NCBI GenBank assembly: GCA_041649715.1
Contig: JBAZMP010000003.1
Span: 100,894 to 164,893, forward strand
Reading direction: 5' to 3'
DNA length: 64,000 nt
Origin: Patescibacteria group bacterium
GTDB taxonomy: Bacteria; Patescibacteriota; Patescibacteriia; JAXHNJ01
In this document: piece by piece, positions 1 through 64,000 of the stretch
Numbering within the stretch: position 1 is the stretch's first letter
Layout: each line of letters opens with the position of its first letter
The notes under the pieces: model-generated
The model's database searches: none
What the model was told of the DNA's origin: nothing
The model's input: only the letters and a program-made list of their open reading frames with translations
Made by a program: the position numbers and the translations under genes

Positions 1-1197
1 ATCGCCACACTGAGCTAACTGGCAACTGTTCAAACATGAATCATTATTAGAAGAATTGGCATCGTCACAGGCTTCACTGGTTTGTTGGATTCCATCGCCG
101 CATGATTCTATCAAGCAGGTGGCTGAACAGCCATCGTTATCAGCAATGTTGCCATCATCACAGGCTTCACTAGTTTGCTTGATACCATCGCCGCATGATT
201 CTATCAAGCAGGTAGCTGAACAACCATCGTTATTATCCAAGTTACCGTCGTCACATTGTTCACCTGTTTCACTTACATTATTTCCACATACCGGCAGAAG
301 AGTGTTTGTAAACGTACACTTGACTGTTTCCCCCGCCGCAACGCGGTACGTTACAGTCCGGCTTGAGATGTCGCCGGTACTATCCGAGTCGTCGCACGTA
401 ATATCGGTCAGCTCCCAACCAGCCAGTGCGTCTTCCCAAGTTGTATGGGTTCCAGGAGTGACGTATCGAGAAACAGTCGAGCGCGGGCTGATGTTACCGG
501 CAATAATCCCGTGGAAGGTAAACTGGGTTGTCTCTGTTGCGGGGTCGACCAATTTAACCAATTGGACTCTTCCTTCTTGGGTACAAGTGCTGCTGCATCC
601 ATCAAAATTAGTTAAATTTCCATCATCACATTGCTCACTGGTTTGTTGGATTCCATCGCCGCAGACTGGCGGAACAATTATATTTTCTGGCCAGCAAACT
701 GACGTTGCTAACTCATCTTGACCAGCATTATTTACGTGAACCAACAGAGCACATATGGTATGACTTCCTGGTGTTAAATTAAAAGTAACTTCTGTTTGTC
801 CGCTAGCTGGCCAGGGTCCACCCGTACCCCTATCCCCGCTTACAACAGGATCTGTATAATCGCTGTTACAAGCCGCGGGGTTAACGGCAGGATCAAGAGA
901 TATAGGCGTACCATTATCTGTCACTCGGACCCGGTAATGAAAACCGCTACCTGGAACAAAACATTGATTGCCTTGAGGCGCCCAACTCCCCCAAACTTTA
1001 TAGGTATTACCGGTTGTATTAGTAATACCATCAATTGTTATTGAATCTGCCACATCTGCCGTGGTACTTTTTGGCACAAAAAATACCCCGATCATGGAGG
1101 TATAAAAGATGATTGAGAGCATGCTCATGATGTTTATGGACTTATAGACTCTGTGCCATAAAACACGGCTCTTTCTCTTCATTCTTAATTTTGTCAT
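1..1197 (-). CDS. Secreted protein with Myxococcus-type cysteine-rich repeats (CGDG..CDDGN..DGCS..C units, TIGR02232-like), C-terminally truncated at the window edge
   Basis: Minus-strand translation from ATG at 1197 reads MTKLRMKRKSRVLWHRV..MLSIIFYTSMIGVFFVPKS (hydrophobic signal/anchor). At least four tandem ~35-aa units of the form CGDGI(Q/K)QTSE(Q/A)CDDGN..DGCS(S/A)TC follow. The ORF runs off position 1. The +strand ORF 56-721 is its mirror image. Confidence 0.6.
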   Translation of the reverse strand, partial: MTKLRMKRKSRVLWHRVYKSINIMSMLSIIFYTSMIGVFFVPKSTTADVADSITIDGITNTTGNTYKVWGSWAPQGNQCFVPGSGFHYRVRVTDNGTPISLDPAVNPAACNSDYTDPVVSGDRGTGGPWPASGQTEVTFNLTPGSHTICALLVHVNNAGQDELATSVCWPENIIVPPVCGDGIQQTSEQCDDGNLTNFDGCSSTCTQEGRVQLVKLVDPATETTQFTFHGIIAGNISPRSTVSRYVTPGTHTTWEDALAGWELTDITCDDSDSTGDISSRTVTYRVAAGETVKCTFTNTLLPVCGNNVSETGEQCDDGNLDNNDGCSATCLIESCGDGIKQTSEACDDGNIADNDGCSATCLIESCGDGIQQTSEACDDANSSNNDSCLNSCQLAQCGD

Positions 1198-1362
1198 AGT
1201 TTTTGCCCTAATATTAGATAATTTTATTAATATATAAACTGACTTATTTAAGCTTAGGCAAATTTGGCTAAGATGTCAAATAAATAAACCGCCCCTTTAC
1301 TTAACGCCAAAAGGCGGAATCTGTCAAGACTCTTTGCGCACAGCCAGAGTAAATTCCAATTA

Positions 1363-1500
1363 TCAAATCCCAAATCACAAATAAATCCCAATGTCTAAAT
1401 CCAAAATCCGAAAACGGTTTGGAACATTAGAATTTGGTGCTTTGAATTTGTTTGGGATTTGATGCTTATGATTTAGGATTTCAAACGAAAAACCGTCGCT
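1363..1500. repeat. Imperfect long palindrome of AAATCC/CAAATCACAAAT-type units; member of a dispersed repeat (second copy at 39607-39730)
   Basis: Left arm 'caaatcccaaatcacaaataaatcccaatgtctaaatccaaaatccgaaaacgg' is largely complementary to right arm 'ggatttgatgcttatgatttaggatttcaaacg'. It shares the 13-mer 'ccaaatcacaaat' with the 39.6 kb locus. Confidence 0.45.
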
Positions 1501-1517
1501 CAAACCATCAATCAGAA

Positions 1518-2150
1518 TTAATTCTCAACCATCTGCCCCACAACTACCATCCTCTTGCTCGTCGTTCCCGGCGGCCAGCAGGTCACCAGAGTAATCATCC
1601 CTTCGCCCTTATCAACCTTTACGATGGCTGTTTCATCCGCCGAAACGGTCCTTGGGCTTTCTGTCACTCGATAATTAATCCGTTCTTCATTGTTATTTAA
1701 TAACACTATTTCATCCCCTATTTTCAGCTCATCCAACCTTACCCAGACCAGGGCGTATTTCGCGGTCGGATGGAGAGAAGAGCTGTGGCCGAAAAATACG
1801 AGATTTTGTTTTTTTAAATCCGCGATGCCGTTCGGATACTGGACAATGCCGGAATCAAGCTGACTTTCCACCCAGTCGTTTTTGCTGCCCGCCAAATCAG
1901 CCGGGGCCAGGATAATCTCGGCGTCGGTGCCTATCGCGGGAATAAGAATCTTTTTCAAGCCGGCCGGGGAAATTTTATCTTCAACCACCGTGTTAGCATT
2001 CGGTAATTCAACCGTTTGGATCGTGGCAAAATAGCGGCCGTGAACAATCGGCCAGCCGAAAATAATAATCAGGCCCAAACAGACAAAACCAATGATTAAT
2101 ATTATTTTGGGGGCGAAAGACGGTTTACTTTTATTGTTAGCGGTAACCAT
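1518..2150 (-). CDS. Sortase family transpeptidase
   Basis: N-terminal membrane anchor, then the catalytic TLxTC motif region (..GEGMITLVTCWPPG..). Typical sortase length. Confidence 0.75.
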   Translation of the reverse strand: MVTANNKSKPSFAPKIILIIGFVCLGLIIIFGWPIVHGRYFATIQTVELPNANTVVEDKISPAGLKKILIPAIGTDAEIILAPADLAGSKNDWVESQLDSGIVQYPNGIADLKKQNLVFFGHSSSLHPTAKYALVWVRLDELKIGDEIVLLNNNEERINYRVTESPRTVSADETAIVKVDKGEGMITLVTCWPPGTTSKRMVVVGQMVEN

Positions 2151-2411
2151 TTATTTAAAAGATATGATTTGTAAGCCAAATTTTTCTATCTCTTCCCTGG
2201 GCCAAAATTTTACCTCTTTAGTCTTTAAGACGTAAGTCACCTTTTTCTCCAGGGTCCGGCCGGTGTATTCTTTTGTCTTCGGATCCCATTCGCGCAAGAA
2301 CAGAATATCACCCGGCTGGCAGGAAAAATCCGCCAGCCTTAATTCAAAAGACTTATCTCCTTCTAATATCTTCCGGAAAAATTCCGGCCACACTTTTTTT
2401 TCGATATTCAT
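2151..2411 (-). CDS. Small ASCH/PUA-like (DUF3850-like) protein
   Basis: 86-aa ORF abutting the sortase start. The family call is by recollection of DUF3850-type small proteins only. Confidence 0.4.
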   Translation of the reverse strand: MNIEKKVWPEFFRKILEGDKSFELRLADFSCQPGDILFLREWDPKTKEYTGRTLEKKVTYVLKTKEVKFWPREEIEKFGLQIISFK

Positions 2412-2427
2412 TCTATTAATGTTAATA

Positions 2428-2877
2428 TTAAAAATCTTCCTCGGATATCACCTTAATGCCGTTTCTTTTCAATAAGGCAGCGGTGACTCCGTCTCCTTTT
2501 ATTTTATGTCCGGAAAAAGTCCCGTCGTAAGTCAGGCCGCAGCCGCAGGAAGGGCTGCCCTGTTTTAAAATAGCCTCTCTAGCCCCCAACAACTTAGACA
2601 ACTTCAAAACTTCTTTGGCCCCAGCGATAAAATATTTGGTCACGTTTTTTCCGCTAAATTCTTTAACTTCCGCTCTTCCCTTTAAAACATCATCGCCCTC
2701 GCCTTTGATGATCTCGGCGTTTGGCCGAGGCGTGCTTTGACCGCCCAATTGCTCGGGGCAAACCGGCACTAATCTAACTTTTTTTGCTAAATCTAACACT
2801 TTCCGATTCGGTTTGCACTTCCCGTCATACCGGCAATTCAAACCGAGCAAACAGGCGCTGCAAAGAATTTTTTTCAT
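2428..2877 (-). CDS. DUF523 family protein (TudS-like [4Fe-4S] thiouracil desulfidase family)
   Basis: Begins MKKILCSACLLGLNCRYDGK..VCPEQLGG.. and has SPSCGCG. This is the conserved Cys/RYDG pattern of DUF523. Confidence 0.7.
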   Translation of the reverse strand: MKKILCSACLLGLNCRYDGKCKPNRKVLDLAKKVRLVPVCPEQLGGQSTPRPNAEIIKGEGDDVLKGRAEVKEFSGKNVTKYFIAGAKEVLKLSKLLGAREAILKQGSPSCGCGLTYDGTFSGHKIKGDGVTAALLKRNGIKVISEEDF

Positions 2878-2907
2878 AGGTATATTATATGTCTATTACT
2901 TATTGGC

Positions 2908-2936
2908 CGCCAATTGCCCGCAGGCGGCCTTGATAT
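2908..2936 (-). repeat. 29-bp duplicate of the rlmN 3' end (encodes ..IKAACGQLAANK*), direct repeat of 3620-3648
   Basis: 'cgccaattgcccgcaggcggccttgatat' occurs identically at 2908-2936 and 3620-3648. The second copy is the genuine C-terminus of rlmN (..KAACGQLATKDKL). Confidence 0.8.
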
Positions 2937-3076
2937 TGAGGCCTTTTATATTAGCAATATCCTCTTCTCTGATTTTGAATATATAAATAACCCGAGCGCT
3001 AACGCGAGTCATATTATCTAATAATTTATTTTTCAATTTTTTCTTTCAAAACTCGCTTAGATTTAATCTAACATCA

Positions 3077-3568
3077 TTATTCCAGAACTAATCGGCATTC
3101 CTTTTCCACGCATTTTGACACGACTCCCTTGCGGCAAGGAATAGGCTGTCTCGCCTCAAACTCGCTATCACTTTCACCCTGCAACGGTAACATTCCGCCA
3201 TCCATGCAAACACGCATACTGGATCTGACCCTGACATTCCAGCGGGCTAAATATTTTTTGTTAATAGACACATCATCATAGCATTCGATGCAATCATCGG
3301 TATCTACTTTGAGGCAATCGGCATCAGACTCACAGGCAAAATAATCAACAGACGAGCAACCCTCCCAATCTATCGGCCCGCCGTTATACATGGCTACGGC
3401 AGAAACTTCAGTTAAACATAATGGGTTGGCAATCTTGTTTTTTTCGGCTAGGTCATTTTTTAACCGGCTGTTTTCGTTAAATAAAACAATCGTAGAAATT
3501 AACAGCAAAATCTCGGCGATGATTATACCCGAAATTAGTATTCTATAAAATATTTTATTAAGATCCAT
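3077..3568 (-). CDS. Hypothetical membrane-anchored cysteine-rich protein (lies between the two rlmN-end repeats)
   Basis: 163-aa ORF with an N-terminal TM helix (ILISGIIIAEILLLISTIVLF) and a C-terminal domain with about 12 cysteines. The surrounding segment is AT-rich. Confidence 0.5.
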   Translation of the reverse strand: MDLNKIFYRILISGIIIAEILLLISTIVLFNENSRLKNDLAEKNKIANPLCLTEVSAVAMYNGGPIDWEGCSSVDYFACESDADCLKVDTDDCIECYDDVSINKKYLARWNVRVRSSMRVCMDGGMLPLQGESDSEFEARQPIPCRKGVVSKCVEKECRLVLE

Positions 3569-3601
3569 ATGTTTATTATATTAACATTATTTTGCCGAAA
3601 A

Positions 3602-4603
3602 TCATAATTTATCTTTCGTCGCCAATTGCCCGCAGGCGGCCTTGATATCGCGGCCGAAACGGAAGCGTTCGGTGACCGCCACGCCGGCCTTCAATAATAT
3701 TTCCTTGAAATTTTTCACCACCGGAATGGAAGAGGAAATAAAATTACCGGTCGGATTGTAATTGATCAAATTCAGGAAATAAAGCGGCCTTTTTAACAGC
3801 CCGGCCAGCTGCCTGGCCTCCTCCTCCGAATCATTGACGTCTTTGATCATCAGATATTCAAACATCACCCGCCGGTTGGTTTTTTTTATATATTCGTCAA
3901 CCGCGGACAAAACTTTTGCCAGGGGATATTTTTTATTGATGGGCATGATCTTGCTTCTTAACTCGTCATTCGGCGCATGCAGGGAAATCGCCAGATTCAC
4001 CTGCCGTTTTTCGGAGGCAAGCTTTTCTATCCCTTCGGTGATCCCGGCCGTGGAAATAGAAATATGCCTGGCTCCCAGATTAAAGCCGTCTTTATCATTC
4101 AATAATCTTATGGCGGCCATAACATTTTCATAATTTAAAAACGGCTCGCCCATACCCATAAATACAATATTAGTCACTTTTTCTTTTTTTGATTTTAGCC
4201 GTCTGGCAAAAAATAAGACCTGTTCCAGTATCTCGCTGACCGTTAAATTCCTTACCAAACCCATTTTTCCGGTGGCGCAAAAGGAGCAATCCAGGGGGCA
4301 GCCGACCTGGCAGGAAACGCAAACCGTCCGTCTGTCATCTTTGTGTTTCATTAACACGGTTTCAATTCTTTGGCCGTCAGAAAGGCAAAGCAAGGCCTTC
4401 TCGGTCCGGGCATCGACGGAGGCAAGAACTTCAGCATTAATTTCCAGCGGACAGGCTGTTTTTAACTTTTCCCTCAAAGCCAAAGGCAGACTGGACACTT
4501 TCGACCAATCTTGCGCCAAATCCCCTAAAACCGCCGACCAGGCCTGTTTCAGGCGGAATTTCGGCTCCGCGCCCAATGATTCTTCTAAGTTATCTAGATT
4601 CAT
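3602..4603 (-). CDS. rlmN: 23S rRNA (adenine2503-C2)-methyltransferase RlmN (radical SAM)
   Basis: Radical-SAM CxxxCxxC motif (CPLDCSFCATG). RlmN/Cfr-type overall arrangement. Confidence 0.85.
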   Translation of the reverse strand: MNLDNLEESLGAEPKFRLKQAWSAVLGDLAQDWSKVSSLPLALREKLKTACPLEINAEVLASVDARTEKALLCLSDGQRIETVLMKHKDDRRTVCVSCQVGCPLDCSFCATGKMGLVRNLTVSEILEQVLFFARRLKSKKEKVTNIVFMGMGEPFLNYENVMAAIRLLNDKDGFNLGARHISISTAGITEGIEKLASEKRQVNLAISLHAPNDELRSKIMPINKKYPLAKVLSAVDEYIKKTNRRVMFEYLMIKDVNDSEEEARQLAGLLKRPLYFLNLINYNPTGNFISSSIPVVKNFKEILLKAGVAVTERFRFGRDIKAACGQLATKDKL

Positions 4604-4673
4604 AATATGTTATTGATTATACAACAAAATTTCCGATCGATAAACGCGAAAATTTTAAGGATAAAAAATGATA

Positions 4674-4701
4674 TTGACATATTCAGCCAATATATTAGCA
4701 T
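4674..4701 (+). promoter_or_regulatory. Candidate sigma-70 promoter (TTGACA-16-TAGCAT) for 4726..5439
   Basis: 'ttgaca' at 4674-4679 and 'tagcat' at 4696-4701, with a 16-nt spacer. Confidence 0.35.
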
Positions 4702-4725
4702 TTAAATGTCATTAACGAAAAAAAT

Positions 4726-5439
4726 ATGGCCAGAGAACAAGGCTTATCTCATAACCCGGAAGAGGAAAAAATACTCTCGCTCCTCGCGGAGAAGAAAAAT
4801 TTAGACAATCGCGAAATCAGCAATCTCGCTTTTCAGGAAATCGTTCTGTCCAAATTAACCGGTCAATTCGGCCAGGAAATGCTGAAGGCCGGCATAAAAC
4901 CGGAATGTGTCGAACAAATCACGGTGAATATATTAGCGATTCAAGACAAAAAAATCGTCAGCCAGATGCTGGCGCTACCCGCTAAAATGCGCGAAAGTCG
5001 GTTTGTTACTTACGCCCAGAGCGGCAAAAGCGCCCAAGAGATCCTAAAGGATATGACGATCCTGATCGAACAGACTACAAACGCTTTGGGTGGCGCACCG
5101 GTACTTGGTTTTCACACCAGCCGGACAAAAATATCGCCGCATGAACGATACAATCCCGCGACAAGCACTAACGAAAGACTCTGGGTAGTTAGCGGGACGG
5201 AACATACCGATTACGCGGAAACTCCCCAGGCTTATGCCGCCCGGGACTATGAGCATCTCTATCGCAAAAAGGGAGATCCCGCCTACATTTACTTGGTCAG
5301 AGATAACGAAAAAAACGAAATTGACCCGACCACTGGCTGGTCGAGGGCTTCAAGCTTTGATGTAATCGCGGAGTTGAAAACGGCCGAAGTCGACCAGGAG
5401 ATAGAAAATATCGTTAGTCGCTTAAGAACCGTTGCCTAA
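4726..5439 (+). CDS. Hypothetical protein
   Basis: 237-aa ORF with a promoter-like element upstream. No recognisable motifs. Confidence 0.5.
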   Translation: MAREQGLSHNPEEEKILSLLAEKKNLDNREISNLAFQEIVLSKLTGQFGQEMLKAGIKPECVEQITVNILAIQDKKIVSQMLALPAKMRESRFVTYAQSGKSAQEILKDMTILIEQTTNALGGAPVLGFHTSRTKISPHERYNPATSTNERLWVVSGTEHTDYAETPQAYAARDYEHLYRKKGDPAYIYLVRDNEKNEIDPTTGWSRASSFDVIAELKTAEVDQEIENIVSRLRTVA

Positions 5440-5447
5440 AATAAAAA

Positions 5448-5483
5448 GGCATTAGCGACCCCCAAAGGAGAAAAGCTAATGCC
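5448..5483. terminator. Hairpin between convergent genes (9-bp stem ggcattagc/gctaatgcc)
   Basis: Inverted repeat 5448-5456 / 5475-5483 between the 3' ends of 4726..5439 (+) and 5476..5787 (-). There is no strong U-run. Confidence 0.35.
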
Positions 5484-5787
5484 TGTTCAACGTGCTGACG
5501 ATCATACTAGAGATGAGGGTGAAGAAGCCTTCGTCGGTTCCGTAACGGTTCCAGATCTCGTCAATCATATTCTCTAGCCCAGACCCATGGCCAAAGAGAT
5601 CTTTTATTGTCTTTTCTACGCCTTGAGTGTTCCCCTTTCCGATCTGAGTTCTTACATGCCACATCAACACTTGTAAAAGCAGGATCTCATTTACGTCAGG
5701 TGGCGGCCTCTTCGTTTCCGGATGATAATCATCTAGGGTCCACCCGGCTAAAAATTCAGCAAGACGGTGAATGCGGCTGACATTCAA
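5476..5787 (-). CDS. Hypothetical protein
   Basis: 103-aa ORF. No recognisable motifs. Confidence 0.4.
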   Translation of the reverse strand: MNVSRIHRLAEFLAGWTLDDYHPETKRPPPDVNEILLLQVLMWHVRTQIGKGNTQGVEKTIKDLFGHGSGLENMIDEIWNRYGTDEGFFTLISSMIVSTLNRH

Positions 5788-5938
5788 TGAACATCACCTC
5801 CCTTAAAGAAACAGTAAAAAAACTACACTATCTTTCTACTCAAGCAAGTGTGTAACTTATCACACATTGCACTTTTTGTCAAGTAGAAACAAAAAAGCCC
5901 TTATTTTGGAAAAGGACTTTTTTGCATTATTTTCGCTT

Positions 5939-8890
5939 TTATAATATATTGATCACCCGTAGCTGCGGCCCGCCGTAACTTTCCGGCATAACCACCAGCT
6001 CGTCCTGGCCGTCTTCATCCACATCCTGGCCGTAGATGCTTAAATATCCCTGAACCGCCGGCGGAAAAGACCGGACAATACCGGCCCTGATCCCTTGCCG
6101 CGTGAAAATCCTGATTTCATTAGACATGCCTGTTCCCGGCGAGAATAAGATTTCATCGTCTCCGTCGCCGTCCACATCCCCGCCCGCCACCGTGCCGCCG
6201 ATATTATAACTCAAGTCCAGGGCAAAGAAACCCGGCGACAAACGACGGCCTTTGCCGGTGAAAACCTGGATATGGGCCTTGCCGACGTGCGGCACCGTCA
6301 GGATTTCCTTGACGCCATCGGGTTCGATATCAGCCAGTCCCAGTTCAATGCCGCCCCTAAAGCCCCGGCCATAAGCCATGAAATTTCCTATTAATTGCCC
6401 TCCCGCGTTGTGAACAGTCACGTGGGGTCCGCCGCCTGTCAGGGCTGCCACCGCGATCTCCGCCACTCCGTCGCCCGTCATGTCGCCGCAGGCCAGACTG
6501 ACGCCGCCCCGGAAACGACCGTCCAAGGCGAAGAACTGGCCCGTCACCTGGCCGCCGGAATTAAAGATCCGGATATGGGGCGGGCTTCCCTTGCCCGGAG
6601 CCGTCACGATCTCGCTTTTCCCGTCGCTGTTCAGATCGCAAACGGCCACCTTGACGCCGGTCCGGACATTATCGGCGTAAGCGTAAAATTCATTAAGAAT
6701 ACTGCCGTTAAGATCGAATATTCGGACCAAGGGCGGATAGTTGCTGCCGGAGCCGACCACAATTTCTTGGTCACCGTCACCGTTTACCTCCCCGGCGCTG
6801 GTTGAAAAACCGCTGCGCCAGTTCTGGTCAAAGGCAAAAAACTGGTGTTCCGCCTTATTTACCACCAGATTGGATAGGGTCGGCACCTGTCCGCTCAGAT
6901 TTATCAGCCGCAACAGATCGTTCTTAAAATCGGCGACTAGTAATTTATCGTTCAAAAAAGCCATGCCTTTCGGCGCGTGCCATTCGCTTACCTCGCCGGA
7001 ACCGTCACGCTTGCCCCGGAAGCCCGAGCCGGAAACCAAAGAAGTCTCCTGCCGGCTCAAATCCAGTTTCCTCACTCTTAAGCTGCCGGCTTCGGAGATA
7101 TACAGGTTGTTGTCCGGGCCAAGCTCTATGTATTCAGGAATAGCTAAGACCGCGGTCGCAAAACTTCCCTCGCGATAACCCAGCTGGCCGGTTCCGACCA
7201 ATGTCGTCACCCGATTATCAGCCAGGTTGATCGCTCTTACGGCATTATTACCCTTATCCACCACGTAAAGGTTTTTTTCATCGGCTGAAAGGGTCAAGGT
7301 ATAAGGGCCATTAAAACTGGCGGCCGCCCCCACCCCGTTTACAAAACCCTTGCTCCCCGAACCGGCGATCAGCGAAGTCTGGCCGGTGGCGATTTTTATT
7401 TTTCTGATCCGCTGGTTATTGCTGTCCGCGATAAAAAGCGTGTCGCCGTTTTTATTGATAGCGATGCCAGTCGGCCGGTTAAAATAGGCGCAAGCTGAAG
7501 CCCCCCAGTCATATTCATCCGGGCAGGGCCCCCCTTCCTGATAGCCGTTGTCCAAATTTACGTCAATATTGCCGGTGTCCGGATTTATTAAATTAATGAC
7601 ACCCGCCCCGGTCAGATAATGCGTGGTCCCGGTGGCGATATCGACCGAGCGGATTCTTTGGCTGTTCCGGTCCGCGACATAAAGCTTGGTTCCTTTCGGA
7701 TTGATCGCCATGGAAACGACATCGGAAAAACGCGCGTCCGTGCCCGTCCCTTCCTTATAATTATCCATTAAAAAGCCCGCGACCACCCTGACCTCCTGGT
7801 TCAAAAGGTTGTACTCGGCGATCTTATTGCCCTGGGCATAAGCGATATAAATCTTGGTGCCGTCCGGAGAAGTAACCAGCTCCTGGGGCCGGCCTAAAAG
7901 GGACAAAGAGGGCACGCCCGTTTCATCACCGTAGCGATGCCGGCCGGCGATCTTCTGCAAATCTTGCCCGCTCAGATCTGTCGTCTGGATACTTGAACCG
8001 CCGCTCTGAAGCATCAGAATCCGGACGCGGCCCGCCCAAGTTCCGATCAGCATGTCTGACGATTGGTTTAATAATTCTGTTTCCACTCTTCGTATCAACA
8101 TTGATTTACTGCCGCTCCTCGGATTGATCCGCCAGATCTCGTTGTACATGCCGGACGGTCCGGCCGTCACGTATAGATAATTTTTATAATAAAAAACCGC
8201 TCTTGGCTCGGTAAAACCGGAAGCCAGGGTAGTTTTCGCCTTGGTCGTTACGTTAATGGACAAGATTTTGCCGCTTGAGTTTTCTGCCACATAAAGCAAA
8301 CCATTATGATAAGAGATCTTCAAGGGACCGTTCAGGTCAGCCGCCAATACCTCGGGAATGCCGCCGTAGATACTGGTTTTAACGACCCGGTTGTTGCCGG
8401 TATCCGAAATATACAAATAATTCCCGGAAACAATAATCGCATCCGGCCGGCTGATACCCGGCACATATAAACTGACCACAATATCATTCCTTATCCGCCG
8501 TATCAGGCTGGAGCCGGTATCGGCGATATAATAATTCCCATGGCCATCATAGGTTATCCCTTCGGGTTCGCTGAAAGTCGCCTCTAACCTCGTCGTGTCA
8601 AAGTTGCCGTACTCACCGCCTCCGGCGTAAGTAGAAATAATACCATTTTTGTCTATTTTTCTGATGACATTATTGGCCGTGTCGGCAATATAAAGTTCGT
8701 TATTCGGGCCGAAAGTAAAACCCTTGGGCATATCCAAATAAGCCTCATTTGCCTGCCCGCCGTCGCCTGTGTACATTTTACCGAAATATAGGCTGGTCGG
8801 CCCTGTCGCCGCTTGGGCCCCTTCCGCCTGTACGGCAAAAAAACCCATACTGATGACAATAAAGGCGACAAAACATAATAATTTTTTCAT
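5939..8890 (-). CDS. Large secreted NHL-repeat / FG-GAP(VCBS)-repeat protein
   Basis: Signal peptide MKKLLCFVAFIVISMGFFAVQA. Many NHL-like units (YIADTANNVIRKI, YISDTGNNRVVK, YVADRNSQRIRSV, FIADSNNQRIRKI, YVVDKGNNAVRAI). FG-GAP-like DxDGDG units toward the C-terminus (DVDGDGDDEILF, DLNSDGKSEIV). The start is set at the internal Met preceding the signal peptide. The gene is visibly G+C-rich. Confidence 0.7.
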   Translation of the reverse strand: MKKLLCFVAFIVISMGFFAVQAEGAQAATGPTSLYFGKMYTGDGGQANEAYLDMPKGFTFGPNNELYIADTANNVIRKIDKNGIISTYAGGGEYGNFDTTRLEATFSEPEGITYDGHGNYYIADTGSSLIRRIRNDIVVSLYVPGISRPDAIIVSGNYLYISDTGNNRVVKTSIYGGIPEVLAADLNGPLKISYHNGLLYVAENSSGKILSINVTTKAKTTLASGFTEPRAVFYYKNYLYVTAGPSGMYNEIWRINPRSGSKSMLIRRVETELLNQSSDMLIGTWAGRVRILMLQSGGSSIQTTDLSGQDLQKIAGRHRYGDETGVPSLSLLGRPQELVTSPDGTKIYIAYAQGNKIAEYNLLNQEVRVVAGFLMDNYKEGTGTDARFSDVVSMAINPKGTKLYVADRNSQRIRSVDIATGTTHYLTGAGVINLINPDTGNIDVNLDNGYQEGGPCPDEYDWGASACAYFNRPTGIAINKNGDTLFIADSNNQRIRKIKIATGQTSLIAGSGSKGFVNGVGAAASFNGPYTLTLSADEKNLYVVDKGNNAVRAINLADNRVTTLVGTGQLGYREGSFATAVLAIPEYIELGPDNNLYISEAGSLRVRKLDLSRQETSLVSGSGFRGKRDGSGEVSEWHAPKGMAFLNDKLLVADFKNDLLRLINLSGQVPTLSNLVVNKAEHQFFAFDQNWRSGFSTSAGEVNGDGDQEIVVGSGSNYPPLVRIFDLNGSILNEFYAYADNVRTGVKVAVCDLNSDGKSEIVTAPGKGSPPHIRIFNSGGQVTGQFFALDGRFRGGVSLACGDMTGDGVAEIAVAALTGGGPHVTVHNAGGQLIGNFMAYGRGFRGGIELGLADIEPDGVKEILTVPHVGKAHIQVFTGKGRRLSPGFFALDLSYNIGGTVAGGDVDGDGDDEILFSPGTGMSNEIRIFTRQGIRAGIVRSFPPAVQGYLSIYGQDVDEDGQDELVVMPESYGGPQLRVINIL

Positions 8891-9012
8891 GTTTTTATAT
8901 TTATTAATAAGACCCTGTGATATTATTTTAGCACAAATGACACTTATAATCAAGAAAGCTGCGCTTTCTAGATCTGCTTTTTTAAAAAACGGATTTTTGT
9001 TAGAATAAAATC

Positions 9013-11043
9013 ATGTCTTTTATCGCTATGCTGATAACGAGAGTAAAAACGGAGCGGTGGGCGGTTATTGCCGTCTTTCTGGCGCCTTTTATTATCTTCT
9101 CGCAAAAAATTTTCCGGAACATCCCCCTTTCCTACGGGGATTACTTAAGCCAGTACTATATCTGGCAGTCGTATCTCGTCAATGCCCTCAAATCTTTCCG
9201 CCTCCCTCTCTGGAACCCGCATGTTTTTTCCGGCACCCCGTTTTTGGCCAACCCGCAGGCCGCCGCCTTCTACCCTTTAAACTGGCTGAAGATCCCCTTT
9301 GCCAGCGGCGGATTCCTGCCTTTTTACGTTTTTCAAACTTTTACGGTCATGGAGATCAGCTTGGGGGCGATCTTTTTTTATCTGCTGGTGAAATATTATA
9401 CCAAAAAAATTGCCCCCGCTTTTTTTTCCGCCCTAGTTTATTGTCTTTCCCCCGTCATCCTTGTTTTTTTCCTAGATTGGGTGACCATCCTTTCCGTCAT
9501 CACCTGGTGGCCTCTGACGATTTTGTGGACGGAAAAATTTTTCGAAAATTATAAACGCCGTTATTTAATCTATTTGATATTCACCCTTTCTCTTGCCTGG
9601 CTGGGCTGCCATCCCGGTCAATTCTTCCTCAGTTTTGCCGGCTTAATAATTTTCTGGTTCATTAAAAGTGTGAAGAAAAGAAATTTGCCTGTCTTGGCCT
9701 GGCTGATCGTCATCTCATTCTTTACCCTTGCTTTGGTGGCCATCCAGATAATCCCGGCCTTCGAATTCATGCTCCGCGCTTCCCGCGCTGAAATGATATA
9801 CGCCATCGCCCCCTCCACCCCCTTCACTTTAAGCAACTTGGCCGGATTTTTCACCCCGGAAAGTTATTCCCATCTTCCTACCGCTGTCGGGATCATCGCG
9901 ATGTTTTTTGTTGTCCTATCCTTTTTTGGCGCCAAAAAAAATAAATATATAAAGACGTGGATACTCTTTTTGCTGATCAGCCTACTTCTATATGCTTTCT
10001 GCGCCGTTTTCGGCCTGCGGCTGACGAACAGTCCCGTCTTATATAACCTCATCCGTTACACGGAAAGAATGCTTTATTATCCTGTTTTTTCTCTGGCGTT
10101 GCTGGCCGGTTTCGGCCTGCCGATATTCTTTGACCTCGTTATCAACAATCGCCGAAAAATACTCATTATTTTTATTTTCTTTTCACTGGCCGCCCTAACA
10201 TTTATTTCTTTGGGCGCTTCGGTAAAATCCCTGTATATAAGCCTGACAGCGCTTGTCCTTCTTGCTTTTTTGATGTTTATTTTTTCCCGACACGAAAAAT
10301 GGCAAAGGATTATCGCCGGCCTCATCATCCTTGTAAATTTAGCCTTCACAGGTTATTTTTACGCGGAAATAATCAATCCGAAAAAACAGCAGAATATCCA
10401 AGACTATCTGACTGCCCACCGTCTCGCCCCGGCCGAGCCCGATCCCATTCCAAAAAACAAATTTTTTAAAAACTCAGCCATGATATATGGCAGGTATGCG
10501 ACCGAGGGCTGGGATTCACTTATCCTTTCCAGTTATGAAAAAGTAAGCGCCAGCCAAAATATTAAAAACCTTCCCCGTTTCTGGCTGGTAAGCGAGGTAA
10601 AAAAACAGCCGACGCAAGAGGCGGCGGCAAAAATATTGAACGAGGAAATAATCGACCTAAAAACCTACGGTTTGGTCACCGGGGAATTTGCTTGGGAGAA
10701 CAAAAAAGCCGCGACGGGGAATAAAATTGATATTATCGCGGAAAAACCGGAAAAAATTGAACTGGCCGTCTCGTCAAACCAACCGAGCATTTTAGTCGTC
10801 AAAGACAGCGATTATCCCGGCTGGCAAGCCAGCCTCGACGGACAAACGGTAAAAATCGAGCGGATAAACGTCTATATGCGGGCAATAAAAATGCCGGCGG
10901 GAAACCACAAAATAACCATGAAATACCAGCCCGTAAGTTTAAGAATCGGCGCCGCCGTCAGCCTTATCACCATTTTACTGCTGATCGGCTATCTTATCTT
11001 TCTTTCCAAACCAAAAAACTTGACACAAAAAAAATTCCCTTAG
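9013..11043 (+). CDS. YfhO-family polytopic membrane protein (putative glycosyltransferase)
   Basis: More than 10 predicted TM helices. The C-terminal extracytoplasmic tail (..DSDYPGWQASLDGQTVKIERINVYMRAIKMPAGNHKITMKYQP) is typical of YfhO-like proteins. Confidence 0.6.
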   Translation: MSFIAMLITRVKTERWAVIAVFLAPFIIFSQKIFRNIPLSYGDYLSQYYIWQSYLVNALKSFRLPLWNPHVFSGTPFLANPQAAAFYPLNWLKIPFASGGFLPFYVFQTFTVMEISLGAIFFYLLVKYYTKKIAPAFFSALVYCLSPVILVFFLDWVTILSVITWWPLTILWTEKFFENYKRRYLIYLIFTLSLAWLGCHPGQFFLSFAGLIIFWFIKSVKKRNLPVLAWLIVISFFTLALVAIQIIPAFEFMLRASRAEMIYAIAPSTPFTLSNLAGFFTPESYSHLPTAVGIIAMFFVVLSFFGAKKNKYIKTWILFLLISLLLYAFCAVFGLRLTNSPVLYNLIRYTERMLYYPVFSLALLAGFGLPIFFDLVINNRRKILIIFIFFSLAALTFISLGASVKSLYISLTALVLLAFLMFIFSRHEKWQRIIAGLIILVNLAFTGYFYAEIINPKKQQNIQDYLTAHRLAPAEPDPIPKNKFFKNSAMIYGRYATEGWDSLILSSYEKVSASQNIKNLPRFWLVSEVKKQPTQEAAAKILNEEIIDLKTYGLVTGEFAWENKKAATGNKIDIIAEKPEKIELAVSSNQPSILVVKDSDYPGWQASLDGQTVKIERINVYMRAIKMPAGNHKITMKYQPVSLRIGAAVSLITILLLIGYLIFLSKPKNLTQKKFP

Positions 11044-11100
11044 ATAAAAAGAACTTCCTAAAGGATATTTTCGGCCCAAAGGCATGCTCTAATAATAAAA

Positions 11101-12366
11101 TTAACGGCGGCGGAAATTTCTGTTCCGACCGCGAAAGGACCGGCTGGTTTGATATTGCCTTCCGGTTCGAATTATTTTGGCTCCGCCGCCTATAATCCGG
11201 CGCGGCGGCAAAACCGGCAAAGCGGTAACCGGAATTGTTTTCTTGATAAGCTTTTCAATATACTTAACCGTTCTTAGCTCTTCCCGGCCGACAAAAGAAA
11301 CGGCCCGGCCCGCCCGGCCGGCGCGAGCCGTGCGGCCGATCCGGTGCACGTAATCATCCGGATTATCCGGCAAATCATAGTTGAGGACGATGGAAATATT
11401 GTCCACGTGGATGCCGCGGGCGGCGATATCGGTCGCCACCAGCACGCGGTATTTGCCGGTCTTGAATCCCGCCATCGCGGCTTGTCTTTGAGTCAAAGAC
11501 CGGTTCGAATGAATTTCCGTCGCCGAATGCCCCATCTCCCTGACTTGCGCGGCGATCTTTTTGGCGCCGTGTTTGGTGCGTGAAAAAACCAGGAACGTAC
11601 CGGCATTGTCAGACAATAATTTTTCTAGGAGCTGGACCCGCGCATCCTTGGCCACGATAAATATTTCTTGTTCCACTTCGGCAACGGTCGTGCCGGACGG
11701 CGCCACTTCAATGCGCCAGGGCATTTTCATAAAGCGTGCCGCCATCGCTGAAACCTCCTTAGGCATCGTCGCCGAAAACATCAGCGTCTGGCGATCCTTA
11801 GGGGCGAAGTTTAAAATCTGTCTGATCTGCGGCATAAAACCGATATCGAGCATCCTGTCCGCTTCGTCTATGACTATTATTTTTACTTTTTCCAGAGTGA
11901 GATTTCTTTTTTGCAGATGATCAATTAAGCGCCCCGGGGTAGACACAATGACGTGTGGCTGGCGGCGTAACGCCTGAATCTGCAGATTAGCTGAAGCGCC
12001 GCCGATCAGTACGACGGTGCGCAGACCGAATTTATGCCCGATCTTGTGAAAAACCTCATCCACCTGCAAAGCCAATTCGCGGGTCGGCAGTAAAATCAAT
12101 CCCTGGCCCTTATGCCGACCGAGTATTTGAATCATCGGCACGCCATAAGCGAGTGTTTTGCCCGTGCCGGTCTGGGCGATCCCCACGATATCCCTGCCTT
12201 CTAGCGCGGCCGGGATGCATTGATGCTGAATAGGCGTGGGCAAAGTGAAACGCAGATGCTTTAAAACCTCAAGCAAAGCCGGAGCAATGCCCAGGTCATT
12301 GAAGCTGGAGGGAATTTTATTCGTTTGTGTCATAAAAAAGGGTGACCCGATTTTCCATTGGGTCAT
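11101..12366 (-). CDS. DEAD-box ATP-dependent RNA helicase
   Basis: Motifs AQTGTGKTLAY (I), PTRELA, DEAD (II), SAT (III) and HRIGRTARAGRAG (VI). Start uncertain: the ORF-track start at 12411 is a TTG, so ATG at 12366 or 12333 is more likely. Confidence 0.85.
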   Translation of the reverse strand: MTQWKIGSPFFMTQTNKIPSSFNDLGIAPALLEVLKHLRFTLPTPIQHQCIPAALEGRDIVGIAQTGTGKTLAYGVPMIQILGRHKGQGLILLPTRELALQVDEVFHKIGHKFGLRTVVLIGGASANLQIQALRRQPHVIVSTPGRLIDHLQKRNLTLEKVKIIVIDEADRMLDIGFMPQIRQILNFAPKDRQTLMFSATMPKEVSAMAARFMKMPWRIEVAPSGTTVAEVEQEIFIVAKDARVQLLEKLLSDNAGTFLVFSRTKHGAKKIAAQVREMGHSATEIHSNRSLTQRQAAMAGFKTGKYRVLVATDIAARGIHVDNISIVLNYDLPDNPDDYVHRIGRTARAGRAGRAVSFVGREELRTVKYIEKLIKKTIPVTALPVLPPRRIIGGGAKIIRTGRQYQTSRSFRGRNRNFRRR

Positions 12367-12520
12367 CCTGACACAAAAGATTCGAGTCGTTGGCCGCCTA
12401 AATACGACCAAAATTTATTAATACATTATGTATAACAAAAAAAACCACTTATGTCAAAAAGAGGGAATTAAAATCACCTGACAACAAGTGCTGCCTGGAC
12501 GTGGCACCGGTAAATTGTTT

Positions 12521-12928
12521 CTAAGCGGTTGGTGACGGCTTACTGATGTCTTTCTTCTTTACGCCGACAAGCATCGAACCGACCGCCTGAGCGATAAATA
12601 ACAGATAGGCAACCCAGCTGGCCAGAAAGATGCCCTGCGTGCCGTTCACTAAGAGCATCACCACCATGAACACGGTCGTCATGCCTGACCATAACAGACC
12701 GGCGATAACCGCTTGTTTCCGGCTAACCGGTTTAAGCCACCGACCAAAGGCATAGGAAATAATAATCAAGAAACCGACGACGATGGCCATGCCCAAGGGA
12801 GGCGGGGCGGTCATTTCGGCCCCCTCTTTAACCCCGTAGATAAGAGAAATAATAAAGATGGCGATCATCAATAAGAACCATTGCAATAGGCCGAAGGCAA
12901 AAATTTTAATGATAAATATTTTGTTCAT
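12521..12928 (-). CDS. Hypothetical small membrane protein
   Basis: 135 aa with about 4 TM helices. Confidence 0.45.
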   Translation of the reverse strand: MNKIFIIKIFAFGLLQWFLLMIAIFIISLIYGVKEGAEMTAPPPLGMAIVVGFLIIISYAFGRWLKPVSRKQAVIAGLLWSGMTTVFMVVMLLVNGTQGIFLASWVAYLLFIAQAVGSMLVGVKKKDISKPSPTA

Positions 12929-12974
12929 ATATAAAGGATAGTTTTTGCTCAGGTGGCGTTGCCAACGTTTTAGT

Positions 12975-13049
12975 TGGCAGGGGCGCCTGGATTCGAACCA
13001 GGAATAATGCTTTTGGAGAGCATTGTGATAGCCATTTCACTACACCCCC
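12975..13049 (-). tRNA. tRNA-Trp (anticodon CCA), CCA encoded
   Basis: Minus-strand cloverleaf GGGGGTGTAGTG..ATGCT-CTCCAAA-AGCAT..GGTTCGAATCC..CGCCCCTGCCA. Anticodon loop CUCCAAA. Confidence 0.8.
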
Positions 13050-13354
13050 AGATAATAGATACGGATTATTTCAATTCCTTATGCCCCGTATGCTTACGGC
13101 ACCATCGGCAGTGTTTTTTTAGCTGCAGTTTTTCTTTAACGGTCTTTTTGTTCCTTTTGGAATAATAATTGACGTGTTTGCACACCGTGCATTGGAGTTT
13201 GACGAGATTGTCCTGGGACATGAATTTAAGTTGATTTAAGTTGATTAGTTTATTGAGTTAATTAAGATCATTTTTGACTTGATAAATAGTTGAAATATTT
13301 ATTTAAGCCGACTAGTAATCCTTCATATTCTCGGTCAATTTCTGCAAACGCCTT

Positions 13355-13427
13355 AGCCCACGGTCAGATTCGAACTGACGACCTACTGTTTACAAAACAG
13401 TTGCTCTACCAGCTGAGCTACGTGGGC
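13355..13427 (-). tRNA. tRNA-Thr (anticodon UGU), no encoded CCA
   Basis: GCCCACGTAGCTCAGCTGGTAGAGCAACTGTTTTGTAAACAGTAGGTCGTCAGTTCGAATCTGACCGTGGGCT. Anticodon loop UUUGUAA. Confidence 0.8.
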
Positions 13428-13536
13428 TCGGGCTAAGGCGGGCGGGTCTACCAACTGTCACCCAGAGGGTGATCCGCCTCTGGCGGAAGCTACGTCGGCC
13501 TGTCAGATTTAAGAAAAACGTAATATCCATCCCCAG

Positions 13537-13623
13537 TGGTGGGCAGGGTAGGATTCGAACCTACGAAGCCCGGAGGGCAGCAGATTTACAGTCTGCCCCA
13601 TTTGACCACTTTGGTACCTGCCC
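13537..13623 (-). tRNA. tRNA-Tyr (anticodon GUA), class II long variable arm, CCA encoded
   Basis: GGGCAGG..GCAGA-CTGTAAA-TCTGC-TGCCCTCCGGGC..GTAGGTTCGAATCCTAC-CCTGCCCACCA. Confidence 0.8.
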
Positions 13624-13668
13624 ACCACTGGGGACGAAAAATATTTATTAATTAAACAACATTGGATT

Positions 13669-13697
13669 CGCCGTGTACCAGTAAACGGTACACGGCG
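13669..13697. other. Perfect 11-bp/7-nt-loop hairpin (cgccgtgtacc-agtaaac-ggtacacggcg) between tRNA-Tyr and its partial copy
   Basis: Perfect palindrome with no adjacent U-run. A processing or stability element rather than a canonical terminator. Confidence 0.4.
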
Positions 13698-13722
13698 ACG
13701 TGATCCCTCCAGTGGTTCACGT

Positions 13723-13795
13723 CGAACCTACGAAGCCCGGAGGGCAGCAGATTTACAGTCTGCCCCATTTGACCACTTTGGTACCTGCCCACTAT
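13723..13795 (-). pseudogene. Partial duplicate of tRNA-Tyr (5' end through variable arm; T-arm and 3' acceptor strand replaced)
   Basis: 13723-13791 is identical to 13555-13623 of the intact tRNA-Tyr. The downstream part ('gtgatccctccagtggttcacgt') cannot form a T-arm or acceptor stem. Confidence 0.65.
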
Positions 13796-13889
13796 TGTTT
13801 TCAATAATTGTTTTTAAGTAACTTTTTGAATGCCTTCCCGCCTTTATTAGAATATATACATTATACATTACACATAATACATAATTGAT

Positions 13890-14170
13890 ACAGATTTATG
13901 CCGCCTTTGTCGGCACCCCGGCCGCGGGCGGTGGCAGTCTGTCCATTTACCTGTCCGCCTCGGTTGGAACCGCGGAGCCTGCCCCGAGCTAAGTCAAGGG
14001 GGTACCTGCCCCTAGATTGTCAAAAAGGATGAAGCCCAAAAGCGGATTTGTTACCCTACGGGTGATCTCCCGAAGGGAGATACCGATGATCCTTCGTTTA
14101 CCCTCAGGACAAGCTCTACTCCTTACCCCTCCTTCGCCTACGGCTTCGGAGGGCAGACATGTAGTTGTAA
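13890..14170 (-). other. G+C-rich unassigned, probably structured RNA-like element inside the tRNA cluster
   Basis: About 280 bp of locally high G+C with many short helices (gatctcccgaagggagatc, cggcttcgg, cctgccccgag/cctgcccctag) between two minus-strand tRNAs and co-oriented with them. No convincing ORF. RNase P RNA, tmRNA and SRP RNA signatures are not recognisable by eye. Confidence 0.3.
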
Positions 14171-14183
14171 TTTGTCTGCGGCC

Positions 14184-14259
14184 TGGAGCCGATGGTCGGA
14201 TTTGAACCGACGACCTACTCCTTACCATGGAGTTGCTCTACCAACTGAGCTACATCGGC
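14184..14259 (-). tRNA. tRNA-Thr (anticodon GGU), CCA encoded
   Basis: GCCGATGTAGCTCAGTTGGTAGAGCAACTCCATGGTAAGGAGTAGGTCGTCGGTTCAAATCCGACCATCGGCTCCA. Anticodon loop AUGGUAA. Confidence 0.8.
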
Positions 14260-14290
14260 ATCCCCAGGCCGCAGACAAATTTAAATTTAT

Positions 14291-15181
14291 TTACAAAGAA
14301 TCTATCTGTTTTTTTATTTCCTCGAGTTTTTTGTTCTCCGGATTGACGGCCTGCAATCGGTCAAAGGTCCTGATCGCCAAACCCTTATTTTTCATCTCCA
14401 GACAAACCTGGAGAAGATTATGCAAAATCTTGGGATTTTTAGGTTCTAGTTTTAAAGCCTCTTGGCAGCAGTGTAAAGCCTTGTCTGTCTGACCTAAAGC
14501 CTGATAAACACGGGCTAAATCCAGGTAGTAGGAGGGTTTTTTGTTATTATAAGTGATAGAAGCTAAAAGTTCTTCTTCCGCTTCTTTCAGGTTTCCCAGC
14601 GAAGAAGCGACCAGTCCAAGACCGGAAAGGGCCTGATCATCGGACGCGTTCAATTTAATAAGGAATCGGAATATCTCTTTAGCATGCTCGAAATCCTTCA
14701 TTTCGAGGTAGAGATCGCCCAAATAATGATAGGCGTCTAAATTTTTCGCGTCAAGGCTTAAGACCTCAACACATTTGCCTTCCGCTTCCTTAAAAAGTTC
14801 CCGGTCCTTCAAGGCTCCTGCTTCGCTTAAAAGACTGGAAATTTTCCGCTCTTGTTCGCTTTTTTCTTCCAGGGTGGTCGGGGTTTTGCTTCGGCGCTGA
14901 TATCTTTTTTCCAGTTCGATGATATTCTGGCGCCAATTCCGGGCCTGGTTTTCCAATTTTTTATACACAGGACGGCTATACTTGCTGACTTTTTGAAAAA
15001 GGTTCGAGGCTTTCCTTTTTAGTTTTTGTTCGATCAATTGTTCTTTGACCTGATTCTCCTTTTCTTGGGGCACTTTTTTGATGTCAATGACGCTTAAAAC
15101 GGGAAATTTTCTGATAATAATAATGATGATAACGCTTATAGCGATTAGACCGATGAGGCCGGTGATAATATCTATCAGCAT
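14291..15181 (-). CDS. TPR-repeat protein with N-terminal membrane anchor
   Basis: N-terminal TM helix, then several 34-aa TPR-like units (AYHYLGDLYLEMKDFEHAKEIF.., YYLDLARVYQALGQTDKALHCCQEAL). Confidence 0.55.
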   Translation of the reverse strand: MLIDIITGLIGLIAISVIIIIIIRKFPVLSVIDIKKVPQEKENQVKEQLIEQKLKRKASNLFQKVSKYSRPVYKKLENQARNWRQNIIELEKRYQRRSKTPTTLEEKSEQERKISSLLSEAGALKDRELFKEAEGKCVEVLSLDAKNLDAYHYLGDLYLEMKDFEHAKEIFRFLIKLNASDDQALSGLGLVASSLGNLKEAEEELLASITYNNKKPSYYLDLARVYQALGQTDKALHCCQEALKLEPKNPKILHNLLQVCLEMKNKGLAIRTFDRLQAVNPENKKLEEIKKQIDSL

Positions 15182-15190
15182 ATTAAAATA

Positions 15191-15970
15191 TTATTTTTTT
15201 TCCAATGATATTTCCGTTTCGTTTCCGTCTTCAAATCGGACCCGGTAAGATTCCTTGACGATATTCCAGGCCACCACTTTGCCTCTGCCCTTTTTGGTCT
15301 TAACCAGGCTTTCCATAGGCGGAAACTTCGCCTTTAATTCTTTATAATAAGCCTCCTCAAAGGAAAGACAGCACAAAAGCCGGCCACAGGCCCCCGATAA
15401 TCTCTCGCTGCCCCGATGAGCCACTTGCTGGTCGCGCGCGAGATCTGTAGTGACATTCCCCAGCTTTTTCATGAACTTAATGCAGCAAAGTTCGCGGCCG
15501 CAGGCCCCGAACCCGCCTTCGCGCCGGGCCTCGTCGCGCATGCCGATTTGCTGCAGCCTTATGGATTTTTGAAAATGCCGCGTCAGATCTTTGACCAAAT
15601 CCCTGAAATCCACCCGGCCGTCGGCGACGAAAGCAAAGGTCAGCCGGCCGCCGTCAAAAGAGAAATGGGTATCAATCAGTTTCATGGGCAAATTCTGCTT
15701 TTTTATCATATCGCGGCAGTAGCTTTCCGCCTCAATCTTTTTCCGGGAAAATTCCTGGGCTTGCCGGCATTCCTCCTCACTGGCCTGACGGATAATTTTC
15801 TCCGCGGTTTGGCCGGTCCCCTCATTACTTTCAAAAAAACCGGTAACCTGACCAAGCTCCTGGCCGTTTTCGATCTTCACTAAAACCCGCTCGCCGACGG
15901 CCAGCTCGAATTCGGGATAGCTTACCGTGTTTTCCGCCCAAGGATAAATTTTCAAGCGTACAAAACGCAT
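15191..15970 (-). CDS. PSP1 C-terminal domain protein (RicT/YaaT-like)
   Basis: Conserved paired GACGRELCC / GACGRLLCC motifs characteristic of PSP1/YaaT. Confidence 0.7.
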   Translation of the reverse strand: MRFVRLKIYPWAENTVSYPEFELAVGERVLVKIENGQELGQVTGFFESNEGTGQTAEKIIRQASEEECRQAQEFSRKKIEAESYCRDMIKKQNLPMKLIDTHFSFDGGRLTFAFVADGRVDFRDLVKDLTRHFQKSIRLQQIGMRDEARREGGFGACGRELCCIKFMKKLGNVTTDLARDQQVAHRGSERLSGACGRLLCCLSFEEAYYKELKAKFPPMESLVKTKKGRGKVVAWNIVKESYRVRFEDGNETEISLEKK

Positions 15971-15982
15971 AGATTGAGAATG

Positions 15983-16573
15983 TTAATCGAGACTTAAGCG
16001 GACGAAACGCCTTATTTTTATATTTTCGCCTAAAATTGCGATTTTCTCTTTTATCAAGGCATCTATCGTCTTTTTATCATCCTTGATAAATGGCTGTTTC
16101 AAAAGGCAGACTTCCTCGTAGAATTTATTTATTTTGCCCGCCATGATTTTCTCTCGGATCTTTTCCGGCTTTCCCTCCGCTTTTAACTGCTCTCTCATGA
16201 TTTCTTTCTCTTTTTCCAGGATTTCCGGCGGCACCTCTGATGGCTCAAGGTAAGTGGGTGAAAACGCCACCACTTGCATGGCGATATCTTTGGCTAAATT
16301 TTTGAATTCCTCGTTGCGGGCGACAAAATCAGTTTCGCAGGCGATCGCCACCAAGGCGGCCACCCTGTTGTTCGTATGCATGTAGGAGACGACAAGACCC
16401 TGATGAGTTTGCCGGGCTTGTTTCTTTTGGACGATCTTTTCTCCCTTTTTCCTTAAAAAATCAACCGCCCGGTTCATATCGCCGCCGCTTTTTTCCAGGG
16501 CCTCTTTTATATCAATCACGCCGGCGCCCGTCTTTTCCCTTAATTCTTTGACTATATCCGTGTTTATTTTCAT
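15983..16573 (-). CDS. tsf: Translation elongation factor Ts
   Basis: N-terminal UBA-like ..LREKTGAGVIDIKEALEKSGGDMNRAVDFLRKKG... Lies downstream of rpsB as in the canonical rpsB-tsf pair. Confidence 0.9.
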   Translation of the reverse strand: MKINTDIVKELREKTGAGVIDIKEALEKSGGDMNRAVDFLRKKGEKIVQKKQARQTHQGLVVSYMHTNNRVAALVAIACETDFVARNEEFKNLAKDIAMQVVAFSPTYLEPSEVPPEILEKEKEIMREQLKAEGKPEKIREKIMAGKINKFYEEVCLLKQPFIKDDKKTIDALIKEKIAILGENIKIRRFVRLSLD

Positions 16574-16596
16574 ATGATCGCAATTTTATTGTTTAA

Positions 16597-17319
16597 TTAT
16601 TTTTCTTCCTTTGGCTTGTCCGCGGTTTCTTCTTTTTTGTCTTCCTCTTTTAAGGCCAGGGCTTCGGCAATCGTCCGCGTGATCAGTTCAATGGATTTTG
16701 TCGCATCGTCATTGGCCGGAATAACGTAGTCAATGCCTTCAGGATCGCCGTTGACATCCACCAGCGCGATTATGGGGATCTTCTTTTTCTTCGCCTCGCG
16801 GATCGCTGTCTTCTCAACAATGACATCAACCACGTAGAGGGCGTCGGGCACCCGGGTCAAATTTTCAATCCCGCCGATATTCTTTTCCATCTTTTCTATA
16901 TCTTCCAAAATTTTCATTCTTTCTTTTTTCTTGTATTTTTCCAGCTCACCGCTCGCCGCCTCGGCCTTGAGCTTTTTAAACCGGTTGATCATCTTCAGGA
17001 TGACGGAAAAATTCGTGAAGATGCCGCCGATCCACCGCTGGGAAATATAAGGCATTTTTGTCTTTTCGGCGTATTTTTTAATGATGTCGCGGGCCTGATT
17101 TTTGGTCCCGACAAAAAGAATCAGCCCTTTTTGCTCGGCGATTTTCTGGACGAAAGCGGCCGCTTTTTCCAGCCCCTCCTTGGTTTTTACCAGATTAATG
17201 ATCGAGATGCCGTTTCGCGAAGAAAATACAAAAGGCTTCATTTTAGGATAAAGCCGACCGACTTTATGGCCAAAATGAGCCCCGGATTTTAGCATCTCAT
17301 CTAAAGAGATTTCTTTCAT
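16597..17319 (-). CDS. rpsB: 30S ribosomal protein S2
   Basis: MKEISLDEMLKSGAHFGHKVGRLYPKMKPFVF.. and overall S2 pattern. Has a C-terminal acidic/lysine-rich tail. Confidence 0.9.
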   Translation of the reverse strand: MKEISLDEMLKSGAHFGHKVGRLYPKMKPFVFSSRNGISIINLVKTKEGLEKAAAFVQKIAEQKGLILFVGTKNQARDIIKKYAEKTKMPYISQRWIGGIFTNFSVILKMINRFKKLKAEAASGELEKYKKKERMKILEDIEKMEKNIGGIENLTRVPDALYVVDVIVEKTAIREAKKKKIPIIALVDVNGDPEGIDYVIPANDDATKSIELITRTIAEALALKEEDKKEETADKPKEEK

Positions 17320-17494
17320 ATTTTTTCTCCTTTTACTCCTCTATTCCGGCGGATTTTTGCTTTTTAGGGCTTTATTTTTCCATAAAAGCCAGGAGGCAAA
17401 AGCAGGCCAGAATATGTGTGATTTAATGTTATTAAACGCTTGTGTTTAATATTCTAACAAAAATCCCGTTCTTTGACAAGGAGCGGGACAAAAC

Positions 17495-17523
17495 TTGCCA
17501 AAAAGCCGGCCTTTTGCTAATAT
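17495..17523 (+). promoter_or_regulatory. Candidate promoter TTGCCA-17-TGcTAATAT immediately upstream of rpmE (would give a leaderless or near-leaderless mRNA)
   Basis: 'ttgcca' at 17495-17500 and extended -10 'tgctaatat' ending at 17523. The rpmE ATG is at 17531. Confidence 0.3.
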
Positions 17524-17530
17524 AAACCAT

Positions 17531-17785
17531 ATGAAAAAAGATGTTCATCCAACCTATTATCCGGAGGCTAAGGTAATTTGCGCCTGCGGCCATACTTTTA
17601 AGACCGGCTCGACCCAAAAGGAGATCCGGACGGAAATTTGCTCCACCTGTCATCCTTTCTACACCGGCAAACAAAAAATAATGGACACCGCCGGCCGAGT
17701 GGACCGCTTTAAGAAAATCTTGGAAAAAAAGACGGTTAAGGCCAAAACAACCGCCAAGAAAAAGGGCAAAAGGGGCAAAAAATAA
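17531..17785 (+). CDS. rpmE: 50S ribosomal protein L31
   Basis: [42 protein letters not shown] matches the L31 zinc ribbon. Start moved to the canonical MKKD. Confidence 0.9.
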
Positions 17786-17833
17786 CCCCCTCCGCGCCTC
17801 CCCCTTTTTTATATAGGGGAATTTTTTTAACCC

Positions 17834-18904
17834 ATGGAAGAAAAAATAAAGCAAATTGAAAAAAGGCACGATGAGCTTGAACGCCAGCTTCAAGATTCAA
17901 ACCTGATCGCTGATCAGAATAATCTTAAAAAAATATCCCGGGAATACAACGATCTGGGAGAAGTTTTGGATAAATACAAGAATTTGCAAGAAGTAAACCA
18001 ATCCTTGGCCGAAACAAAAAATTCCCTCCGTGAGGAAACAGACCAGGAGCTTTTAAATCTGGCCTCGGAAGAACTGCAAAACCTGGAGAAAAAAAAAGTA
18101 GATCTGGAAAAAGAGATCAAGGAGATCATTGAACCCCAGAATCCCTTGGACAAAAAAGACACTCTCATTGAGATCCGGGCCGGCACCGGCGGCGACGAAG
18201 CCGCTCTTTTTGCCGCTGATCTTTTCCGGATGTATCACCGCTTCGCCGAGAAAAAGGGCTGGCAGACCAACCTGATAAACGCCAGCCACACCGGCATCGG
18301 CGGCCTCAAGGAAGCGATTTTTGAGGTGAAAGGCCGGCAGGTCTATTCCCAGTTAAAATTTGAGAGCGGCGTCCACCGAGTCCAGCGGGTGCCGAAAACG
18401 GAAAAATCAGGCCGCATCCACACCTCAGCCGCCACCGTCGCCATAATGCCGGTGGCGGAAGAAGTTGATATTGAATTAAAACCGGAAGATCTAAAGATCG
18501 AGACCTCCACCTCGCGCGGCCACGGCGGACAATCGGTCAATACGACCTATTCCGCTATCCGCCTCACCCATCTGCCGACCGGCCTGATCGTTTCCTGCCA
18601 GGATGAACGCAGCCAGCAGCAGAACCGAATCAAAGCCCTGCAAGTGTTGCGTTCCCGCCTACTCGCGGCCGCCGAAGAAAAACGCCAGAAAGAAGAATCC
18701 CAAAAAAGAAAATCCCAAATCGGCACCGGCGACCGATCGGAAAAAATCCGGACCTACAATTTCTCCCAGAACCGCGTCACCGACCACCGGATCAACAAAA
18801 GCTGGCACAATCTGACGGAAATTCTGGACGGCGATCTTGATGAAATAATCAACTCATTAAAAACTGCCGATGAAACTCCAAGGCCTTCTCCACCAAGCCG
18901 TTAA
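17834..18904 (+). CDS. prfA: Peptide chain release factor 1
   Basis: GGQ motif (RGHGGQSVNTT) and an RF1-type PxT tripeptide (RVPKTE). Confidence 0.9.
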   Translation: MEEKIKQIEKRHDELERQLQDSNLIADQNNLKKISREYNDLGEVLDKYKNLQEVNQSLAETKNSLREETDQELLNLASEELQNLEKKKVDLEKEIKEIIEPQNPLDKKDTLIEIRAGTGGDEAALFAADLFRMYHRFAEKKGWQTNLINASHTGIGGLKEAIFEVKGRQVYSQLKFESGVHRVQRVPKTEKSGRIHTSAATVAIMPVAEEVDIELKPEDLKIETSTSRGHGGQSVNTTYSAIRLTHLPTGLIVSCQDERSQQQNRIKALQVLRSRLLAAAEEKRQKEESQKRKSQIGTGDRSEKIRTYNFSQNRVTDHRINKSWHNLTEILDGDLDEIINSLKTADETPRPSPPSR

Positions 18905-19703
18905 AAAATTAAAAGGCAACAAAATCTCTTCCGCTGACCTTTCCGCGGAAATTTTATTATCGCATATCTTAAAAAAACCGCGCTCCTATCTATATATCTG
19001 GCCGGATAAAACTATAACCAAGAGACAAGAAACAAGATACAAACATATGATTCAACAACGCTTGAAAAACGAGCCGGTCGCTTATTTAATCAATAACAAG
19101 GAATTTTACGGCCTAAATTTTTACGTGGACAAAAACGTCTTGATTCCCCGGCCGGAAACGGAAGTGCTGGTCGATGAAATATTCAAACATATCCGAATCG
19201 CGAATCACGAATCCCGAATCACAATCTGCGACATCGGAACGGGATCAGGCTGTATTGCCATCACGTTAAAAAAATACTTGCCCAAAGCAAAAGTCTACGC
19301 TTCAGATATTTCCAAAAAGGCTTTAGCGGTGGCCAAGAAAAATGCGAGAAAACTTAAAGTAAAAATATTAAATAAGCAAGGCGACCTCCTTAAACCTTTA
19401 AAAAAGATAAAAATTAACATAATCGCCGCCAATCTCCCCTATCTTACCCCTCGCCAAATGAAAGAAGAGTCTATCCAAGCCGAGCCAAAACTGGCCCTTT
19501 CAGGCGGGAAGGATGGCTTAGACTTATATAAAGAATTGCTGAACCAAGTTAAAGAGTATGCGCAAAAACCGCTGATTTTCCTAGAAATTGACCCAAGGCA
19601 GGCGATGAAAATAAGAAGATTAATCAAGAAAAAATTACCCCAGGCAGTGATTGAAATAAAGAAAGATTTATCAGGCAGGAATAGAATAGCAATTATTAGG
19701 TAA
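18870..19703 (+). CDS. prmC: Release factor glutamine N5-methyltransferase (HemK/PrmC)
   Basis: NLPY motif (IAANLPYL), SAM-binding DIGTGSGCIA. Overlaps the prfA 3' end, as is common. Confidence 0.85.
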   Translation: MKLQGLLHQAVKKLKGNKISSADLSAEILLSHILKKPRSYLYIWPDKTITKRQETRYKHMIQQRLKNEPVAYLINNKEFYGLNFYVDKNVLIPRPETEVLVDEIFKHIRIANHESRITICDIGTGSGCIAITLKKYLPKAKVYASDISKKALAVAKKNARKLKVKILNKQGDLLKPLKKIKINIIAANLPYLTPRQMKEESIQAEPKLALSGGKDGLDLYKELLNQVKEYAQKPLIFLEIDPRQAMKIRRLIKKKLPQAVIEIKKDLSGRNRIAIIR

Positions 19704-19835
19704 AATTTCGCAAAAAAGAGAGGTTTGATACACAATTCAAGCCCCTTTTTAATAACTACAAAAATTAATAGTTTTATATCTAATTTTTATCAATTATTTC
19801 GAGTGAGGTTATCGCGGCCCAAAAACACTTCTGTC

Positions 19836-19864
19836 TTGACAAATTCCCAAATATGTGCTAGCAT
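19836..19864 (+). promoter_or_regulatory. Strong sigma-70-like promoter TTGACA-17-TGcTAGCAT at the upstream edge of the GC-rich island
   Basis: 'cttgacaaat' then a 17-nt spacer ending in 'tgc', then 'tagcat'. Nearly the same architecture recurs at 25522-25550. Confidence 0.5.
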
Positions 19865-20011
19865 GGGGAGTTAAAATCAAAAATAAAACCTTTTCATTTT
19901 CAACCCCCAAATACGAAAAGGAGTGTAAATTTGGGGAAAAAGTCGTGTTGTTTGACAACCGAATACACTGTTTATCTTATCCCGACACCTCAAGAAAGGA
20001 GTAGGGAGAAT

Positions 20012-20302
20012 GTGAAGACGAAAACACGGGATGCGCCGATCAAAGTCCGGGTCGGGGCCGTGGAACAAAAGGGCGAGCACGGGGTGCCGTTCCTGGTTAC
20101 CTGGCCAACGAGCCCGACTTTGAAAGATTTAGGCAGTATCACGATCGAGCAGACAGCCGAGACCCTGCTAGGTGAACCCCCCTGTACGGGTGGCGAATAC
20201 CTAGTGGCTTTTGGTGTCTACCAGAAGGAAAAGGGTTGGCGTGCTCAAAAAGCCCGCCGATTCCGTCCGGATGATTTCAGAAATCCTGACATCATCCAGT
20301 AA
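20012..20302 (+). CDS. Hypothetical small protein (first gene of GC-rich island)
   Basis: GTG start preceded by 'aaggag' about 10 nt upstream. About 96 aa (VKTKTRDAPIKVRVGAVEQKGEHGVPFLVTW..). G+C-rich. Confidence 0.45.
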   Translation: MKTKTRDAPIKVRVGAVEQKGEHGVPFLVTWPTSPTLKDLGSITIEQTAETLLGEPPCTGGEYLVAFGVYQKEKGWRAQKARRFRPDDFRNPDIIQ

Positions 20303-20356
20303 AAGCATCGAGCATGTAGAACATGAGCATGTAGCACTCAGAAAGGATCGGCTACA

Positions 20357-21067
20357 ATGGCCAAGAAATCAATAAGGGGTTTGTTTGTCAAGACTGACGG
20401 ACAAGCTCCCAGACCCGGGTCCCCTTCCGGAAGTGCTTGGGCTCCGCCGGCTGGAACAGGTTTTGTCCCCGGCTCAGCTCCCAAGTCATATCTGGATACC
20501 GGCCCCCGGCGCGGTCAATCAAGCGGGAACGCGACCGCGGTAACTTCTACCGCCGTCGACACGCAGTTTACGGCCGAGATCGAGGAACAGCTCCGGACCG
20601 TGCCGACTCCCAAGGGTTTCGACATGTTCCTGGGCGCCCTCGAAAACTTGACCCAGTTCATCCCCGACGAAGGAAACCGCTTCAAGGCGGCGATGGTAAC
20701 GGCGGCCGCCAGCGGGCTGACGCCGGCACAAATCGTCGAGGCCCTGGAAGCGCAGCTGGCAGCCCTGGAAAAAATCCTGGCGACCTTCCAGAGCGATCTG
20801 GAAACGGAAGCCAACGAGTCGATCGCCGAACGCGAGTCGCAGCTAAAAACGCTGGCGACCCAGATCGGCGACCTCCAGCGGCAGCTGGCCGACATACAGA
20901 GAGAAATGCAGAAACTCTCTGACGATCAGAGAAGACTACAGGATGAAAACGCCCAGGTCGAGCAGCGTAAAAGCTTGGTAACCAACCGTTACTCAAGCGC
21001 GCACGCGGCCAAACTGGGCAAAACCCAAGAGCTGCTTTCAAAGGTACAGCGGTACCTCGGGCAGTAG
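20357..21067 (+). CDS. Hypothetical protein: Pro/Gly/Ser-rich disordered N-terminus plus helical/coiled-coil C-terminal half
   Basis: 236 aa. RBS 'aggatcgg' upstream. The C-terminal half has heptad-like text (LEAQLAALEKILATFQSDLE..LQRQLADIQREMQKLSDDQRRLQDENAQVEQ). Confidence 0.55.
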   Translation: MAKKSIRGLFVKTDGQAPRPGSPSGSAWAPPAGTGFVPGSAPKSYLDTGPRRGQSSGNATAVTSTAVDTQFTAEIEEQLRTVPTPKGFDMFLGALENLTQFIPDEGNRFKAAMVTAAASGLTPAQIVEALEAQLAALEKILATFQSDLETEANESIAERESQLKTLATQIGDLQRQLADIQREMQKLSDDQRRLQDENAQVEQRKSLVTNRYSSAHAAKLGKTQELLSKVQRYLGQ

Positions 21068-21081
21068 GAAAGAGGAACGAA

Positions 21082-22185
21082 ATGGTAGAGACACCCTCTT
21101 TGCCGCAGCTCAAGGGCTTCGGCAATGACATGCTTTCAAGCAAGGAGAAGACAATCGGAGCGATTGTCACTATCCTGCTGATTGGCGCCGCGCTGCTCGG
21201 GCTTAATGCCCTTCTTCCCGGCATCAATCATTTTCTCTCGGGTCTGCTGGCCGCGGTCGGCAAGCTCGTGATGCTTGCCATCTCCCTGGCCGGCCTAGCC
21301 TTGTTCCTGGCCGTCGCCATGAACAAGCGGACCCACACGCTTCTCAAGCTGGGGTTCTACTGGCTGGCGCGCAAGACCACGATGGCCTTCGTCAGGTACG
21401 GCCCGACCACCATCATTGAGATCTACAACGATCACCTGACCGCAAAAGCTCAGAAGTTCGGCGAGAAAAAGATGGTCGTGGATTCCAAGCGGGAGGTCGT
21501 GGCGCGCACCATTGAAGAGAACCAGGCTTCGATCAACGAGAGCCAGGCGAACGCCAAAACTCTCAAATCCCGGCACTTCGACGACAAACAGAGAAGGTGG
21601 GATTCGATCGAACACAAGAATCTCTTCATGGAGTACAGCTCGAACATCAGCTTCCGCGAGGCCTCCAACGTGAATCTGCGCAAGCAGCTTATCAGGCTGG
21701 AATACTATCTCCAGATCCTGGAGAAGTTCCAGCAGGCGTTCAATCACCGCCGTAACGTGATCAAGAACTTCTGCAAGATCCTAAACACGGAGTACGAAGC
21801 CATGAAGGCGGCCGCGGAGGGAACTCACGAACTCTCGGCGCTCTTCGGCACCGACGACCTAAAGCAGGTCTTCGACATGACCATCGACTTCATGAGAGAG
21901 CGGATCGCTTTCTTCACGAGCGAGGTCGACACCTTTATGAGCGAGAACCTGCCGGTCGTCACCGAGCTCGACCTGCAGAACGAAGTGGCGGAAGACCAGC
22001 TTCTCGCCAGACTGACGGACATGGACAAGAAAGCCGATCACCTGATCGACCAGGCCGCCCAAGATGAGGTGGCCCTGACCGATATCCGGGGATTGGCAAC
22101 GTTGGTCAAGTCCAACCAGGCAACCGCGGCCACCCAAACGACGCCCTCTTCAACAAGAAGGCATCGCTACCTGGGCGGAAACTAA
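21082..22185 (+). CDS. Hypothetical membrane protein (2-3 N-terminal TM helices, long cytoplasmic helical domain)
   Basis: 367 aa. TM segments IGAIVTILLIGAALLGL / LSGLLAAVGKLVMLAISLAGLALFLAV. The remainder is predicted helical. Starts 15 bp after the previous stop, so it is probably co-transcribed. Confidence 0.55.
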   Translation: MVETPSLPQLKGFGNDMLSSKEKTIGAIVTILLIGAALLGLNALLPGINHFLSGLLAAVGKLVMLAISLAGLALFLAVAMNKRTHTLLKLGFYWLARKTTMAFVRYGPTTIIEIYNDHLTAKAQKFGEKKMVVDSKREVVARTIEENQASINESQANAKTLKSRHFDDKQRRWDSIEHKNLFMEYSSNISFREASNVNLRKQLIRLEYYLQILEKFQQAFNHRRNVIKNFCKILNTEYEAMKAAAEGTHELSALFGTDDLKQVFDMTIDFMRERIAFFTSEVDTFMSENLPVVTELDLQNEVAEDQLLARLTDMDKKADHLIDQAAQDEVALTDIRGLATLVKSNQATAATQTTPSSTRRHRYLGGN

Positions 22186-22238
22186 TAAGTCTCTCATTTT
22201 CCCAATTCTCAACCAGAAAAGTCAGTAAAGGAGTAGTC

Positions 22239-23717
22239 ATGAAAAACCTTACTCTTCTCTCGAAGGTCCTGATCGGAGTCGTGATCCTCGCAATCGTCGG
22301 TTCCCTCCTGTGGTTCAGCGGCATCCTCAACAAGGAGCGGCCGCTGCGGGTCAGCGTGGTCACCTGGGGTGGCTATGCCGGGGGACAGCTTTGGAACGAA
22401 GGTTTCAAAGCCAGCGAGGAAAGCCGCTTCCTTAAGGAATACGGCGTTCCCGTCGAGTTCGTCCTGAACGATGATATCGAAAGCAGCTTGAAGGCTTGGG
22501 AAGCCGGCGAAGTTGACGCTCACTGGTGGACCGCCGACGTATTTTCGACGGTCGCTGATGAGCTAGCCGCTTACAATCCCAAGGTCTTCATGCAGGCTGA
22601 CTGGTCCAGAGGCGGCGACGCCATCGTGGTCGTTCGCGGCATCAATTCCGTGAACGATCTGCGAGGCCGGAAAATCGCCGTCGCTTTCAAGACCCCCAGT
22701 CACAGCTTTCTGCTTTGGGCCCTTGAATCCGCGGGCATGACCCCGAACGACGTCCAGATCGTGGAAGTCGCTTCCGCCATCGACGCGGCGGCGGCATTCA
22801 AAGCTGGACAAGTCGATGCGGCTGTTGTTTGGGCACCGGATGATCAAGGCTGTGTCGATGCGGTACCCGGCTCAACAATCTTGGCCAACACCAAGGATGC
22901 CAAGTACATCATCAGCGACGTCTTCTTCGCGAAAGAAGAAGTCCTCGTCGCCCGCCATGACGATTTTGTTTCCCTGGCGGAAGGCTGGCTCAAAGGCAGC
23001 GCGTTGATCAACACCGATCCGACGGCCAAGAACAGAGCGGCTGAAATCCTCTCAACTGGATTGAGCGTATCGGTAGATTACGCTCTCGGAGCCATCAACA
23101 ATGTTCGCCTCACCACTCTGGGAGACAACATCAACTTCTTCAACATCAATGGCAACTACCAGGGCGTCAAGGGCGAAGACATTTATACCAAGACGGGAAG
23201 AATGTACCAAAAGTACGGCATCATCAAGGGAAGCTTTCCGGATTGGCGCTCTGTCGTCGATCTTTCAATCGTGAAGGAAGTCATCGAAAGAGGCAAGCTG
23301 ACGGGCAATATGAACGCGGCTGAAGCGGCCACGACCTTCGAGCGGCCGACCGAAAAGATGGCCTCCGCCCCGGCCATGGCGACCAAACGCGTGACGATCA
23401 ACTTCGCCACCAACGTTTACGCCTTGGACGAAAACGCCATGCGCATCCTTGACCTGCAAGCGGCTGACGCTCTGCGGTTCATGGGCGGCGTACGCGTCCG
23501 TATCACTGGCAACACCGATAATGTCGGCGATTACCAGATGAACATGAACCTGTCCCAGAAGCGGGCCGAAGCGGTCGCCGATTACCTGGCGAGAACCTAC
23601 AAGTTCGACCGCAACCGGTTCGTCATCGTGGGCAAGGGTCCGGACAATCCGGTCGCCTCAAATGAGACGCCGGACGGCCGGGCAAAGAACCGTCGCACGG
23701 ATATCGAACTCTTCTAG
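22239..23717 (+). CDS. Membrane-anchored NMT1/SsuA-type ABC substrate-binding protein fused to a C-terminal OmpA-like domain
   Basis: N-terminal anchor (LLSKVLIGVVILAIVGSLLWF). Central domain resembles nitrate/sulfonate/taurine-type binding proteins. The C-terminus carries an OmpA-C-like segment (NTDNVGDYQMNMNLSQKRAEAVADYL..GKGPDNPVASNETPDGRAKNRRTDIELF). Confidence 0.6.
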   Translation: MKNLTLLSKVLIGVVILAIVGSLLWFSGILNKERPLRVSVVTWGGYAGGQLWNEGFKASEESRFLKEYGVPVEFVLNDDIESSLKAWEAGEVDAHWWTADVFSTVADELAAYNPKVFMQADWSRGGDAIVVVRGINSVNDLRGRKIAVAFKTPSHSFLLWALESAGMTPNDVQIVEVASAIDAAAAFKAGQVDAAVVWAPDDQGCVDAVPGSTILANTKDAKYIISDVFFAKEEVLVARHDDFVSLAEGWLKGSALINTDPTAKNRAAEILSTGLSVSVDYALGAINNVRLTTLGDNINFFNINGNYQGVKGEDIYTKTGRMYQKYGIIKGSFPDWRSVVDLSIVKEVIERGKLTGNMNAAEAATTFERPTEKMASAPAMATKRVTINFATNVYALDENAMRILDLQAADALRFMGGVRVRITGNTDNVGDYQMNMNLSQKRAEAVADYLARTYKFDRNRFVIVGKGPDNPVASNETPDGRAKNRRTDIELF

Positions 23718-23814
23718 GGCCACGGCCTGAAAGATAGTTTGGTATCATACCGCCAAAGGGGCGGGAGTCAACTGATTCCCGCCCCTCTCATCAACCTCCT
23801 GGGAAGGAGAACGA

Positions 23815-24612
23815 ATGCATAACAATGGAGACCTGTTTTGCCTCCGAGGCAAACTGCCGCCGAAAACTCGAATGGTAATCGAGCTCGCCGGCCTGGTCAT
23901 CATTCTCCTTGTCTGGTGGGCGGTCGTCGCGACTGGTCTGGTCAAGCCGAAAATGCTGCCTTCACCGATTTCCGTCGTTACCTGCTTCGGTGAACTGGTG
24001 AAGCAAAATCACTTGGTCGGAAACCTGCTCTTCTCGTTGATGCTCAACATCCTGGGGTATATTGAGGCCATCCTGATCGCTGTACCGCTTGGTTTTCTGA
24101 TCGGCCTCCAGCCTATCCCGCGAGCCCTGAGTGAAAGATACATCACCGCCGGACGGTTCCTGCCGCTTTCGGCCGTGGTCGGTCTGTTCATTATGTGGTT
24201 CGGGATGTACACCAACATGAAAGTGCAGTTTCTGAGCTTAGGCATCGTTGTCTATCTCCTGCCGATGGTCATCCAGAGAGTCGACGAGGTCGATCAGATC
24301 TATTTCGACACCGTCAAGACTCTGGGCGCCAGCAAATGGCAGGCCGTGACGAGCGTTTTTATCCCGGGTGCGCTCTCCAAGATCTCTGACGACATCCGGG
24401 TCATCGTCGCCATAAGTTGGACCTATATCATCATCGCTGAGGTGGTGAACAGGACCCAAGGCGGCATCGGAGCGCTGTGTTACGGCGTCAGTCGCGCTAG
24501 CCGTCCGGACAAAGTATTCGCCATTTTGGCTATAATCATCCTGATCGGGATCGTCCAGGACAAATTCTTTCTTTTCCTGGACAAGAAACTCCTCAAGCAC
24601 AAGTACGTCTGA
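23815..24612 (+). CDS. ABC transporter permease (NitT/TauT family, SsuC/TauC-like)
   Basis: Six TM helices. Region resembling the EAA loop (..LGASKWQAVTSVFIPGALSKISDDIRV..). RBS 'ggaaggag' upstream. Confidence 0.7.
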   Translation: MHNNGDLFCLRGKLPPKTRMVIELAGLVIILLVWWAVVATGLVKPKMLPSPISVVTCFGELVKQNHLVGNLLFSLMLNILGYIEAILIAVPLGFLIGLQPIPRALSERYITAGRFLPLSAVVGLFIMWFGMYTNMKVQFLSLGIVVYLLPMVIQRVDEVDQIYFDTVKTLGASKWQAVTSVFIPGALSKISDDIRVIVAISWTYIIIAEVVNRTQGGIGALCYGVSRASRPDKVFAILAIIILIGIVQDKFFLFLDKKLLKHKYV

Positions 24613-24630
24613 ACAAAGGAGGTTTGAAAG

Positions 24631-25446
24631 ATGCCGACGCTACTCCCAGTCGTCTTCGAAAATACAAACCTCCCGGACGTCATCGAGCTGCGCAACATTT
24701 GCCAGACGTACGACGGAGGAAAGGCTTGGGTCTTACAGTATGTCAACCTCCTGATCGAGGACATCCCCGACCAGGGACAGTTCGTGGTCATACTCGGACC
24801 CTCAGGCTGCGGCAAATCAACGCTTCTGAAATATATTGCCGGCCTGCAAAAACCGACCAGTGGGGAAGTGCTGATCAGCGGAAAGGTCCGTACCGATGAC
24901 GTCGTCGTCGGCATGGTCTTCCAGCAGTACTCCTCCCTGCCCTGGTTCACGGTACTTGAGAACGTCATGCTGGGGCTAAGGTTTCAGAACGTGCCGGAGA
25001 AGGAAGCCCGGGAAAAAGCGATGCAAATGCTCGAAGTCGTCGGACTGGCCTGCGAGGCGAACAAATTCGCCAAAAGCACCCAGCTTTCCGGCGGCCAGAT
25101 GCAGCGCGTCGCCATCGCCCGCAGCTTGATCTCCAACCCCGGCATTATCCTGATGGACGAGCCGTTCGGCGCCCTGGACATCAACACCAGGCACCAGATG
25201 CAGCTCCTCCTCTGCGATATCTGGGAAAAGCTGCAGTCAACCATCATCTTCGTCACCCATGATATCAACGAAGCCGTGTTCCTGGCTGACGATATCTATG
25301 TGATGACGAAGAACCCCGGTTACATCTGCAAGCACTGGATAATTGACCTGCCCAAGCATCGTGACCGGTCAACCAAGCGTGACCCGCGGTTCATCGAACT
25401 CGCCAACGAGATCGATGATTACATGCAGAACTTACGCATCAAATAG
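24631..25446 (+). CDS. ABC transporter ATP-binding protein (NitT/TauT family)
   Basis: Walker A GPSGCGKST, signature LSGGQMQRVAIARSL, Walker B ILMDEPFGALD, H-loop VTHD. Confidence 0.85.
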   Translation: MPTLLPVVFENTNLPDVIELRNICQTYDGGKAWVLQYVNLLIEDIPDQGQFVVILGPSGCGKSTLLKYIAGLQKPTSGEVLISGKVRTDDVVVGMVFQQYSSLPWFTVLENVMLGLRFQNVPEKEAREKAMQMLEVVGLACEANKFAKSTQLSGGQMQRVAIARSLISNPGIILMDEPFGALDINTRHQMQLLLCDIWEKLQSTIIFVTHDINEAVFLADDIYVMTKNPGYICKHWIIDLPKHRDRSTKRDPRFIELANEIDDYMQNLRIK

Positions 25447-25468
25447 CTCATTTTTCATTCGCACATAA

Positions 25469-25500
25469 GGCTGACCCCTCAAAAGGTCAGCCTTTTTCTT
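25469..25500 (+). terminator. Rho-independent terminator after the ABC ATPase gene
   Basis: Stem ggctgacc/ggtcagcc followed by 'tttttctttt'. Confidence 0.6.
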
Positions 25501-25521
25501 TTGCCCAAATTCCTAAAATCC

Positions 25522-25550
25522 TTGACAAATAAATAATTTCGTGCTAATAT
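25522..25550 (+). promoter_or_regulatory. Strong sigma-70-like promoter TTGACA-17-TGcTAATAT for the AAA+ ATPase gene
   Basis: 'cttgacaaat'..'gtgctaatatg'. Same architecture as 19836-19864 and 33648-33676. Confidence 0.5.
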
Positions 25551-25623
25551 GTTGGGTTAATTTGCACCTTGTAATTTTGATATTTTTCACAGAGGCATTG
25601 AAAAAAAGAAAGGCAGGCACAGA

Positions 25624-27480
25624 GTGAAAGATGGTATAAAAAAGCAGCCGTTATCGCACGGAGAAGACGATTTTGAAAGCAGCGGTATTCCCGGTCTCGA
25701 CGACGCGGTCAAATCACTGGATAACATTCCCAAAATCCTGGGCCGCAGACGAGAAATGACGCGGAAAACGGAAGGTCATCTTCGCAAAGAAATGGCCGAA
25801 ACCGGCGAAACAGAGGAAAATCCTCTTCAGCCGGCCCTGGTTCGCGCCATGATCACCGCGGGCAAGCTCGCCCGTCATCTCGAGTCACAGCGGGAAAAAC
25901 CCGGCTATTACGGCGTGGTTTTTTCCCGACTGGCAGCAATGACCGATCCGGAAAAGTTCGATTACGGCAAGATTCAGCCGGGCACCAAGGTCAAAATCCT
26001 CACCAACGAAAACCAGCCGGAATTAATGGGGCAAGTGGGCTACACAGCCAACGAACCCGATTCGGACGGTCTTGTCATGGTGCTTTTCGATGAAGGCGAA
26101 TTCGGCCATTTCCTGGCTGTGCCGCCGGACGAAAAGCAACCGAGGGAGATCGAAATTGTCCCCGGCCAAGACCGAGTCATCGTCCTTTTCGAAGGACGCT
26201 TCATCGAGCTGGCTTCTCCGGAAGGAATGACCCTTTCCAGCGGCCAGGTGGTCAAGCTGGATCTGAAAACCAACCAGATCCTGGATATCGTCAGCCTAGA
26301 ACTGCCGGGCGAGATCGCCACGGTAAAATGTATCTTGGGCGGCCGCGTCCAAATCGACTTCCACGGTACCGATAAAATCGTGGCGGCCGGCGACCTGACC
26401 AAGACCTTAGAGCCCGGCAATCAGGTGATCTTAGACTCAACCAACCAGCTGATCACTGGCAACCTCGGCGACATGGATGTTTCCTACCGCTACAACCGCC
26501 CGCCGGCCATCACCTGGGATGATATCGGCGGACAGACCGCAGCCAAAGCCATACTCCAAGAGATGATTGAGGCGCGCTTCGATCATCCGGCCGCTTTTGA
26601 AAGGTTTCACAAGAAACCCCCCAAGGGCCTGCTTCTGCTCGGCCCCACCGGCTGCGGCAAGACGATGTTGGCCGAAGCCATGGCCTATTCGCTTTCGAAG
26701 CGCTTCGGTGAAACCGCCATGCGTTCCGGCTTTTTCCTGGTCAAGGGACCGGAGATTCTGCGCTCGCTCGTCGGCGAACAGGAAGCTATCATGCGCCACA
26801 TCTTCGTCCTGGCAGACAAGCACTTCGCCAAATTCGGCTTCCCCGCCATCATCTTCATCGATGAATGCGAAGGCATCTTGAAAAAGCGGGGCACGGGCAC
26901 CAGCGGCGACTACTTCGAAACGCTGGTGCAAACCTTCTTGGCCCTGATGAACGACACCAAGGCCATCGTCGTACTGGCGACAAATAGGCCGGATATGCTC
27001 GACCCGGCGGTGGTCCGCCACAAGCGCATCGACCGCAAGATTCCGGTTCGTCGTCCGGATCGGCCGGCCTCCGAGGAAATCTTCAGAATCTATCTGAAAG
27101 ATCTCCCTCTCTCCGAGGGCTTGACCGGCGAGACACTGGCCAAACTGGTGACAACCGAGCTTTTCTCGGACTGCTACGGCATGTACAAACTCATTGTCCA
27201 GACCGAAAACGGAACAGAAGAGAAAATCTTTGGCCTAGCGCAGGTCATCAACGGCGCCATGATCGCCGGGATAGTAGATGAGGCCACCTCGGCCGCCGTC
27301 AACCGGCAGATCAAAGACGGTAAGGAAACCAGTCTGACCGCAGATGACCTAAAAGAAGCCCTGAGCAGAGTCTATCAGGGCGAACTCCTGACCGATCACA
27401 CCGAAGACCAGAAAGAATTCGGGGAAAACCTGACCGGCAAGGTCCTGGAAGCCCACAAGCTCTTTGTGGGCCGCAAATAG
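25624..27480 (+). CDS. ARC/Mpa-family (proteasome-associated-ATPase-like) AAA+ unfoldase; no C-terminal GQYL-type proteasome-docking tail
   Basis: Predicted GTG start. N-terminal short helix, then a beta-rich inter-domain region, then an AAA module: ITWDDIGG, Walker A LLLGPTGCGKT, Walker B IIFIDECEG. ARC/Mpa-like stretches (FFLVKGPEILRSLVGEQE.., KKRGTGTSGDYFETLVQTFL, ATNRPDMLDPAVVRHKRIDRKIPVRRPD) are matched against the ARC/Mpa family from memory. The protein ends ..LFVGRK. Confidence 0.75.
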   Translation: MKDGIKKQPLSHGEDDFESSGIPGLDDAVKSLDNIPKILGRRREMTRKTEGHLRKEMAETGETEENPLQPALVRAMITAGKLARHLESQREKPGYYGVVFSRLAAMTDPEKFDYGKIQPGTKVKILTNENQPELMGQVGYTANEPDSDGLVMVLFDEGEFGHFLAVPPDEKQPREIEIVPGQDRVIVLFEGRFIELASPEGMTLSSGQVVKLDLKTNQILDIVSLELPGEIATVKCILGGRVQIDFHGTDKIVAAGDLTKTLEPGNQVILDSTNQLITGNLGDMDVSYRYNRPPAITWDDIGGQTAAKAILQEMIEARFDHPAAFERFHKKPPKGLLLLGPTGCGKTMLAEAMAYSLSKRFGETAMRSGFFLVKGPEILRSLVGEQEAIMRHIFVLADKHFAKFGFPAIIFIDECEGILKKRGTGTSGDYFETLVQTFLALMNDTKAIVVLATNRPDMLDPAVVRHKRIDRKIPVRRPDRPASEEIFRIYLKDLPLSEGLTGETLAKLVTTELFSDCYGMYKLIVQTENGTEEKIFGLAQVINGAMIAGIVDEATSAAVNRQIKDGKETSLTADDLKEALSRVYQGELLTDHTEDQKEFGENLTGKVLEAHKLFVGRK

Positions 27481-27503
27481 CCTTTGAACCTTATAACAAC
27501 ATT

Positions 27504-27537
27504 ACACTCCGGGAGAAATCTCGGAGTGTTTTTTTAT
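27504..27537 (+). terminator. Rho-independent terminator after the AAA+ ATPase gene (downstream boundary of the GC-rich island)
   Basis: acactccg-(10 nt)-cggagtgt followed by 'ttttttt'. Confidence 0.6.
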
Positions 27538-27550
27538 ATTGCAATATTTT

Positions 27551-28249
27551 TTAATATGTTGGCGCTATGGGTAAAACATAGTCATCTTCATGTATCAGAT
27601 GCATGTTTTCAGTAATATAGGAATAATCAGAATCTTCATATTTTACATCAATTAAAAATCGACATAAATAATATCCAAATAAAACCTCGTCATTGCCCAT
27701 TGACTCGCAGTTGGCAATCTTAACTCCTTTTCTATCGTAATAATTAATACCGCCATCAAGGCAACCGATATAGGGAAACATACTAAATGGAGCATCGCAT
27801 ATTTCCGCATATATCCGGCCGTATCTTTTAGTATTCCAGGAAACGATTGGCCAATTGTCATAGTGCTCTCTATTAATGATGTTATTAATAACTGTCATAT
27901 CTACCCTGTCATTTTCGGGATTCTTTAAGGGTTTTTGGGTGAAAAGAAAAGGCGTGCCATATAATATTAAAATCGAAATAATTATAAGTATAAGGGCTGA
28001 TAAAACATTCTTTCTATTAATTAGTGAGATAAGACAGGCAAAAATATATAATGCGATTGCATAGATGCTATAAAATAAAAATAATATGTCAACGGTAATG
28101 CTAGATTCAAGATATTGAAATAGCGAAACGTATATATTTACCTCAAAAAAATCAAAAAAGAATAAATACTCAATAACGGTGACAACGATTAATCCCAAAA
28201 GGATTAATATCTTCTTTTTGGTCGGTTTTAAGTGTTTTAAAAATCGCAT
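27551..28249 (-). CDS. Hypothetical membrane protein in a very AT-rich segment
   Basis: 232 aa. Three N-terminal TM helices and a Cys-containing extracytoplasmic domain. The segment is noticeably more A+T-rich than its neighbours. Confidence 0.45.
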   Translation of the reverse strand: MRFLKHLKPTKKKILILLGLIVVTVIEYLFFFDFFEVNIYVSLFQYLESSITVDILFLFYSIYAIALYIFACLISLINRKNVLSALILIIISILILYGTPFLFTQKPLKNPENDRVDMTVINNIINREHYDNWPIVSWNTKRYGRIYAEICDAPFSMFPYIGCLDGGINYYDRKGVKIANCESMGNDEVLFGYYLCRFLIDVKYEDSDYSYITENMHLIHEDDYVLPIAPTY

Positions 28250-28268
28250 ATTTTTTGTTATTTAAATT

Positions 28269-29399
28269 CTACCACTCCCATTCGCGTCCTTCCGGTATGA
28301 CCTCAACCCAGGTCTGACCGCGGTTGAACTCTATTTCCTGTCCGCTAGAATCATAAAAAATAGTGCGGTCGGTCCGCTCCGGTTTTTTCCAGGTGCCTTC
28401 GACCGCAAGGCCATCCCGCAAGACAAAAGCCTTACCCTCACCATGAGTACTTAAACCAAGCCTGCCCTTTTCGCCCAGATACTCCTCCGGCGGGACAATT
28501 TGAACGATAATATTCTTAGCCTTCAATTCCTGCTTATTATTGGCATCCACTTGCACTTGATCCGCGTTATATCTTAAATATAAATTTTCCTCTTTGATGT
28601 ATTTCCACTCCACTTCGTAGGTATAAGAGGAAAATTTAACTTTATAAAACTTTTGGTCTTCGCCCCTATCAGCCAGAACCGCATCGTCTTTAAAAAGCCA
28701 CATCCTCGTGGTTGATTGCTTTTCTAAAAGTCCCTTGTCGCGCAAGGCATAAACGAGCTTCTCCCCGGAAGTGAAAAGATTGTGCGGGGCAAAGAGGGTG
28801 TGGTCCCGCCAAAAATAGACCGCGTCCCTGGATAGGGCATTTAAATCATTGGTGTCATAATCGCGGATATTGCCTAAGGCGGCCGGCGAACCGCCGGCGT
28901 GAGCGTACAAAGCGGCGTATTCATAAGCCCAGTCCAAATAATAGGGGCGGGCCGATCTTACCGGACCAATAACGGGGGCGGTTGAACCGCCGGTAAATAA
29001 AACCAGGAAACGAGTCGCGCCGCCTTCCGCTAAAGTTTCGTAAATAATCGATGCCTGGCTAAGGCCGGCTTGCGGCCGCACGGACAGCAGATTCTCAATC
29101 ATCACTCCGACCGGCCATAGATTGGCGGCCGCCGCGTCCTTTACTTTCTGGCCGTCAAACCGACGGTAATATTCCTCCGGCTTAAGGACAACAGTCATCG
29201 GAGGGGTATCGTTTTTAACCTTGTCATGCGCCAAAACCGGCAAGATATCGAAACCATTTAAAAATATTGAAAGGCTGAAGAACACCCCGGCAAAAACAAA
29301 CAAACCGACCACTATGAAAAGACGAGCCTTCAAATCAAAAAGAGGGCTGACTTTTTTCTTTGTTAAAATCTTATTGTTCTTTTTGTTTTTGTTTTTCAT
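28269..29399 (-). CDS. DUF3048 domain protein (YerB-like), membrane-anchored
   Basis: N-terminal TM, then ..ENLLSVRPQAGLSQASIIYETLAEGGATRFLVLF.. typical of DUF3048. Paralogous to the next gene. Confidence 0.65.
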   Translation of the reverse strand: MKNKNKKNNKILTKKKVSPLFDLKARLFIVVGLFVFAGVFFSLSIFLNGFDILPVLAHDKVKNDTPPMTVVLKPEEYYRRFDGQKVKDAAAANLWPVGVMIENLLSVRPQAGLSQASIIYETLAEGGATRFLVLFTGGSTAPVIGPVRSARPYYLDWAYEYAALYAHAGGSPAALGNIRDYDTNDLNALSRDAVYFWRDHTLFAPHNLFTSGEKLVYALRDKGLLEKQSTTRMWLFKDDAVLADRGEDQKFYKVKFSSYTYEVEWKYIKEENLYLRYNADQVQVDANNKQELKAKNIIVQIVPPEEYLGEKGRLGLSTHGEGKAFVLRDGLAVEGTWKKPERTDRTIFYDSSGQEIEFNRGQTWVEVIPEGREWEW

Positions 29400-29416
29400 T
29401 TTTTTGTAACGTGAAA

Positions 29417-30499
29417 CTAGTTATAAGTAACGGTCCGGTCATCCGGCACCACTTGAATCCAAGTCTGTCCCGCGTTGAATTCTATCTCTTTGCCCGTCTC
29501 GTCGTAGAACAGGGTCCTTTGGTTCCGACCTTCCTTTTTCCAGGTGGCGGCTGTCGCCTTCCCGTCCTGAAAAATGACCGCCTGCCCTTCGCCGATCGTT
29601 ACCATAGAAAGCCGGCCTTCCTCGATGACCGAGGTCTTGACATACTGAACCACGACATTTTTGGCGGCCATCTGTTCGTTTTTTTGATTGACGAACGGCT
29701 CGCCGCCCTGCGCCCTCAAATAGACGTTTTTCTCCCGGTCATATGTATATTCCACCTTATAGGAGAAACTGGAATAATCGATAGCGATGTTCCTTTGTTC
29801 GGTCGGCCGACTGCCCAGGGCCGCCTCTTCCTTAAATTGGTAGCCCTCATAGTTACCTTCCGCGGGCGCTTTTTTATCCCGTAGAGCAAAGATCAAAAGA
29901 TCGCTGGAAGTGAAAACATTGTGGGGCGCCGCAATTTTTTTGTCTCGCCAGAAATAACGGCTGTCATAGAACTGGTCTAGATTAAACACGTCGTAAGTTG
30001 AAATCAAAGACATAGCCAGGGGGCTGCCGCCGACATGACCATAAAGAGCGTTATATTCCTTCACCCAGTCTAAAAAGTACGGCCGGGCCGAGCGGACGGG
30101 ACCGATTTTGGCTATCGATGAAGTTAAATTATAAACGGCCATAAAACGGGTAATCCCCCCTTCGGCTAAAGCCTCGTAGACCAGATTCGCGTTCTCCAAA
30201 CCCGCTTGGGGCCTGACCGTCACCAAATTTTCAATCATTACGGCCACGGGGTATAATTGGCGGTTTTCCCTCACATCATAAACTCCGTCAATCACCCGCC
30301 TGACCTGGTCTTCTTTATTGTTGACAATTGAGCCGTTAGAATTGTCTTTTCCCTGGCGGCCGAAAATAAAATACCCGAGCAGACTGACGGCTACGAGCAA
30401 AGCACCGGTAATACTAATAAGCAGCCATTTCTTGCTTTTTTTGACCGTCGCCAGATATTTTTCTTTTTCTCCTTCAATTTTTATCTTTGTCTCACCCAT
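29417..30499 (-). CDS. DUF3048 domain protein (paralogue), membrane-anchored
   Basis: ..ENLVTVRPQAGLENANLVYEALAEGGITRFMAVY... Start set at MGETKIK. The K/R-rich upstream extension in the ORF track is the rplY 3' end read in another frame. Confidence 0.6.
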   Translation of the reverse strand: MGETKIKIEGEKEKYLATVKKSKKWLLISITGALLVAVSLLGYFIFGRQGKDNSNGSIVNNKEDQVRRVIDGVYDVRENRQLYPVAVMIENLVTVRPQAGLENANLVYEALAEGGITRFMAVYNLTSSIAKIGPVRSARPYFLDWVKEYNALYGHVGGSPLAMSLISTYDVFNLDQFYDSRYFWRDKKIAAPHNVFTSSDLLIFALRDKKAPAEGNYEGYQFKEEAALGSRPTEQRNIAIDYSSFSYKVEYTYDREKNVYLRAQGGEPFVNQKNEQMAAKNVVVQYVKTSVIEEGRLSMVTIGEGQAVIFQDGKATAATWKKEGRNQRTLFYDETGKEIEFNAGQTWIQVVPDDRTVTYN

Positions 30500-31199
30500 T
30501 TTTTTCTTCCTTAGTTTTTGGCGCCGCCGGCTCATTCTTTTTTTCCTCGCCTTCTTCCTCTTCCTTCTTCTCTTTTTCGACCTTCTCCACTTCTTCAACT
30601 TTTTCTTCCGGTTTTTCCTCCAGGGCTTTTAATTCTTCTTCGCTTCTGGGTGGTATGACTTTGGCCACCGCTTCCCCGCTCTGGTCCAAAACTTCGATAT
30701 TGGCCGGGATTTTTAAATCGCGGACGTAGATAATATCTTCAAAAGTCTTAAGACGGCTCAAATCCACTTCTATCTCATGAACCAGGTCGGCCGGCAAACA
30801 AGTGATCTTAAGACGGTCTAAACTTTTGACCAAAACGCCGGACAAACCCTTAACGGCTGGCGATTCGCCGACAAAATTCAAAGCGACTTCCGTGGTAATC
30901 TTTTCGGTCATTTTTACCTGGTGAAAATCCGCATGTATCATCTGGTCACTCTTGGAGTCAAATTGGATCGCCTGGATCAGCACCTTTATCGGCTTTTTTT
31001 CGGCGATAATCAGATCTACTAGGCTTGATTCTCCGGCTTTGGCAAAAACTTTTTTTAGATCAAAATAGTTGACGGCTAAAGAAAGCGGCTTAGTATCATG
31101 GCCGTAAACCACGGCCGGCACCATATTTTCTTTTCGCAATTTATTATTTTGTTTGCCCTTTGCTTCGCGGATTTTCGCTTTTAGCGTTATAGTTTCCAT
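30492..31199 (-). CDS. rplY: 50S ribosomal protein L25 (general stress protein Ctc form, acidic/lysine-rich C-terminal tail)
   Basis: METITLKAKIREAKGKQNNKLRKENMVPAVVYGH.. matches the L25/Ctc N-domain. Low-complexity EK-rich tail. Confidence 0.8.
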   Translation of the reverse strand: METITLKAKIREAKGKQNNKLRKENMVPAVVYGHDTKPLSLAVNYFDLKKVFAKAGESSLVDLIIAEKKPIKVLIQAIQFDSKSDQMIHADFHQVKMTEKITTEVALNFVGESPAVKGLSGVLVKSLDRLKITCLPADLVHEIEVDLSRLKTFEDIIYVRDLKIPANIEVLDQSGEAVAKVIPPRSEEELKALEEKPEEKVEEVEKVEKEKKEEEEGEEKKNEPAAPKTKEEKNG

Positions 31200-31205
31200 A
31201 ATCTA

Positions 31206-31568
31206 TTAACAATTTGATAATAATAGTCCGTCAGATTTTAAATAATAATGAAGATCGATTATTTCGTTTATTTGCACGGGGGTTAAACCTTGAAATTTTT
31301 TTACTTCATCGGACTTAAGGTCGGTGACCAGGCCCCGCGAACTGACCGTTGACAAATCGGTCGTCACCAGGGCTAAAACTTGGACTCCGCAGGTCTGGCA
31401 TTCCAAATGAAATAAGTGAGCTGAGCCGGTTTCTTCAATAATCCGCATAAAGAGAGGATTATACGGCGACTGACACGCCGGGCATTGCTGCAGATTCTTA
31501 ATATTATGCTTCAGAAAATGAGAATTTTGACCATGACTCATAAAAAAAGATATGTCTCTTTTTATCAT
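31206..31568 (-). CDS. Hypothetical protein with putative zinc-ribbon (CPAC..CQTC)
   Basis: 120-aa ORF with paired CxxC motifs. Confidence 0.4.
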   Translation of the reverse strand: MIKRDISFFMSHGQNSHFLKHNIKNLQQCPACQSPYNPLFMRIIEETGSAHLFHLECQTCGVQVLALVTTDLSTVSSRGLVTDLKSDEVKKFQGLTPVQINEIIDLHYYLKSDGLLLSNC

Positions 31569-31627
31569 TATATCTTAAGGTATCTATATTATAACACAAA
31601 TAAATAATTTATTCAAGAAAGAACCCG

Positions 31628-32731
31628 CTATATTTTTTGCCGGGCGATTACGCTTTGGGCCAATCCGAGCATTAAAAGCGAACTGATTAGAGAACTACCG
31701 CCATAGCTGACCAAGGGAAGTGGGATGCCCGTCACCGGCAATATTCCCAAATTCATGGCGATATTTATGAACATTTGGCCGAAAAGGGAAAGGATAACGC
31801 CACAGAGAAGAAAAAGCGCGAAATTGCTGCTGGCTAGGCGCAAAGCCCGGAAAAGACGGAGAAAAACGAAAAAATACAAAACCAAAAGGAGGAAGGAACC
31901 GACAAATCCTAATTCTTCGGCTATCACCGCAAAGATAAAATCTTTTTCCGCCACGGGCAAAAAGTTCAATTGACTCTGGGTGCCTAAGCCCAATCCCCGG
32001 CCGAAAACTCCGCCCGAACCGACGGCAATAATGGACTGCAAGGGATTATAACCGCTGCCCAAAGGGTCACGGTTAGGATTGATAAAATTGAGAATCCTGT
32101 CTTTTTGATAATCCTGCAATATAAATAACCAGCTGCCCACCGCCACGATGATGAGTAAAATGATCAACAGAAGAATATGCCAGCGGCGTGTTTTATTAAT
32201 GAGCAAAAAACCCAGCCAGATAAACAGCACGATAATCAAAGAACCAAAATCGGGCTGTAAAAGGACTAAAACCAAATAAGGAATCACGATAAGAGAACTG
32301 ATGAAAATTTGTTTTAACCGATAGATTTCGGCCTGATGGTCCGAAAAGTACTTGCTTAAAAAAATGATCAAAGTAATCTTCGCGACCTCCACCGGCTGAA
32401 AAGTCTGGCCAAAAAAAGTAAACCAGGCGGTTGAACCCCTGATCGGCTGACTGAAGATAAGGACCAATAGAAGCAAAGCGCCGCCGAACAGATAAAAAAT
32501 AAAGCTGTAAGCGCCAAAAAAACGGTAATCAATGATGATCATCCCAAAAAATAAAATGAGCCCGACGCCAAAAAAAATCGCCTGGCGGGTGAAGTTGTTT
32601 ATTTGAAGATTGTCTTTACTGATGTTTAAGGTATAGATCGCCGCCAACCCGAAAAAAACCAACAGCAAGACGCCAGATAAAAGCAGCCAATCGATTTTTT
32701 TTATGGTGACTAAGTAATTTCTAGTCTGCAT
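31628..32731 (-). CDS. SEDS-family cell-cycle protein (FtsW/RodA)
   Basis: Ten TM helices. The C-terminal region (..GVTGIPLPLVSYGGSSLISSLLMLGL) is typical of FtsW/RodA/SpoVE. Confidence 0.8.
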   Translation of the reverse strand: MQTRNYLVTIKKIDWLLLSGVLLLVFFGLAAIYTLNISKDNLQINNFTRQAIFFGVGLILFFGMIIIDYRFFGAYSFIFYLFGGALLLLVLIFSQPIRGSTAWFTFFGQTFQPVEVAKITLIIFLSKYFSDHQAEIYRLKQIFISSLIVIPYLVLVLLQPDFGSLIIVLFIWLGFLLINKTRRWHILLLIILLIIVAVGSWLFILQDYQKDRILNFINPNRDPLGSGYNPLQSIIAVGSGGVFGRGLGLGTQSQLNFLPVAEKDFIFAVIAEELGFVGSFLLLVLYFFVFLRLFRALRLASSNFALFLLCGVILSLFGQMFINIAMNLGILPVTGIPLPLVSYGGSSLISSLLMLGLAQSVIARQKI

Positions 32732-32733
32732 TT

Positions 32734-33588
32734 TTATAAAGACATAAAATTACCGGTCTCAAAAAGATTGGCTTCCGGCCGGATAACAAGACTGGCGCTT
32801 AAGGGGATATTTTTTTGCCAGGAAGCGGAAACTTCTTTGGTTTCCAAGGATTTAAATTGTCTTAATATATACTTGCTCGCAGCCAAAGGAATCCCGTTAA
32901 CTTCCACCACGATCGGCACCTCCACTGTCCAAAAATCGTAAAATGAATCGTTAATTACCTTCGCTTCCGCGGTCGCCGATGCTTGCCCGCCTGTCACTTG
33001 GCTCAAACTTATCTTGGCCTCTTGGACGCTAAATTGCACATCGTTAAAAAGGGTGATGTCACTTACTTTTTGCCAGGCCGTCCGAGCCACCTTAAATTCC
33101 ACGGCTTTCGGTTCAGTGTTCGCCTGGTAAAGTTGATTAAGGAGGATAAAATACTTCTCTTGGCCCGGCAGAATAAATCCGGTGCTAGAAACCGTTTCCT
33201 GGCCATCGATCAAAAAGGTATAGTCCAGGGTTCTCATTCCCCACTTCGCGTTTGGATTCTTTATTTTGGCCACCAAATCATAATGATTAGAGCCAGTGGG
33301 CAAGGCCTTGGTCAGCGAAACCTCAAGATCCTTAGGTTTATTTTGGGTCAAAAAGACGGGATTGATAAATTCCCGGCTCATTTGGCTAACCATCTGATTT
33401 TCGCGGGGAGAGGCCAGGGCAAAAACGATAAAACTAAACGCGATATATATTATCATGATCAAATCAAGGCTGAGCATTACGATCACCCACCATTTTTTGA
33501 AAAAATATTTATGCCCGACGAGCCAAGCCGCGATTTTTAAGTATAAATCGTTCAAATTGTAATTGGTATCGGCCATTTTTTTACTCAT
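32734..33588 (-). CDS. Hypothetical membrane-anchored protein
   Basis: 284 aa. One or two N-terminal TM helices and an extracytoplasmic beta-rich domain. Overlaps the upstream gene by a few bp, suggesting an operon. Confidence 0.45.
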   Translation of the reverse strand: MSKKMADTNYNLNDLYLKIAAWLVGHKYFFKKWWVIVMLSLDLIMIIYIAFSFIVFALASPRENQMVSQMSREFINPVFLTQNKPKDLEVSLTKALPTGSNHYDLVAKIKNPNAKWGMRTLDYTFLIDGQETVSSTGFILPGQEKYFILLNQLYQANTEPKAVEFKVARTAWQKVSDITLFNDVQFSVQEAKISLSQVTGGQASATAEAKVINDSFYDFWTVEVPIVVEVNGIPLAASKYILRQFKSLETKEVSASWQKNIPLSASLVIRPEANLFETGNFMSL

Positions 33589-33647
33589 TAATACCGTCTT
33601 ATTTTATCATAAAGAGTCATATATTTCAAGGTCAGCCGACTCACCCA

Positions 33648-33676
33648 TTGACAAAAACCTAATCTTATGCTAATAT
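33648..33676 (+). promoter_or_regulatory. Sigma-70-like promoter TTGACA-17-TGcTAATAT
   Basis: 'attgacaaaaacctaatcttatgctaatatgg'. Confidence 0.5.
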
Positions 33677-33682
33677 GGTTAG

Positions 33683-33850
33683 TTCTTTAAAATACTGGTT
33701 TTCAAAATTGCCATAGCCAAAAGTGACCGAAGGTCATCCTGAGAGAGACGAAGGAGCCTATCTCGGTTTTTTCTGGCTATGGCTACAGATAGATGGGTAG
33801 TCCTCTAGCAAACTCACTTCGGCACATGTGCCGAAAAAGGGAGGGAAGAC
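33683..33850 (+). promoter_or_regulatory. Long structured 5' leader (candidate cis-regulatory RNA) upstream of 33851..34420
   Basis: 9-bp outer stem gccatagcc/ggctatggc encloses an inner stem ctgagaga/tatctcgg whose loop exposes ACGAAGGAGCC. Then a perfect 18-nt palindrome ttcggcacatgtgccgaa directly before the RBS. Confidence 0.35.
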
Positions 33851-34420
33851 ATGTCTTCTTTCTCCGAAGGGCAAACTCATCAGTTGATGGATGCCCTAGA
33901 AGGAGCCGACTATACCTCGGCTCATATTACAAAGCTTGGCCAGTACAAAGACCTGCGGGGTATTCGTGATGTCTTGGAAGGAAAAGCTGAAATTGTATAC
34001 TTTCAACATCCAATCATCAACTGTGATGCTCAACCCCGCACTCACAGTAGTTGGAAGATGAGAATTGAGAAGCACCTCAAGGGCGGACAGCTCCGCTGGG
34101 ACTCCAACAAGGTGGAACTCTGGTTCTGCGACGAGCAGAAAAACGGCTCCATCTGGGGTGATCAGCTTCGCAAGAAGCTCAAAGGACAGCCCGTCCTCAA
34201 CGCCTGTGTTCTGGAATACTTGCTGAATAATCCCAGGCTCATTCCCGAGAGCTGGAAGGGCAAGCAAGTTTTCTTCTGGGGCACTATCTATCGCTATGCA
34301 GAAACCGACCAATTACAGGTTCGTTACCTCTGCTGGCGAGACGGCAAGTGGTCCTGGAACTTCTACTGGCTCGGCCACAGTTTCGACGGCAGCTGCCCCG
34401 CGGCTCTCGCCTGCAAGTAG
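33851..34420 (+). CDS. Hypothetical Trp-rich protein (G+C-rich gene)
   Basis: 189 aa with a good RBS (aagggaggg). No recognisable family. Confidence 0.5.
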   Translation: MSSFSEGQTHQLMDALEGADYTSAHITKLGQYKDLRGIRDVLEGKAEIVYFQHPIINCDAQPRTHSSWKMRIEKHLKGGQLRWDSNKVELWFCDEQKNGSIWGDQLRKKLKGQPVLNACVLEYLLNNPRLIPESWKGKQVFFWGTIYRYAETDQLQVRYLCWRDGKWSWNFYWLGHSFDGSCPAALACK

Positions 34421-34550
34421 TCAATCCTTTAGATTCGTTTTCGTGACCCGCATCGGTTTATCTGGTGTGGGTCTTTTTTATTTAGTGCTTTCCTGCCAGA
34501 AAAAATCGTGCTATAATGAGAGTGTTCTAAATCACTAATTATAAAAAAAT

Positions 34551-34856
34551 ATGTTTTCTACCTCAAAAGACGTCTTACTCTGGGTCTTAAGCGTTTGCCT
34601 CGCTTTCTTCACCTTTTTCTTGTGCTGGGCTCTTTATCTCATGATCAAGATGTTACGAGAAGGCAATAAAGCCATGGAAATGATCAAGGAAAAAATTGAG
34701 GCCTTCAGCGACCTGATGCTCACGATTAAAGAAAAAATCGTCAACTCCGCCACCTCATTGAATACGATGGCTTCCGCGGTCAGCAAAGTAATTGAATTTT
34801 TCAAGGAAAGAAAAGACAAGAAAAAGAAAAAGAAATCCGACGAGGACGATTTTTAA
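34551..34856 (+). CDS. Small membrane-anchored hypothetical protein with lysine-rich tail
   Basis: 101 aa. N-terminal TM, then a helical region, then a KKKKKK tail. Confidence 0.4.
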   Translation: MFSTSKDVLLWVLSVCLAFFTFFLCWALYLMIKMLREGNKAMEMIKEKIEAFSDLMLTIKEKIVNSATSLNTMASAVSKVIEFFKERKDKKKKKKSDEDDF

Positions 34857-34943
34857 ACCAAGAACTCCGCAAAGACACCCTTAGCCAAAAGGGGTCTTTT
34901 TTGTTATAATATACTAACTTAATTAACCGACCAAAAACCTTTT

Positions 34944-37900
34944 ATGGATTTCGTCCATCTCCATGTCCACTCCCACTATTCCCTGCTTGACGGTCTGCCG
35001 AAAATAGACGAGTTGGTGGCCAAGGCTAAAGAATACCAGATGAAAGCCGTCGCCCTGACTGACCATGGCGTTATGTATGGCACGATTGAGTTCTACCAAA
35101 AAGCTAAAGCCGCCGGCCTTAAGCCCATCATCGGCGTAGAAGCCTACATCGCCCCTCACGGCCACACCGAAAAAAGGCCGAAAATCGATGAACGGCCTTT
35201 TCACATCGTTCTCCTGGCCAAAAACAAGACCGGTTACCAGAATCTTATAAAACTGACCAGCCTCGCCCACCTTGAGGGTTTTTATTATAAACCGCGGGTT
35301 GATCTTGAATTACTGAAAAAATACAGCGAAGGCTTGATCGCCCTCACCGCTTGCCTCCAGGGTGAGATTCCCCGCCTTATTCTCAGTAAAAATGAAGAGG
35401 GCCTTTTAGCCGCCCTGAAAAGATACCAGGATATTTTCGGCCCGGATAATTTTTATTTGGAGCTGCAGTCGCATCCGCATATCGAACATCAAGAAGAAGT
35501 AAATCAGAAAATAATAGAATTATCAAAAAAATTAAATATTCCGCTGGTCGCCACCTGTGATACCCACTATCTGAACTCGGAAGACGCGGAAGCCCAGGAT
35601 ATTCTTTTATGCATTCAGATGAAGAAAAAATTGGAGGATAAAGACAGGATGAGCTATATCGGCGAGGATTTTTCTCTGCGCTCCCCAGAAAGAATGGCCA
35701 GGGATTTTAAAAACGTGCCGGAAGCCCTGGAAAACACGGGCAAAATCGCGGAAAAATGCAATCTTGAGATCGAACTGGGCAAGATCCTTCTCCCCCACTT
35801 TGAAGTGCCGAACGGCCAATCACCGGACGCCTATCTCGTCGCCTTATGCCAGAAAGGATTATCGGAAAAATTCGGGTCCAAGACCGACAATCTGATCAGG
35901 GAACGGCTAAAATACGAGCTGGAGGTGATAAAAAAAACCGGTTTTTCCCCCTACTTTTTGATCGTCCATGATTTTGTGAACTGGGCGAAAAACAACGAAA
36001 TTGTGGTCGGGCCCGGCCGCGGCTCGGCGGCAGGCTCACTGGTCTCCTATCTTCTGAATATCACCAACATCGACCCCCTTAAATACGACCTTCTTTTTGA
36101 AAGATTTTTGAATCCTGAAAGAATTTCTCTGCCGGATATCGATATGGATTTTGCCGATACCCGGCGCGACGAAGTAATCCGCTACGTCGAAGATAAATAC
36201 GGCAAAGACCACGTTTCCCAAATAATCACTTTCGGCACCATGGCGGCCCGGGCGGCCGTCCGAGACACCGGCCGGGTTTTGGGTCTCGCCTACTCATACT
36301 GCGACCAAGTCGCTAAGCTGATCCCGATGAATTTGAACTTAGACAAAGCCATCGCAACCATACCAGAGCTAAAAGAAATCTACGAAAACGATCCCGAGGG
36401 CAAAAAGCTCCTGGAGGCCGCCAAAAAGCTTGAAGGCGTCGCCCGCCACTCTTCCACCCATGCCTGCGGCGTCCTCATCACCCGCGAGCCCCTAACCCAA
36501 TATGTTCCCATCCAGTACGCCTCCCAGGATGATCAAATCATCATCAGCCAATATTCGCTCCATCCGATTGAAGACCTGGGTCTGCTCAAAATGGATTTCT
36601 TGGGCCTTAAGAACCTGACCATCATTGAAACCGCCCTGAAGATCATTGAAAAAACTTCTCACCAGAAGATTGCCATAGACAAAATCCCGTTAGACGACGA
36701 AAGAGCCTTTAAGATTTTGCAGGAAGGCAAAACGACCGGCGTCTTCCAGCTAGAAAGCACCGGCATGAAAAGATACCTGCGCCAGCTTAAACCGACTGAA
36801 CTGGAAGATATTATCGCGATGGTCGCTTTATATCGTCCCGGGCCGATGGAATGGATACCGAACTACATCGCCGGCAAACACAAAAAACGGCAGGTCGAAT
36901 ATCTCCACCCCCTGCTTAAACCAATCCTGGAAAAAACCTACGGCGTCGCCATTTACCAGGAACAAGTCATGCAAATCGCCCGCGACCTGGCCGGTTTTAC
37001 TTTGGGCGAAGCCGATGTTCTAAGGAAAGCGGTCGGCAAGAAAATCCGAAAATTACTGAATGAGCAAAAGGACAAGTTCATCCAGGGCTGTATTAAAAAT
37101 AAAATCCCGAAGGAAGCCGCCGAAAAGGTTTTTAACTTCATTGAACCCTTTGCCGGCTACGGCTTCAACCGGGCTCATGCCGCCTGTTATGCCATGATCG
37201 CTTATGAGACCGCCTATCTTAAAGCAAATTTTCCCCAGGCTTTCATGGCCGCCTTGCTTACCTCGGACCTGAACGACATCGACCGGATCGCCATTGAAGT
37301 GGAGGAATGCAAACTTTTGAACCTAGAGGTTCTGCCGCCGGACATCAACGAAAGTTTTTCCACTTTTTCCGTCACCTTGGACCCGGTAACCCAGAAAGTG
37401 ACCAACCGCCTCCGTTTCGGCCTGCCCGCCATTAAAAATGTCGGAGCCAATCTTGTCGAAGAAATTATCCGGGAAAGAAAAGCTAACGGTCCATACGTAA
37501 ATCTTGAAGATTTTCTCACGCGGGTAAAAACCAAGGATCTGAACAAAAAATCCCTGGAAAGTTTGATAAAATCAGGGGCCCTGGACCGCTTCGGGGAAAG
37601 GAACCAGATGCTTCTAAACATAGAAACTCTCTTAAAATTGGCCAAGGGAGCGGAAAAAGAAGCGGACCAGCGACAAAGCAATCTTTTCGGCCGGCTGCCC
37701 GTCGAAAACAAGCCCAGGCTCAAACTGACACCCGAGGAAAAAACCCCTAAAAAATTGAGGCTTTCCTGGGAAAAAGAACTTTTGGGCCTGTATATTTCCG
37801 AACACCCCTTAAAAGAATATCAGGAAGATCTGAAAAACATCGTCACTCCCATCCGAGAACTCGGCGACTCTTTCAACCGCCGGACAAACGTAAAAATCGG

Positions 37901-38414
37901 CGGGATTATCACCACCCTGCAGCGGGTCATTACCCGGACCAATGAACCCATGCTTTTTGTCCGCCTGGAAGACACAGGCGCCGCCATCGAAGTCCTGGTC
38001 TTTCCCAAGATCCTTAAGGAAAATCCGACCGTCTGGCAGGAAGATAAAATAATCATCGTCGAGGGAAAATTAAGCGACAAAGACGGTATCATCAAAATGC
38101 TATGTAACAAAGCGGTTGAATTTGATAAGGGAAAAATCGAGGAAATAAAAAAACAGTTGACCGATGAAAATTACAGCCGCAAAAAATCCGCTTACATCAA
38201 TATCTCGTACTCCAATTTCAAGAAACATATACTGGACCGGCTAAAAGTCGCGGTTCTCGCGCATCCGGGCGACCATAAAGTTTTCCTGGTCATAGAAAAG
38301 AAAATCGGCGACAAGCTGCAAACAGTTGCCACACCGCATATGATGGACTATAATCAAGATATAGCCAAAAAGATTGAACTTATATTGGGCCCCAATAATT
38401 TAAAGATTTTATAA
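34944..38414 (+). CDS. dnaE: DNA polymerase III alpha subunit
   Basis: N-terminal PHP domain (FVHLHVHSHYSLLDG), polymerase core (..GPGRGSAAGSLVSYLL..DIDMDF..) and a C-terminal OB fold. 1156 aa. Confidence 0.9.
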   Translation: MDFVHLHVHSHYSLLDGLPKIDELVAKAKEYQMKAVALTDHGVMYGTIEFYQKAKAAGLKPIIGVEAYIAPHGHTEKRPKIDERPFHIVLLAKNKTGYQNLIKLTSLAHLEGFYYKPRVDLELLKKYSEGLIALTACLQGEIPRLILSKNEEGLLAALKRYQDIFGPDNFYLELQSHPHIEHQEEVNQKIIELSKKLNIPLVATCDTHYLNSEDAEAQDILLCIQMKKKLEDKDRMSYIGEDFSLRSPERMARDFKNVPEALENTGKIAEKCNLEIELGKILLPHFEVPNGQSPDAYLVALCQKGLSEKFGSKTDNLIRERLKYELEVIKKTGFSPYFLIVHDFVNWAKNNEIVVGPGRGSAAGSLVSYLLNITNIDPLKYDLLFERFLNPERISLPDIDMDFADTRRDEVIRYVEDKYGKDHVSQIITFGTMAARAAVRDTGRVLGLAYSYCDQVAKLIPMNLNLDKAIATIPELKEIYENDPEGKKLLEAAKKLEGVARHSSTHACGVLITREPLTQYVPIQYASQDDQIIISQYSLHPIEDLGLLKMDFLGLKNLTIIETALKIIEKTSHQKIAIDKIPLDDERAFKILQEGKTTGVFQLESTGMKRYLRQLKPTELEDIIAMVALYRPGPMEWIPNYIAGKHKKRQVEYLHPLLKPILEKTYGVAIYQEQVMQIARDLAGFTLGEADVLRKAVGKKIRKLLNEQKDKFIQGCIKNKIPKEAAEKVFNFIEPFAGYGFNRAHAACYAMIAYETAYLKANFPQAFMAALLTSDLNDIDRIAIEVEECKLLNLEVLPPDINESFSTFSVTLDPVTQKVTNRLRFGLPAIKNVGANLVEEIIRERKANGPYVNLEDFLTRVKTKDLNKKSLESLIKSGALDRFGERNQMLLNIETLLKLAKGAEKEADQRQSNLFGRLPVENKPRLKLTPEEKTPKKLRLSWEKELLGLYISEHPLKEYQEDLKNIVTPIRELGDSFNRRTNVKIGGIITTLQRVITRTNEPMLFVRLEDTGAAIEVLVFPKILKENPTVWQEDKIIIVEGKLSDKDGIIKMLCNKAVEFDKGKIEEIKKQLTDENYSRKKSAYINISYSNFKKHILDRLKVAVLAHPGDHKVFLVIEKKIGDKLQTVATPHMMDYNQDIAKKIELILGPNNLKIL

Positions 38415-38416
38415 AA

Positions 38417-39571
38417 ATGCCGGCCAAAAAACCGAAGTTAAAAAGCAGCCAAAAATACAAAAGCTTCATCATTGTCTTTGTCGGCTTCACCGGCCTGCTT
38501 TTTCTTTTCGTCGTTTATTATTCTTTTTCCAAAACCGTGATTCTTGTCAGTCCCAAGCAAAAAACCGTGGAAACGACCGTAAATCTCGCCATCAAAGAAA
38601 ACCTAACGGCGGAAGATGAGAAAGACGACCTAACCTTACAAGGCTTAATTTTGACCAAGGAAGCCAGCGGCCAAAAAACGGTAACATTATCGGCGAGCGA
38701 GGAAGTGCCAGCCAAAGCCACCGGAACAGTGACTATGTATAATAACTGGTCGCAACCCCAACCCTTGGCCGCGACCACCCGCCTGCTTTCCGCCTCGGGT
38801 GCCCTTTTCCGCACGGAGACAATGGTGACCGTACCGGCTAAAGGCTCGGTGGAAGTGAATGTCATGGCCGATCAAGAAGGGGCGACCGGCAATATCGGAC
38901 CAGAAAAATTTTCCGTTCCCGGCCTTTCCAAACAGATGCAAGGACTGGTTTATGGCGAAAACAAGGCAGCCATAACCGGAGGACTGCGGAACGCCAGTGT
39001 CGTGACGGCGGAAAACGTTCTATCCGCTCAAAATGATCTAGTGGCCGAATTAAAGACCCAGGCCCTGGAAGACCTAAAAACCACGGTTAAAAATACCGAC
39101 GAAGCTTTCACTTTAGACCAAGACAGCGTGACTTACGAAACCGAGAGTAAAACCGTCACGCCAGACATCGGCCAGGAAACCGATCAATTCGCCCTTGATT
39201 TAAAGATTAAATTGATCGGGATTGCTTTTTCCACGGCCGAAGTAAACGACATAGCTTTGGAAAAATTAAACCAGGAACTTACTTTGGATCAAAAAATCAC
39301 GAATGAAAGCTTTGAGATTTCTTATACGGTGGAAGGTTTTGACTTAATCGATAAAACAGCTTCTCTAAAAGTCAACGCCTCGGGCTCGGGGCAAATAAAA
39401 TTATCAAGCGCCATTTTTAACCGCGACAACTTGGTCAACAAGGACCGCCAGCAGATCACCGCCTACTTCAGTGAGTTCGATACCATTGAAAACGTGGAGG
39501 TCAAGTTCTCCCCTTTCTGGGTTTTTAAAGCGCCGGCCCTAAAAGACCATATTGAGATAAAATTTAAATAA
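38417..39571 (+). CDS. Hypothetical membrane-anchored protein
   Basis: 384 aa, N-terminal TM. Its start is 2 bp after the dnaE stop, so it is probably co-transcribed. Confidence 0.45.
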   Translation: MPAKKPKLKSSQKYKSFIIVFVGFTGLLFLFVVYYSFSKTVILVSPKQKTVETTVNLAIKENLTAEDEKDDLTLQGLILTKEASGQKTVTLSASEEVPAKATGTVTMYNNWSQPQPLAATTRLLSASGALFRTETMVTVPAKGSVEVNVMADQEGATGNIGPEKFSVPGLSKQMQGLVYGENKAAITGGLRNASVVTAENVLSAQNDLVAELKTQALEDLKTTVKNTDEAFTLDQDSVTYETESKTVTPDIGQETDQFALDLKIKLIGIAFSTAEVNDIALEKLNQELTLDQKITNESFEISYTVEGFDLIDKTASLKVNASGSGQIKLSSAIFNRDNLVNKDRQQITAYFSEFDTIENVEVKFSPFWVFKAPALKDHIEIKFK

Positions 39572-39606
39572 CATTTTTTTACATTCCAACAATATAAATA
39601 TATTGA

Positions 39607-39730
39607 GGGTTTTTTAAATTCCAAATCACAAATTCCAAGCTCCAAATAAGCTCCAATTTTCCAAATTCTAAGGCCCAAAACCCTTTTTTCGTATTGGTTA
39701 TTAGGTCATTATAATTTGGGGCTTATTTGG
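39607..39730. repeat. Second copy of the CCAAATCACAAAT-type imperfect palindromic repeat
   Basis: 'ttccaaatcacaaattccaagctccaaataagctccaatt..' with complementary arm 'aatttggggcttatttggaattt'. Shares a 13-mer with 1363-1500. Confidence 0.45.
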
Positions 39731-39834
39731 AATTTAACGCTTGGTTATCGGTAATTTAATATCCTCAACAAATAAAAAAATATATAATGCCAAAACTTGA
39801 CGACAAACACTAAAAAAGATATGCTAATAGTTGC

Positions 39835-40000
39835 CTTGAAGCGATTGGAATGGCTACCAACCATCCGCTCCACAAGAGCCGATAATACGCTAAGCTGAAA
39901 GGTAAATCAAATAACAAGTGGGCTAAGGTTTTGTCTAAACCGGCCAATCTGGGTGGAACCGCCCAAAGAGGGTCCCAAAGAAAATTGCTTTGGGATTTTT
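39835..40000 (+). promoter_or_regulatory. T-box riboswitch leader of thrS
   Basis: T-box sequence 'aatctgggtggaaccgcc' at 39945-39965. Terminator hairpin 'cccaaagaaaattgctttggg' plus 'attttt' at 39974-40000 overlaps the antiterminator. Upstream stem I region contains AGAGC/GCTGAAAGG elements. Confidence 0.7.
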
Positions 40001-40022
40001 AAATAATTAACAACAAAAACAT

Positions 40023-41762
40023 ATGGAAAAGAATTTAGACACTATTCGCCATTCTGTCAGCCACGTGGCGGCGGCCGCGGTCAAACAGCTTTTTCCCGGC
40101 GTTAAATTTGCCATTGGGCCGACCATTGGTGAAGGCTTTTATTACGATTTTGATTTGCCGCGGGCGTTGACCCCGGCGGATCTGCCGAAGATTGAAAAAA
40201 GGATGGCGGAACTGATCAAGCAGAATCTGCCTTTTGAACGTTATGAAGTTCCCTTTCAAAAAGCCGTGGAAATGGCCAGTGAACAGCCTTACAAGCGCGA
40301 GCTCATCAATGAACTTAAAAGTAAGAATGAGACGATCTCTTTCTACAAAGTGGATGGTTTTGTTGACCTCTGCCGAGGCCCGCATATTGCCAATACAAAA
40401 GAAATCAATCCCAAGGCTTTTAAATTAATCAAGATTGCCGGCGCTTACTGGCGGGGTAATGAAAAAAATAAGATGCTGCAGAGGATCTACGGCACCGCTT
40501 TTCTGACCGAAAATGAGCTGAAAAAATATTTGGAGCAAAAAGAGGAAGCGGAAAAAAGAGACCATCGAAAACTCGGCTACGATCTTGAACTGTTTACGTT
40601 TTCTGATTTAATTGGAAAAGGACTGCCACTTTATACCCCCCGCGGGTCCTTGCTGAGACGAATGCTTAACGATTATGTGGAAGAAATCCAGACCGCACAA
40701 AACTATGAACAAGTTTGGACGCCGCAGATCGCGAAAGCGAAATTATTTAAAATTTCCGGCCATTATGATAAATACCGTGAAGGGATGTTCCGGGTCATTT
40801 CCAATTACAGTGACGAAGAATTCTACCTGAAGCCGATGAACTGTCCGCAACATACCCAAATTTATAACAGCCGGCCGCGCAGTTACAAAGATTTGCCGTT
40901 GCGCTACACTGACTTCGCCATGCTCTACCGGGACGAAAAACCCGGCGAATTGAGCGGCCTGGCCCGGGTCCGTTCCTTTTCACAGGATGACTGCCACATT
41001 TTTTGCCGGGAAGACCAGGTTGATAAGGAAATCGACACCATGCTGGCCATGATCAAAAAAATAATGAAAACCTTTAACCTAAAATACCGGTACCGGCTCT
41101 CTACGAGAGACCTTAAAAACACCAAACAATACCTGGGCGACCCGAAAATCTGGGATAAAGCGGAAAAGTGGGCGGTAAAAATTATGCAGCGCAACAAAAT
41201 TGACTATTTTGACGCCCCCGGTGAAGCGGCTTTTTACGCGCCGAAAATGGATTTAATGGCGACCGATGCCCTGGGCCGCGAATGGCAACTTTCCACCATT
41301 CAGATCGATTACGTCATGCCGGAGCGATTTGGCTTGGAATATACGGATGAAAAAGGCCAAAAAAAACGACCGGTAATGCTCCACCGCGCAATCATCGGTT
41401 CCCCTGAAAGATTTCTTATGGTTCTTATTGAACAATACGCCGGCGCTTTCCCGGTTTGGCTGGCCCCAATCCAAGTCCAGATCATTCCGGTCGGCTCCAA
41501 GCACGTCAAATTTTCCGAAAAACTCGGCCAACAATTCCGTAAAGAAAATTTAAGAGTCGAGGTTGACGACGTGAATGAAACCGTGGGCTATAAGATCAGA
41601 AAAGCGGAAAAAATGCGGGTCCCCTATATGCTCGTCATCGGCGACAAAGAAATGAAAGCCAAGTCTTTGGCCATCCGCGACCGCGGAAAAAAGGCCGTCA
41701 GAAAAGTGGCTTTGAAGAAATTCATTGCGGAAGTAAAAAAGAAAATCGAAGATAAAAAATAA
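40023..41762 (+). CDS. thrS: Threonine--tRNA ligase (short form lacking N-terminal TGS domains)
   Basis: Class II aaRS motifs, a ThrRS zinc-site region (..NCPQHTQIY..) and a C-terminal anticodon-binding domain. 579 aa. Confidence 0.85.
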   Translation: MEKNLDTIRHSVSHVAAAAVKQLFPGVKFAIGPTIGEGFYYDFDLPRALTPADLPKIEKRMAELIKQNLPFERYEVPFQKAVEMASEQPYKRELINELKSKNETISFYKVDGFVDLCRGPHIANTKEINPKAFKLIKIAGAYWRGNEKNKMLQRIYGTAFLTENELKKYLEQKEEAEKRDHRKLGYDLELFTFSDLIGKGLPLYTPRGSLLRRMLNDYVEEIQTAQNYEQVWTPQIAKAKLFKISGHYDKYREGMFRVISNYSDEEFYLKPMNCPQHTQIYNSRPRSYKDLPLRYTDFAMLYRDEKPGELSGLARVRSFSQDDCHIFCREDQVDKEIDTMLAMIKKIMKTFNLKYRYRLSTRDLKNTKQYLGDPKIWDKAEKWAVKIMQRNKIDYFDAPGEAAFYAPKMDLMATDALGREWQLSTIQIDYVMPERFGLEYTDEKGQKKRPVMLHRAIIGSPERFLMVLIEQYAGAFPVWLAPIQVQIIPVGSKHVKFSEKLGQQFRKENLRVEVDDVNETVGYKIRKAEKMRVPYMLVIGDKEMKAKSLAIRDRGKKAVRKVALKKFIAEVKKKIEDKK

Positions 41763-41782
41763 TAATTATTTCAAGATAAAAA

Positions 41783-41810
41783 TAAGAGGGTGATATTCCA
41801 CCCTCTTTTG
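41783..41810. terminator. Hairpin terminator between thrS and the convergent small membrane gene
   Basis: aagagggtg-(6 nt)-caccctctt followed by 'ttggcaattttt'. Confidence 0.55.
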
Positions 41811-41817
41811 GCAATTT

Positions 41818-42072
41818 TTAAGCTTTTTCGCCGCTCATGAAATCTTCTTGTGATTTTTTCACCGAAAGCCGATAACCGAAATATATCAGGGCAATGCCGC
41901 CGACGATAAACCAAGTCGGCTCACAAGTTAGCCAGAATTTAAGCCCGGCCTGCCAGAAACCGACCAAAGGATTGACTCCCATCATCTGGAGACCAAAACC
42001 GAAAAAAAGCAAAATGATCAAGCCGAAAAGAAAAAGGACCATACCCAGAAACATCAAAATGCCGCCAAGCAC
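41818..42072 (-). CDS. Small hypothetical membrane protein
   Basis: 84 aa, 2-3 TM helices. Confidence 0.4.
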   Translation of the reverse strand: MLGGILMFLGMVLFLFGLIILLFFGFGLQMMGVNPLVGFWQAGLKFWLTCEPTWFIVGGIALIYFGYRLSVKKSQEDFMSGEKA

Positions 42073-42139
42073 CGCTTACCTCCTTTTCTAAAAGACAACT
42101 TGGTTGTTTAGTTTAAATCTTAAAAAATAAAATGTCAAT

Positions 42140-42664
42140 CTAGAAATCCATTATCAGTCGCCAGATGATTAATCCGGCTAAAAGGAATCCGCTGATAATG
42201 TATTCCGCCGAAGTATTGGTCGGAATCCAGCCTTTAAATTTAAGCCTTTTGGTAATCGGGGAAAAAGGATATTTGGTAAACCGCATGATGCTATCCATCA
42301 AAAAATGGATGAATAAGAATAAAACCGGAATGTAATTGCGAATAAGGATAGATAAAATCAAAATAAGAATAATCCCCATTGGTTCCTGGATCCAGGAGCG
42401 CGGTTCGGTTATTTCCGAACGTTTTTTATTGAAACGGTCCAAAAATAAAATCCACTTGTGCGGCAAAAATTTCCCGAGTAATTGACGCCGTTTGTTTCTT
42501 CGGATACTCGCCTTAACATCTTCCCAGAAATATCTAAATTGCGTGAAAATATGGTCGATATCAATGCCCCAGCCGAAAAGATGGGCCAACAAATAATTTG
42601 TCCCGCTTAAGTTCAGGGCCCTGGCCAGTATTTCTGAGGCGACAATATGACTGGGTATTAACAT
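42140..42664 (-). CDS. Hypothetical membrane protein (possibly membrane-bound metal-dependent hydrolase-like)
   Basis: 174 aa, His-rich N-terminal part and several hydrophobic segments. The family call is weak. Confidence 0.35.
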   Translation of the reverse strand: MLIPSHIVASEILARALNLSGTNYLLAHLFGWGIDIDHIFTQFRYFWEDVKASIRRNKRRQLLGKFLPHKWILFLDRFNKKRSEITEPRSWIQEPMGIILILILSILIRNYIPVLFLFIHFLMDSIMRFTKYPFSPITKRLKFKGWIPTNTSAEYIISGFLLAGLIIWRLIMDF

Positions 42665-42721
42665 ATAGGGCTATATTAGCAAATTGACGGAAAAGCCGCA
42701 AACCGCTAGAATTTCTACTAT

Positions 42722-44008
42722 ATGAAATATTTTTTCTATATCCTGGGCTGCCAGATGAACTATGCCGACGCCGAAAGAGTAGCCGCGGTGCTAGACAAGC
42801 TTGGTTATAAAAAAGGCGCTTTTGAAAAAGAAGCGGATTTGATCGTGGTGGTCGCCTGTTCGGTTCGCCAGTCGGCGGTCAACAGAATATATGGCAAAAT
42901 TGAACAGTGGCAAAAAATCAAGAACAAACGGAAACTGATCACGATTCTCACCGGCTGCGTCCTGCCTGGTGACCAGAAAAAAATGGAGCCTTATTTTGAC
43001 ATAATCTTCAATATCAAAGACTTGAACAAGCTGCCCCTTATGCTTAAATCCCCCCTTAAAAACCAAAGTCTTTGTCTAACTCCCTCCGAATACCTTTGCC
43101 TCTCGCCAAAATATTCCTCCGCCTACACCGCTTATGTCCCGATCATGACCGGCTGCGACAATTTTTGTTCCTATTGCGTCGTTCCCTATTTGCGCGGCCG
43201 GGAATATTCCCGGCCCCAACAAGAAATTGTCGCGGAAGTAAAAAAGTTAGTGAAAAAAGGCTACAAAGAAATTGTCCTGCTCGGCCAAAACGTAGACTCC
43301 TACGGCCATAAAAAAGGCAAAGTTTATGCCGATAATAAACCATTCATTAAACTACTAAGGGCGATTGACGTCCTTCCGGGCCATTTCTGGCTGCGTTTTA
43401 TCTCCAACCACCCCAAAGACATGACCGAGGATTTGATCAAAATAATCCCCAAATTAAAAAAAGTTAACCCTTATATCCACCTGCCCCTGCAGGCCGGAGA
43501 CAACCAAATATTAAAAAAGATGAACCGACCTTATACCGCTAGCCAGTACTTAAAGATAGTCAGCCTGATCAGAAAGAATATTCCCGGTGTGGCTTTGACC
43601 ACTGATATTATTGCCGGTTTTCCGGGCGAAACAAATGAGCAATTCCAGAACACTTTAAAATTAGCCAAACAGGCTAAATTTGACATGGCCTATCTGGCCC
43701 AATATTCTCCCCGGCCAAACACCGCGGCTTATAAATTGAAAGATGACGTGTCAAAAGAAGAAAAAAGAAAACGGGAATTTGCCTTGAACGAAGTGATTAA
43801 AAAAACCGCCCTTTTTAATAACAAAAAACTAGTTAACAGTATTCAGGAAATTTTAGTGGACAGACAAAAGGGAAACTTTTATTACGGCCGTACTAAAACC
43901 TACAAGGTGGTTAAGCTTGAATCCGCCAAAAATCTTATCGGCCAATTCATAAAAGTGAAAATCACAAAAGCTGAATCCTGGAAACTTATTGGCGAATTAA
44001 TAAAATAA
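42722..44008 (+). CDS. miaB: Radical-SAM methylthiotransferase (MiaB/RimO family; probably tRNA-i6A37 methylthiotransferase)
   Basis: N-terminal MTTase domain (..ILGCQMNYADAE..), radical SAM CDNFCSYCVVP, C-terminal TRAM domain. Confidence 0.75.
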   Translation: MKYFFYILGCQMNYADAERVAAVLDKLGYKKGAFEKEADLIVVVACSVRQSAVNRIYGKIEQWQKIKNKRKLITILTGCVLPGDQKKMEPYFDIIFNIKDLNKLPLMLKSPLKNQSLCLTPSEYLCLSPKYSSAYTAYVPIMTGCDNFCSYCVVPYLRGREYSRPQQEIVAEVKKLVKKGYKEIVLLGQNVDSYGHKKGKVYADNKPFIKLLRAIDVLPGHFWLRFISNHPKDMTEDLIKIIPKLKKVNPYIHLPLQAGDNQILKKMNRPYTASQYLKIVSLIRKNIPGVALTTDIIAGFPGETNEQFQNTLKLAKQAKFDMAYLAQYSPRPNTAAYKLKDDVSKEEKRKREFALNEVIKKTALFNNKKLVNSIQEILVDRQKGNFYYGRTKTYKVVKLESAKNLIGQFIKVKITKAESWKLIGELIK

Positions 44009-44037
44009 AGCCCGCTTGTCTTTAAGACTTACGAGCT

Positions 44038-44667
44038 TTAAGAATGATGATTTGAATTGTGGTGGTTCACCGCGTGCCGGAACCACCCAAAGAGCACATA
44101 GACCAGTGACCCGCCGATGAAGATCGCGACTAAGTGCCAGAGAACGATCTTATGCACGAAAGGGATAGTCTCGCCAAAGTGGTACATGACGATCGTTTCA
44201 AACAAGAGCTTGAGCTCGGCCACCGCGATGATCACGTAGATACCGTATTTTAACCGGCCGATCCGGGCCGCCAGGATGGCGCCGACTTTAAACGTCGGAA
44301 TAGGGACTATGGTCGCCATCGCCAGGCCGGCGTAACCCAGGGCGTCAATCGTCTTCAGAATCAGTTTGATTATTTTCCGCCGAAACCTCTTTTCCTTTTC
44401 CTCCGAATCCTGGCGGAAATGAAGATAGCTTTGCACCATCTTTCTCTGGTACAGCCAGGTAATCATTTTCTGGGGAAAATGAATCCGCTTGACGAGCACC
44501 CGCCAGCCGAAAACATAGTAAATAAGCAAGGTCATCGGAATCTCACTTGCCGACAAAATGAAGAAAGTCCAGAACAAAGGAAAGCCCCGGTTGTAAAAGT
44601 GGACTAAAGCCGCTTCATCTTGAAAAATAATCAGGCTTACAAGTCCGATTATTTCCCACATCTTCAC
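44038..44667 (-). CDS. Hypothetical polytopic membrane protein
   Basis: 209 aa, 5-6 TM helices. Confidence 0.45.
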   Translation of the reverse strand: MKMWEIIGLVSLIIFQDEAALVHFYNRGFPLFWTFFILSASEIPMTLLIYYVFGWRVLVKRIHFPQKMITWLYQRKMVQSYLHFRQDSEEKEKRFRRKIIKLILKTIDALGYAGLAMATIVPIPTFKVGAILAARIGRLKYGIYVIIAVAELKLLFETIVMYHFGETIPFVHKIVLWHLVAIFIGGSLVYVLFGWFRHAVNHHNSNHHS

Positions 44668-44713
44668 CTCCTTTAAAAGAACATTTTTAATACCTTATCA
44701 TAAAAAATCATAC

Positions 44714-45598
44714 ATGTCAAGGGTAAAACAAAAGCTAATCATCGTTATGGGCCCCACCGCTTCCGGTAAATCAAGCCTGGGCATTGATTTGGCGAAAAAA
44801 TATAACGGCATAATAATTTCCGCCGATTCAAGGCAAGTTTACAAGGGCATGGATCTGGGCACGGCCAAAGTGACCTCCCGCGAAATGAAGGGAATCCCCC
44901 ATTTCCTGCTTGATGTCATTTCACCCAGACAGCAATACAACGTGGTTCAGTTCCGAAAAGAAGCGCTGAAAGTGATTAAAAAATACCAGACTAAAAAGAA
45001 TATTTTTGTCGTTGGCGGCTCGCCTTTTTATATAGAGAGCTTGATCAACCCGCGCGACACTTTTGATATCCCGCCGGATTTTAAGTGGCGGAAAAAACTG
45101 GCTAAATTATCAGCAAATCAGTTATTTAGCCGGCTAAAAAAACTTAATCCCCAAAAAGCCGAGGAGGTTGATAAAAACAATCCCCGCCGGCTGATCCGGG
45201 CCATCGAAATAGCCAAAGCCAAACCTTCCAAAAACAAGGCGGAAAAAATTGATTTTGAAGTCTTGAAAATCGGTCTTTCTTTGCCCCGCCAGAAACTCTA
45301 TGAAAAAATCGATAAAAGAGTTGATTTGAGATTCAAAAAAGGAATGATTGATGAGGTTAAGAAATTAAAAAAATTCGGCCTCACCTGGAAACGCCTGGAA
45401 GCCTTTGGTCTGGAATACCGTTATATCGCCAGATACTTAAAAGGAGTGCTACCGAAAGAAGAAATGATCCAGCAGCTTAAATATGCCATTCATGACTTCA
45501 CCCGCCGCCAGCTGACTTGGTTTAGAAAAGACAAAGCTATTCACTGGATAAAGAATAAGAAACAGGCGGAAAAATTAATTAATATTTTCCTAAAATAA
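44714..45598 (+). CDS. miaA: tRNA dimethylallyltransferase
   Basis: P-loop GPTASGKS, ..SADSRQVYKGMDLGTAK.. and overall MiaA pattern. Confidence 0.85.
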   Translation: MSRVKQKLIIVMGPTASGKSSLGIDLAKKYNGIIISADSRQVYKGMDLGTAKVTSREMKGIPHFLLDVISPRQQYNVVQFRKEALKVIKKYQTKKNIFVVGGSPFYIESLINPRDTFDIPPDFKWRKKLAKLSANQLFSRLKKLNPQKAEEVDKNNPRRLIRAIEIAKAKPSKNKAEKIDFEVLKIGLSLPRQKLYEKIDKRVDLRFKKGMIDEVKKLKKFGLTWKRLEAFGLEYRYIARYLKGVLPKEEMIQQLKYAIHDFTRRQLTWFRKDKAIHWIKNKKQAEKLINIFLK

Positions 45599-45603
45599 AA
45601 AGA

Positions 45604-45627
45604 GGGCGGACCCCAATGGATCCGCCC
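45604..45627. terminator. Bidirectional hairpin terminator between miaA (+) and the transcarbamylase-like gene (-)
   Basis: gggcgga-(10 nt)-tccgccc. Confidence 0.5.
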
Positions 45628-45650
45628 TTGCTGATAAAAGTACAAAAACG

Positions 45651-46670
45651 CTATTCGAGCAGGCCCGGCACGAGACAAAGCTTGAGCGCGACCTTTCTTG
45701 TTTCAAGACCAGAGATGATGGCCGCCTCATTCGCGACAATCTTGCCGCCTGTTTGGACGAACCGGCCGTTAACTTCCTTAATAGAATCGTTAGCGTCGAT
45801 GATGGCATCCGGCAACTCGACATCCGTATTGGGCAACGGATGGGTCAACACTCCTTTCAGGGCGTCCAGCGCTTTTTGGGTCACGTGGAACGGCCGGTAC
45901 ATCTCTGCCACCCTCTCAGAGGAAAGTTTTTCCTCATCAAGGTTAGTCTGCGGCCGGATGGCGTAAACGCCGTTGTGTTCGCTGAATACCTCATCCAGGC
46001 TGGGCATTGTCCTGTCAGTGAGCTCCCGGAATTTGACCCCTTTCTCCCGCATGTGCTCGCGAATGCCGACTGGAATCGGCCGGCTTTCCGGCGAAAGAAA
46101 CGTGATCTCGACGTCGTCAAACATGCACAACTCGTAGGCCAATGAATGAGCGGCTCGGCTATTTTGCAAATCGCCGAAGATAAGGAACTTTTTGCCGTCC
46201 AGCGTCCCGAGCTTCTTCCGGAATATGTGGCCGTCAATAAAGGCCTGGGTCGGATGCTGGAGATTGCCTGCCCCGCCGTTAACCGTCGGCTTACCGATTC
46301 TTTCTTTTACCCTGTAGACCCAATCCTTGGGAAAACGCAGGACGAAAAGATCCAACCGGCCGTAACCCGAAATGATGCCCATGGTTGCGGTGTAGGACTC
46401 GCCTTTCGCCACTGACGAGGTGACGGCGAAACTGTTGTCGTAAAAAACCTTGGCCCCTAGCGAATCGGCGGCGAAAATGAATGACCAATAGGTGCGGGTC
46501 GACTCCTGGGCGAAGAAGATACCGATACGTTTCCCTTCCAAGGGGTTCGTATCGATCCGATCGGGATGATCCGACATATCCCAGATCAGCTCCAAATGTT
46601 TCCGATCAAACTGCTGCATCTCGATGATATGCGGCCAATCCCGCCATTTGCCGACTTTCTGTCCGTTCAT
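45651..46670 (-). CDS. Aspartate/ornithine carbamoyltransferase-family protein, divergent (STRTY in place of STRTR); orphan, G+C-rich
   Basis: Carbamoyl-phosphate-binding region FFAQESTRTYWSF, HPTQ motif (NLQHPTQAFIDG) and HPLP motif (LTHPLPNTD) resembling ATCase. No other pyrimidine or arginine biosynthesis genes are nearby. Confidence 0.6.
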   Translation of the reverse strand: MNGQKVGKWRDWPHIIEMQQFDRKHLELIWDMSDHPDRIDTNPLEGKRIGIFFAQESTRTYWSFIFAADSLGAKVFYDNSFAVTSSVAKGESYTATMGIISGYGRLDLFVLRFPKDWVYRVKERIGKPTVNGGAGNLQHPTQAFIDGHIFRKKLGTLDGKKFLIFGDLQNSRAAHSLAYELCMFDDVEITFLSPESRPIPVGIREHMREKGVKFRELTDRTMPSLDEVFSEHNGVYAIRPQTNLDEEKLSSERVAEMYRPFHVTQKALDALKGVLTHPLPNTDVELPDAIIDANDSIKEVNGRFVQTGGKIVANEAAIISGLETRKVALKLCLVPGLLE

Positions 46671-46884
46671 CTCACACGCTCCTTTCTTTCTGGAAAACGC
46701 CCGTTTATTACTTCTTTTGACAAAGATCTATTTAAAAAAAATCGCCCCGGGGGTGATCAATACCTTCGAAAAAAGGGGCATAAGCCCCCAACAAAATTAA
46801 TTTAGTTTTCTTTATGTATTTCATTCTGAAAGTTAGACTACACCCGCTAAATTCATCTGTCAAGCAAACAGTTATCCACAAGTA

Positions 46885-48378
46885 TTATTTAAGCTTATGT
46901 AAGAGCATTTCACTGGCTACCTTATGATCGGCCTGGCCGCCGGTTTTTTTCATCACCTGGCCAAGTAAGAACTTAAAAGTCGCTTCCTTGCCGCCTTTAT
47001 ACTCCTTAACCGGACCGGGATTTTCTTTGATGACCTCCTTTATCACCTCTGCTAGTTTTTTTTCATCGCCCATCATTCCCCACCCCTTTTCTTCCATGAT
47101 ATTTGAAGGGTCTCCGCCGGTTTCAAACATAACTTTTAGAACCTCCTGGCCGACCAAATTATTGATCTTCTTCTGCCAGATAAGCTTGATAAATTCGGCG
47201 AAATTTTCCGGGGTGATCCTTAAATCTCTGATTTTGGTCTTGCTTTCGTTTGATAAACTCAACAAGCGATTGATCAGCCAATTGGCGATCAACCGGGAAA
47301 ATTCTTTTTTGTTCTGCTCATAAGTGTAAAGTCCCTGATCGGTTTTTGACTCCGCTTCCAGCCATTTTTTCAGCTCCGAGGTCACCCCTTCCGTATAATC
47401 CGCCAGGTTCAAATCACCGATCAAAACTTGAGAGTCTTTTTCTTCAAAACCATATTCCTCTTTGAACCTGCCCCTTTTGGCGGCCGGCAATTCCGGTATT
47501 TTTCTTTTCAATCCCGCCAGATTCGCTTGATCGAAATGAAGCGGCGGCAGATCCGGTTCGGGAAAATATCGGTAATCATGGACCCCTTCCTTGACCCTAA
47601 GTTCTACGGTCACTTGTTTTTTTTCATCCCAACCCCGGGTAGAAGACTCCGTCGGCGGTTTTTTTTGGTCCCAAAGCTCCGTTTGCCGTTCAATTTCATA
47701 CGCCAACCCTTTTTCCACCGATTTAAAGGAATTTAAGTTCTTGATTTCTGTTTTGGGGTATAATTTATCGTCGCCTTCAAAACGCAAGGAAATATTGGCG
47801 TCGCAGCGCAGATGGCCCTTTTCCATGTCGGCCTCGGAAATGCCTAAATAGCGCATAATCAGCCTCAAATCCTGTAAAAAAATCTTGGCTTCTTCGGGCG
47901 TCCGCAAATCCGGCTCAGTAACAATCTCCATCAGGGGCGTGCCGGCCCGGTTAAAATCAATAAAGGTTTTGTCTTTGGCGTGGATCAGTTTACCGGTATC
48001 CTCTTCCAAATGCAGATCCTTGATCCTCACCCTTCTTTTTGTCTCGCCGGCATCTATTTCAAAACGGCCGTTCCGGCCGATAGGCTCGGAATATTGCGAT
48101 ATCTGGTAACCCTTGGGCAAATCGGGATAAAAATAACTTTTACGGTCGAAATGAGTGGTCAGGCCGACTTCGCAATTCAAAGCCATGGCCGCCATCACGG
48201 AAAAATCCACCGCTTTCTGATTGGCCACCGGCAGAGTGCCGGGCTGGCCGGTGCAGACCGGACAAATAGTGGTATTGGCCGGTTTGTCCTCGCCGGTATT
48301 ATCACAAGAACAGAACATCTTTGATTTTGTTTTTAGCTGGACATGGATTTCCAAACCGATGATGGCTTCGTATTTCAT
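46885..48378 (-). CDS. gatB: Aspartyl/glutamyl-tRNA(Asn/Gln) amidotransferase subunit B
   Basis: MKYEAIIGLEIHVQLKTKSKMFCSC.. and a C-terminal GatB/YqeY domain. Confidence 0.9.
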   Translation of the reverse strand: MKYEAIIGLEIHVQLKTKSKMFCSCDNTGEDKPANTTICPVCTGQPGTLPVANQKAVDFSVMAAMALNCEVGLTTHFDRKSYFYPDLPKGYQISQYSEPIGRNGRFEIDAGETKRRVRIKDLHLEEDTGKLIHAKDKTFIDFNRAGTPLMEIVTEPDLRTPEEAKIFLQDLRLIMRYLGISEADMEKGHLRCDANISLRFEGDDKLYPKTEIKNLNSFKSVEKGLAYEIERQTELWDQKKPPTESSTRGWDEKKQVTVELRVKEGVHDYRYFPEPDLPPLHFDQANLAGLKRKIPELPAAKRGRFKEEYGFEEKDSQVLIGDLNLADYTEGVTSELKKWLEAESKTDQGLYTYEQNKKEFSRLIANWLINRLLSLSNESKTKIRDLRITPENFAEFIKLIWQKKINNLVGQEVLKVMFETGGDPSNIMEEKGWGMMGDEKKLAEVIKEVIKENPGPVKEYKGGKEATFKFLLGQVMKKTGGQADHKVASEMLLHKLK

Positions 48379-48390
48379 AATTGTCCAAAT

Positions 48391-49047
48391 TTATAATAAT
48401 TTTTTTATGGCCTGCCAGACTTTTTGGTGGATAATCTGCGGGGCAAGAAATTTTCCTTTTTCCAGGCAGGGAATCATTTGCCAATTTTTATATTTCTTAA
48501 CTAAAACCTGGCATTGTTTATAGGCGAGTTTTTGGTGATTAAAATCAACTTCATGTATATCGCGCTTGCCCCTCGCTATCATCAACTTTCTGGTTACGTT
48601 TGGCGGAACATCAAGAAATAAAGTTAGGTCTGGCCTAGGTATACCCAACACCCTAAATTCTAGCTCATCCAGCCAGGCATAAAATTTTTCCTTTTTAACC
48701 TTACCCTTAATTTTTATGGCCTGATGGATTTTATTGGCGGGAGAATAACGATCAGAAACAATAATCTTACCTTCTTTGAGTGCTCGCCACATTTTTTCTT
48801 TGGCTTCAAACCGATCTAGGGCATAAAGCAGTGAAATCAGATGGGGATCAGTTTGCTTGGTTTGACCGAAATCCCCTTTTAAATAACGCCTGACCATCCG
48901 GCCGAAAAATGATTTTTCATATTGAGGAAAATCAGTCAGATAGGTCTTCCGGCCGGCCCTTCTTAAATGAGATAATAATAATTTTATTTGGGTGGATTTA
49001 CCCGAACCATCAATGCCATCGATAACTATTAATTTCCCTTTTTTCAT
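48391..49047 (-). CDS. tmk: Thymidylate kinase
   Basis: P-loop IVIDGIDGSGKSTQ and a DRY-like motif (VSDRYSPANKIHQAI). Confidence 0.8.
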   Translation of the reverse strand: MKKGKLIVIDGIDGSGKSTQIKLLLSHLRRAGRKTYLTDFPQYEKSFFGRMVRRYLKGDFGQTKQTDPHLISLLYALDRFEAKEKMWRALKEGKIIVSDRYSPANKIHQAIKIKGKVKKEKFYAWLDELEFRVLGIPRPDLTLFLDVPPNVTRKLMIARGKRDIHEVDFNHQKLAYKQCQVLVKKYKNWQMIPCLEKGKFLAPQIIHQKVWQAIKKLL

Positions 49048-49129
49048 AGCCTTATTTTACCACACATTATGGTAAGAAAAAAGCCCGTGCTTTTACCACG
49101 ATAAGCCACGGGCTATCCTTCATATTTAA

Positions 49130-49576
49130 TCACTTCTTTTTCTTTTTTCCGCCCTCCTGGTCGGTTTTACCAATCCGACGCGAAACCTTGGCGCGTTCCA
49201 GGGGAAATCTGATCATCCGGGATCGCTTGGCTAAAGCCTGTAGCATCGCCTGCCGGATATACCAGACAGCATAGGAGATAAACTTGTAACCCCTGGTTTC
49301 GTCGAAGCGATGAGCGGCCTTAATGAGACCGACGTTCCCCTCATTGACCAGATCTGCCAAAGACAGTCCTTGATTGACATATTCCTTGGCCAAAGAAACC
49401 ACATAGCGCAGATTCGCCCGGACAAGCTGGTGCAGCGCTTTTTCGTCGCCTTTTCTGAACCTTTTCATCAGCTCTCTTTCCTGCTCCCGGGTCAGAAGAG
49501 GAATTTTATCGATTTCATCAAGATAACGATCAAGACTTACAGCCCCTTCTTCTTTGCCGTCATCATCAGAAAACAT
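49130..49576 (-). CDS. Truncated sigma-70 paralogue (regions 1.2-3.0 only; lacks region 4)
   Basis: Start set at [11 protein letters not shown] with RBS 'aaaggagtgg'. Contains ..[55 protein letters not shown].. and then ends in ..[13 protein letters not shown] with no helix-turn-helix for the -35 element. Confidence 0.55.
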
Positions 49577-49729
49577 AACCGCCACTCCTTTGCTAAAAGA
49601 TTCTATTATTTGAATAGTTAAAGAACTTCCTTCTAACTTAGGCTTAGTCCAAAAAGAGCAAAATGTCAAGAGATAGAAAAAAGCCCGTGGCGGTCAAAGA
49701 CCGACGGGCTTTTGTGAGTATCCCCTCCA

Positions 49730-50611
49730 TTAGCTCTCGACATGCCCCCTTAAATAGCGGGCGCGACTTTCATGACGAAGGCGCAATATGGCCTTCTCCT
49801 TGATTTGTCTGACCCGTTCGCGGGTCAACTTAAGCTCAGTGCCGATTTCCTCCAACGTGCAAGGCTTATCGTCTTCCAGACCGAAGTAACGAACAATAAT
49901 GAACCGTTCGCGCCGAGTCAGAGTATCAAGCGCCTTCTGCATGTCTTCGCTCAAAGCGGCCACATATACCTGTTCATCTGGCGGCTCCGCTTTGGGATCA
50001 GGGAGAGACTCGCCAAGAGTATCCTCGTTTTCGTAACCGATAGACGCATCAAGAGAAAGGTGACTGTTTGTTATCTGCATGGTGTCGCGGACTTCATCGG
50101 CCGGCAACTTCAGCTTTTTCGCAATTTCCTCCGCGCTAGGAGAACGCCCAAGCTCTTGATCGAGGTTTTGGGCTGCTTTGCCGATCCGATAGAGCGTACC
50201 CGCTCGATTCAAAGGCAGTCTGACGATACGTGATTGCTCGGCCAGCGCCTGGAGCATCGCTTGCCTTATCCACCAGACAGCATAGGAAATGAACTTGTAG
50301 CCGCGTTTCTCGTCGAAACGGTAAGCCGCCTTTATTATACCGAGGTTTCCCTCGTTAACAAGATCGGCCAACGGCAGACCCTGGTTGACGTACTGTTTCG
50401 CCACCAAGACGACGAATCGCAGATTGGCTTTCACTAAATCGTGAAGGGCCTCCTCATCTCCTTTCCGTATCCTTCGGGCTAAATCCTTCTCCTGCTCCCG
50501 CGTCAGGAGAGGAGTTTCGTTGATCTCTTTAAGATAGATGCTCAGGCTTTCTTCGGCCTGATGGCCAGGATTTACTTCCTGGTAATCTTCCCGGTCGTCT
50601 TCCGAGATCAT
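49730..50611 (-). CDS. RNA polymerase sigma-70 family factor (RpoD-like, regions 1.2-4)
   Basis: Start at MISEDDRED with RBS 'gggggagaaat'. Region 2 [34 protein letters not shown]. Region 4 ..LEEIGTELKLTRERVRQIKEKAILRLRH. Confidence 0.8.
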   Translation of the reverse strand: MISEDDREDYQEVNPGHQAEESLSIYLKEINETPLLTREQEKDLARRIRKGDEEALHDLVKANLRFVVLVAKQYVNQGLPLADLVNEGNLGIIKAAYRFDEKRGYKFISYAVWWIRQAMLQALAEQSRIVRLPLNRAGTLYRIGKAAQNLDQELGRSPSAEEIAKKLKLPADEVRDTMQITNSHLSLDASIGYENEDTLGESLPDPKAEPPDEQVYVAALSEDMQKALDTLTRRERFIIVRYFGLEDDKPCTLEEIGTELKLTRERVRQIKEKAILRLRHESRARYLRGHVES

Positions 50612-50750
50612 ATTTCTCCCCCCTTTCAACGGGGAAAAAGTGGGGTTTTTAAGGAATTCAAGGGACAAAGGTACCTTCTTTTATCAGCATAGCGCGAATA
50701 AAAAAGGTGTCAAATTGGTTATCGACCCAGGGCGTTATGTAAAATTTATA

Positions 50751-52130
50751 CTATTTCCTGAGCTTGATATATTTGACCAAAATGGGATGCTTCTCCCGAA
50801 CAAGCTGGTACATACGTTTAGCGATTTCACGGATGGAGAAATGGGCGGCTGGCGACGTTCTCAGCTTCACAAAATGATACAATTCACGCAAATTCAAGTT
50901 AATGAGGATACGCCGGCGGTAAGCGTTTAAGACCAGATACCTGGACTCTTCCGGAAATTTGGCCGCAATCTTTGGGTAGACTTCTTCTACTTTATTAGTC
51001 GAGGCTAAAAAAATCTGTTTTAATTCCGCGTTTTCCTCGATTACCGGAGGGGTCTGATAGCCGTTTTCTATGGTCAGATCCTGCACCGTCTGGGTGCACA
51101 TGCGGTGACGTTTAAACTCATAATACGCCCCCTCGTCCATGACGCAATCAAAAATATAATAGACGTGCTCCAATTCCTTCAAAGGTATGTCGTAATCACC
51201 ATACTTTTTTAAGGCTTCATCGATCACCTCTTCCTTTTCCTCCTTGGTCATATTTGAAACCCGGCTTCTCACCTCCACGAAAGACTGGTGGCAATAACGA
51301 TAAAGCAAAGCGCTGACGAGGATATCTTCGGCATTATCACGATATTCTACCAGCATGACGTTGGTCTGATCGTTGCTCTTGGTGGAAAAATACTTCTGGG
51401 CTAATTCAGCCAAACCCAAAGCCGTCTCTCTTAAATAAATATTGGGTTGAGCGTATTTTACCAAAGTCGGCAGATTCTTTTGGCTGACCTTTTTGATTTC
51501 CTGGCCCAAATCCTGCACTTCGGCCAAGGGGTGCGAAAGCATCTTGGTGATGGCATATTCAAGAACCCTCGCATTCATGGTCACTCCGATATTGGCCAGT
51601 GAAGCGACGGGTAAAATATAGCGAGCGGAATCCAGAGCCTGAGGTTTAAGTCTCGCCTCGTATTTGGCCGGCTCTTCGTCCATTTTTTTCGGTATCTTAT
51701 TTTTCAAATACTCTAGAATTTTCACGTAAAAATTCAAATAATTTTTCATCAGAAACTTCAGGGTTTCCAGATACAGCCCCTCAAATTCTGTTTTTTCCAT
51801 GTTGGGCGGAAAATAAAAATCATCTTCAGCAAAGACCTGATAACGGGAGGATTTCTCGGTATAGGAAGCGAGGCGGTTGCCCTCCAAGACTTCAGTGGCC
51901 AACCGAGAGATATTTTCCACCGCCAAATTAAGCACGGCGTGCTCGGCCACCGAGGAGTGCCCGTAACCGACGACCCATTTTTCATTGAACTCGGCCGATT
52001 TTTCTTCGGTCAGTTCGTCGGCAATCTCGGCAAAATTCTTGTCGGTGCGCGAACATTTGGCAAAAGTCACCGCTTTTACCTCCGGCGGCAGATCCTTAAG
52101 TAGATAGACCCTTCTTTTGTTCTCTGGCAT
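50751..52130 (-). CDS. thyX: Thy1/ThyX-family FAD-dependent thymidylate synthase, unusually long (459 aa)
   Basis: N-terminal ..HSSVAEHAVLNLAVENISRLATEVLEGNRLASYTEKSSRY.. (ThyX-like motif block with RHR replaced), an internal ..EFKRHRMCTQ.. and a C-terminal ..LNAYRRRILINLNLRELYHFVKLR..AHFSIREIA.. (NAR/AQ-EI-like block). ThyX motifs and the typical ThyX length of about 220-250 aa are recalled from the family. Confidence 0.55.
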   Translation of the reverse strand: MPENKRRVYLLKDLPPEVKAVTFAKCSRTDKNFAEIADELTEEKSAEFNEKWVVGYGHSSVAEHAVLNLAVENISRLATEVLEGNRLASYTEKSSRYQVFAEDDFYFPPNMEKTEFEGLYLETLKFLMKNYLNFYVKILEYLKNKIPKKMDEEPAKYEARLKPQALDSARYILPVASLANIGVTMNARVLEYAITKMLSHPLAEVQDLGQEIKKVSQKNLPTLVKYAQPNIYLRETALGLAELAQKYFSTKSNDQTNVMLVEYRDNAEDILVSALLYRYCHQSFVEVRSRVSNMTKEEKEEVIDEALKKYGDYDIPLKELEHVYYIFDCVMDEGAYYEFKRHRMCTQTVQDLTIENGYQTPPVIEENAELKQIFLASTNKVEEVYPKIAAKFPEESRYLVLNAYRRRILINLNLRELYHFVKLRTSPAAHFSIREIAKRMYQLVREKHPILVKYIKLRK

Positions 52131-52134
52131 ATTT

Positions 52135-52554
52135 TTACCTTCCCGTGCTCCCGTGCCGGCCGCAGCCTCTGCGGGTCGCAGAAATTTTACGCACTTCTTT
52201 TATTCTAGCAGAAAAGACCGGCTGGATTAAGACCTGGGCAATCCGGTCCCCTTTTTTAATAGAAAAACTGCCCTTTGATATATTCTGCAGAGTAACTGAA
52301 TATTCGCCGCGGTAGCCGGAATCGTAGACACCGCCCAATGATTTGATACCCTTTGCCCCCAGCCCCCCTCTGTCCCAGATCAAAGCAACCGTGCCTTTCG
52401 GAATTTCCATTTTAAAACCCAGATAAAAGATGTGACGCTCGCCGGGCTTTAAAACCTTATTCTCTCGAGAATACAGATCCAGGCCGGCGTCGCCGGGATG
52501 GGCATAAAAAGGCAATCTTACCTCTTTCTTTAATTTCTTTATTTTAAGCAGCAT
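52135..52554 (-). CDS. dut: dUTP diphosphatase
   Basis: ..AHPGDAGLDLYS..GRSGLG..GVYDSGYRGE.. matches trimeric dUTPase motifs. Confidence 0.75.
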   Translation of the reverse strand: MLLKIKKLKKEVRLPFYAHPGDAGLDLYSRENKVLKPGERHIFYLGFKMEIPKGTVALIWDRGGLGAKGIKSLGGVYDSGYRGEYSVTLQNISKGSFSIKKGDRIAQVLIQPVFSARIKEVRKISATRRGCGRHGSTGR

Positions 52555-53134
52555 TTATTTTCTTGTAAATTTTTTTGACCTCCTTTGATAATTCCCCCAG
52601 ACTGCCTTCGTTTATTATCGTGTAATCCGCCATCGCAATCGGCCCCCCTTTTTCCAAGTTTTCAATCTCCGCTTGGTCGCGCGACTCGGCCTCCACCCGG
52701 GGAAAGGAACGGTATTTCATTTTTTCGTCCTGGCCATGACGGCTCGCCCTCTCTTCCAGCCGGGCATAGCGGGTTTGAGGCGAGGCATATACCGCCACGA
52801 TCACCAAATCCTTACCGTACTTTTCCTTTAAGACCTTGTATTCTGACCAGCCATAGAGACCATCGCCAATGACATTACCCCTTATTAAGCCGGCATCGAA
52901 TTTTGCTAAGTTTAATATGGCAAAGGCCGCCATGCCGTATTTCTGCCGAAAAGCTTCCCGGATCGGCCGTTCGTTGGCTTCGGTCGGCGCCAGCCCCCTC
53001 CTTTTGACCTCGTCCAAGGTAATCTGACCGAAACGGATATACTGGTAACCCTGCTGCACAAAAAAATCCCCCACTTCGCTTTTGCCACTACCGGGCATGC
53101 CCACCAGACAGACCAGTTTATTGCCCATAAGCAA
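52544..53134 (-). CDS. P-loop nucleoside/nucleotide kinase (dNMP-kinase-like)
   Basis: Walker A VGMPGSGKSEVG. The context is a thymidylate-metabolism operon. Specificity unknown. Confidence 0.5.
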   Translation of the reverse strand: MLMGNKLVCLVGMPGSGKSEVGDFFVQQGYQYIRFGQITLDEVKRRGLAPTEANERPIREAFRQKYGMAAFAILNLAKFDAGLIRGNVIGDGLYGWSEYKVLKEKYGKDLVIVAVYASPQTRYARLEERASRHGQDEKMKYRSFPRVEAESRDQAEIENLEKGGPIAMADYTIINEGSLGELSKEVKKIYKKINAA

Positions 53135-53139
53135 AAAAA

Positions 53140-53673
53140 TTATTTTTCTTCCTTTATAACAACTTCGCCTTCGGAGGCTCTCATCTCTTCAATCTCACCC
53201 GCAAAAAGAGACTGAACGATCTTATTCCATTCCGGATTCTCTTGGTATATATCTACTTGGATGCCGGCCTCCCTTAAATATTTCACCGCTTTTTCGTTGC
53301 GGTAGACCTTGCCTACGACCACTCTTTTAATGCCGGCCGCGACGACGTATTTGGCGCAGTGAATACAAGGGCTATATTTCGTATACATGGTGGAACCTTC
53401 GGTGCTCGCCCCAGGGATAATTGCTACTTGCAGGATCACATTGTGTTCGCCGTGGATCGTCCTCACACAATGGCCTTCCTCCATCATATGCCCCCCATCG
53501 TTACAGTGGGGCAAGCCCGGCGGAGAACCATTATAGCCCGTGGATATTATCCGTTTGTTCAAAACAAGGACGGCGCCGGACTGCAAACGGTCGCAGGTCG
53601 AACGTGTGGAGATTATTTTTGCCACCGCCATAAAATAATCGTCCCAGGATGGGCGGAAATTTCTTTTTGGCAT
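53140..53673 (-). CDS. dCMP deaminase (ComEB-like zinc deaminase)
   Basis: Zinc-binding HGEHNVI ... PCIHCAKYV motifs (H(A/C)E / PCxxC). Confidence 0.75.
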   Translation of the reverse strand: MPKRNFRPSWDDYFMAVAKIISTRSTCDRLQSGAVLVLNKRIISTGYNGSPPGLPHCNDGGHMMEEGHCVRTIHGEHNVILQVAIIPGASTEGSTMYTKYSPCIHCAKYVVAAGIKRVVVGKVYRNEKAVKYLREAGIQVDIYQENPEWNKIVQSLFAGEIEEMRASEGEVVIKEEK

Positions 53674-53687
53674 AAGCTAAAAATCAA

Positions 53688-54371
53688 TTAAGATATCTTA
53701 ACCTTGATCCCCGGCCCCATCGTGGAAGCCAAAGTAAGGCTTTTTATCAAGACCGGCTTGCCCTCTTTGGGCAGAGATTTTTTCACCGCTTCCAAAAAAA
53801 CCTTTAGATTTTCTAAAAGCTTCTTTTCTTCAAAAGATACCTTGCCGATCATCTGGTGCAGGTTGCCCTGTTCATCGGACTTGAAAGCGATTTTTCCCTT
53901 TGATAGCTCGGCCACTATTTTGGCCGGGTTGGCGTTGATAGTTTCGTTCTTGGGATTGGGCATCAAACCTCTCTGGCCCAGGATTTTGGCGATTTGAGCC
54001 AGTGTCTTCATCATCTCCGGCGAAGCGACCGCTACGTCAAAATCCGTTTTTTGTGTTTGCTTGATTTCCTTGATCAGTTCCTCCCCGCCGACCAGATCCG
54101 CGCCCGCCGCCTTGGCCTCTTTTTGTTTTTCCGGCGAGGTAAAAACAGCAATCTTCATTTTTTTCCCGGTGCCGTGCGGCAGGACCACTGAACCGCGAAT
54201 GACCTGCTTCAATTTAGGGTCTAGGCTTAAGTTTATGTGTAACTCAAGACTCCCGTCAAACTTGGTTGTGGCGGTTTTTTTGGCGATCTTCAAACCTTCG
54301 TCCAAAGAGTAAACTTTCCCGTTTTCAACTAATTTTTTCGCCTCTAAATATTTTTTTCCTCTTTTTTTCAT
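53688..54371 (-). CDS. rplA: 50S ribosomal protein L1
   Basis: MKKRGKKYLEAKKLVENGKVYSLDEGLKIAKKTATTKFDGSLELHINL.. is the L1 signature. Confidence 0.9.
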   Translation of the reverse strand: MKKRGKKYLEAKKLVENGKVYSLDEGLKIAKKTATTKFDGSLELHINLSLDPKLKQVIRGSVVLPHGTGKKMKIAVFTSPEKQKEAKAAGADLVGGEELIKEIKQTQKTDFDVAVASPEMMKTLAQIAKILGQRGLMPNPKNETINANPAKIVAELSKGKIAFKSDEQGNLHQMIGKVSFEEKKLLENLKVFLEAVKKSLPKEGKPVLIKSLTLASTMGPGIKVKIS

Positions 54372-54499
54372 GGCTGATCCCTTTCGTGGTGCAAACGCCC
54401 GTTTTTACCGGGCTCCCACGTTAGTTTGTTATTTCGGGATTTAAGTTTTGTGACTCGTGATTCGGCCGAGTCCCGAATCCCGGATCTCGAATCTCTATA

Positions 54500-54922
54500 T
54501 TAGACTACTTCAATTCCCATGTTTCTGGCCGTGCCGGAAACAATCTTCATGGCGCCAGCGAGATCCTTGGCGTTCAAATCGGGCATTTTGATCTTGGCGA
54601 TTTCTTCAATCTGTTTTTTGGTCACCTTCCCCACTTTCTTCTTTAGCTGATCGCCCGACCCCTTTTCTATTCCCGCCGCTTTTAAAAGCAGGGCCGAGGC
54701 GGGCGGAGTTTTCAAAACAAAAGAAAAAGTCCGGTCCGCAAAAACCGTGATTTCGGCCGGGATAATATCGCCGCCCTTATCCTTGGTCTTATTGTTGAAT
54801 TGAGTGCAGAATTCCTGAATATTAAGACCGTGCTGACCCAGGGCCGGGCCAACGGGCGGAGCCGGTGTCGCTTTACCCGCCGGCAGTTGTAATTTAATAA
54901 TGGTTTTAATTTTTTTTGCCAT
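54500..54922 (-). CDS. rplK: 50S ribosomal protein L11
   Basis: [38 protein letters not shown]... Confidence 0.9.
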
Positions 54923-54940
54923 TCTTGTAATCTCCTTTTA

Positions 54941-55486
54941 CTAAATCTTCTTGACTTGCAAGAAGTCCAGCTCCACCGGCGTTTCGCGGCCGAACATGGA
55001 GACCAGCACCTTGATCTTGCCTCTCGCCTCGTCAATCTCCGACACCTTGCCCTCAAATTCTTTGAAAGGCCCGTCGGTGATCTTGACCGGCGTACCGACC
55101 GTGACGTCAATTTTGAATTTCGGCTCTTCCACGCCCATCCGGCGCTGCAGCTCTTTCACTTCCTGATCAGAAATAGGCGTCGGCGTGGTGCCGGAACCGA
55201 CAAAACCCGTAACATTGGGGGTGTTACGGACAACATACCAGGAATCATCCGTCACGATCATTTCCACTAGCACATAACCGGGAAATATCTTTTCCACCAC
55301 CGTCCGGCGCTTGCCGTTTTTTATCTTGATTTTTTTCTCCGTCGGTATCAAAACACTGAATATTTTGTCTTCCATATCCATGGATTCTATCCTTTGTTTC
55401 AAGTTACGTGAAACGTTTTCTTCATAGCCGGAGTAAGTATGCAGGACATACCATCTTTTACCCTGTTGTAAGGTTTGTTTGGGCAT
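54941..55486 (-). CDS. nusG: Transcription termination/antitermination factor NusG
   Basis: NGN domain (RWYVLHTYSGYEENV) and a C-terminal KOW (..GTPVKITDGPFKEFEGKVSEIDEARGKIKV..). Confidence 0.85.
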   Translation of the reverse strand: MPKQTLQQGKRWYVLHTYSGYEENVSRNLKQRIESMDMEDKIFSVLIPTEKKIKIKNGKRRTVVEKIFPGYVLVEMIVTDDSWYVVRNTPNVTGFVGSGTTPTPISDQEVKELQRRMGVEEPKFKIDVTVGTPVKITDGPFKEFEGKVSEIDEARGKIKVLVSMFGRETPVELDFLQVKKI

Positions 55487-55490
55487 ATTA

Positions 55491-55745
55491 TTAGGAAATA
55501 ATACGGGTTAAACCAAAACTTAATAAATAATCGACCAAACCCAAAAAAAGAGCCACGCCCACGCTTACGCCGATGACGATTAGGGTATTTTTGATCGTCT
55601 GCTTCCGCGTCGGCCAGTTGACCTTTTTTAACTCTTCTTTTGACTCTTTAAAGTAAGAAATGAGCCGATTGGCCATATTATTGCTGGTTCTTAAAACCCC
55701 GTCGCCGGGGTCTTTATCATCTGTGGATATTATAACAAACCCCAA
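55491..55745 (-). CDS. secE: Preprotein translocase subunit SecE
   Basis: ..ELKKVNWPTRKQTIKNTLIVIGVSVGVALFLGLVDYLL.. Single C-terminal TM helix. Sits upstream of nusG as in the canonical cluster. Confidence 0.8.
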   Translation of the reverse strand: MGFVIISTDDKDPGDGVLRTSNNMANRLISYFKESKEELKKVNWPTRKQTIKNTLIVIGVSVGVALFLGLVDYLLSFGLTRIIS

Positions 55746-55767
55746 AAATTAACGCAAGCGGTAAAAA

Positions 55768-56322
55768 TCACCAAGCTGTTTTCCTTATCCCAATGGCTTT
55801 AGCGGTTATATTGCTTGCGATATGAAGTAATGCGCCTAAAATGATGGAGAAAAGTAAGATAGCCAGTGGTGGGATATAAATAATGAAGCCAAAGATCATC
55901 CCTCCTAACGTGAAATCAATCTGGTCAAAGGGAAACCAGGACTTGCCAGGCGGCAGATTTCGCCTTCTCTTGAAAAAACTTTTGACCAGATCGCCGACCA
56001 TCGCGCCAAAACCCTCAAGCGCCCCTAACAAAAGCGGTGTTTCTTCATAATCGATCAGGGAAAGTGAACGGAAAAAATCCGAATTTATGTATGCGTATCT
56101 TTGGATGACAAAAATAAGCGTACCGCCCAACACGGCGACAACCAGACCCCTTAGGGTCTTATTCGGGCCAAAGATCGGCTGACCGGCCACAGTCCGCCCA
56201 CCGTCTATGGGGACGGCAAGCCACTTAAACCATCTTCTGAAAATGACCGGCAGCATATTGGCGATACCAATCGGCAGAAAATACCAAACGGTTCTTAAGA
56301 CAAAAATAATAATGGCCTCCAT
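55768..56322 (-). CDS. CDP-archaeol synthase-like (CarS/DUF46) CTP-transferase-family membrane protein
   Basis: 184 aa, 5 TM helices. Motif block GDLVKSFFKRRRNLPPGKSWFPFDQIDF resembles CarS rather than bacterial CdsA (no PGHGG..DR.D). Confidence 0.5.
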   Translation of the reverse strand: MEAIIIFVLRTVWYFLPIGIANMLPVIFRRWFKWLAVPIDGGRTVAGQPIFGPNKTLRGLVVAVLGGTLIFVIQRYAYINSDFFRSLSLIDYEETPLLLGALEGFGAMVGDLVKSFFKRRRNLPPGKSWFPFDQIDFTLGGMIFGFIIYIPPLAILLFSIILGALLHIASNITAKAIGIRKTAW

Positions 56323-56326
56323 GAAT

Positions 56327-56782
56327 TTAACGGGAAATAAAATAATAAAAAGAGTAGTAAGCGATCAGATAAAGGAACAACAAATGCCGCAAGGGCAAAA
56401 TAAAACTAAATTTTTTGAATTTGAAGCTGGCGGCCGTCAAAAAAAGATTAACCAGAAACAAATAGAACCAGGGGTGAAAAAAATGAATAAATATTACGCC
56501 TTCCGACAAGCGGTCGGTTGTCACATCGACGAGCCAGCCTTCCTCGCTGGCCGTCTGGTATTTTTTGGCTACCAAACCATCCATCCAGTCGAGGATCAAC
56601 ACAAAAACCAGAACAAAAAATGACAACAACTTGTATCTGTCCCATAAAAGAATGAAAATCAGACTGAAAGGGAGGGCCAGATACGAGATATAATTTGGAT
56701 TGACTTTGGGCCAAGGCAACCGCAAAAGCCAAAGATCAATCACGTCCCTGGCTTTTTGGATTATGCCAATTTTCGGCGGCAT
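56327..56782 (-). CDS. CDP-alcohol phosphatidyltransferase family protein
   Basis: D..DG..AR/K...G..D...D pattern (LDWMDGLVAKK..SEEGWLVDVTTDRLSE) and multiple TM helices. Confidence 0.65.
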   Translation of the reverse strand: MPPKIGIIQKARDVIDLWLLRLPWPKVNPNYISYLALPFSLIFILLWDRYKLLSFFVLVFVLILDWMDGLVAKKYQTASEEGWLVDVTTDRLSEGVIFIHFFHPWFYLFLVNLFLTAASFKFKKFSFILPLRHLLFLYLIAYYSFYYFISR

Positions 56783-56793
56783 GCATTTTGGGG

Positions 56794-58848
<2,055 letters not shown>

Positions 58849-58852
58849 TTAA

Positions 58853-61144
58853 TTATTTTCTTATTTTGATATTATATTTATCTCCCAAATTTTCGTATAT
58901 CCTATTCATCACTTCATCCACTTCCTCGGCTCTAAGAGTCCGGTCGGCTTGGAAGGTCAGGCGCAGCGCCAAAGAGATCTGGCCTTCTTTTTCAAACCGG
59001 TCAAAGACTTCTACTTCCGTAATTAAGTTCGTTAATCCCTTGATTTCGTTTTCAACCGCCTGATAAGAGACTTCCTTGGGTTTGAAAAAAGAGATGTCGC
59101 GGATCACAACCGGGTATTTTTTCGGCTTTATAAAATCTGACTTATCTTTAGCCTCCTTAATTAACTCATATAAATTTACTTCAAAATAAACTACGGGTTT
59201 ATTAAATTTGAAGTAAGCCATCAATTTCATCCCCAATTGTTGCGGAATCAATTTATAAAACACTTTGGAGGACAAATTAAGTTTTCTCCCTAATAGATTG
59301 ATGAGACCTTTTAATCTATAAAATGAGTCCGGGCCATATGCGACAATTGCCAGCTTAATTTGTTCTGCGGCGGTAAACGTATGCCCTATTTCAAACAAAC
59401 CGATATTATCGCTGATTTCTTTGTTAAATTCCAGATTTTTAATAAGTAAAGGAATTAACGATTGCCTCATCAATGCCTGGTCAGGATTGATGGGATTCGT
59501 GACTCGATAATGGTGATTTGGATCTAAATTGAACTGGCAAGCCAGGTTTTCACTATAAAAGGAGTAGTTATATACCTCGGAAAGACCGGCGGCCGCCAGG
59601 ATATCTTTTATCTTATTCTCCCAAACTAGCTCTTTTGGTAAATCCACTGGCTTTAATGTGCCCTTTAAATAAGTGGGTTTTAACTTATTGTAATCATAAA
59701 GCCGGCCGATTTCCTCAATTAAATCTTCCGGCAACCGCACGTCATCTCTCCAGCTCGGCACTTGGATTTTCAATACTTTTTCCTTAAAAGCAATAATTTC
59801 AAAGCCCAAACTCTTTAATATCAGCTTCACTTTGCTTTCGGCTAAATTGATATTCAAGTATTTCTTTATCAAAGATAAAGACAAATTAATAGTGGCCGGC
59901 TTTGCTTGAACCTTAGAAGTAACCGATAAGATTCCCGGCACCACCCTGCCATTGCCGAGTTTGGCTATTAAGGAAGCCGCCCGATCCGCCACCAGTTCTG
60001 ACATCTGATAATCCAATCCTTTTTCAAACCGCATTTCGCTTTCCGAGCGAAGATTCAATTTTTGGGCGGTCTTGCGGATATTACCCGGATTGAAAATCGC
60101 GGATTCCAAAATCACCGTCTTGGTTTTATCAGAAATTTCGGAATCCTTTCCGCCCATCACGCCGGCCACGGCCAAGGCTTTTTTGCCTTCGGTGATCAAA
60201 AGCATATTCGGATCTAATATTCTTTCCTTGCCATCGAGAGTCTCAATCTTTTCATTCTTATAAGCCGGTCTGACCACAATCTGCTTATCGGCCCCGCTTA
60301 ATTTTTCATAATCAAAGGCGTGCAGCGGCTGACCCATTTCCAGCATCACGTAATTGGTCACATCCACCACATTATTAATTGGCCTGACGCCCGAAGCTCT
60401 CAATCGAGATTTCATCCATTCCGGCGAATCTTTGATCTGCAGGTTTTCAATCACCCTGGCCGTGTATTTCGGACATAATTTGCTATCTGAAACTTTCACC
60501 GTAAGTTTCTTGCCGATCTCATTCGTCTTTTCCTTAATCCTAAACCGGTCAGGATTAAAATTTAATTTGCGCTTGGTGACAGCGGCCACTTCTCTGGCCA
60601 CTCCTAAAACCGAATAACAATCGGCCCGGTTGGGTGTTAAGGCCAGGTCCAAGACGGTGTCATTCAAGCCCAGCACCGCTTTGATGCTTTTGCCGATGGG
60701 CTCTTTTTTGTCCAAAAGATATATTCCGGCGTGATCCTTGCCCAGTCCCATTTCATCTTCAGCCAAGAGCATGCCTTCAGATTCTACACCGCGGATTTTG
60801 GTTTTTTCCAAAATTATTCCATTCGGCAATTTCGCTCCCACCAAAGCCGTCGGCACTTTCTGACCGACTTCGATGTTCGGCGCGCCGCAAACGATGTTCA
60901 AGACCACGCCCTTTTTCACCCTGACCTTGCAGACCCTTAATTTATCGGCGTTGGTGTGCTTCACAATTGTGATAATTTCCCCGACCACCACTTTATCCAA
61001 AGTATCTCCCGAGGCTTTTACTCCCTCTGCCTCGGTTCCTGACAACGTTAAAACTTCCGCTAGTTTTTCCGGCGTTTTATCGATTTTTACGAAATCTTTG
61101 AGCCAGTTGTATGATATTTTCATTTTGTTATTTACTACTGTCAC
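58853..61144 (-). CDS. pheT: Phenylalanine--tRNA ligase beta subunit
   Basis: N-terminal tRNA-binding domain (MKISYNWLKDFV), then B3/4, B5 and FDX-ACB-like domains. 763 aa. Downstream of pheS. Confidence 0.85.
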   Translation of the reverse strand: MTVVNNKMKISYNWLKDFVKIDKTPEKLAEVLTLSGTEAEGVKASGDTLDKVVVGEIITIVKHTNADKLRVCKVRVKKGVVLNIVCGAPNIEVGQKVPTALVGAKLPNGIILEKTKIRGVESEGMLLAEDEMGLGKDHAGIYLLDKKEPIGKSIKAVLGLNDTVLDLALTPNRADCYSVLGVAREVAAVTKRKLNFNPDRFRIKEKTNEIGKKLTVKVSDSKLCPKYTARVIENLQIKDSPEWMKSRLRASGVRPINNVVDVTNYVMLEMGQPLHAFDYEKLSGADKQIVVRPAYKNEKIETLDGKERILDPNMLLITEGKKALAVAGVMGGKDSEISDKTKTVILESAIFNPGNIRKTAQKLNLRSESEMRFEKGLDYQMSELVADRAASLIAKLGNGRVVPGILSVTSKVQAKPATINLSLSLIKKYLNINLAESKVKLILKSLGFEIIAFKEKVLKIQVPSWRDDVRLPEDLIEEIGRLYDYNKLKPTYLKGTLKPVDLPKELVWENKIKDILAAAGLSEVYNYSFYSENLACQFNLDPNHHYRVTNPINPDQALMRQSLIPLLIKNLEFNKEISDNIGLFEIGHTFTAAEQIKLAIVAYGPDSFYRLKGLINLLGRKLNLSSKVFYKLIPQQLGMKLMAYFKFNKPVVYFEVNLYELIKEAKDKSDFIKPKKYPVVIRDISFFKPKEVSYQAVENEIKGLTNLITEVEVFDRFEKEGQISLALRLTFQADRTLRAEEVDEVMNRIYENLGDKYNIKIRK

Positions 61145-61210
61145 CCTGAGGTGTCCTTCGGCGCGGCTCAGGGCTCAGCATGACAATGTGGACAAAGCCT
61201 GTTAACTCGT

Positions 61211-62245
61211 TTAAAATTGTTTTAAAAACCTTAAATCATTCTGATAAGATAACCGGATATCATCAATCCCGTAATAAAGCATCATAAAACGGTCAATGCC
61301 CATACCAAAAGCAAAGCCGGTAAATTTTTGCGGATCCACGCCCATGTTCTTCAATACTTTGGGATGGACCATGCCTGAGCCCATCATTTCCAGCCACCCG
61401 GAGCCGCCGCAGACGGAACAACCCTTTCCGCCGCATAATAAACAGCTCATATCAAAATCCATCGAGGGTTCGGTAAAGGCGTAAAAATGCGGCCTGACCC
61501 GGGTCTTAACGTTTTTTCCGAAAAGACTCTGCAGGAAAATTTTTATCGTTCCGATCAAATCAGTAATTTTAATATCCTTGTCGATAACCAGCCCTTCCAC
61601 CTGGTAAAAGGTGGTCTCATGACCGGCGTCCGTGGCTTCGTGACGGAACACCCGGCCGGGCACGATCAATCTGACCGGCGGTTTTCTTTTTTCCATGGCC
61701 CGGATCTGCATGGGCGAAGTGTGCGTGCGCAGCAATAAATCAGACGAAATATTCTTGCCCTGTTTCGGGGTTTCGATATAAAACGTGTCCCACACATCGC
61801 GCGAAGGATGATCCTTGGGAATATTCAGTAAGTCAAAATTATATTTCGCACTTTCCATCTCCGGGCCGGGCACGACTTCAAAACCCATCCGGACAAAAAT
61901 ATCGATGGTTTTTCTTAAAAACAAGGTCAAGGGATGTAAATTCCCCTGGGCTATCTTTTCTCCCGGCAAGGTCAAATCGATCTCTGGTTGTTTCCCGACC
62001 TGGCCGGACAATCTTAGGCGGGTTTCTTCCACCAGACTTTCAATCTCTTTTCGGATCTCATTGCCCAGTTTGCCGATCTTCGGCCTTTCCTCTTTGGATA
62101 GATCCTTGATGCCGCGTAAGATCTGCGATAACTGTTCCTTACGGCCTAAATATTTATTTTTTTTGAACTCTAAATCCGCCAGAGATTTTATGCTTGAAAT
62201 TTCGGCCTTGGCCTGATTTAATATATTTTTTAGCCTATCTTCCAT
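61211..62245 (-). CDS. pheS: Phenylalanine--tRNA ligase alpha subunit
   Basis: Class II motifs (..FRHEATDAGHETTFYQVEGLV.., ..GFAFGMGIDRFMML..). Confidence 0.9.
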   Translation of the reverse strand: MEDRLKNILNQAKAEISSIKSLADLEFKKNKYLGRKEQLSQILRGIKDLSKEERPKIGKLGNEIRKEIESLVEETRLRLSGQVGKQPEIDLTLPGEKIAQGNLHPLTLFLRKTIDIFVRMGFEVVPGPEMESAKYNFDLLNIPKDHPSRDVWDTFYIETPKQGKNISSDLLLRTHTSPMQIRAMEKRKPPVRLIVPGRVFRHEATDAGHETTFYQVEGLVIDKDIKITDLIGTIKIFLQSLFGKNVKTRVRPHFYAFTEPSMDFDMSCLLCGGKGCSVCGGSGWLEMMGSGMVHPKVLKNMGVDPQKFTGFAFGMGIDRFMMLYYGIDDIRLSYQNDLRFLKQF

Positions 62246-62618
62246 AATTTTTTTTCTTCAAGGAAAAGAAAAATTCCAAAATAACTAAGAACAGAAAAAA
62301 TAGAATAAGATTCCACCAGCGCAGATATTGCGCCGCCTGCAATACCAACGAACCGACCACCAGTATCGTAAAAAACAGGCCTTGCCGGAAAGAAATCCCC
62401 AAATGCCGGTAGAATGGCGTATTTCTTTGAAAAAGATATCTAAAGAGAAAACCCAGCAGAAAAAAGGTGCCCAGCAAGGAAAGAAAAAGCGTGAAGTAAA
62501 AAAGCAACAAGGCCAAAGACCCGCTTTCGGGGCTCATCGTAAAGATGACTGCCAGAAGCGACAACCAGGCGACAATCGTGCCAAAAAGCATTAATATTAG
62601 ATACTTTTTGAGAGACAT
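62235..62618 (-). CDS. Hypothetical small membrane protein
   Basis: 127 aa, 3-4 TM helices. Overlaps the pheS start by 11 bp. Confidence 0.4.
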   Translation of the reverse strand: MSLKKYLILMLFGTIVAWLSLLAVIFTMSPESGSLALLLFYFTLFLSLLGTFFLLGFLFRYLFQRNTPFYRHLGISFRQGLFFTILVVGSLVLQAAQYLRWWNLILFFLFLVILEFFFSLKKKNYGR

Positions 62619-62748
62619 TTTTCCTTGGCATTTACCAAAATAAAGGGTTAAAAACCTACCTCTATTTTAGCAAAAAAATGGCCGTTTGGCAAGAAAATGA
62701 CCTTTTTAATATTCGGCTTATTTGAGCCAAAAAATCTGCTCATTAAAC

Positions 62749-64000
62749 TTATTTTCTTTGCGCTCTAGTACGGTCAATCTCGGTTAAAAATTGTTTGCGC
62801 AGACGGACGTTTTTTGGCGTGATCTCCAGATATTCATCTTCGGCCATCACTTCCAATCCCCGCTCAAGCGTCAAAAGCATCGGGGGCGTAATCTGAATGG
62901 CGATATCAGAGCTTGAAGAACGCATATTGCTCATGTGCTTGCCTTTGGTCGGATTAACGGTCATCTGGTCGCCCTTGGCAGTGTTGCCGATCACCTGGCC
63001 CTGGTATACTTCTGTATTGGGCCCCACGTAAAGCACGCCGCGCACCTGGAGATTAGACAGGGCGTAAGCGAGGGTTTTCCCGGCCTGGCCGGAAATCATA
63101 GAACCGGTTTGCCGTTTTTCGATTTCCCCGGCGTGAGGTTTAAAACCGATAAACTGGCTGCAAAGGATCCCTTCGCCCCGGGTATCGACGATAAATTCGT
63201 TCTTATAGCCCAGCAATCCGCGAGTGGGTATTTCATAGACCAAGCGGGTATGCGCCTGCTCCGGCCGCATTTCTAAAAGTTTTCCTTTTCGCTTGGACAT
63301 TTTTTTTATCACCACGCCGCTGTATTTTTCCCTGATATCAATAGTCACCTCTTCAAAAGGTTCGCAGGTTTTTCCTTCAATTTCCTTGATGATGACGTGC
63401 GGCTGGGAAACCTGCAGCTCATAACCCTCGCGCCGCATATTTTCAAGCAAGATAGCGATGTGCAGTTCGCCCCGACCAAAAACCCTGTAATATTCACTGG
63501 AGGAAAAATCAATTTTCAAGCCGACATTAACCTCTAATTCCTTTTTCAATCGCTCACGAATCTGCCGGCTGGTGACAAACTTACCTTCATGGCCGGCAAA
63601 CGGTGAATTATTGACCAGGAAATTCAGGCCAATGGTCGGTTCGTCAACTTTGATCGCCGGCAGCAAAGCTTCGTCTTTATTCTGGCAAACAGTATCGCCG
63701 ATATAGATATCCGGCAGGCCAGCCAGCATGACAATATCGCCGGCTAAAACTTGCGGCACTTCTTTTCGGGTCAAGCCTTCAAAAGTAAAAAGCCTGGTAA
63801 TAGTTCCGGGTAAAATCTTACCATCATCTTTTTTCACGAAAACCTGGTCCCCTGTTTTGATTTTTCCCTGATAAACCCGGCCAACGCCCAAACGGCCCAA
63901 GTAATTATCATAAGCGAGATTAAAGGGCTGGAATAAAAAAGGCTTGGTTATTTCCCCGGCGGCCGGCTTAACCTGAGCCAAAATGGTTTCCAACAGTGGG
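62749..64000 (-). CDS. typA: Translational GTPase TypA/BipA (N-terminus beyond window end)
   Basis: ..VFGRGELHIAILLENMRREGYELQVSQPHVIIKE.. is TypA-like rather than LepA. The ORF continues past position 64000. Confidence 0.75.
   Translation of the reverse strand, partial: PLLETILAQVKPAAGEITKPFLFQPFNLAYDNYLGRLGVGRVYQGKIKTGDQVFVKKDDGKILPGTITRLFTFEGLTRKEVPQVLAGDIVMLAGLPDIYIGDTVCQNKDEALLPAIKVDEPTIGLNFLVNNSPFAGHEGKFVTSRQIRERLKKELEVNVGLKIDFSSSEYYRVFGRGELHIAILLENMRREGYELQVSQPHVIIKEIEGKTCEPFEEVTIDIREKYSGVVIKKMSKRKGKLLEMRPEQAHTRLVYEIPTRGLLGYKNEFIVDTRGEGILCSQFIGFKPHAGEIEKRQTGSMISGQAGKTLAYALSNLQVRGVLYVGPNTEVYQGQVIGNTAKGDQMTVNPTKGKHMSNMRSSSSDIAIQITPPMLLTLERGLEVMAEDEYLEITPKNVRLRKQFLTEIDRTRAQRK

Follow-up and report, generated by a model that had tools for sequence, protein, structure and literature searches.

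Why would a bacterial chromosome carry, directly downstream of the gene for its complete housekeeping sigma factor, a second sigma-70 family gene whose product stops just past the boundary between the sigma2 and sigma3 domains? Sigma factors are assumed to need at least sigma2 and sigma4, and to our knowledge the phage T4 protein gp55 is the only well-studied natural factor that consists of sigma2 alone. A literature search found no relevant description of a natural cellular sigma without region 4. The locus in question lies in a 64-kb stretch of DNA from a MAG of a Patescibacteria group bacterium, and it is this whole stretch that we refer to as the window. Two sigma-70 family genes are arranged head-to-tail on the minus strand, the full copy upstream and the short copy downstream, with thyX, dut, tmk and gatB as their neighbours:

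49730..50611, minus strand: complete primary sigma factor of the RpoD/SigA type without region 1.1, 293 aa, ATG start, Pfam regions 1.2, 2, 3 and 4

49130..49576, minus strand: short sigma paralogue, 148 aa (ATG at 49576-49574, stop at 49130-49132), with regions 1.2 and 2.1-2.4, then some 20 residues of region 3.0, and a basic GGKKKKK tail

By family, the full copy is an ordinary RpoD/SigA factor, in the short form without region 1.1 that is also seen in FCB-group bacteria. Its Sigma70_r1_2, r2, r3 and r4 domains all exceed the Pfam gathering scores (78.8 bits for r3 and 59.6 bits for r4), RpoD models are its top NCBIfam matches, and the protein is identical to NCBI MFA5070656.1 and 75-79% identical to the sigmas that related MAGs have in single copy. 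From a sigma of this type the short copy is derived. Pfam recovers Sigma70_r1_2 (42.6 bits) and Sigma70_r2 (69.8 bits) only, both above the cut-offs, and no match to Sigma70_r3 or Sigma70_r4; all that is left of region 3 is a helix of about 20 residues from region 3.0, referred to below as the stub. The two proteins share 94 of 135 residues (70% identity, E 4e-66 in BLASTP) over a stretch that begins in region 1.2 and extends just into region 3.0, including the residues for core binding and for recognition and melting of the -10 element. Residues 159-293 of the full copy, 45% of the protein, have no counterpart in the short product, which is a basic protein of 17 kDa with a pI of 9.83. Since regions 3.1, 3.2, 4.1 and 4.2 are missing, the short protein has no sigma finger, no beta-flap binding and no -35 recognition, and a canonical holoenzyme is impossible. 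The initial annotation had described the pair as a full RpoD-like gene followed by a paralogue truncated before region 4, and its coordinates and anatomy are borne out by Pfam and BLASTP. It was also right about the lysine-rich tail in place of the region-4 helix-turn-helix, and the domain check that it had proposed found Sigma70_r4 absent from the short copy. The truncation reaches further than it had assumed, as most of region 3 has been lost together with region 4.

Could a mis-assembly or a sequencing frameshift have produced the appearance of a second, truncated gene? Errors of this kind do occur among database sequences. The short sigmas P0089, P0024 and P0018, found on long contigs, are full genes split by a frameshift, in which a region-2 ORF is directly followed by a separate region 3/4 ORF, and P0184 contains an internal assembly duplication; with these hits explained, a recurrent family of short sigmas was rejected. 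At the present locus, an artefact is very improbable. A third of the nucleotides differ between the copies, which makes a collapsed or duplicated repeat impossible, and no region 3/4 coding sequence is present in any frame, either downstream or elsewhere in the window. In addition, the locus shows no mismatches to a MEGAHIT contig of 235 kb at ENA or to the Logan assembly of SRR8542065, and no population SNPs were seen, the contigs compared being identical. A sequencing-error frameshift or stop read-through that restores region 4, one of the outcomes named as fatal to the initial annotation, can be dismissed. Only 82 nt separate the stop codon of the short copy from the ATG of tmk (49047), and these contain a terminator and the tmk promoter with its extended -10 motif at 49054-49062; the other two frames stop within at most 10 codons, and tblastn searches with the full sigma recovered no region 3/4 remnant anywhere in the 64-kb window. 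The short ORF is uninterrupted over its 148 codons, and its sole gap relative to the full copy in regions 1.2-3.0 is an in-frame deletion of four codons in the stub. A programmed -1 frameshift was also considered at an in-frame heptamer close to the 3' end of the gene, and rejected, since the -1 frame ends after 10 codons and no sigma sequence is gained:

49142..49148, minus strand: heptamer A_AAA_AAG in the zero frame, inside the lysine tail, read from the sequence

The gene callers of three sources, JGI included, predict the same 148-aa product. In the NCBI protein set for the source MAG the full sigma is present and the short sigma is missing, probably because the latter was annotated as a pseudogene there.

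Both genes are accompanied by candidate signals for transcription and translation, and those of the short gene are related to those of its neighbour:

50686..50713, minus strand: promoter-like site of the full gene, TTGACA, 16 nt, TATGCT, with 10 of 12 matches in a consensus scan

49674..49710, minus strand: intrinsic terminator of the full gene, AGCCCGTCGGTC...GACCGCCACGGGCT followed by a T run, read from the sequence

49641..49669, minus strand: promoter-like site of the short gene, TTGACA (49669-49664), 17 nt, TAAGCC (49646-49641), placed by alignment with the corresponding sites of the neighbouring gene and of L003, the closest sampled relative

49585..49590, minus strand: Shine-Dalgarno sequence AAGGAG, 8 nt upstream of the ATG of the short gene, read from the sequence

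49073..49114, minus strand: intrinsic terminator of the short gene, AGCCCGTG...CACGGGCT followed by TTTTTTCT, homologous to the terminators of the full copy and of L003

The Shine-Dalgarno sequence of the full gene, GGGGGAG, lies 4 nt upstream of its ATG, in keeping with the good ribosome-binding sites that had been ascribed to both genes. The promoter-like site of the short gene escaped the consensus scan because the last position of its -10 hexamer is not a T. The homologous site in L003 reads TTGACT-N17-TAGGCT, and the 3' arm and T run of the full-gene terminator are likewise common to L003.

This relative (contig JBDRMK010000030) is instructive with respect to the origin of the pair. It has a single sigma gene in the order dCMP deaminase, kinase, dut, thyX, sigma, tmk, gatB, and the spacer between sigma and tmk measures 78 nt, where the source genome has about 680 extra nucleotides. 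TTGAC-N16/17-TAnGC boxes and AGCCCGT...CACGGGCTTTTTT terminators flank both copies as well as the single gene of L003, and AGCCCGT-N-ACGGGCTTTT occurs in the 64 kb at the 3' ends of the two sigma genes and nowhere else, with 0 occurrences expected. From the homologous boxes and terminators on both copies and the syntenic locus with one sigma, we infer that the entire primary-sigma transcription unit, comprising promoter, leader, Shine-Dalgarno sequence, ORF and terminator, was duplicated in place. The downstream copy would then have lost about 0.4 kb, the code for the remainder of region 3 and the whole of region 4, and kept its promoter-like boxes, its Shine-Dalgarno sequence and its terminator.

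As judged from the divergence of the copies, the duplication is old. The initial annotation had called regions 1.2-3.0 of the two genes near-identical, which is too strong a term for sequences that agree in 70% of their amino acids and, over 125 aligned codons, in 66.7% of their nucleotides. Synonymous sites are saturated in every comparison, so that YN00 gave no usable dN/dS; dN amounts to 0.21 between the short and the full copy and to 0.068 between the full copy and its L004 orthologue. In an alignment of 116 residues, identity between the full copy and its orthologues is as high as 92%, whereas the short copy reaches 74% with its neighbour and 72-80% with the orthologues, and a three-point partition assigns a protein change of about 18% to the short branch and of about 7% to the full branch. 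At the near-invariant positions D24, S69 and L92 it is the short copy that carries the family consensus residue, the full copy having changed since. In an NJ tree the short copy forms a long basal branch, and it is sister to the full copy in 0 of 200 bootstraps. Shared derived residues are in conflict, as four of them join the full copy with L003 and two join the full with the short copy; one of these two shared motifs is also present in other lineages.

The main alternative to a functional protein, which we regard as possible though somewhat doubtful, is that the short copy is a decaying duplicate, either the non-functional remnant of a tandem duplication or a second full-length sigma that was truncated recently and has not yet acquired a stop or a frameshift. 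In its favour are the loss of 45% of the protein, including two domains that are essential for normal sigma function, and a faster evolution at the protein level: compared with the full copy, the short branch has about three times the non-synonymous rate, and among 77 near-invariant positions (those conserved to at least 95% in a reference set of 155 orthologues) 14 are altered. The weakened -10 hexamer and the omission of the protein from the NCBI set of the MAG point in the same direction. The pattern of the substitutions, however, is that of coding DNA. Its differences from the full copy are distributed over codon positions 1, 2 and 3 in a ratio of 33:16:76, which together with the synonymous saturation shows that most of the divergence accumulated under coding constraint. 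The altered positions are also unevenly spread. Regions 1.2-2.4 have kept 56 of 61 near-invariant positions, and the five changes are all conservative (A>M, I>F, F>Y, Q>E and W>Y), whereas in the stub 9 of 16 positions are altered (5/61 vs 9/16, Fisher p = 8.6e-5), a contrast that is not expected of neutral decay.

The changes in the stub have a direction of their own. Residues that are hydrophobic in the full-length family, where they pack against the rest of sigma3, have been swapped or deleted (L140S, Y141R, L154G and the deletion of AQNL, in full-copy numbering), and 14 of the last 32 residues of the protein are lysine or arginine; its pI is 9.83, whereas the matching portion of the full copy has a pI of 6.17. 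On the simplest reading, sigma3 and sigma4 were lost long ago, after which the orphan helix was either relieved of constraint or remodelled into a basic tail, and sigma2 stayed under purifying selection. A constrained sigma2 next to a diverged stub would thus mean that the truncated protein has been functional for a long time, and on balance the evidence is for a sigma2 part that selection has preserved over a long time. That the truncation falls just past the sigma2/sigma3 boundary, leaving a stub that has become less hydrophobic and more charged, and that the Shine-Dalgarno sequence, the promoter-like boxes and the terminator have all been kept, speaks further against decay, as does the fact that dead DNA is normally deleted fast from bacterial genomes. 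A neutral ORF of 147 codons would stay open with a probability of 0.16 at 0.1 substitutions per site and of 0.04 at 0.2, indels being ignored. By our own estimate, a short spell of neutral evolution in the recent past, of no more than about 0.05 substitutions per site, would be compatible with the five changes in 61 positions; at about 0.05 the ORF would remain open with a probability of about 0.39. It is also conceivable that the stub diverged while the paralogue was still full-length and that the truncation came recently. As regards pseudogene criteria, the gene has no internal stops or frameshifts and its substitution pattern is not neutral, and, by comparison with all homologues, a large and normally essential part of the protein has been lost. 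The initial annotation had wavered between a competitor or decoy and a decaying duplicate. Its observation is confirmed and its interpretation partly supported; the codon-position pattern and the uneven distribution of altered positions favour long-term selection on the sigma2 part.

Also in favour of a decaying duplicate is that the short copy is absent from every related locus examined, the syntenic closest relative included. The initial annotation had suggested looking for the truncated copy in related genomes; a tandem or truncated copy was found in 0 of 160 related loci (80 from GTDB and 80 from JGI metagenomes), L003 among them. The comparison is a weak one, for these relatives are distant, the nearest sampled sigmas being 75-79% identical and none in the databases searched exceeding 79%. 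Among 5.8 billion proteins there is no orthologue of the short copy with more than 70% identity, the best non-self match standing at 70%, and viral contigs contain no relatives of it. The short copy is therefore a singleton, known from one genome.

What would a protein of this kind do if it is made? We see about an even chance that it is a free-standing sigma2-domain protein, one that docks on the core enzyme and recognises -10-like DNA while making no contact to a -35 element. The region 2.2 core-binding motif, DLVNEGN-GLIKA, is retained in the short copy, and so are the equivalents of Y430, W433, R436 and Q437, which serve in recognition and melting of the -10 element. Other functional positions have changed, namely W434>Y, D445>K, H455>E and E458>K in E. 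coli numbering (positions 106, 117, 127 and 130 of the 148-aa protein). W434 is invariant in the 155 orthologues, whereas H455 and E458, the canonical contacts to the TG motif in E. coli, are conserved in neither of the two copies. An AlphaFold2 model of the short protein, computed from an alignment of 30 sequences, is poor, with a pLDDT of 60.7, and informs on helix positions rather than on tertiary structure, with helices over regions 1.2-2.4 and a disordered tail, and Foldseek searches with this model returned sigma factors only, at a TM of just about 0.35.

In mechanistic terms, the short protein would be expressed and its intact region 2.2 surface would bind the beta' clamp helices of the core RNA polymerase, while regions 1.2, 2.3 and 2.4 would engage a -10-like sequence on the non-template strand. 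It would make no contact to the beta-flap or to a -35 element and would insert no sigma finger, and its basic tail may provide non-specific affinity for DNA just upstream of the -10 element. By occupying the site that is used by the housekeeping sigma and by NusG, the protein would modulate transcription, and three outputs are conceivable: sigma-dependent pausing in trans, weak -35-independent initiation at the -10 or extended -10 promoters that are common in this genome, or competition with the housekeeping sigma. A lone sigma2 fragment binds core less tightly than a whole sigma, so that competition would require high expression. The -10-like hexamer of the short gene, TAAGCC, without its final T, counts against the proposed role.

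Two of these outputs, pausing in trans and -35-independent initiation, have biochemical precedents, both engineered and natural. E. coli sigma70(1-448), which has no regions 3 and 4, binds elongation complexes in trans and causes efficient -10-dependent pausing (PMC3326312). Without region 4.2, sigma can still start transcription from promoters that have just a -10 element or an extended -10 element (PMC3173786; Kumar et al. 1993, as cited in the literature). A natural sigma2-only factor, T4 gp55, supports accurate initiation (PMC2988020). The short copy resembles the engineered fragment in its nearly equal domain content, regions 1.2-2.4 without regions 3 and 4. However, sigma70(1-448) and T. 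aquaticus sigmaA(1-390) are laboratory constructs, whereas the short copy is encoded in a genome with expression signals of its own; it also lacks region 1.1 and the non-conserved region and ends in a remodelled, basic region 3.0 stub. The likeness to gp55 lies in the combination of a small, natural sigma-family protein with little more than a recognisable sigma2. Gp55 docks on the beta' coiled-coil and initiates at promoters that have a -10-type element only (PMC2988020). In contrast to the short copy, it is highly diverged and phage-encoded, has a clamp-binding C-terminus and works with two partners, gp33, a sigma4 mimic, and the sliding clamp gp45. The short sigma shares 70% identity with a housekeeping factor, its gene belongs to a cluster of housekeeping genes on the chromosome, and no gp33-like partner was seen. 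A phage origin, or membership of the gp55 group, was discarded on account of PHROGs matches to generic sigma families only, the lack of viral relatives and the chromosomal neighbours. The SigO-RsoA pair of Bacillus subtilis likewise splits sigma function over small polypeptides, each with a subset of the domains, but there the two parts complement each other, whereas here the neighbour is a complete sigma and the window contains no separate region-4 protein.

A different role again would be that of a sigma2 mimic acting away from RNA polymerase, titrating an anti-sigma factor or an activator that binds sigma2 of the housekeeping factor. The sigma2 surface is conserved with the remainder of the sigma missing, and the gene adjoins that of the very sigma it would mimic. 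A forerunner exists in the sigma-like domain of PhyR, a degenerate decoy that captures the anti-sigma factor NepR (PMC4551977), and in both cases a sigma-derived domain would have been kept for a role beyond canonical promoter recognition. Nevertheless we consider a mimic of this type improbable. The neighbours thyX, dut, tmk and gatB include no candidate partner that binds sigma2, the residues that have been retained are those for core binding and -10 recognition, which a pure decoy of regulators would not need, and the strongly basic tail that was gained points to contact with nucleic acid. The PhyR domain itself is ECF-like, with sigma2 and sigma4 fused to a receiver domain and with anti-sigma binding, none of which applies to the short copy.

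Returning to the sigma2-domain protein that docks on core enzyme, a more specific version can be put forward, if tentatively: a sigma2-only protein derived from the cell's own housekeeping sigma and kept by selection, either for -35-independent initiation at abundant extended -10, short-leader promoters, or to travel with elongation complexes and cause -10-dependent pausing in trans, in competition with NusG. It would be the chromosomal counterpart of T4 gp55 and of sigma70(1-448). Retention by selection would imply that cells, too, make use of minimal sigma modules. If the docking model is true, the short protein could regulate how much RNA polymerase is available, initiation without a -35 element, or sigma-dependent pausing, and it would provide a natural, easily expressed 17-kDa reagent for studying what a lone sigma2 does on core RNA polymerase and in elongation complexes. 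A remnant would be no more than a neat example of the decay of a duplicated essential gene.

A link between the short sigma and extended -10 promoters is plausible and, with H455 and E458 conserved in neither copy, can be rated no higher than that. The initial annotation had noted such promoters in this DNA, and the count agrees with it: the motif TGNTANAAT occurs 22 times in the window against 8.7 expected, a number that was reached in 0 of 100 shuffles. About 10 of the 22 lie in the non-coding 11% of the window, 7-46 nt upstream of ORF starts on the same strand.

The extended -10 motif TGNTANAAT occurs 22 times in the whole 64-kb window against an expectation of 8.7, a 2.5-fold enrichment, and includes the following copies.

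8998-9006, + strand, TGNTANAAT
28266-28274, - strand, TGNTANAAT
31588-31596, - strand, TGNTANAAT
33601-33609, - strand, TGNTANAAT
34509-34517, + strand, TGNTANAAT
34902-34910, + strand, TGNTANAAT
62664-62672, - strand, TGNTANAAT

About 10 of the 22 are located in non-coding DNA, which makes up 11% of the window, at a distance of 7-46 nt 5' of ORF starts on the same strand. This enrichment and the placement near ORF starts suggest that promoters of the extended -10 type, followed by leaders of very small length, are common in the organism. Despite the abundance of the motif, the primary sigma factor carries asparagine and glycine at the positions of E. coli sigma70 H455 and E458, the residues that contact the TG motif of such promoters.

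One extended -10 motif lies upstream of tmk:

49054-49062, - strand, TGGTAAAAT

Only 6 nt separate the 3' end of TGGTAAAAT from the tmk ATG on the - strand of the window, and the tmk mRNA is therefore probably leaderless. The layout is conserved in the closest sampled relative (locus L003), where positions 4930-4962 hold TGATAAAAT, 6 nt and an ATG. A pyrimidine/dTTP cluster surrounds the primary sigma gene, and its gene order is likewise conserved in L003:

45651-53673, - strand, dCMP deaminase, AAA_18 kinase, dut, thyX, sigma, (short sigma), tmk, gatB, ATCase-like gene

Sigma duplication also occurs elsewhere in the group, since one Krumholzibacteriia MAG contig (L076) encodes two primary-type sigma factors about 2.6 kb apart, but there both copies are full length:

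568-1416, complete sigma gene
4001-4819, complete sigma gene

The nearest relatives by sigma are UBP1, Krumholzibacteriota and Latescibacterota MAGs, and the label 'Patescibacteria group bacterium', which NCBI gives to the source MAG and the L003 MAG alike, may be wrong.

Within the window no Rfam family other than tRNA reached its gathering score; a cluster of four tRNA genes is present:

12975-14259, - strand, Trp-CCA, Thr-TGT, Tyr-GTA, Thr-GGT

Finally, a block with a G+C content of 0.52-0.57, compared with ~0.45, may represent a horizontally acquired island:

~20300-27500, + strand, two ORFs that match nothing in Pfam, a fusion of an NMT1-like binding protein with an OmpA domain, ABC permease and ATPase genes, an AAA ATPase

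Follow-up and report, generated by a model that had tools for sequence, protein, structure and literature searches.

What does an enzyme of an archaeal lipid family do in a Patescibacterium, encoded amid housekeeping genes and beside a CDP-alcohol phosphatidyltransferase (CDP-AP), and on which lipid would it act? The question is raised by a gene pair in the window, by which we mean the whole 64,000-nucleotide stretch of DNA analysed here. A preliminary description of the window took one of the two proteins for CarS-like rather than CdsA-like, saw in the pair a unit for CDP-activation and head-group transfer, and went on to describe a minimal pathway with an archaeal-flavoured first step and a bearing on the 'lipid divide'. 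We give roughly two chances in three to the reading that the genes constitute a co-transcribed two-gene head-group salvage module, probably working on host-derived phosphatidic acid.

The pair as such is not new: NCBI already names both proteins as CarS-type and CDP-AP, in a Patescibacteria MAG, and the pairing of CarS-like and CDP-AP genes is a common, routinely annotated feature of such Patescibacteria genomes. Our literature search, partial in coverage and therefore no proof of novelty, found no paper discussing CarS in CPR/Patescibacteria, and CarS goes unmentioned in a study that rooted lipid genes without an outgroup.

Gene Order at the Locus

All genes of the locus lie on the minus strand. 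In the direction of transcription, gyrB (56794-58836; Pfam HATPase_c, DNA_gyraseB, Toprim and DNA_gyraseB_C) is followed by the CDP-AP gene (56327-56782, 151 aa), the CarS-family gene (55768-56322, 184 aa), secE (55491-55745; PF00584, 74.7 bits) and nusG (54941-55486; PF02357). The spacers measure 11 nt between gyrB and the CDP-AP gene, 4 nt within the pair and 22 nt between the CarS-like gene and secE. The start of secE possibly lies further in, the Logan call for the same gene being 61 aa long. Both open reading frames of the preliminary description were recovered at exactly the coordinates it had given, with secE and nusG directly downstream of the CarS-like gene as it had noted. Its placing of the CDP-AP gene after the CarS-like gene was right as to adjacency but not as to order, because the CDP-AP gene precedes in transcription. 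Counts of promoters and terminators around the pair did not exceed those of shuffled sequence and are hence uninformative.

The succession gyrB-CarS-secE-nusG is conserved in a group of Patescibacterial loci (L005-L007, L010, L013, L019, L027, L032 and L085). In two of them, L005 and L085, the full order gyrB-CDP-AP-CarS is found as well, with CarS-like proteins 54-64% identical.

The CarS-Family Protein

Judged by sequence profiles and the predicted model, the 184-aa protein is of the CarS type and not of the CdsA type. The Pfam CarS-like profile (PF01864) matches it with 92 bits (E=5.9e-26; cut-off 22 bits) over the full length, residues 6-184 aligning with positions 3-175 of the 175 in the profile. 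The CdsA profile CTP_transf_1 (PF01148), in contrast, gives a weak local match of 25.2 bits to the C-terminal catalytic core only (profile positions 164-227 of 264), and the NCBIfam CdsA models yielded no match at E<=1. This comparison of the two profiles, proposed in the preliminary description as a check, came out clearly for CarS. In a PDB sequence search, the sole match was 5GUF, the CarS of Aeropyrum pernix (E=3e-11). The AF2 model (pLDDT 94.4) has five long helices, as does the five-transmembrane-helix fold of that enzyme, and in a Foldseek search against the PDB, 5GUF was the only significant match (TM-scores 0.70/0.81, rmsd 3.0); no CdsA structure was among the matches. The preliminary reading of the protein as CarS rather than CdsA is borne out by these profile, sequence and fold matches.

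With CdsA, the protein shares the CTP-transferase superfamily and the proposed job, lipid-phosphate activation before head-group transfer, but it falls some 100 residues short of the length of the CdsA profile. A canonical CdsA as the identity of the protein is ruled out by profile scores and fold.

The likeness to CarS, also characterised in Archaeoglobus fulgidus, extends from length class, fold and the full-length profile match (PF01864/NF003114) to individual residues. The protein carries the G-D...K-R and D-Q-x-D core and other residues conserved in the family; all 17 listed positions conserved across canonical and CPR/DPANN CarS are kept (P17, N22, P38, D40, G52, K55, T56, G59, G110, D111, K118, R119, G126, D133, Q134, D136 and H167). 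The block GDLVKSFFKRRRNLPPGKSWFPFDQIDF, singled out in the preliminary description, corresponds to residues 110-137. At the same time, identity to canonical CarS amounts to only about 30%, and the protein scores 122.1 bits against the NCBIfam CarS equivalog NF003114, below its cut-off of 148, so that its exact activity is not assured. Canonical CarS proteins reach 193-206 bits with this model, DPANN-type ones 144-151 and Patescibacterial ones 114-153, and the clade to which the window protein belongs has the lowest scores of the proteins sampled (114-122 bits).

The protein belongs to a divergent CarS branch common to Patescibacteria and DPANN archaea, with at least 441 species representatives. 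Its identity to DPANN sequences (42%) is about the same as that to sequences of other Patescibacteria (43%). Two features of this branch set the 184-aa protein apart from CarS proper: the signature GxSW[FIV]PFDQ[IL]D, in place of the canonical G[RK]PxPLLDQLDF, and a loop insertion, likewise conserved, around residues 80-97. The preliminary description had called for a phylogeny, and in a neighbour-joining tree two nodes had solid bootstrap values, the separation from canonical CarS (97%) and the window clade (100%). DPANN and Patescibacterial sequences interleave in this tree, whose deeper nodes are unresolved, and we therefore make no claim on the number or direction of inter-domain transfers. 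Some GenBank taxon labels look unreliable: loci labelled 'Pirellulales' (L008), 'Bdellovibrionales' (L027) and 'Aminicenantes' (L041) show Patescibacterial or DPANN-type gene order. The labels 'uncultured Gammaproteobacteria' and 'uncultured Methanosarcinales' on some co-assembly (binchicken/TPA) MAG records were treated as placeholders and used for domain assignment only; one relative with the Gammaproteobacteria label, L017 on the record OZ246416.1, was taken to be Patescibacterial.

The CDP-Alcohol Phosphatidyltransferase

By its sequence, the 151-aa protein is a minimal CDP-alcohol phosphatidyltransferase, the putative user of the CDP-lipid. It matches PF01066 (CDP-OH_P_transf) with 41.9 bits (E=1.8e-10, cut-off 22) over profile positions 3-91 of 152 only; given the scores against PF01864 and PF01066, neither of the two family matches is a chance match. 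Like the solved CDP-APs (PIP synthase 6H53/5D92, PgsA 7DRJ, PssA 7POW and AF2299 4O6M), the protein appears to have an N-terminal amphipathic helix, and its second and third helices bear the signature DxxDGxxA(R/K)x8GxxxDxxxD, here as D65xxD68G69xxA72K73x8G82xxxD86xxxD90. Among 12 homologues, this signature is invariant, or nearly so at K73: the four Asp residues never vary, and lysine replaces the arginine of the family signature in 11 of the 12.

The solved enzymes differ in having about 180-220 aa, the arginine, and six helices after the amphipathic one, whereas the AF2 model of the 151-aa protein, of moderate confidence (pLDDT 77.8 overall, 62-70 over most of the C-terminal third), shows the N-terminal helix and about five predicted membrane helices. 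The 20 best Foldseek matches of this model in the PDB are all CDP-APs (probability 0.95-1.00), with TM-scores to the solved structures of 0.42-0.53. A word-index search returned 12 relatives only; an exhaustive profile search was needed to reveal that the protein falls in a discrete CDP-AP subfamily of about 130-160 aa, with 120 representatives at E<=1e-10.

The protein reached none of the head-group-specific families PgsA, PssA, PIPS/AIPS and ClsA. The best such model, archaetidylinositol-phosphate synthase, gave 43 bits against a cut-off of 180, and all others gave at most 28 bits. There is a weak lean towards a head group of the inositol-phosphate or glycerol-phosphate type.

Coupling of the Two Genes across Relatives

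Functional coupling of the CarS-like and CDP-AP genes is well supported. A CDP-AP gene lies within 4.5 kb of the CarS gene, mostly immediately upstream, in 45 of the 74 related loci (14/34 bacterial and 31/40 archaeal, DPANN-type). The two proteins are also found joined, in full-length fusions of a short CDP-AP with CarS (P0280, 336 aa; P0292, 330 aa) and in a further, N-terminally truncated one (P0006). This adjacency in both domains and the natural fusions uphold the unit of CDP-activation and head-group transfer envisaged in the preliminary description. More generally, the CarS family keeps company with head-group enzymes: the partner CDP-AP at other loci is PgsA-like, AIPS/PIPS-like and accompanied by a PHP phosphoesterase, or PssA and accompanied by PS decarboxylase.

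Lipid Genes around the Locus

Neither GGGPS, DGGGPS (UbiA) nor G1P dehydrogenase is recorded in the 75 kb of contig inspected (positions 92.4-167.2 kb), so the 184-aa gene, unlike CarS proper, sits in a bacterium without visible ether-lipid core genes in that span. Nor do the ether-lipid core families figure among the 25 families that recur most often in 133 further neighbours of Patescibacterial homologues. As for the bacterial counterparts, PlsC, PlsY, CdsA and GpsA are not recorded across the window plus flanks of up to about 10 kb (the gene at the window's far end is not on record in this inspection), and no acyltransferase or lipase was found in the window and its flanks. The acyl-lipid context comes from a different Patescibacterial clade and not from this genome: in a sister clade, the order is H+-PPase, two PlsC-like acyltransferases, an AMP-binding enzyme, a patatin lipase, CarS and trigger factor.

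CPR genomes were described as being without complete lipid pathways, and the lipids of a CPR-dominated <0.2 um size fraction as all acylglycerols, rich in lysolipids (PMC7242380). Taken with the gene context, these lipidomics argue that the substrate of the 184-aa protein is probably not DGGGP. Any suggestion of archaeal-type lipid synthesis is without backing, either in the 75 kb inspected, in the frequent neighbours of the homologues, in the acylglycerol-only lipids, or in the sister clade, where the CarS gene is placed among acyl-lipid enzymes. With no sign of such synthesis, the link to the 'lipid divide' drawn in the preliminary description holds for the origin of the enzyme in the CarS family and not for membrane chemistry.

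Discussion

The salvage module that we favour has its observed basis in the families and folds of the proteins, their conserved residues, the operon-like packing of the genes, and the recurrence of the pair and its fusions. In this module, the CarS-family enzyme would use CTP to place CMP on the phosphate group of a glycerolipid-phosphate, giving a CDP-activated lipid and pyrophosphate, and the CDP-AP would then swap CMP for an alcohol head group. The organism appears to be without lipid core synthesis, so the substrate would most likely be phosphatidic acid from lipids of the host or a neighbour, i.e., a diacyl lipid or a re-acylated lysolipid. The CarS-type enzyme would thereby take on the role played in ordinary bacteria by CdsA. 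A salvage model via CDP-diacylglycerol was earlier proposed for a Saccharibacterium (PMC6031116). More broadly, CDP-activation and head-group steps are kept without lipid core synthesis in other genome-reduced symbionts, such as DPANN archaea, Panguiarchaeum (PMC12411855) and Saccharibacteria (PMC6031116). The present case differs in that an archaeal-family enzyme occurs in a bacterium and is fixed in a gyrB-secE-nusG-rplKA housekeeping cluster. The A. fulgidus CarS has a strong preference for DGGGP over phosphatidic acid and failed to rescue an E. coli cdsA mutant (review PMC9385802); given this preference of the characterised enzyme, use of acyl phosphatidic acid would need a changed specificity.

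It is tempting to go further and suppose, tentatively and with some doubt, that this CarS subfamily is specific to ultra-small symbionts (Patescibacteria and DPANN), spread between the domains and lost its tail selectivity. It might then replace CdsA for host-derived, ester-linked fatty-acyl phospholipids, and the CarS-centred clusters, with their CDP-APs, PHP phosphoesterase, PlsC-like acyltransferases, acyl-activating enzyme and patatin lipase, might represent the Patescibacterial lipid-salvage machinery.

Other readings of the pair can be imagined, and two of them keep the archaeal substrate. The lipid might be taken up from an archaeon, in which case the CarS-type enzyme and the CDP-AP would put new head groups on archaetidic-acid-type lipids, as DPANN archaea that have this subfamily presumably do. 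The nearly equal identity of the 184-aa protein to DPANN (42%) and Patescibacterial (43%) sequences and their interleaving in the tree suit this idea, as does a genome-reduced Asgard lineage that retains CarS, PgsA and PssA without the mevalonate pathway (PMC12411855); moreover, a Parcubacterium is described as an ectosymbiont of methanogenic archaea in a preprint (10.1101/2022.04.20.488981). However, bacterial lipids are indicated both by the acyl-lipid genes near CarS in Patescibacteria and by a lipidome made up of acylglycerols alone (PMC7242380), and we regard uptake from an archaeal host as unlikely. We think it very improbable that the enzyme serves genuine archaeal chemistry, i.e., activates self-made unsaturated archaetidic acid (DGGGP) for ether isoprenoid or mixed membranes. 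The characterised members of the CarS family are indeed DGGGP-selective (PMC9385802), and pairs of GGGPS and DGGGPS homologues were reported from a single Parcubacteria genome and from bacteria of the FCB group (PMC7852524), but against this stand the lack of the core families in the 75 kb of contig and among the frequent neighbours of the homologues, and again the incomplete CPR pathways and acylglycerol lipids (PMC7242380).

The remaining two readings take the pair out of phospholipid metabolism or out of function altogether. The CTP-transferase superfamily includes CTP-dependent polyprenol kinases, and the 184-aa protein, being under the CarS equivalog cut-off and accompanied by a CDP-AP that reaches no head-group-specific model, might act on polyprenyl phosphate or another lipid carrier, e.g., as a CTP-dependent kinase of the dolichol/phytol kinase kind, or might supply a CDP-linked precursor of an envelope polymer. 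Yet the full-length match and conserved residues are those of CarS proper, the partners that recur all belong to phospholipid metabolism (PlsC-like acyltransferases, CDP-APs of the PgsA-like and PIPS-like kinds, and PssA together with PS decarboxylase), and the fusion of CarS with CDP-AP implies a CDP-alcohol product, which leaves a role outside phospholipids very improbable. We give hardly any credence to the idea that the pair is a remnant, decaying or without function, of archaeal genes acquired by horizontal transfer. The lowest equivalog scores sampled (114-122 bits) and the unusual shortness of the CDP-AP might suggest decay; both reading frames are intact, however, the housekeeping-operon position is kept throughout the clade, the short CDP-AP type occurs at this same length in 120 diverse representatives, and all predicted catalytic-core residues are invariant across relatives down to 38-55% identity.

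Returning to the salvage of host-derived phosphatidic acid, we would like to comment on what it means for these organisms. According to a 2024 perspective (PMC11665869), the mechanisms by which Patescibacteria take up and process lipids have not been identified. Patescibacteria have no lipid synthesis of their own, and the CarS-type enzyme and its partners are tangible candidates, ready for cloning, for the part of salvage that deals with head groups. If acyl phosphatidic acid is accepted, the isoprenoid-lipid specificity of CarS would not be universal, and an archaeal-family enzyme would work on bacterial lipids, which bears on how strictly the lipid divide holds among enzymes and on the exchange of genes between CPR bacteria and DPANN archaea. 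If only DGGGP is accepted, it would follow that archaeal lipids are dealt with in some Patescibacteria, the more surprising outcome. Finally, if the enzyme does replace CdsA, an archaeal-type enzyme would run a core step of bacterial membrane biogenesis.

Locus organization

The 184-aa CarS-like gene (55768-56322) and the 151-aa CDP-alcohol phosphatidyltransferase (CDP-AP) gene (56327-56782) were both confirmed on the minus strand, at the coordinates of the preliminary description. The gene order given there, with the transferase following the CarS-like gene, holds in plus-strand coordinates; by transcription, the transferase lies upstream. On the same strand, gyrB (56794-58836) is found directly upstream of the pair, while secE (55491-55745) and then nusG (54941-55486) come downstream of the CarS-like gene, the full order of transcription being pheS, pheT, gyrB, the 151-aa gene, the 184-aa gene, secE, nusG, rplK, rplA and a compact dTTP-synthesis cluster. 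This cluster includes genes for a dCMP deaminase (53140-53673) and an AAA_18-type kinase (52544-53134), along with dut (52135-52554), thyX (50751-52130) and tmk (48391-49047). Spacers measure 11 nt between gyrB and the 151-aa gene, 4 nt within the pair and 22 nt ahead of secE. Because promoter and terminator consensus scans around the pair gave signal counts not above those of shuffled sequence, we infer co-transcription of the pair from gene packing alone.

Public databases contain identical copies of both proteins, encoded on a metagenomic contig of 235 kb, under the NCBI names 'MAG: CDP-archaeol synthase [Patescibacteria group bacterium]' (184 aa) and 'MAG: CDP-alcohol phosphatidyltransferase family protein' (151 aa). 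In its gene content, the window is consistent with a reduced-genome Patescibacterium.

A divergent CarS subfamily

The 184-aa protein matched the CarS-like Pfam family PF01864 end to end (E=5.9e-26, 92 bits), against 25 bits for CTP_transf_1, where only the shared catalytic core was aligned (profile positions 164-227 of 264). Its sole NCBIfam match was the CarS model NF003114 (122 bits), no NCBIfam CdsA model matching at E<=1, and its sole match among all PDB sequences was the Aeropyrum pernix CarS 5GUF (E=3e-11, residues 8-184). A confident AlphaFold model made from 31 homologues (pLDDT 94.4) comprises five long helices; in a Foldseek search against the PDB, 5guf was its only significant match (TM-scores 0.70/0.81), and CdsA structures were absent from the matches. 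In an alignment of 16 named canonical archaeal CarS and 83 sequences related to the window protein, the window protein proved to have all of the family-wide conserved residues: P17, N22, P38, D40, G52, K55, T56, G59, G110, D111, K118, R119, G126, D133, Q134, D136 and H167. The block GDLVKSFFKRRRNLPPGKSWFPFDQIDF, on which the first assignment had been based, spans residues 110-137. Overall, profile, fold and conserved residues identify the protein as a member of the CarS-like family, and the earlier view of it as CarS-type rather than CdsA-type is clearly upheld. We predict that it works as CarS and CdsA do, although it falls below the stricter same-function cut-off of NF003114 (148 bits). Canonical CarS score 193-206 bits with this model, DPANN-type proteins 144-151 and Patescibacterial ones 114-153.

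When a single genome for each GTDB species was scanned with the subfamily motifs W[FIV]PFDQ[IL]D and DL[VI]KSFFK, at least 441 loci were returned, the best 80 of which were a mixture of Patescibacteria (Kerfeldbacteria, Falkowbacteria, Peribacteria, Parcubacteria, Saccharimonadia, Levyibacteria and Microgenomates) and DPANN archaea (Woesearchaeota, Nanoarchaeota and Pacearchaeota). The window protein shares on average 43% identity with other Patescibacterial sequences, 42% with those of DPANN type and 30% with canonical CarS. In a neighbour-joining tree, the split between the canonical CarS and the CPR/DPANN group had 97% bootstrap support, and the window protein formed a clade with three other Patescibacterial sequences (100% support); within the group, archaeal and bacterial sequences interleave, the deeper branches being without resolution. 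A further trait of the subfamily, in addition to the motifs, is a loop insertion around residues 80-97 that is missing from several canonical CarS. Judging from these sequence comparisons, the 184-aa protein belongs to a divergent CarS subfamily common to CPR bacteria and DPANN archaea. Three related loci (L008, L027 and L041) come from MAGs labelled Pirellulales, Bdellovibrionales and Aminicenantes, yet the genes around CarS are arranged as in Patescibacteria or DPANN; these GenBank contigs are probably mis-binned.

A minimal CDP-alcohol phosphatidyltransferase and its pairing with CarS

The 151-aa protein scored 41.9 bits with its Pfam profile (threshold 22), covering the N-terminal two thirds only, and carries the catalytic signature D65xxD68G69xxA72K73x8G82xxxD86xxxD90. 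The four signature aspartates are invariant across 12 homologues, and the usual R is replaced by K in 11 of them. Its structure model, of moderate confidence (pLDDT 77.8), consists of an N-terminal helix and about five membrane helices; the best 20 PDB fold matches were all CDP-APs (probability 0.95-1.00, TM-scores 0.42-0.53). None of the head-group-specific models was attained, the best being archaetidylinositol-phosphate synthase (43 bits, cut-off 180). When 1.84 billion representatives were searched exhaustively with a profile, 120 relatives emerged at E<=1e-10; almost all have lengths of 130-160 aa and align end to end, and the short CDP-AP is therefore a real subfamily and no truncation. 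Such evidence leads us to regard the protein as a putative minimal CDP-alcohol phosphatidyltransferase. Four cluster representatives (P0305, P0314, P0318 and P0346) are fusions in which a YdjM-family (PF04307) membrane hydrolase domain precedes the short CDP-AP.

A CarS gene could be called at 74 related loci, and at 45 of these (14/34 bacterial and 31/40 archaeal) a CDP-AP was located no more than 4.5 kb away, most commonly immediately upstream. The order gyrB, short CDP-AP, CarS recurs in two relatives with 54-64% identity in the CarS-like protein; secE-nusG comes next in L005, and L085 has one additional gene in between. In seven further Patescibacterial species, gyrB-CarS-secE occurs and the transferase is missing, so that, compared with the pairing, the position of CarS in this housekeeping cluster is the older or the more stable trait. 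Two independent cluster representatives, P0280 (336 aa) and P0292 (330 aa), are full-length fusions of the short CDP-AP and the CarS-like protein in the same order, and a third fusion, P0006, is truncated at its N-terminus. Together with the 45 loci, the full-length fusions establish the proposed head-group module as real.

In other lineages, the partner CDP-AP varies in type. One is PgsA-like; a PssA partner adjoins phosphatidylserine decarboxylase in DPANN; and in six bacterial and six archaeal loci an AIPS/PIPS-like partner is followed by a PHP-family phosphoesterase, a candidate for dephosphorylation of the phospholipid-phosphate product. This three-gene set was seen, for example, in Saccharimonadia (L047, L054, L069, L077 and L083) and DPANN (L057, L059 and L081). 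Thus, as far as gene neighbourhoods tell, the CarS-like family would consistently supply the activating step ahead of varied head-group enzymes.

Lipid substrate

Characterised archaeal CarS enzymes prefer DGGGP (unsaturated archaetidic acid), and the A. fulgidus CarS did not rescue an E. coli cdsA mutant (PMC9385802). True archaeal-type lipid synthesis is one alternative for the pair; against it, GGGPS, UbiA-type, G1P-dehydrogenase and other lipid-core families were not recorded at contig positions 92.4-167.2 kb. Likewise, none of the 25 families most often seen among another 133 neighbours of the Patescibacterial homologues was an ether-lipid core family. The preliminary interpretation hence stands for an archaeal-type enzyme in a head-group module, and finds no evidence in this region for archaeal-type lipids.

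In one Patescibacterial clade (seven species representatives), an H+-pyrophosphatase, one or two PlsC-like acyltransferases and an AMP-binding (acyl-activating) enzyme precede CarS and trigger factor, with a patatin-like phospholipase between the AMP-binding enzyme and CarS in three of the seven. We consider this conserved order a candidate lipid-salvage cluster (about positions 170-7900 of each of the loci L012, L048, L053, L072, L080 and L008). Two Woesearchaeota loci (L058 and L073) have a PlsC-like acyltransferase (184 aa), a bacterial-type acyl-lipid enzyme, two genes upstream of CarS and so close to the archaeal head-group gene. Lipidomics of a CPR-dominated fraction (<0.2 um) found 72 intact polar lipids, all acylglycerols and many of them lysolipids, from which its authors concluded that CPR lipids are fatty-acid-based and obtained from neighbours (PMC7242380). 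For a Saccharibacterium, genome analysis led to the proposal of a salvage route through CDP-diacylglycerol (PMC6031116), and in a 2024 perspective the acquisition of lipids by Patescibacteria is still counted as unexplained (PMC11665869).

The acyltransferase-bearing clusters and the acylglycerols of the CPR fraction point to acyl lipids as the substrate class. On the most economical reading, phosphatidic acid derived from a host would be activated by the CarS-type enzyme, a step for which other bacteria use CdsA, and the short CDP-AP would then attach a head group to the activated lipid. Alternatively, the lipids salvaged could be those of an archaeal host, or the pair could act on a polyprenyl carrier.

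Other features of the window

The product of thyX (50751-52130, minus strand), 459 aa in length, contains two separate stretches of Thy1 (PF02511), making it a tandem-duplicated ThyX. Tandem sigma-70 genes occupy 49130-50668 (minus strand), one complete (312 aa, regions 1.2 to 4) and one of 179 aa with regions 1.2 and 2 only; L085 has two full-length copies in the same place. G+C rises to 0.51-0.57 (against about 0.45) at 20000-28000 and 6000-8000, which may be acquired islands. The former holds two ORFs (236 and 367 aa) without significant family match, a substrate-binding protein (NMT1/phosphonate-binding and OmpA domains), an ABC permease, an ABC ATPase and a 618-aa AAA protein; the latter encodes a 1004-aa NHL/FG-GAP repeat protein. 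Near the window start and in the contig just beyond it, a sortase gene (1518-2150, minus strand) adjoins genes for a CLIPPER/SpaA-like surface protein of 916 aa and a protein with a dockerin domain; together these could form machinery for attachment at the cell surface. At 28269-30598 (minus strand), neighbouring genes encode two paralogous DUF3048 proteins (376 and ~372-393 aa).

Significance

GenBank already carries annotations for the pair, and the CarS subfamily is widespread. In the literature searched, outside of which several key reviews lie, there is no mention of a CPR/DPANN-specific CarS subfamily, its fixed gyrB-secE-nusG place, miniature CDP-AP/CarS fusions or acyl-lipid clusters around CarS in other Patescibacteria; these may be unreported, and we do not claim priority. 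Through two small genes, the processing of scavenged lipids by lipid-auxotrophic ultra-small bacteria becomes directly testable.
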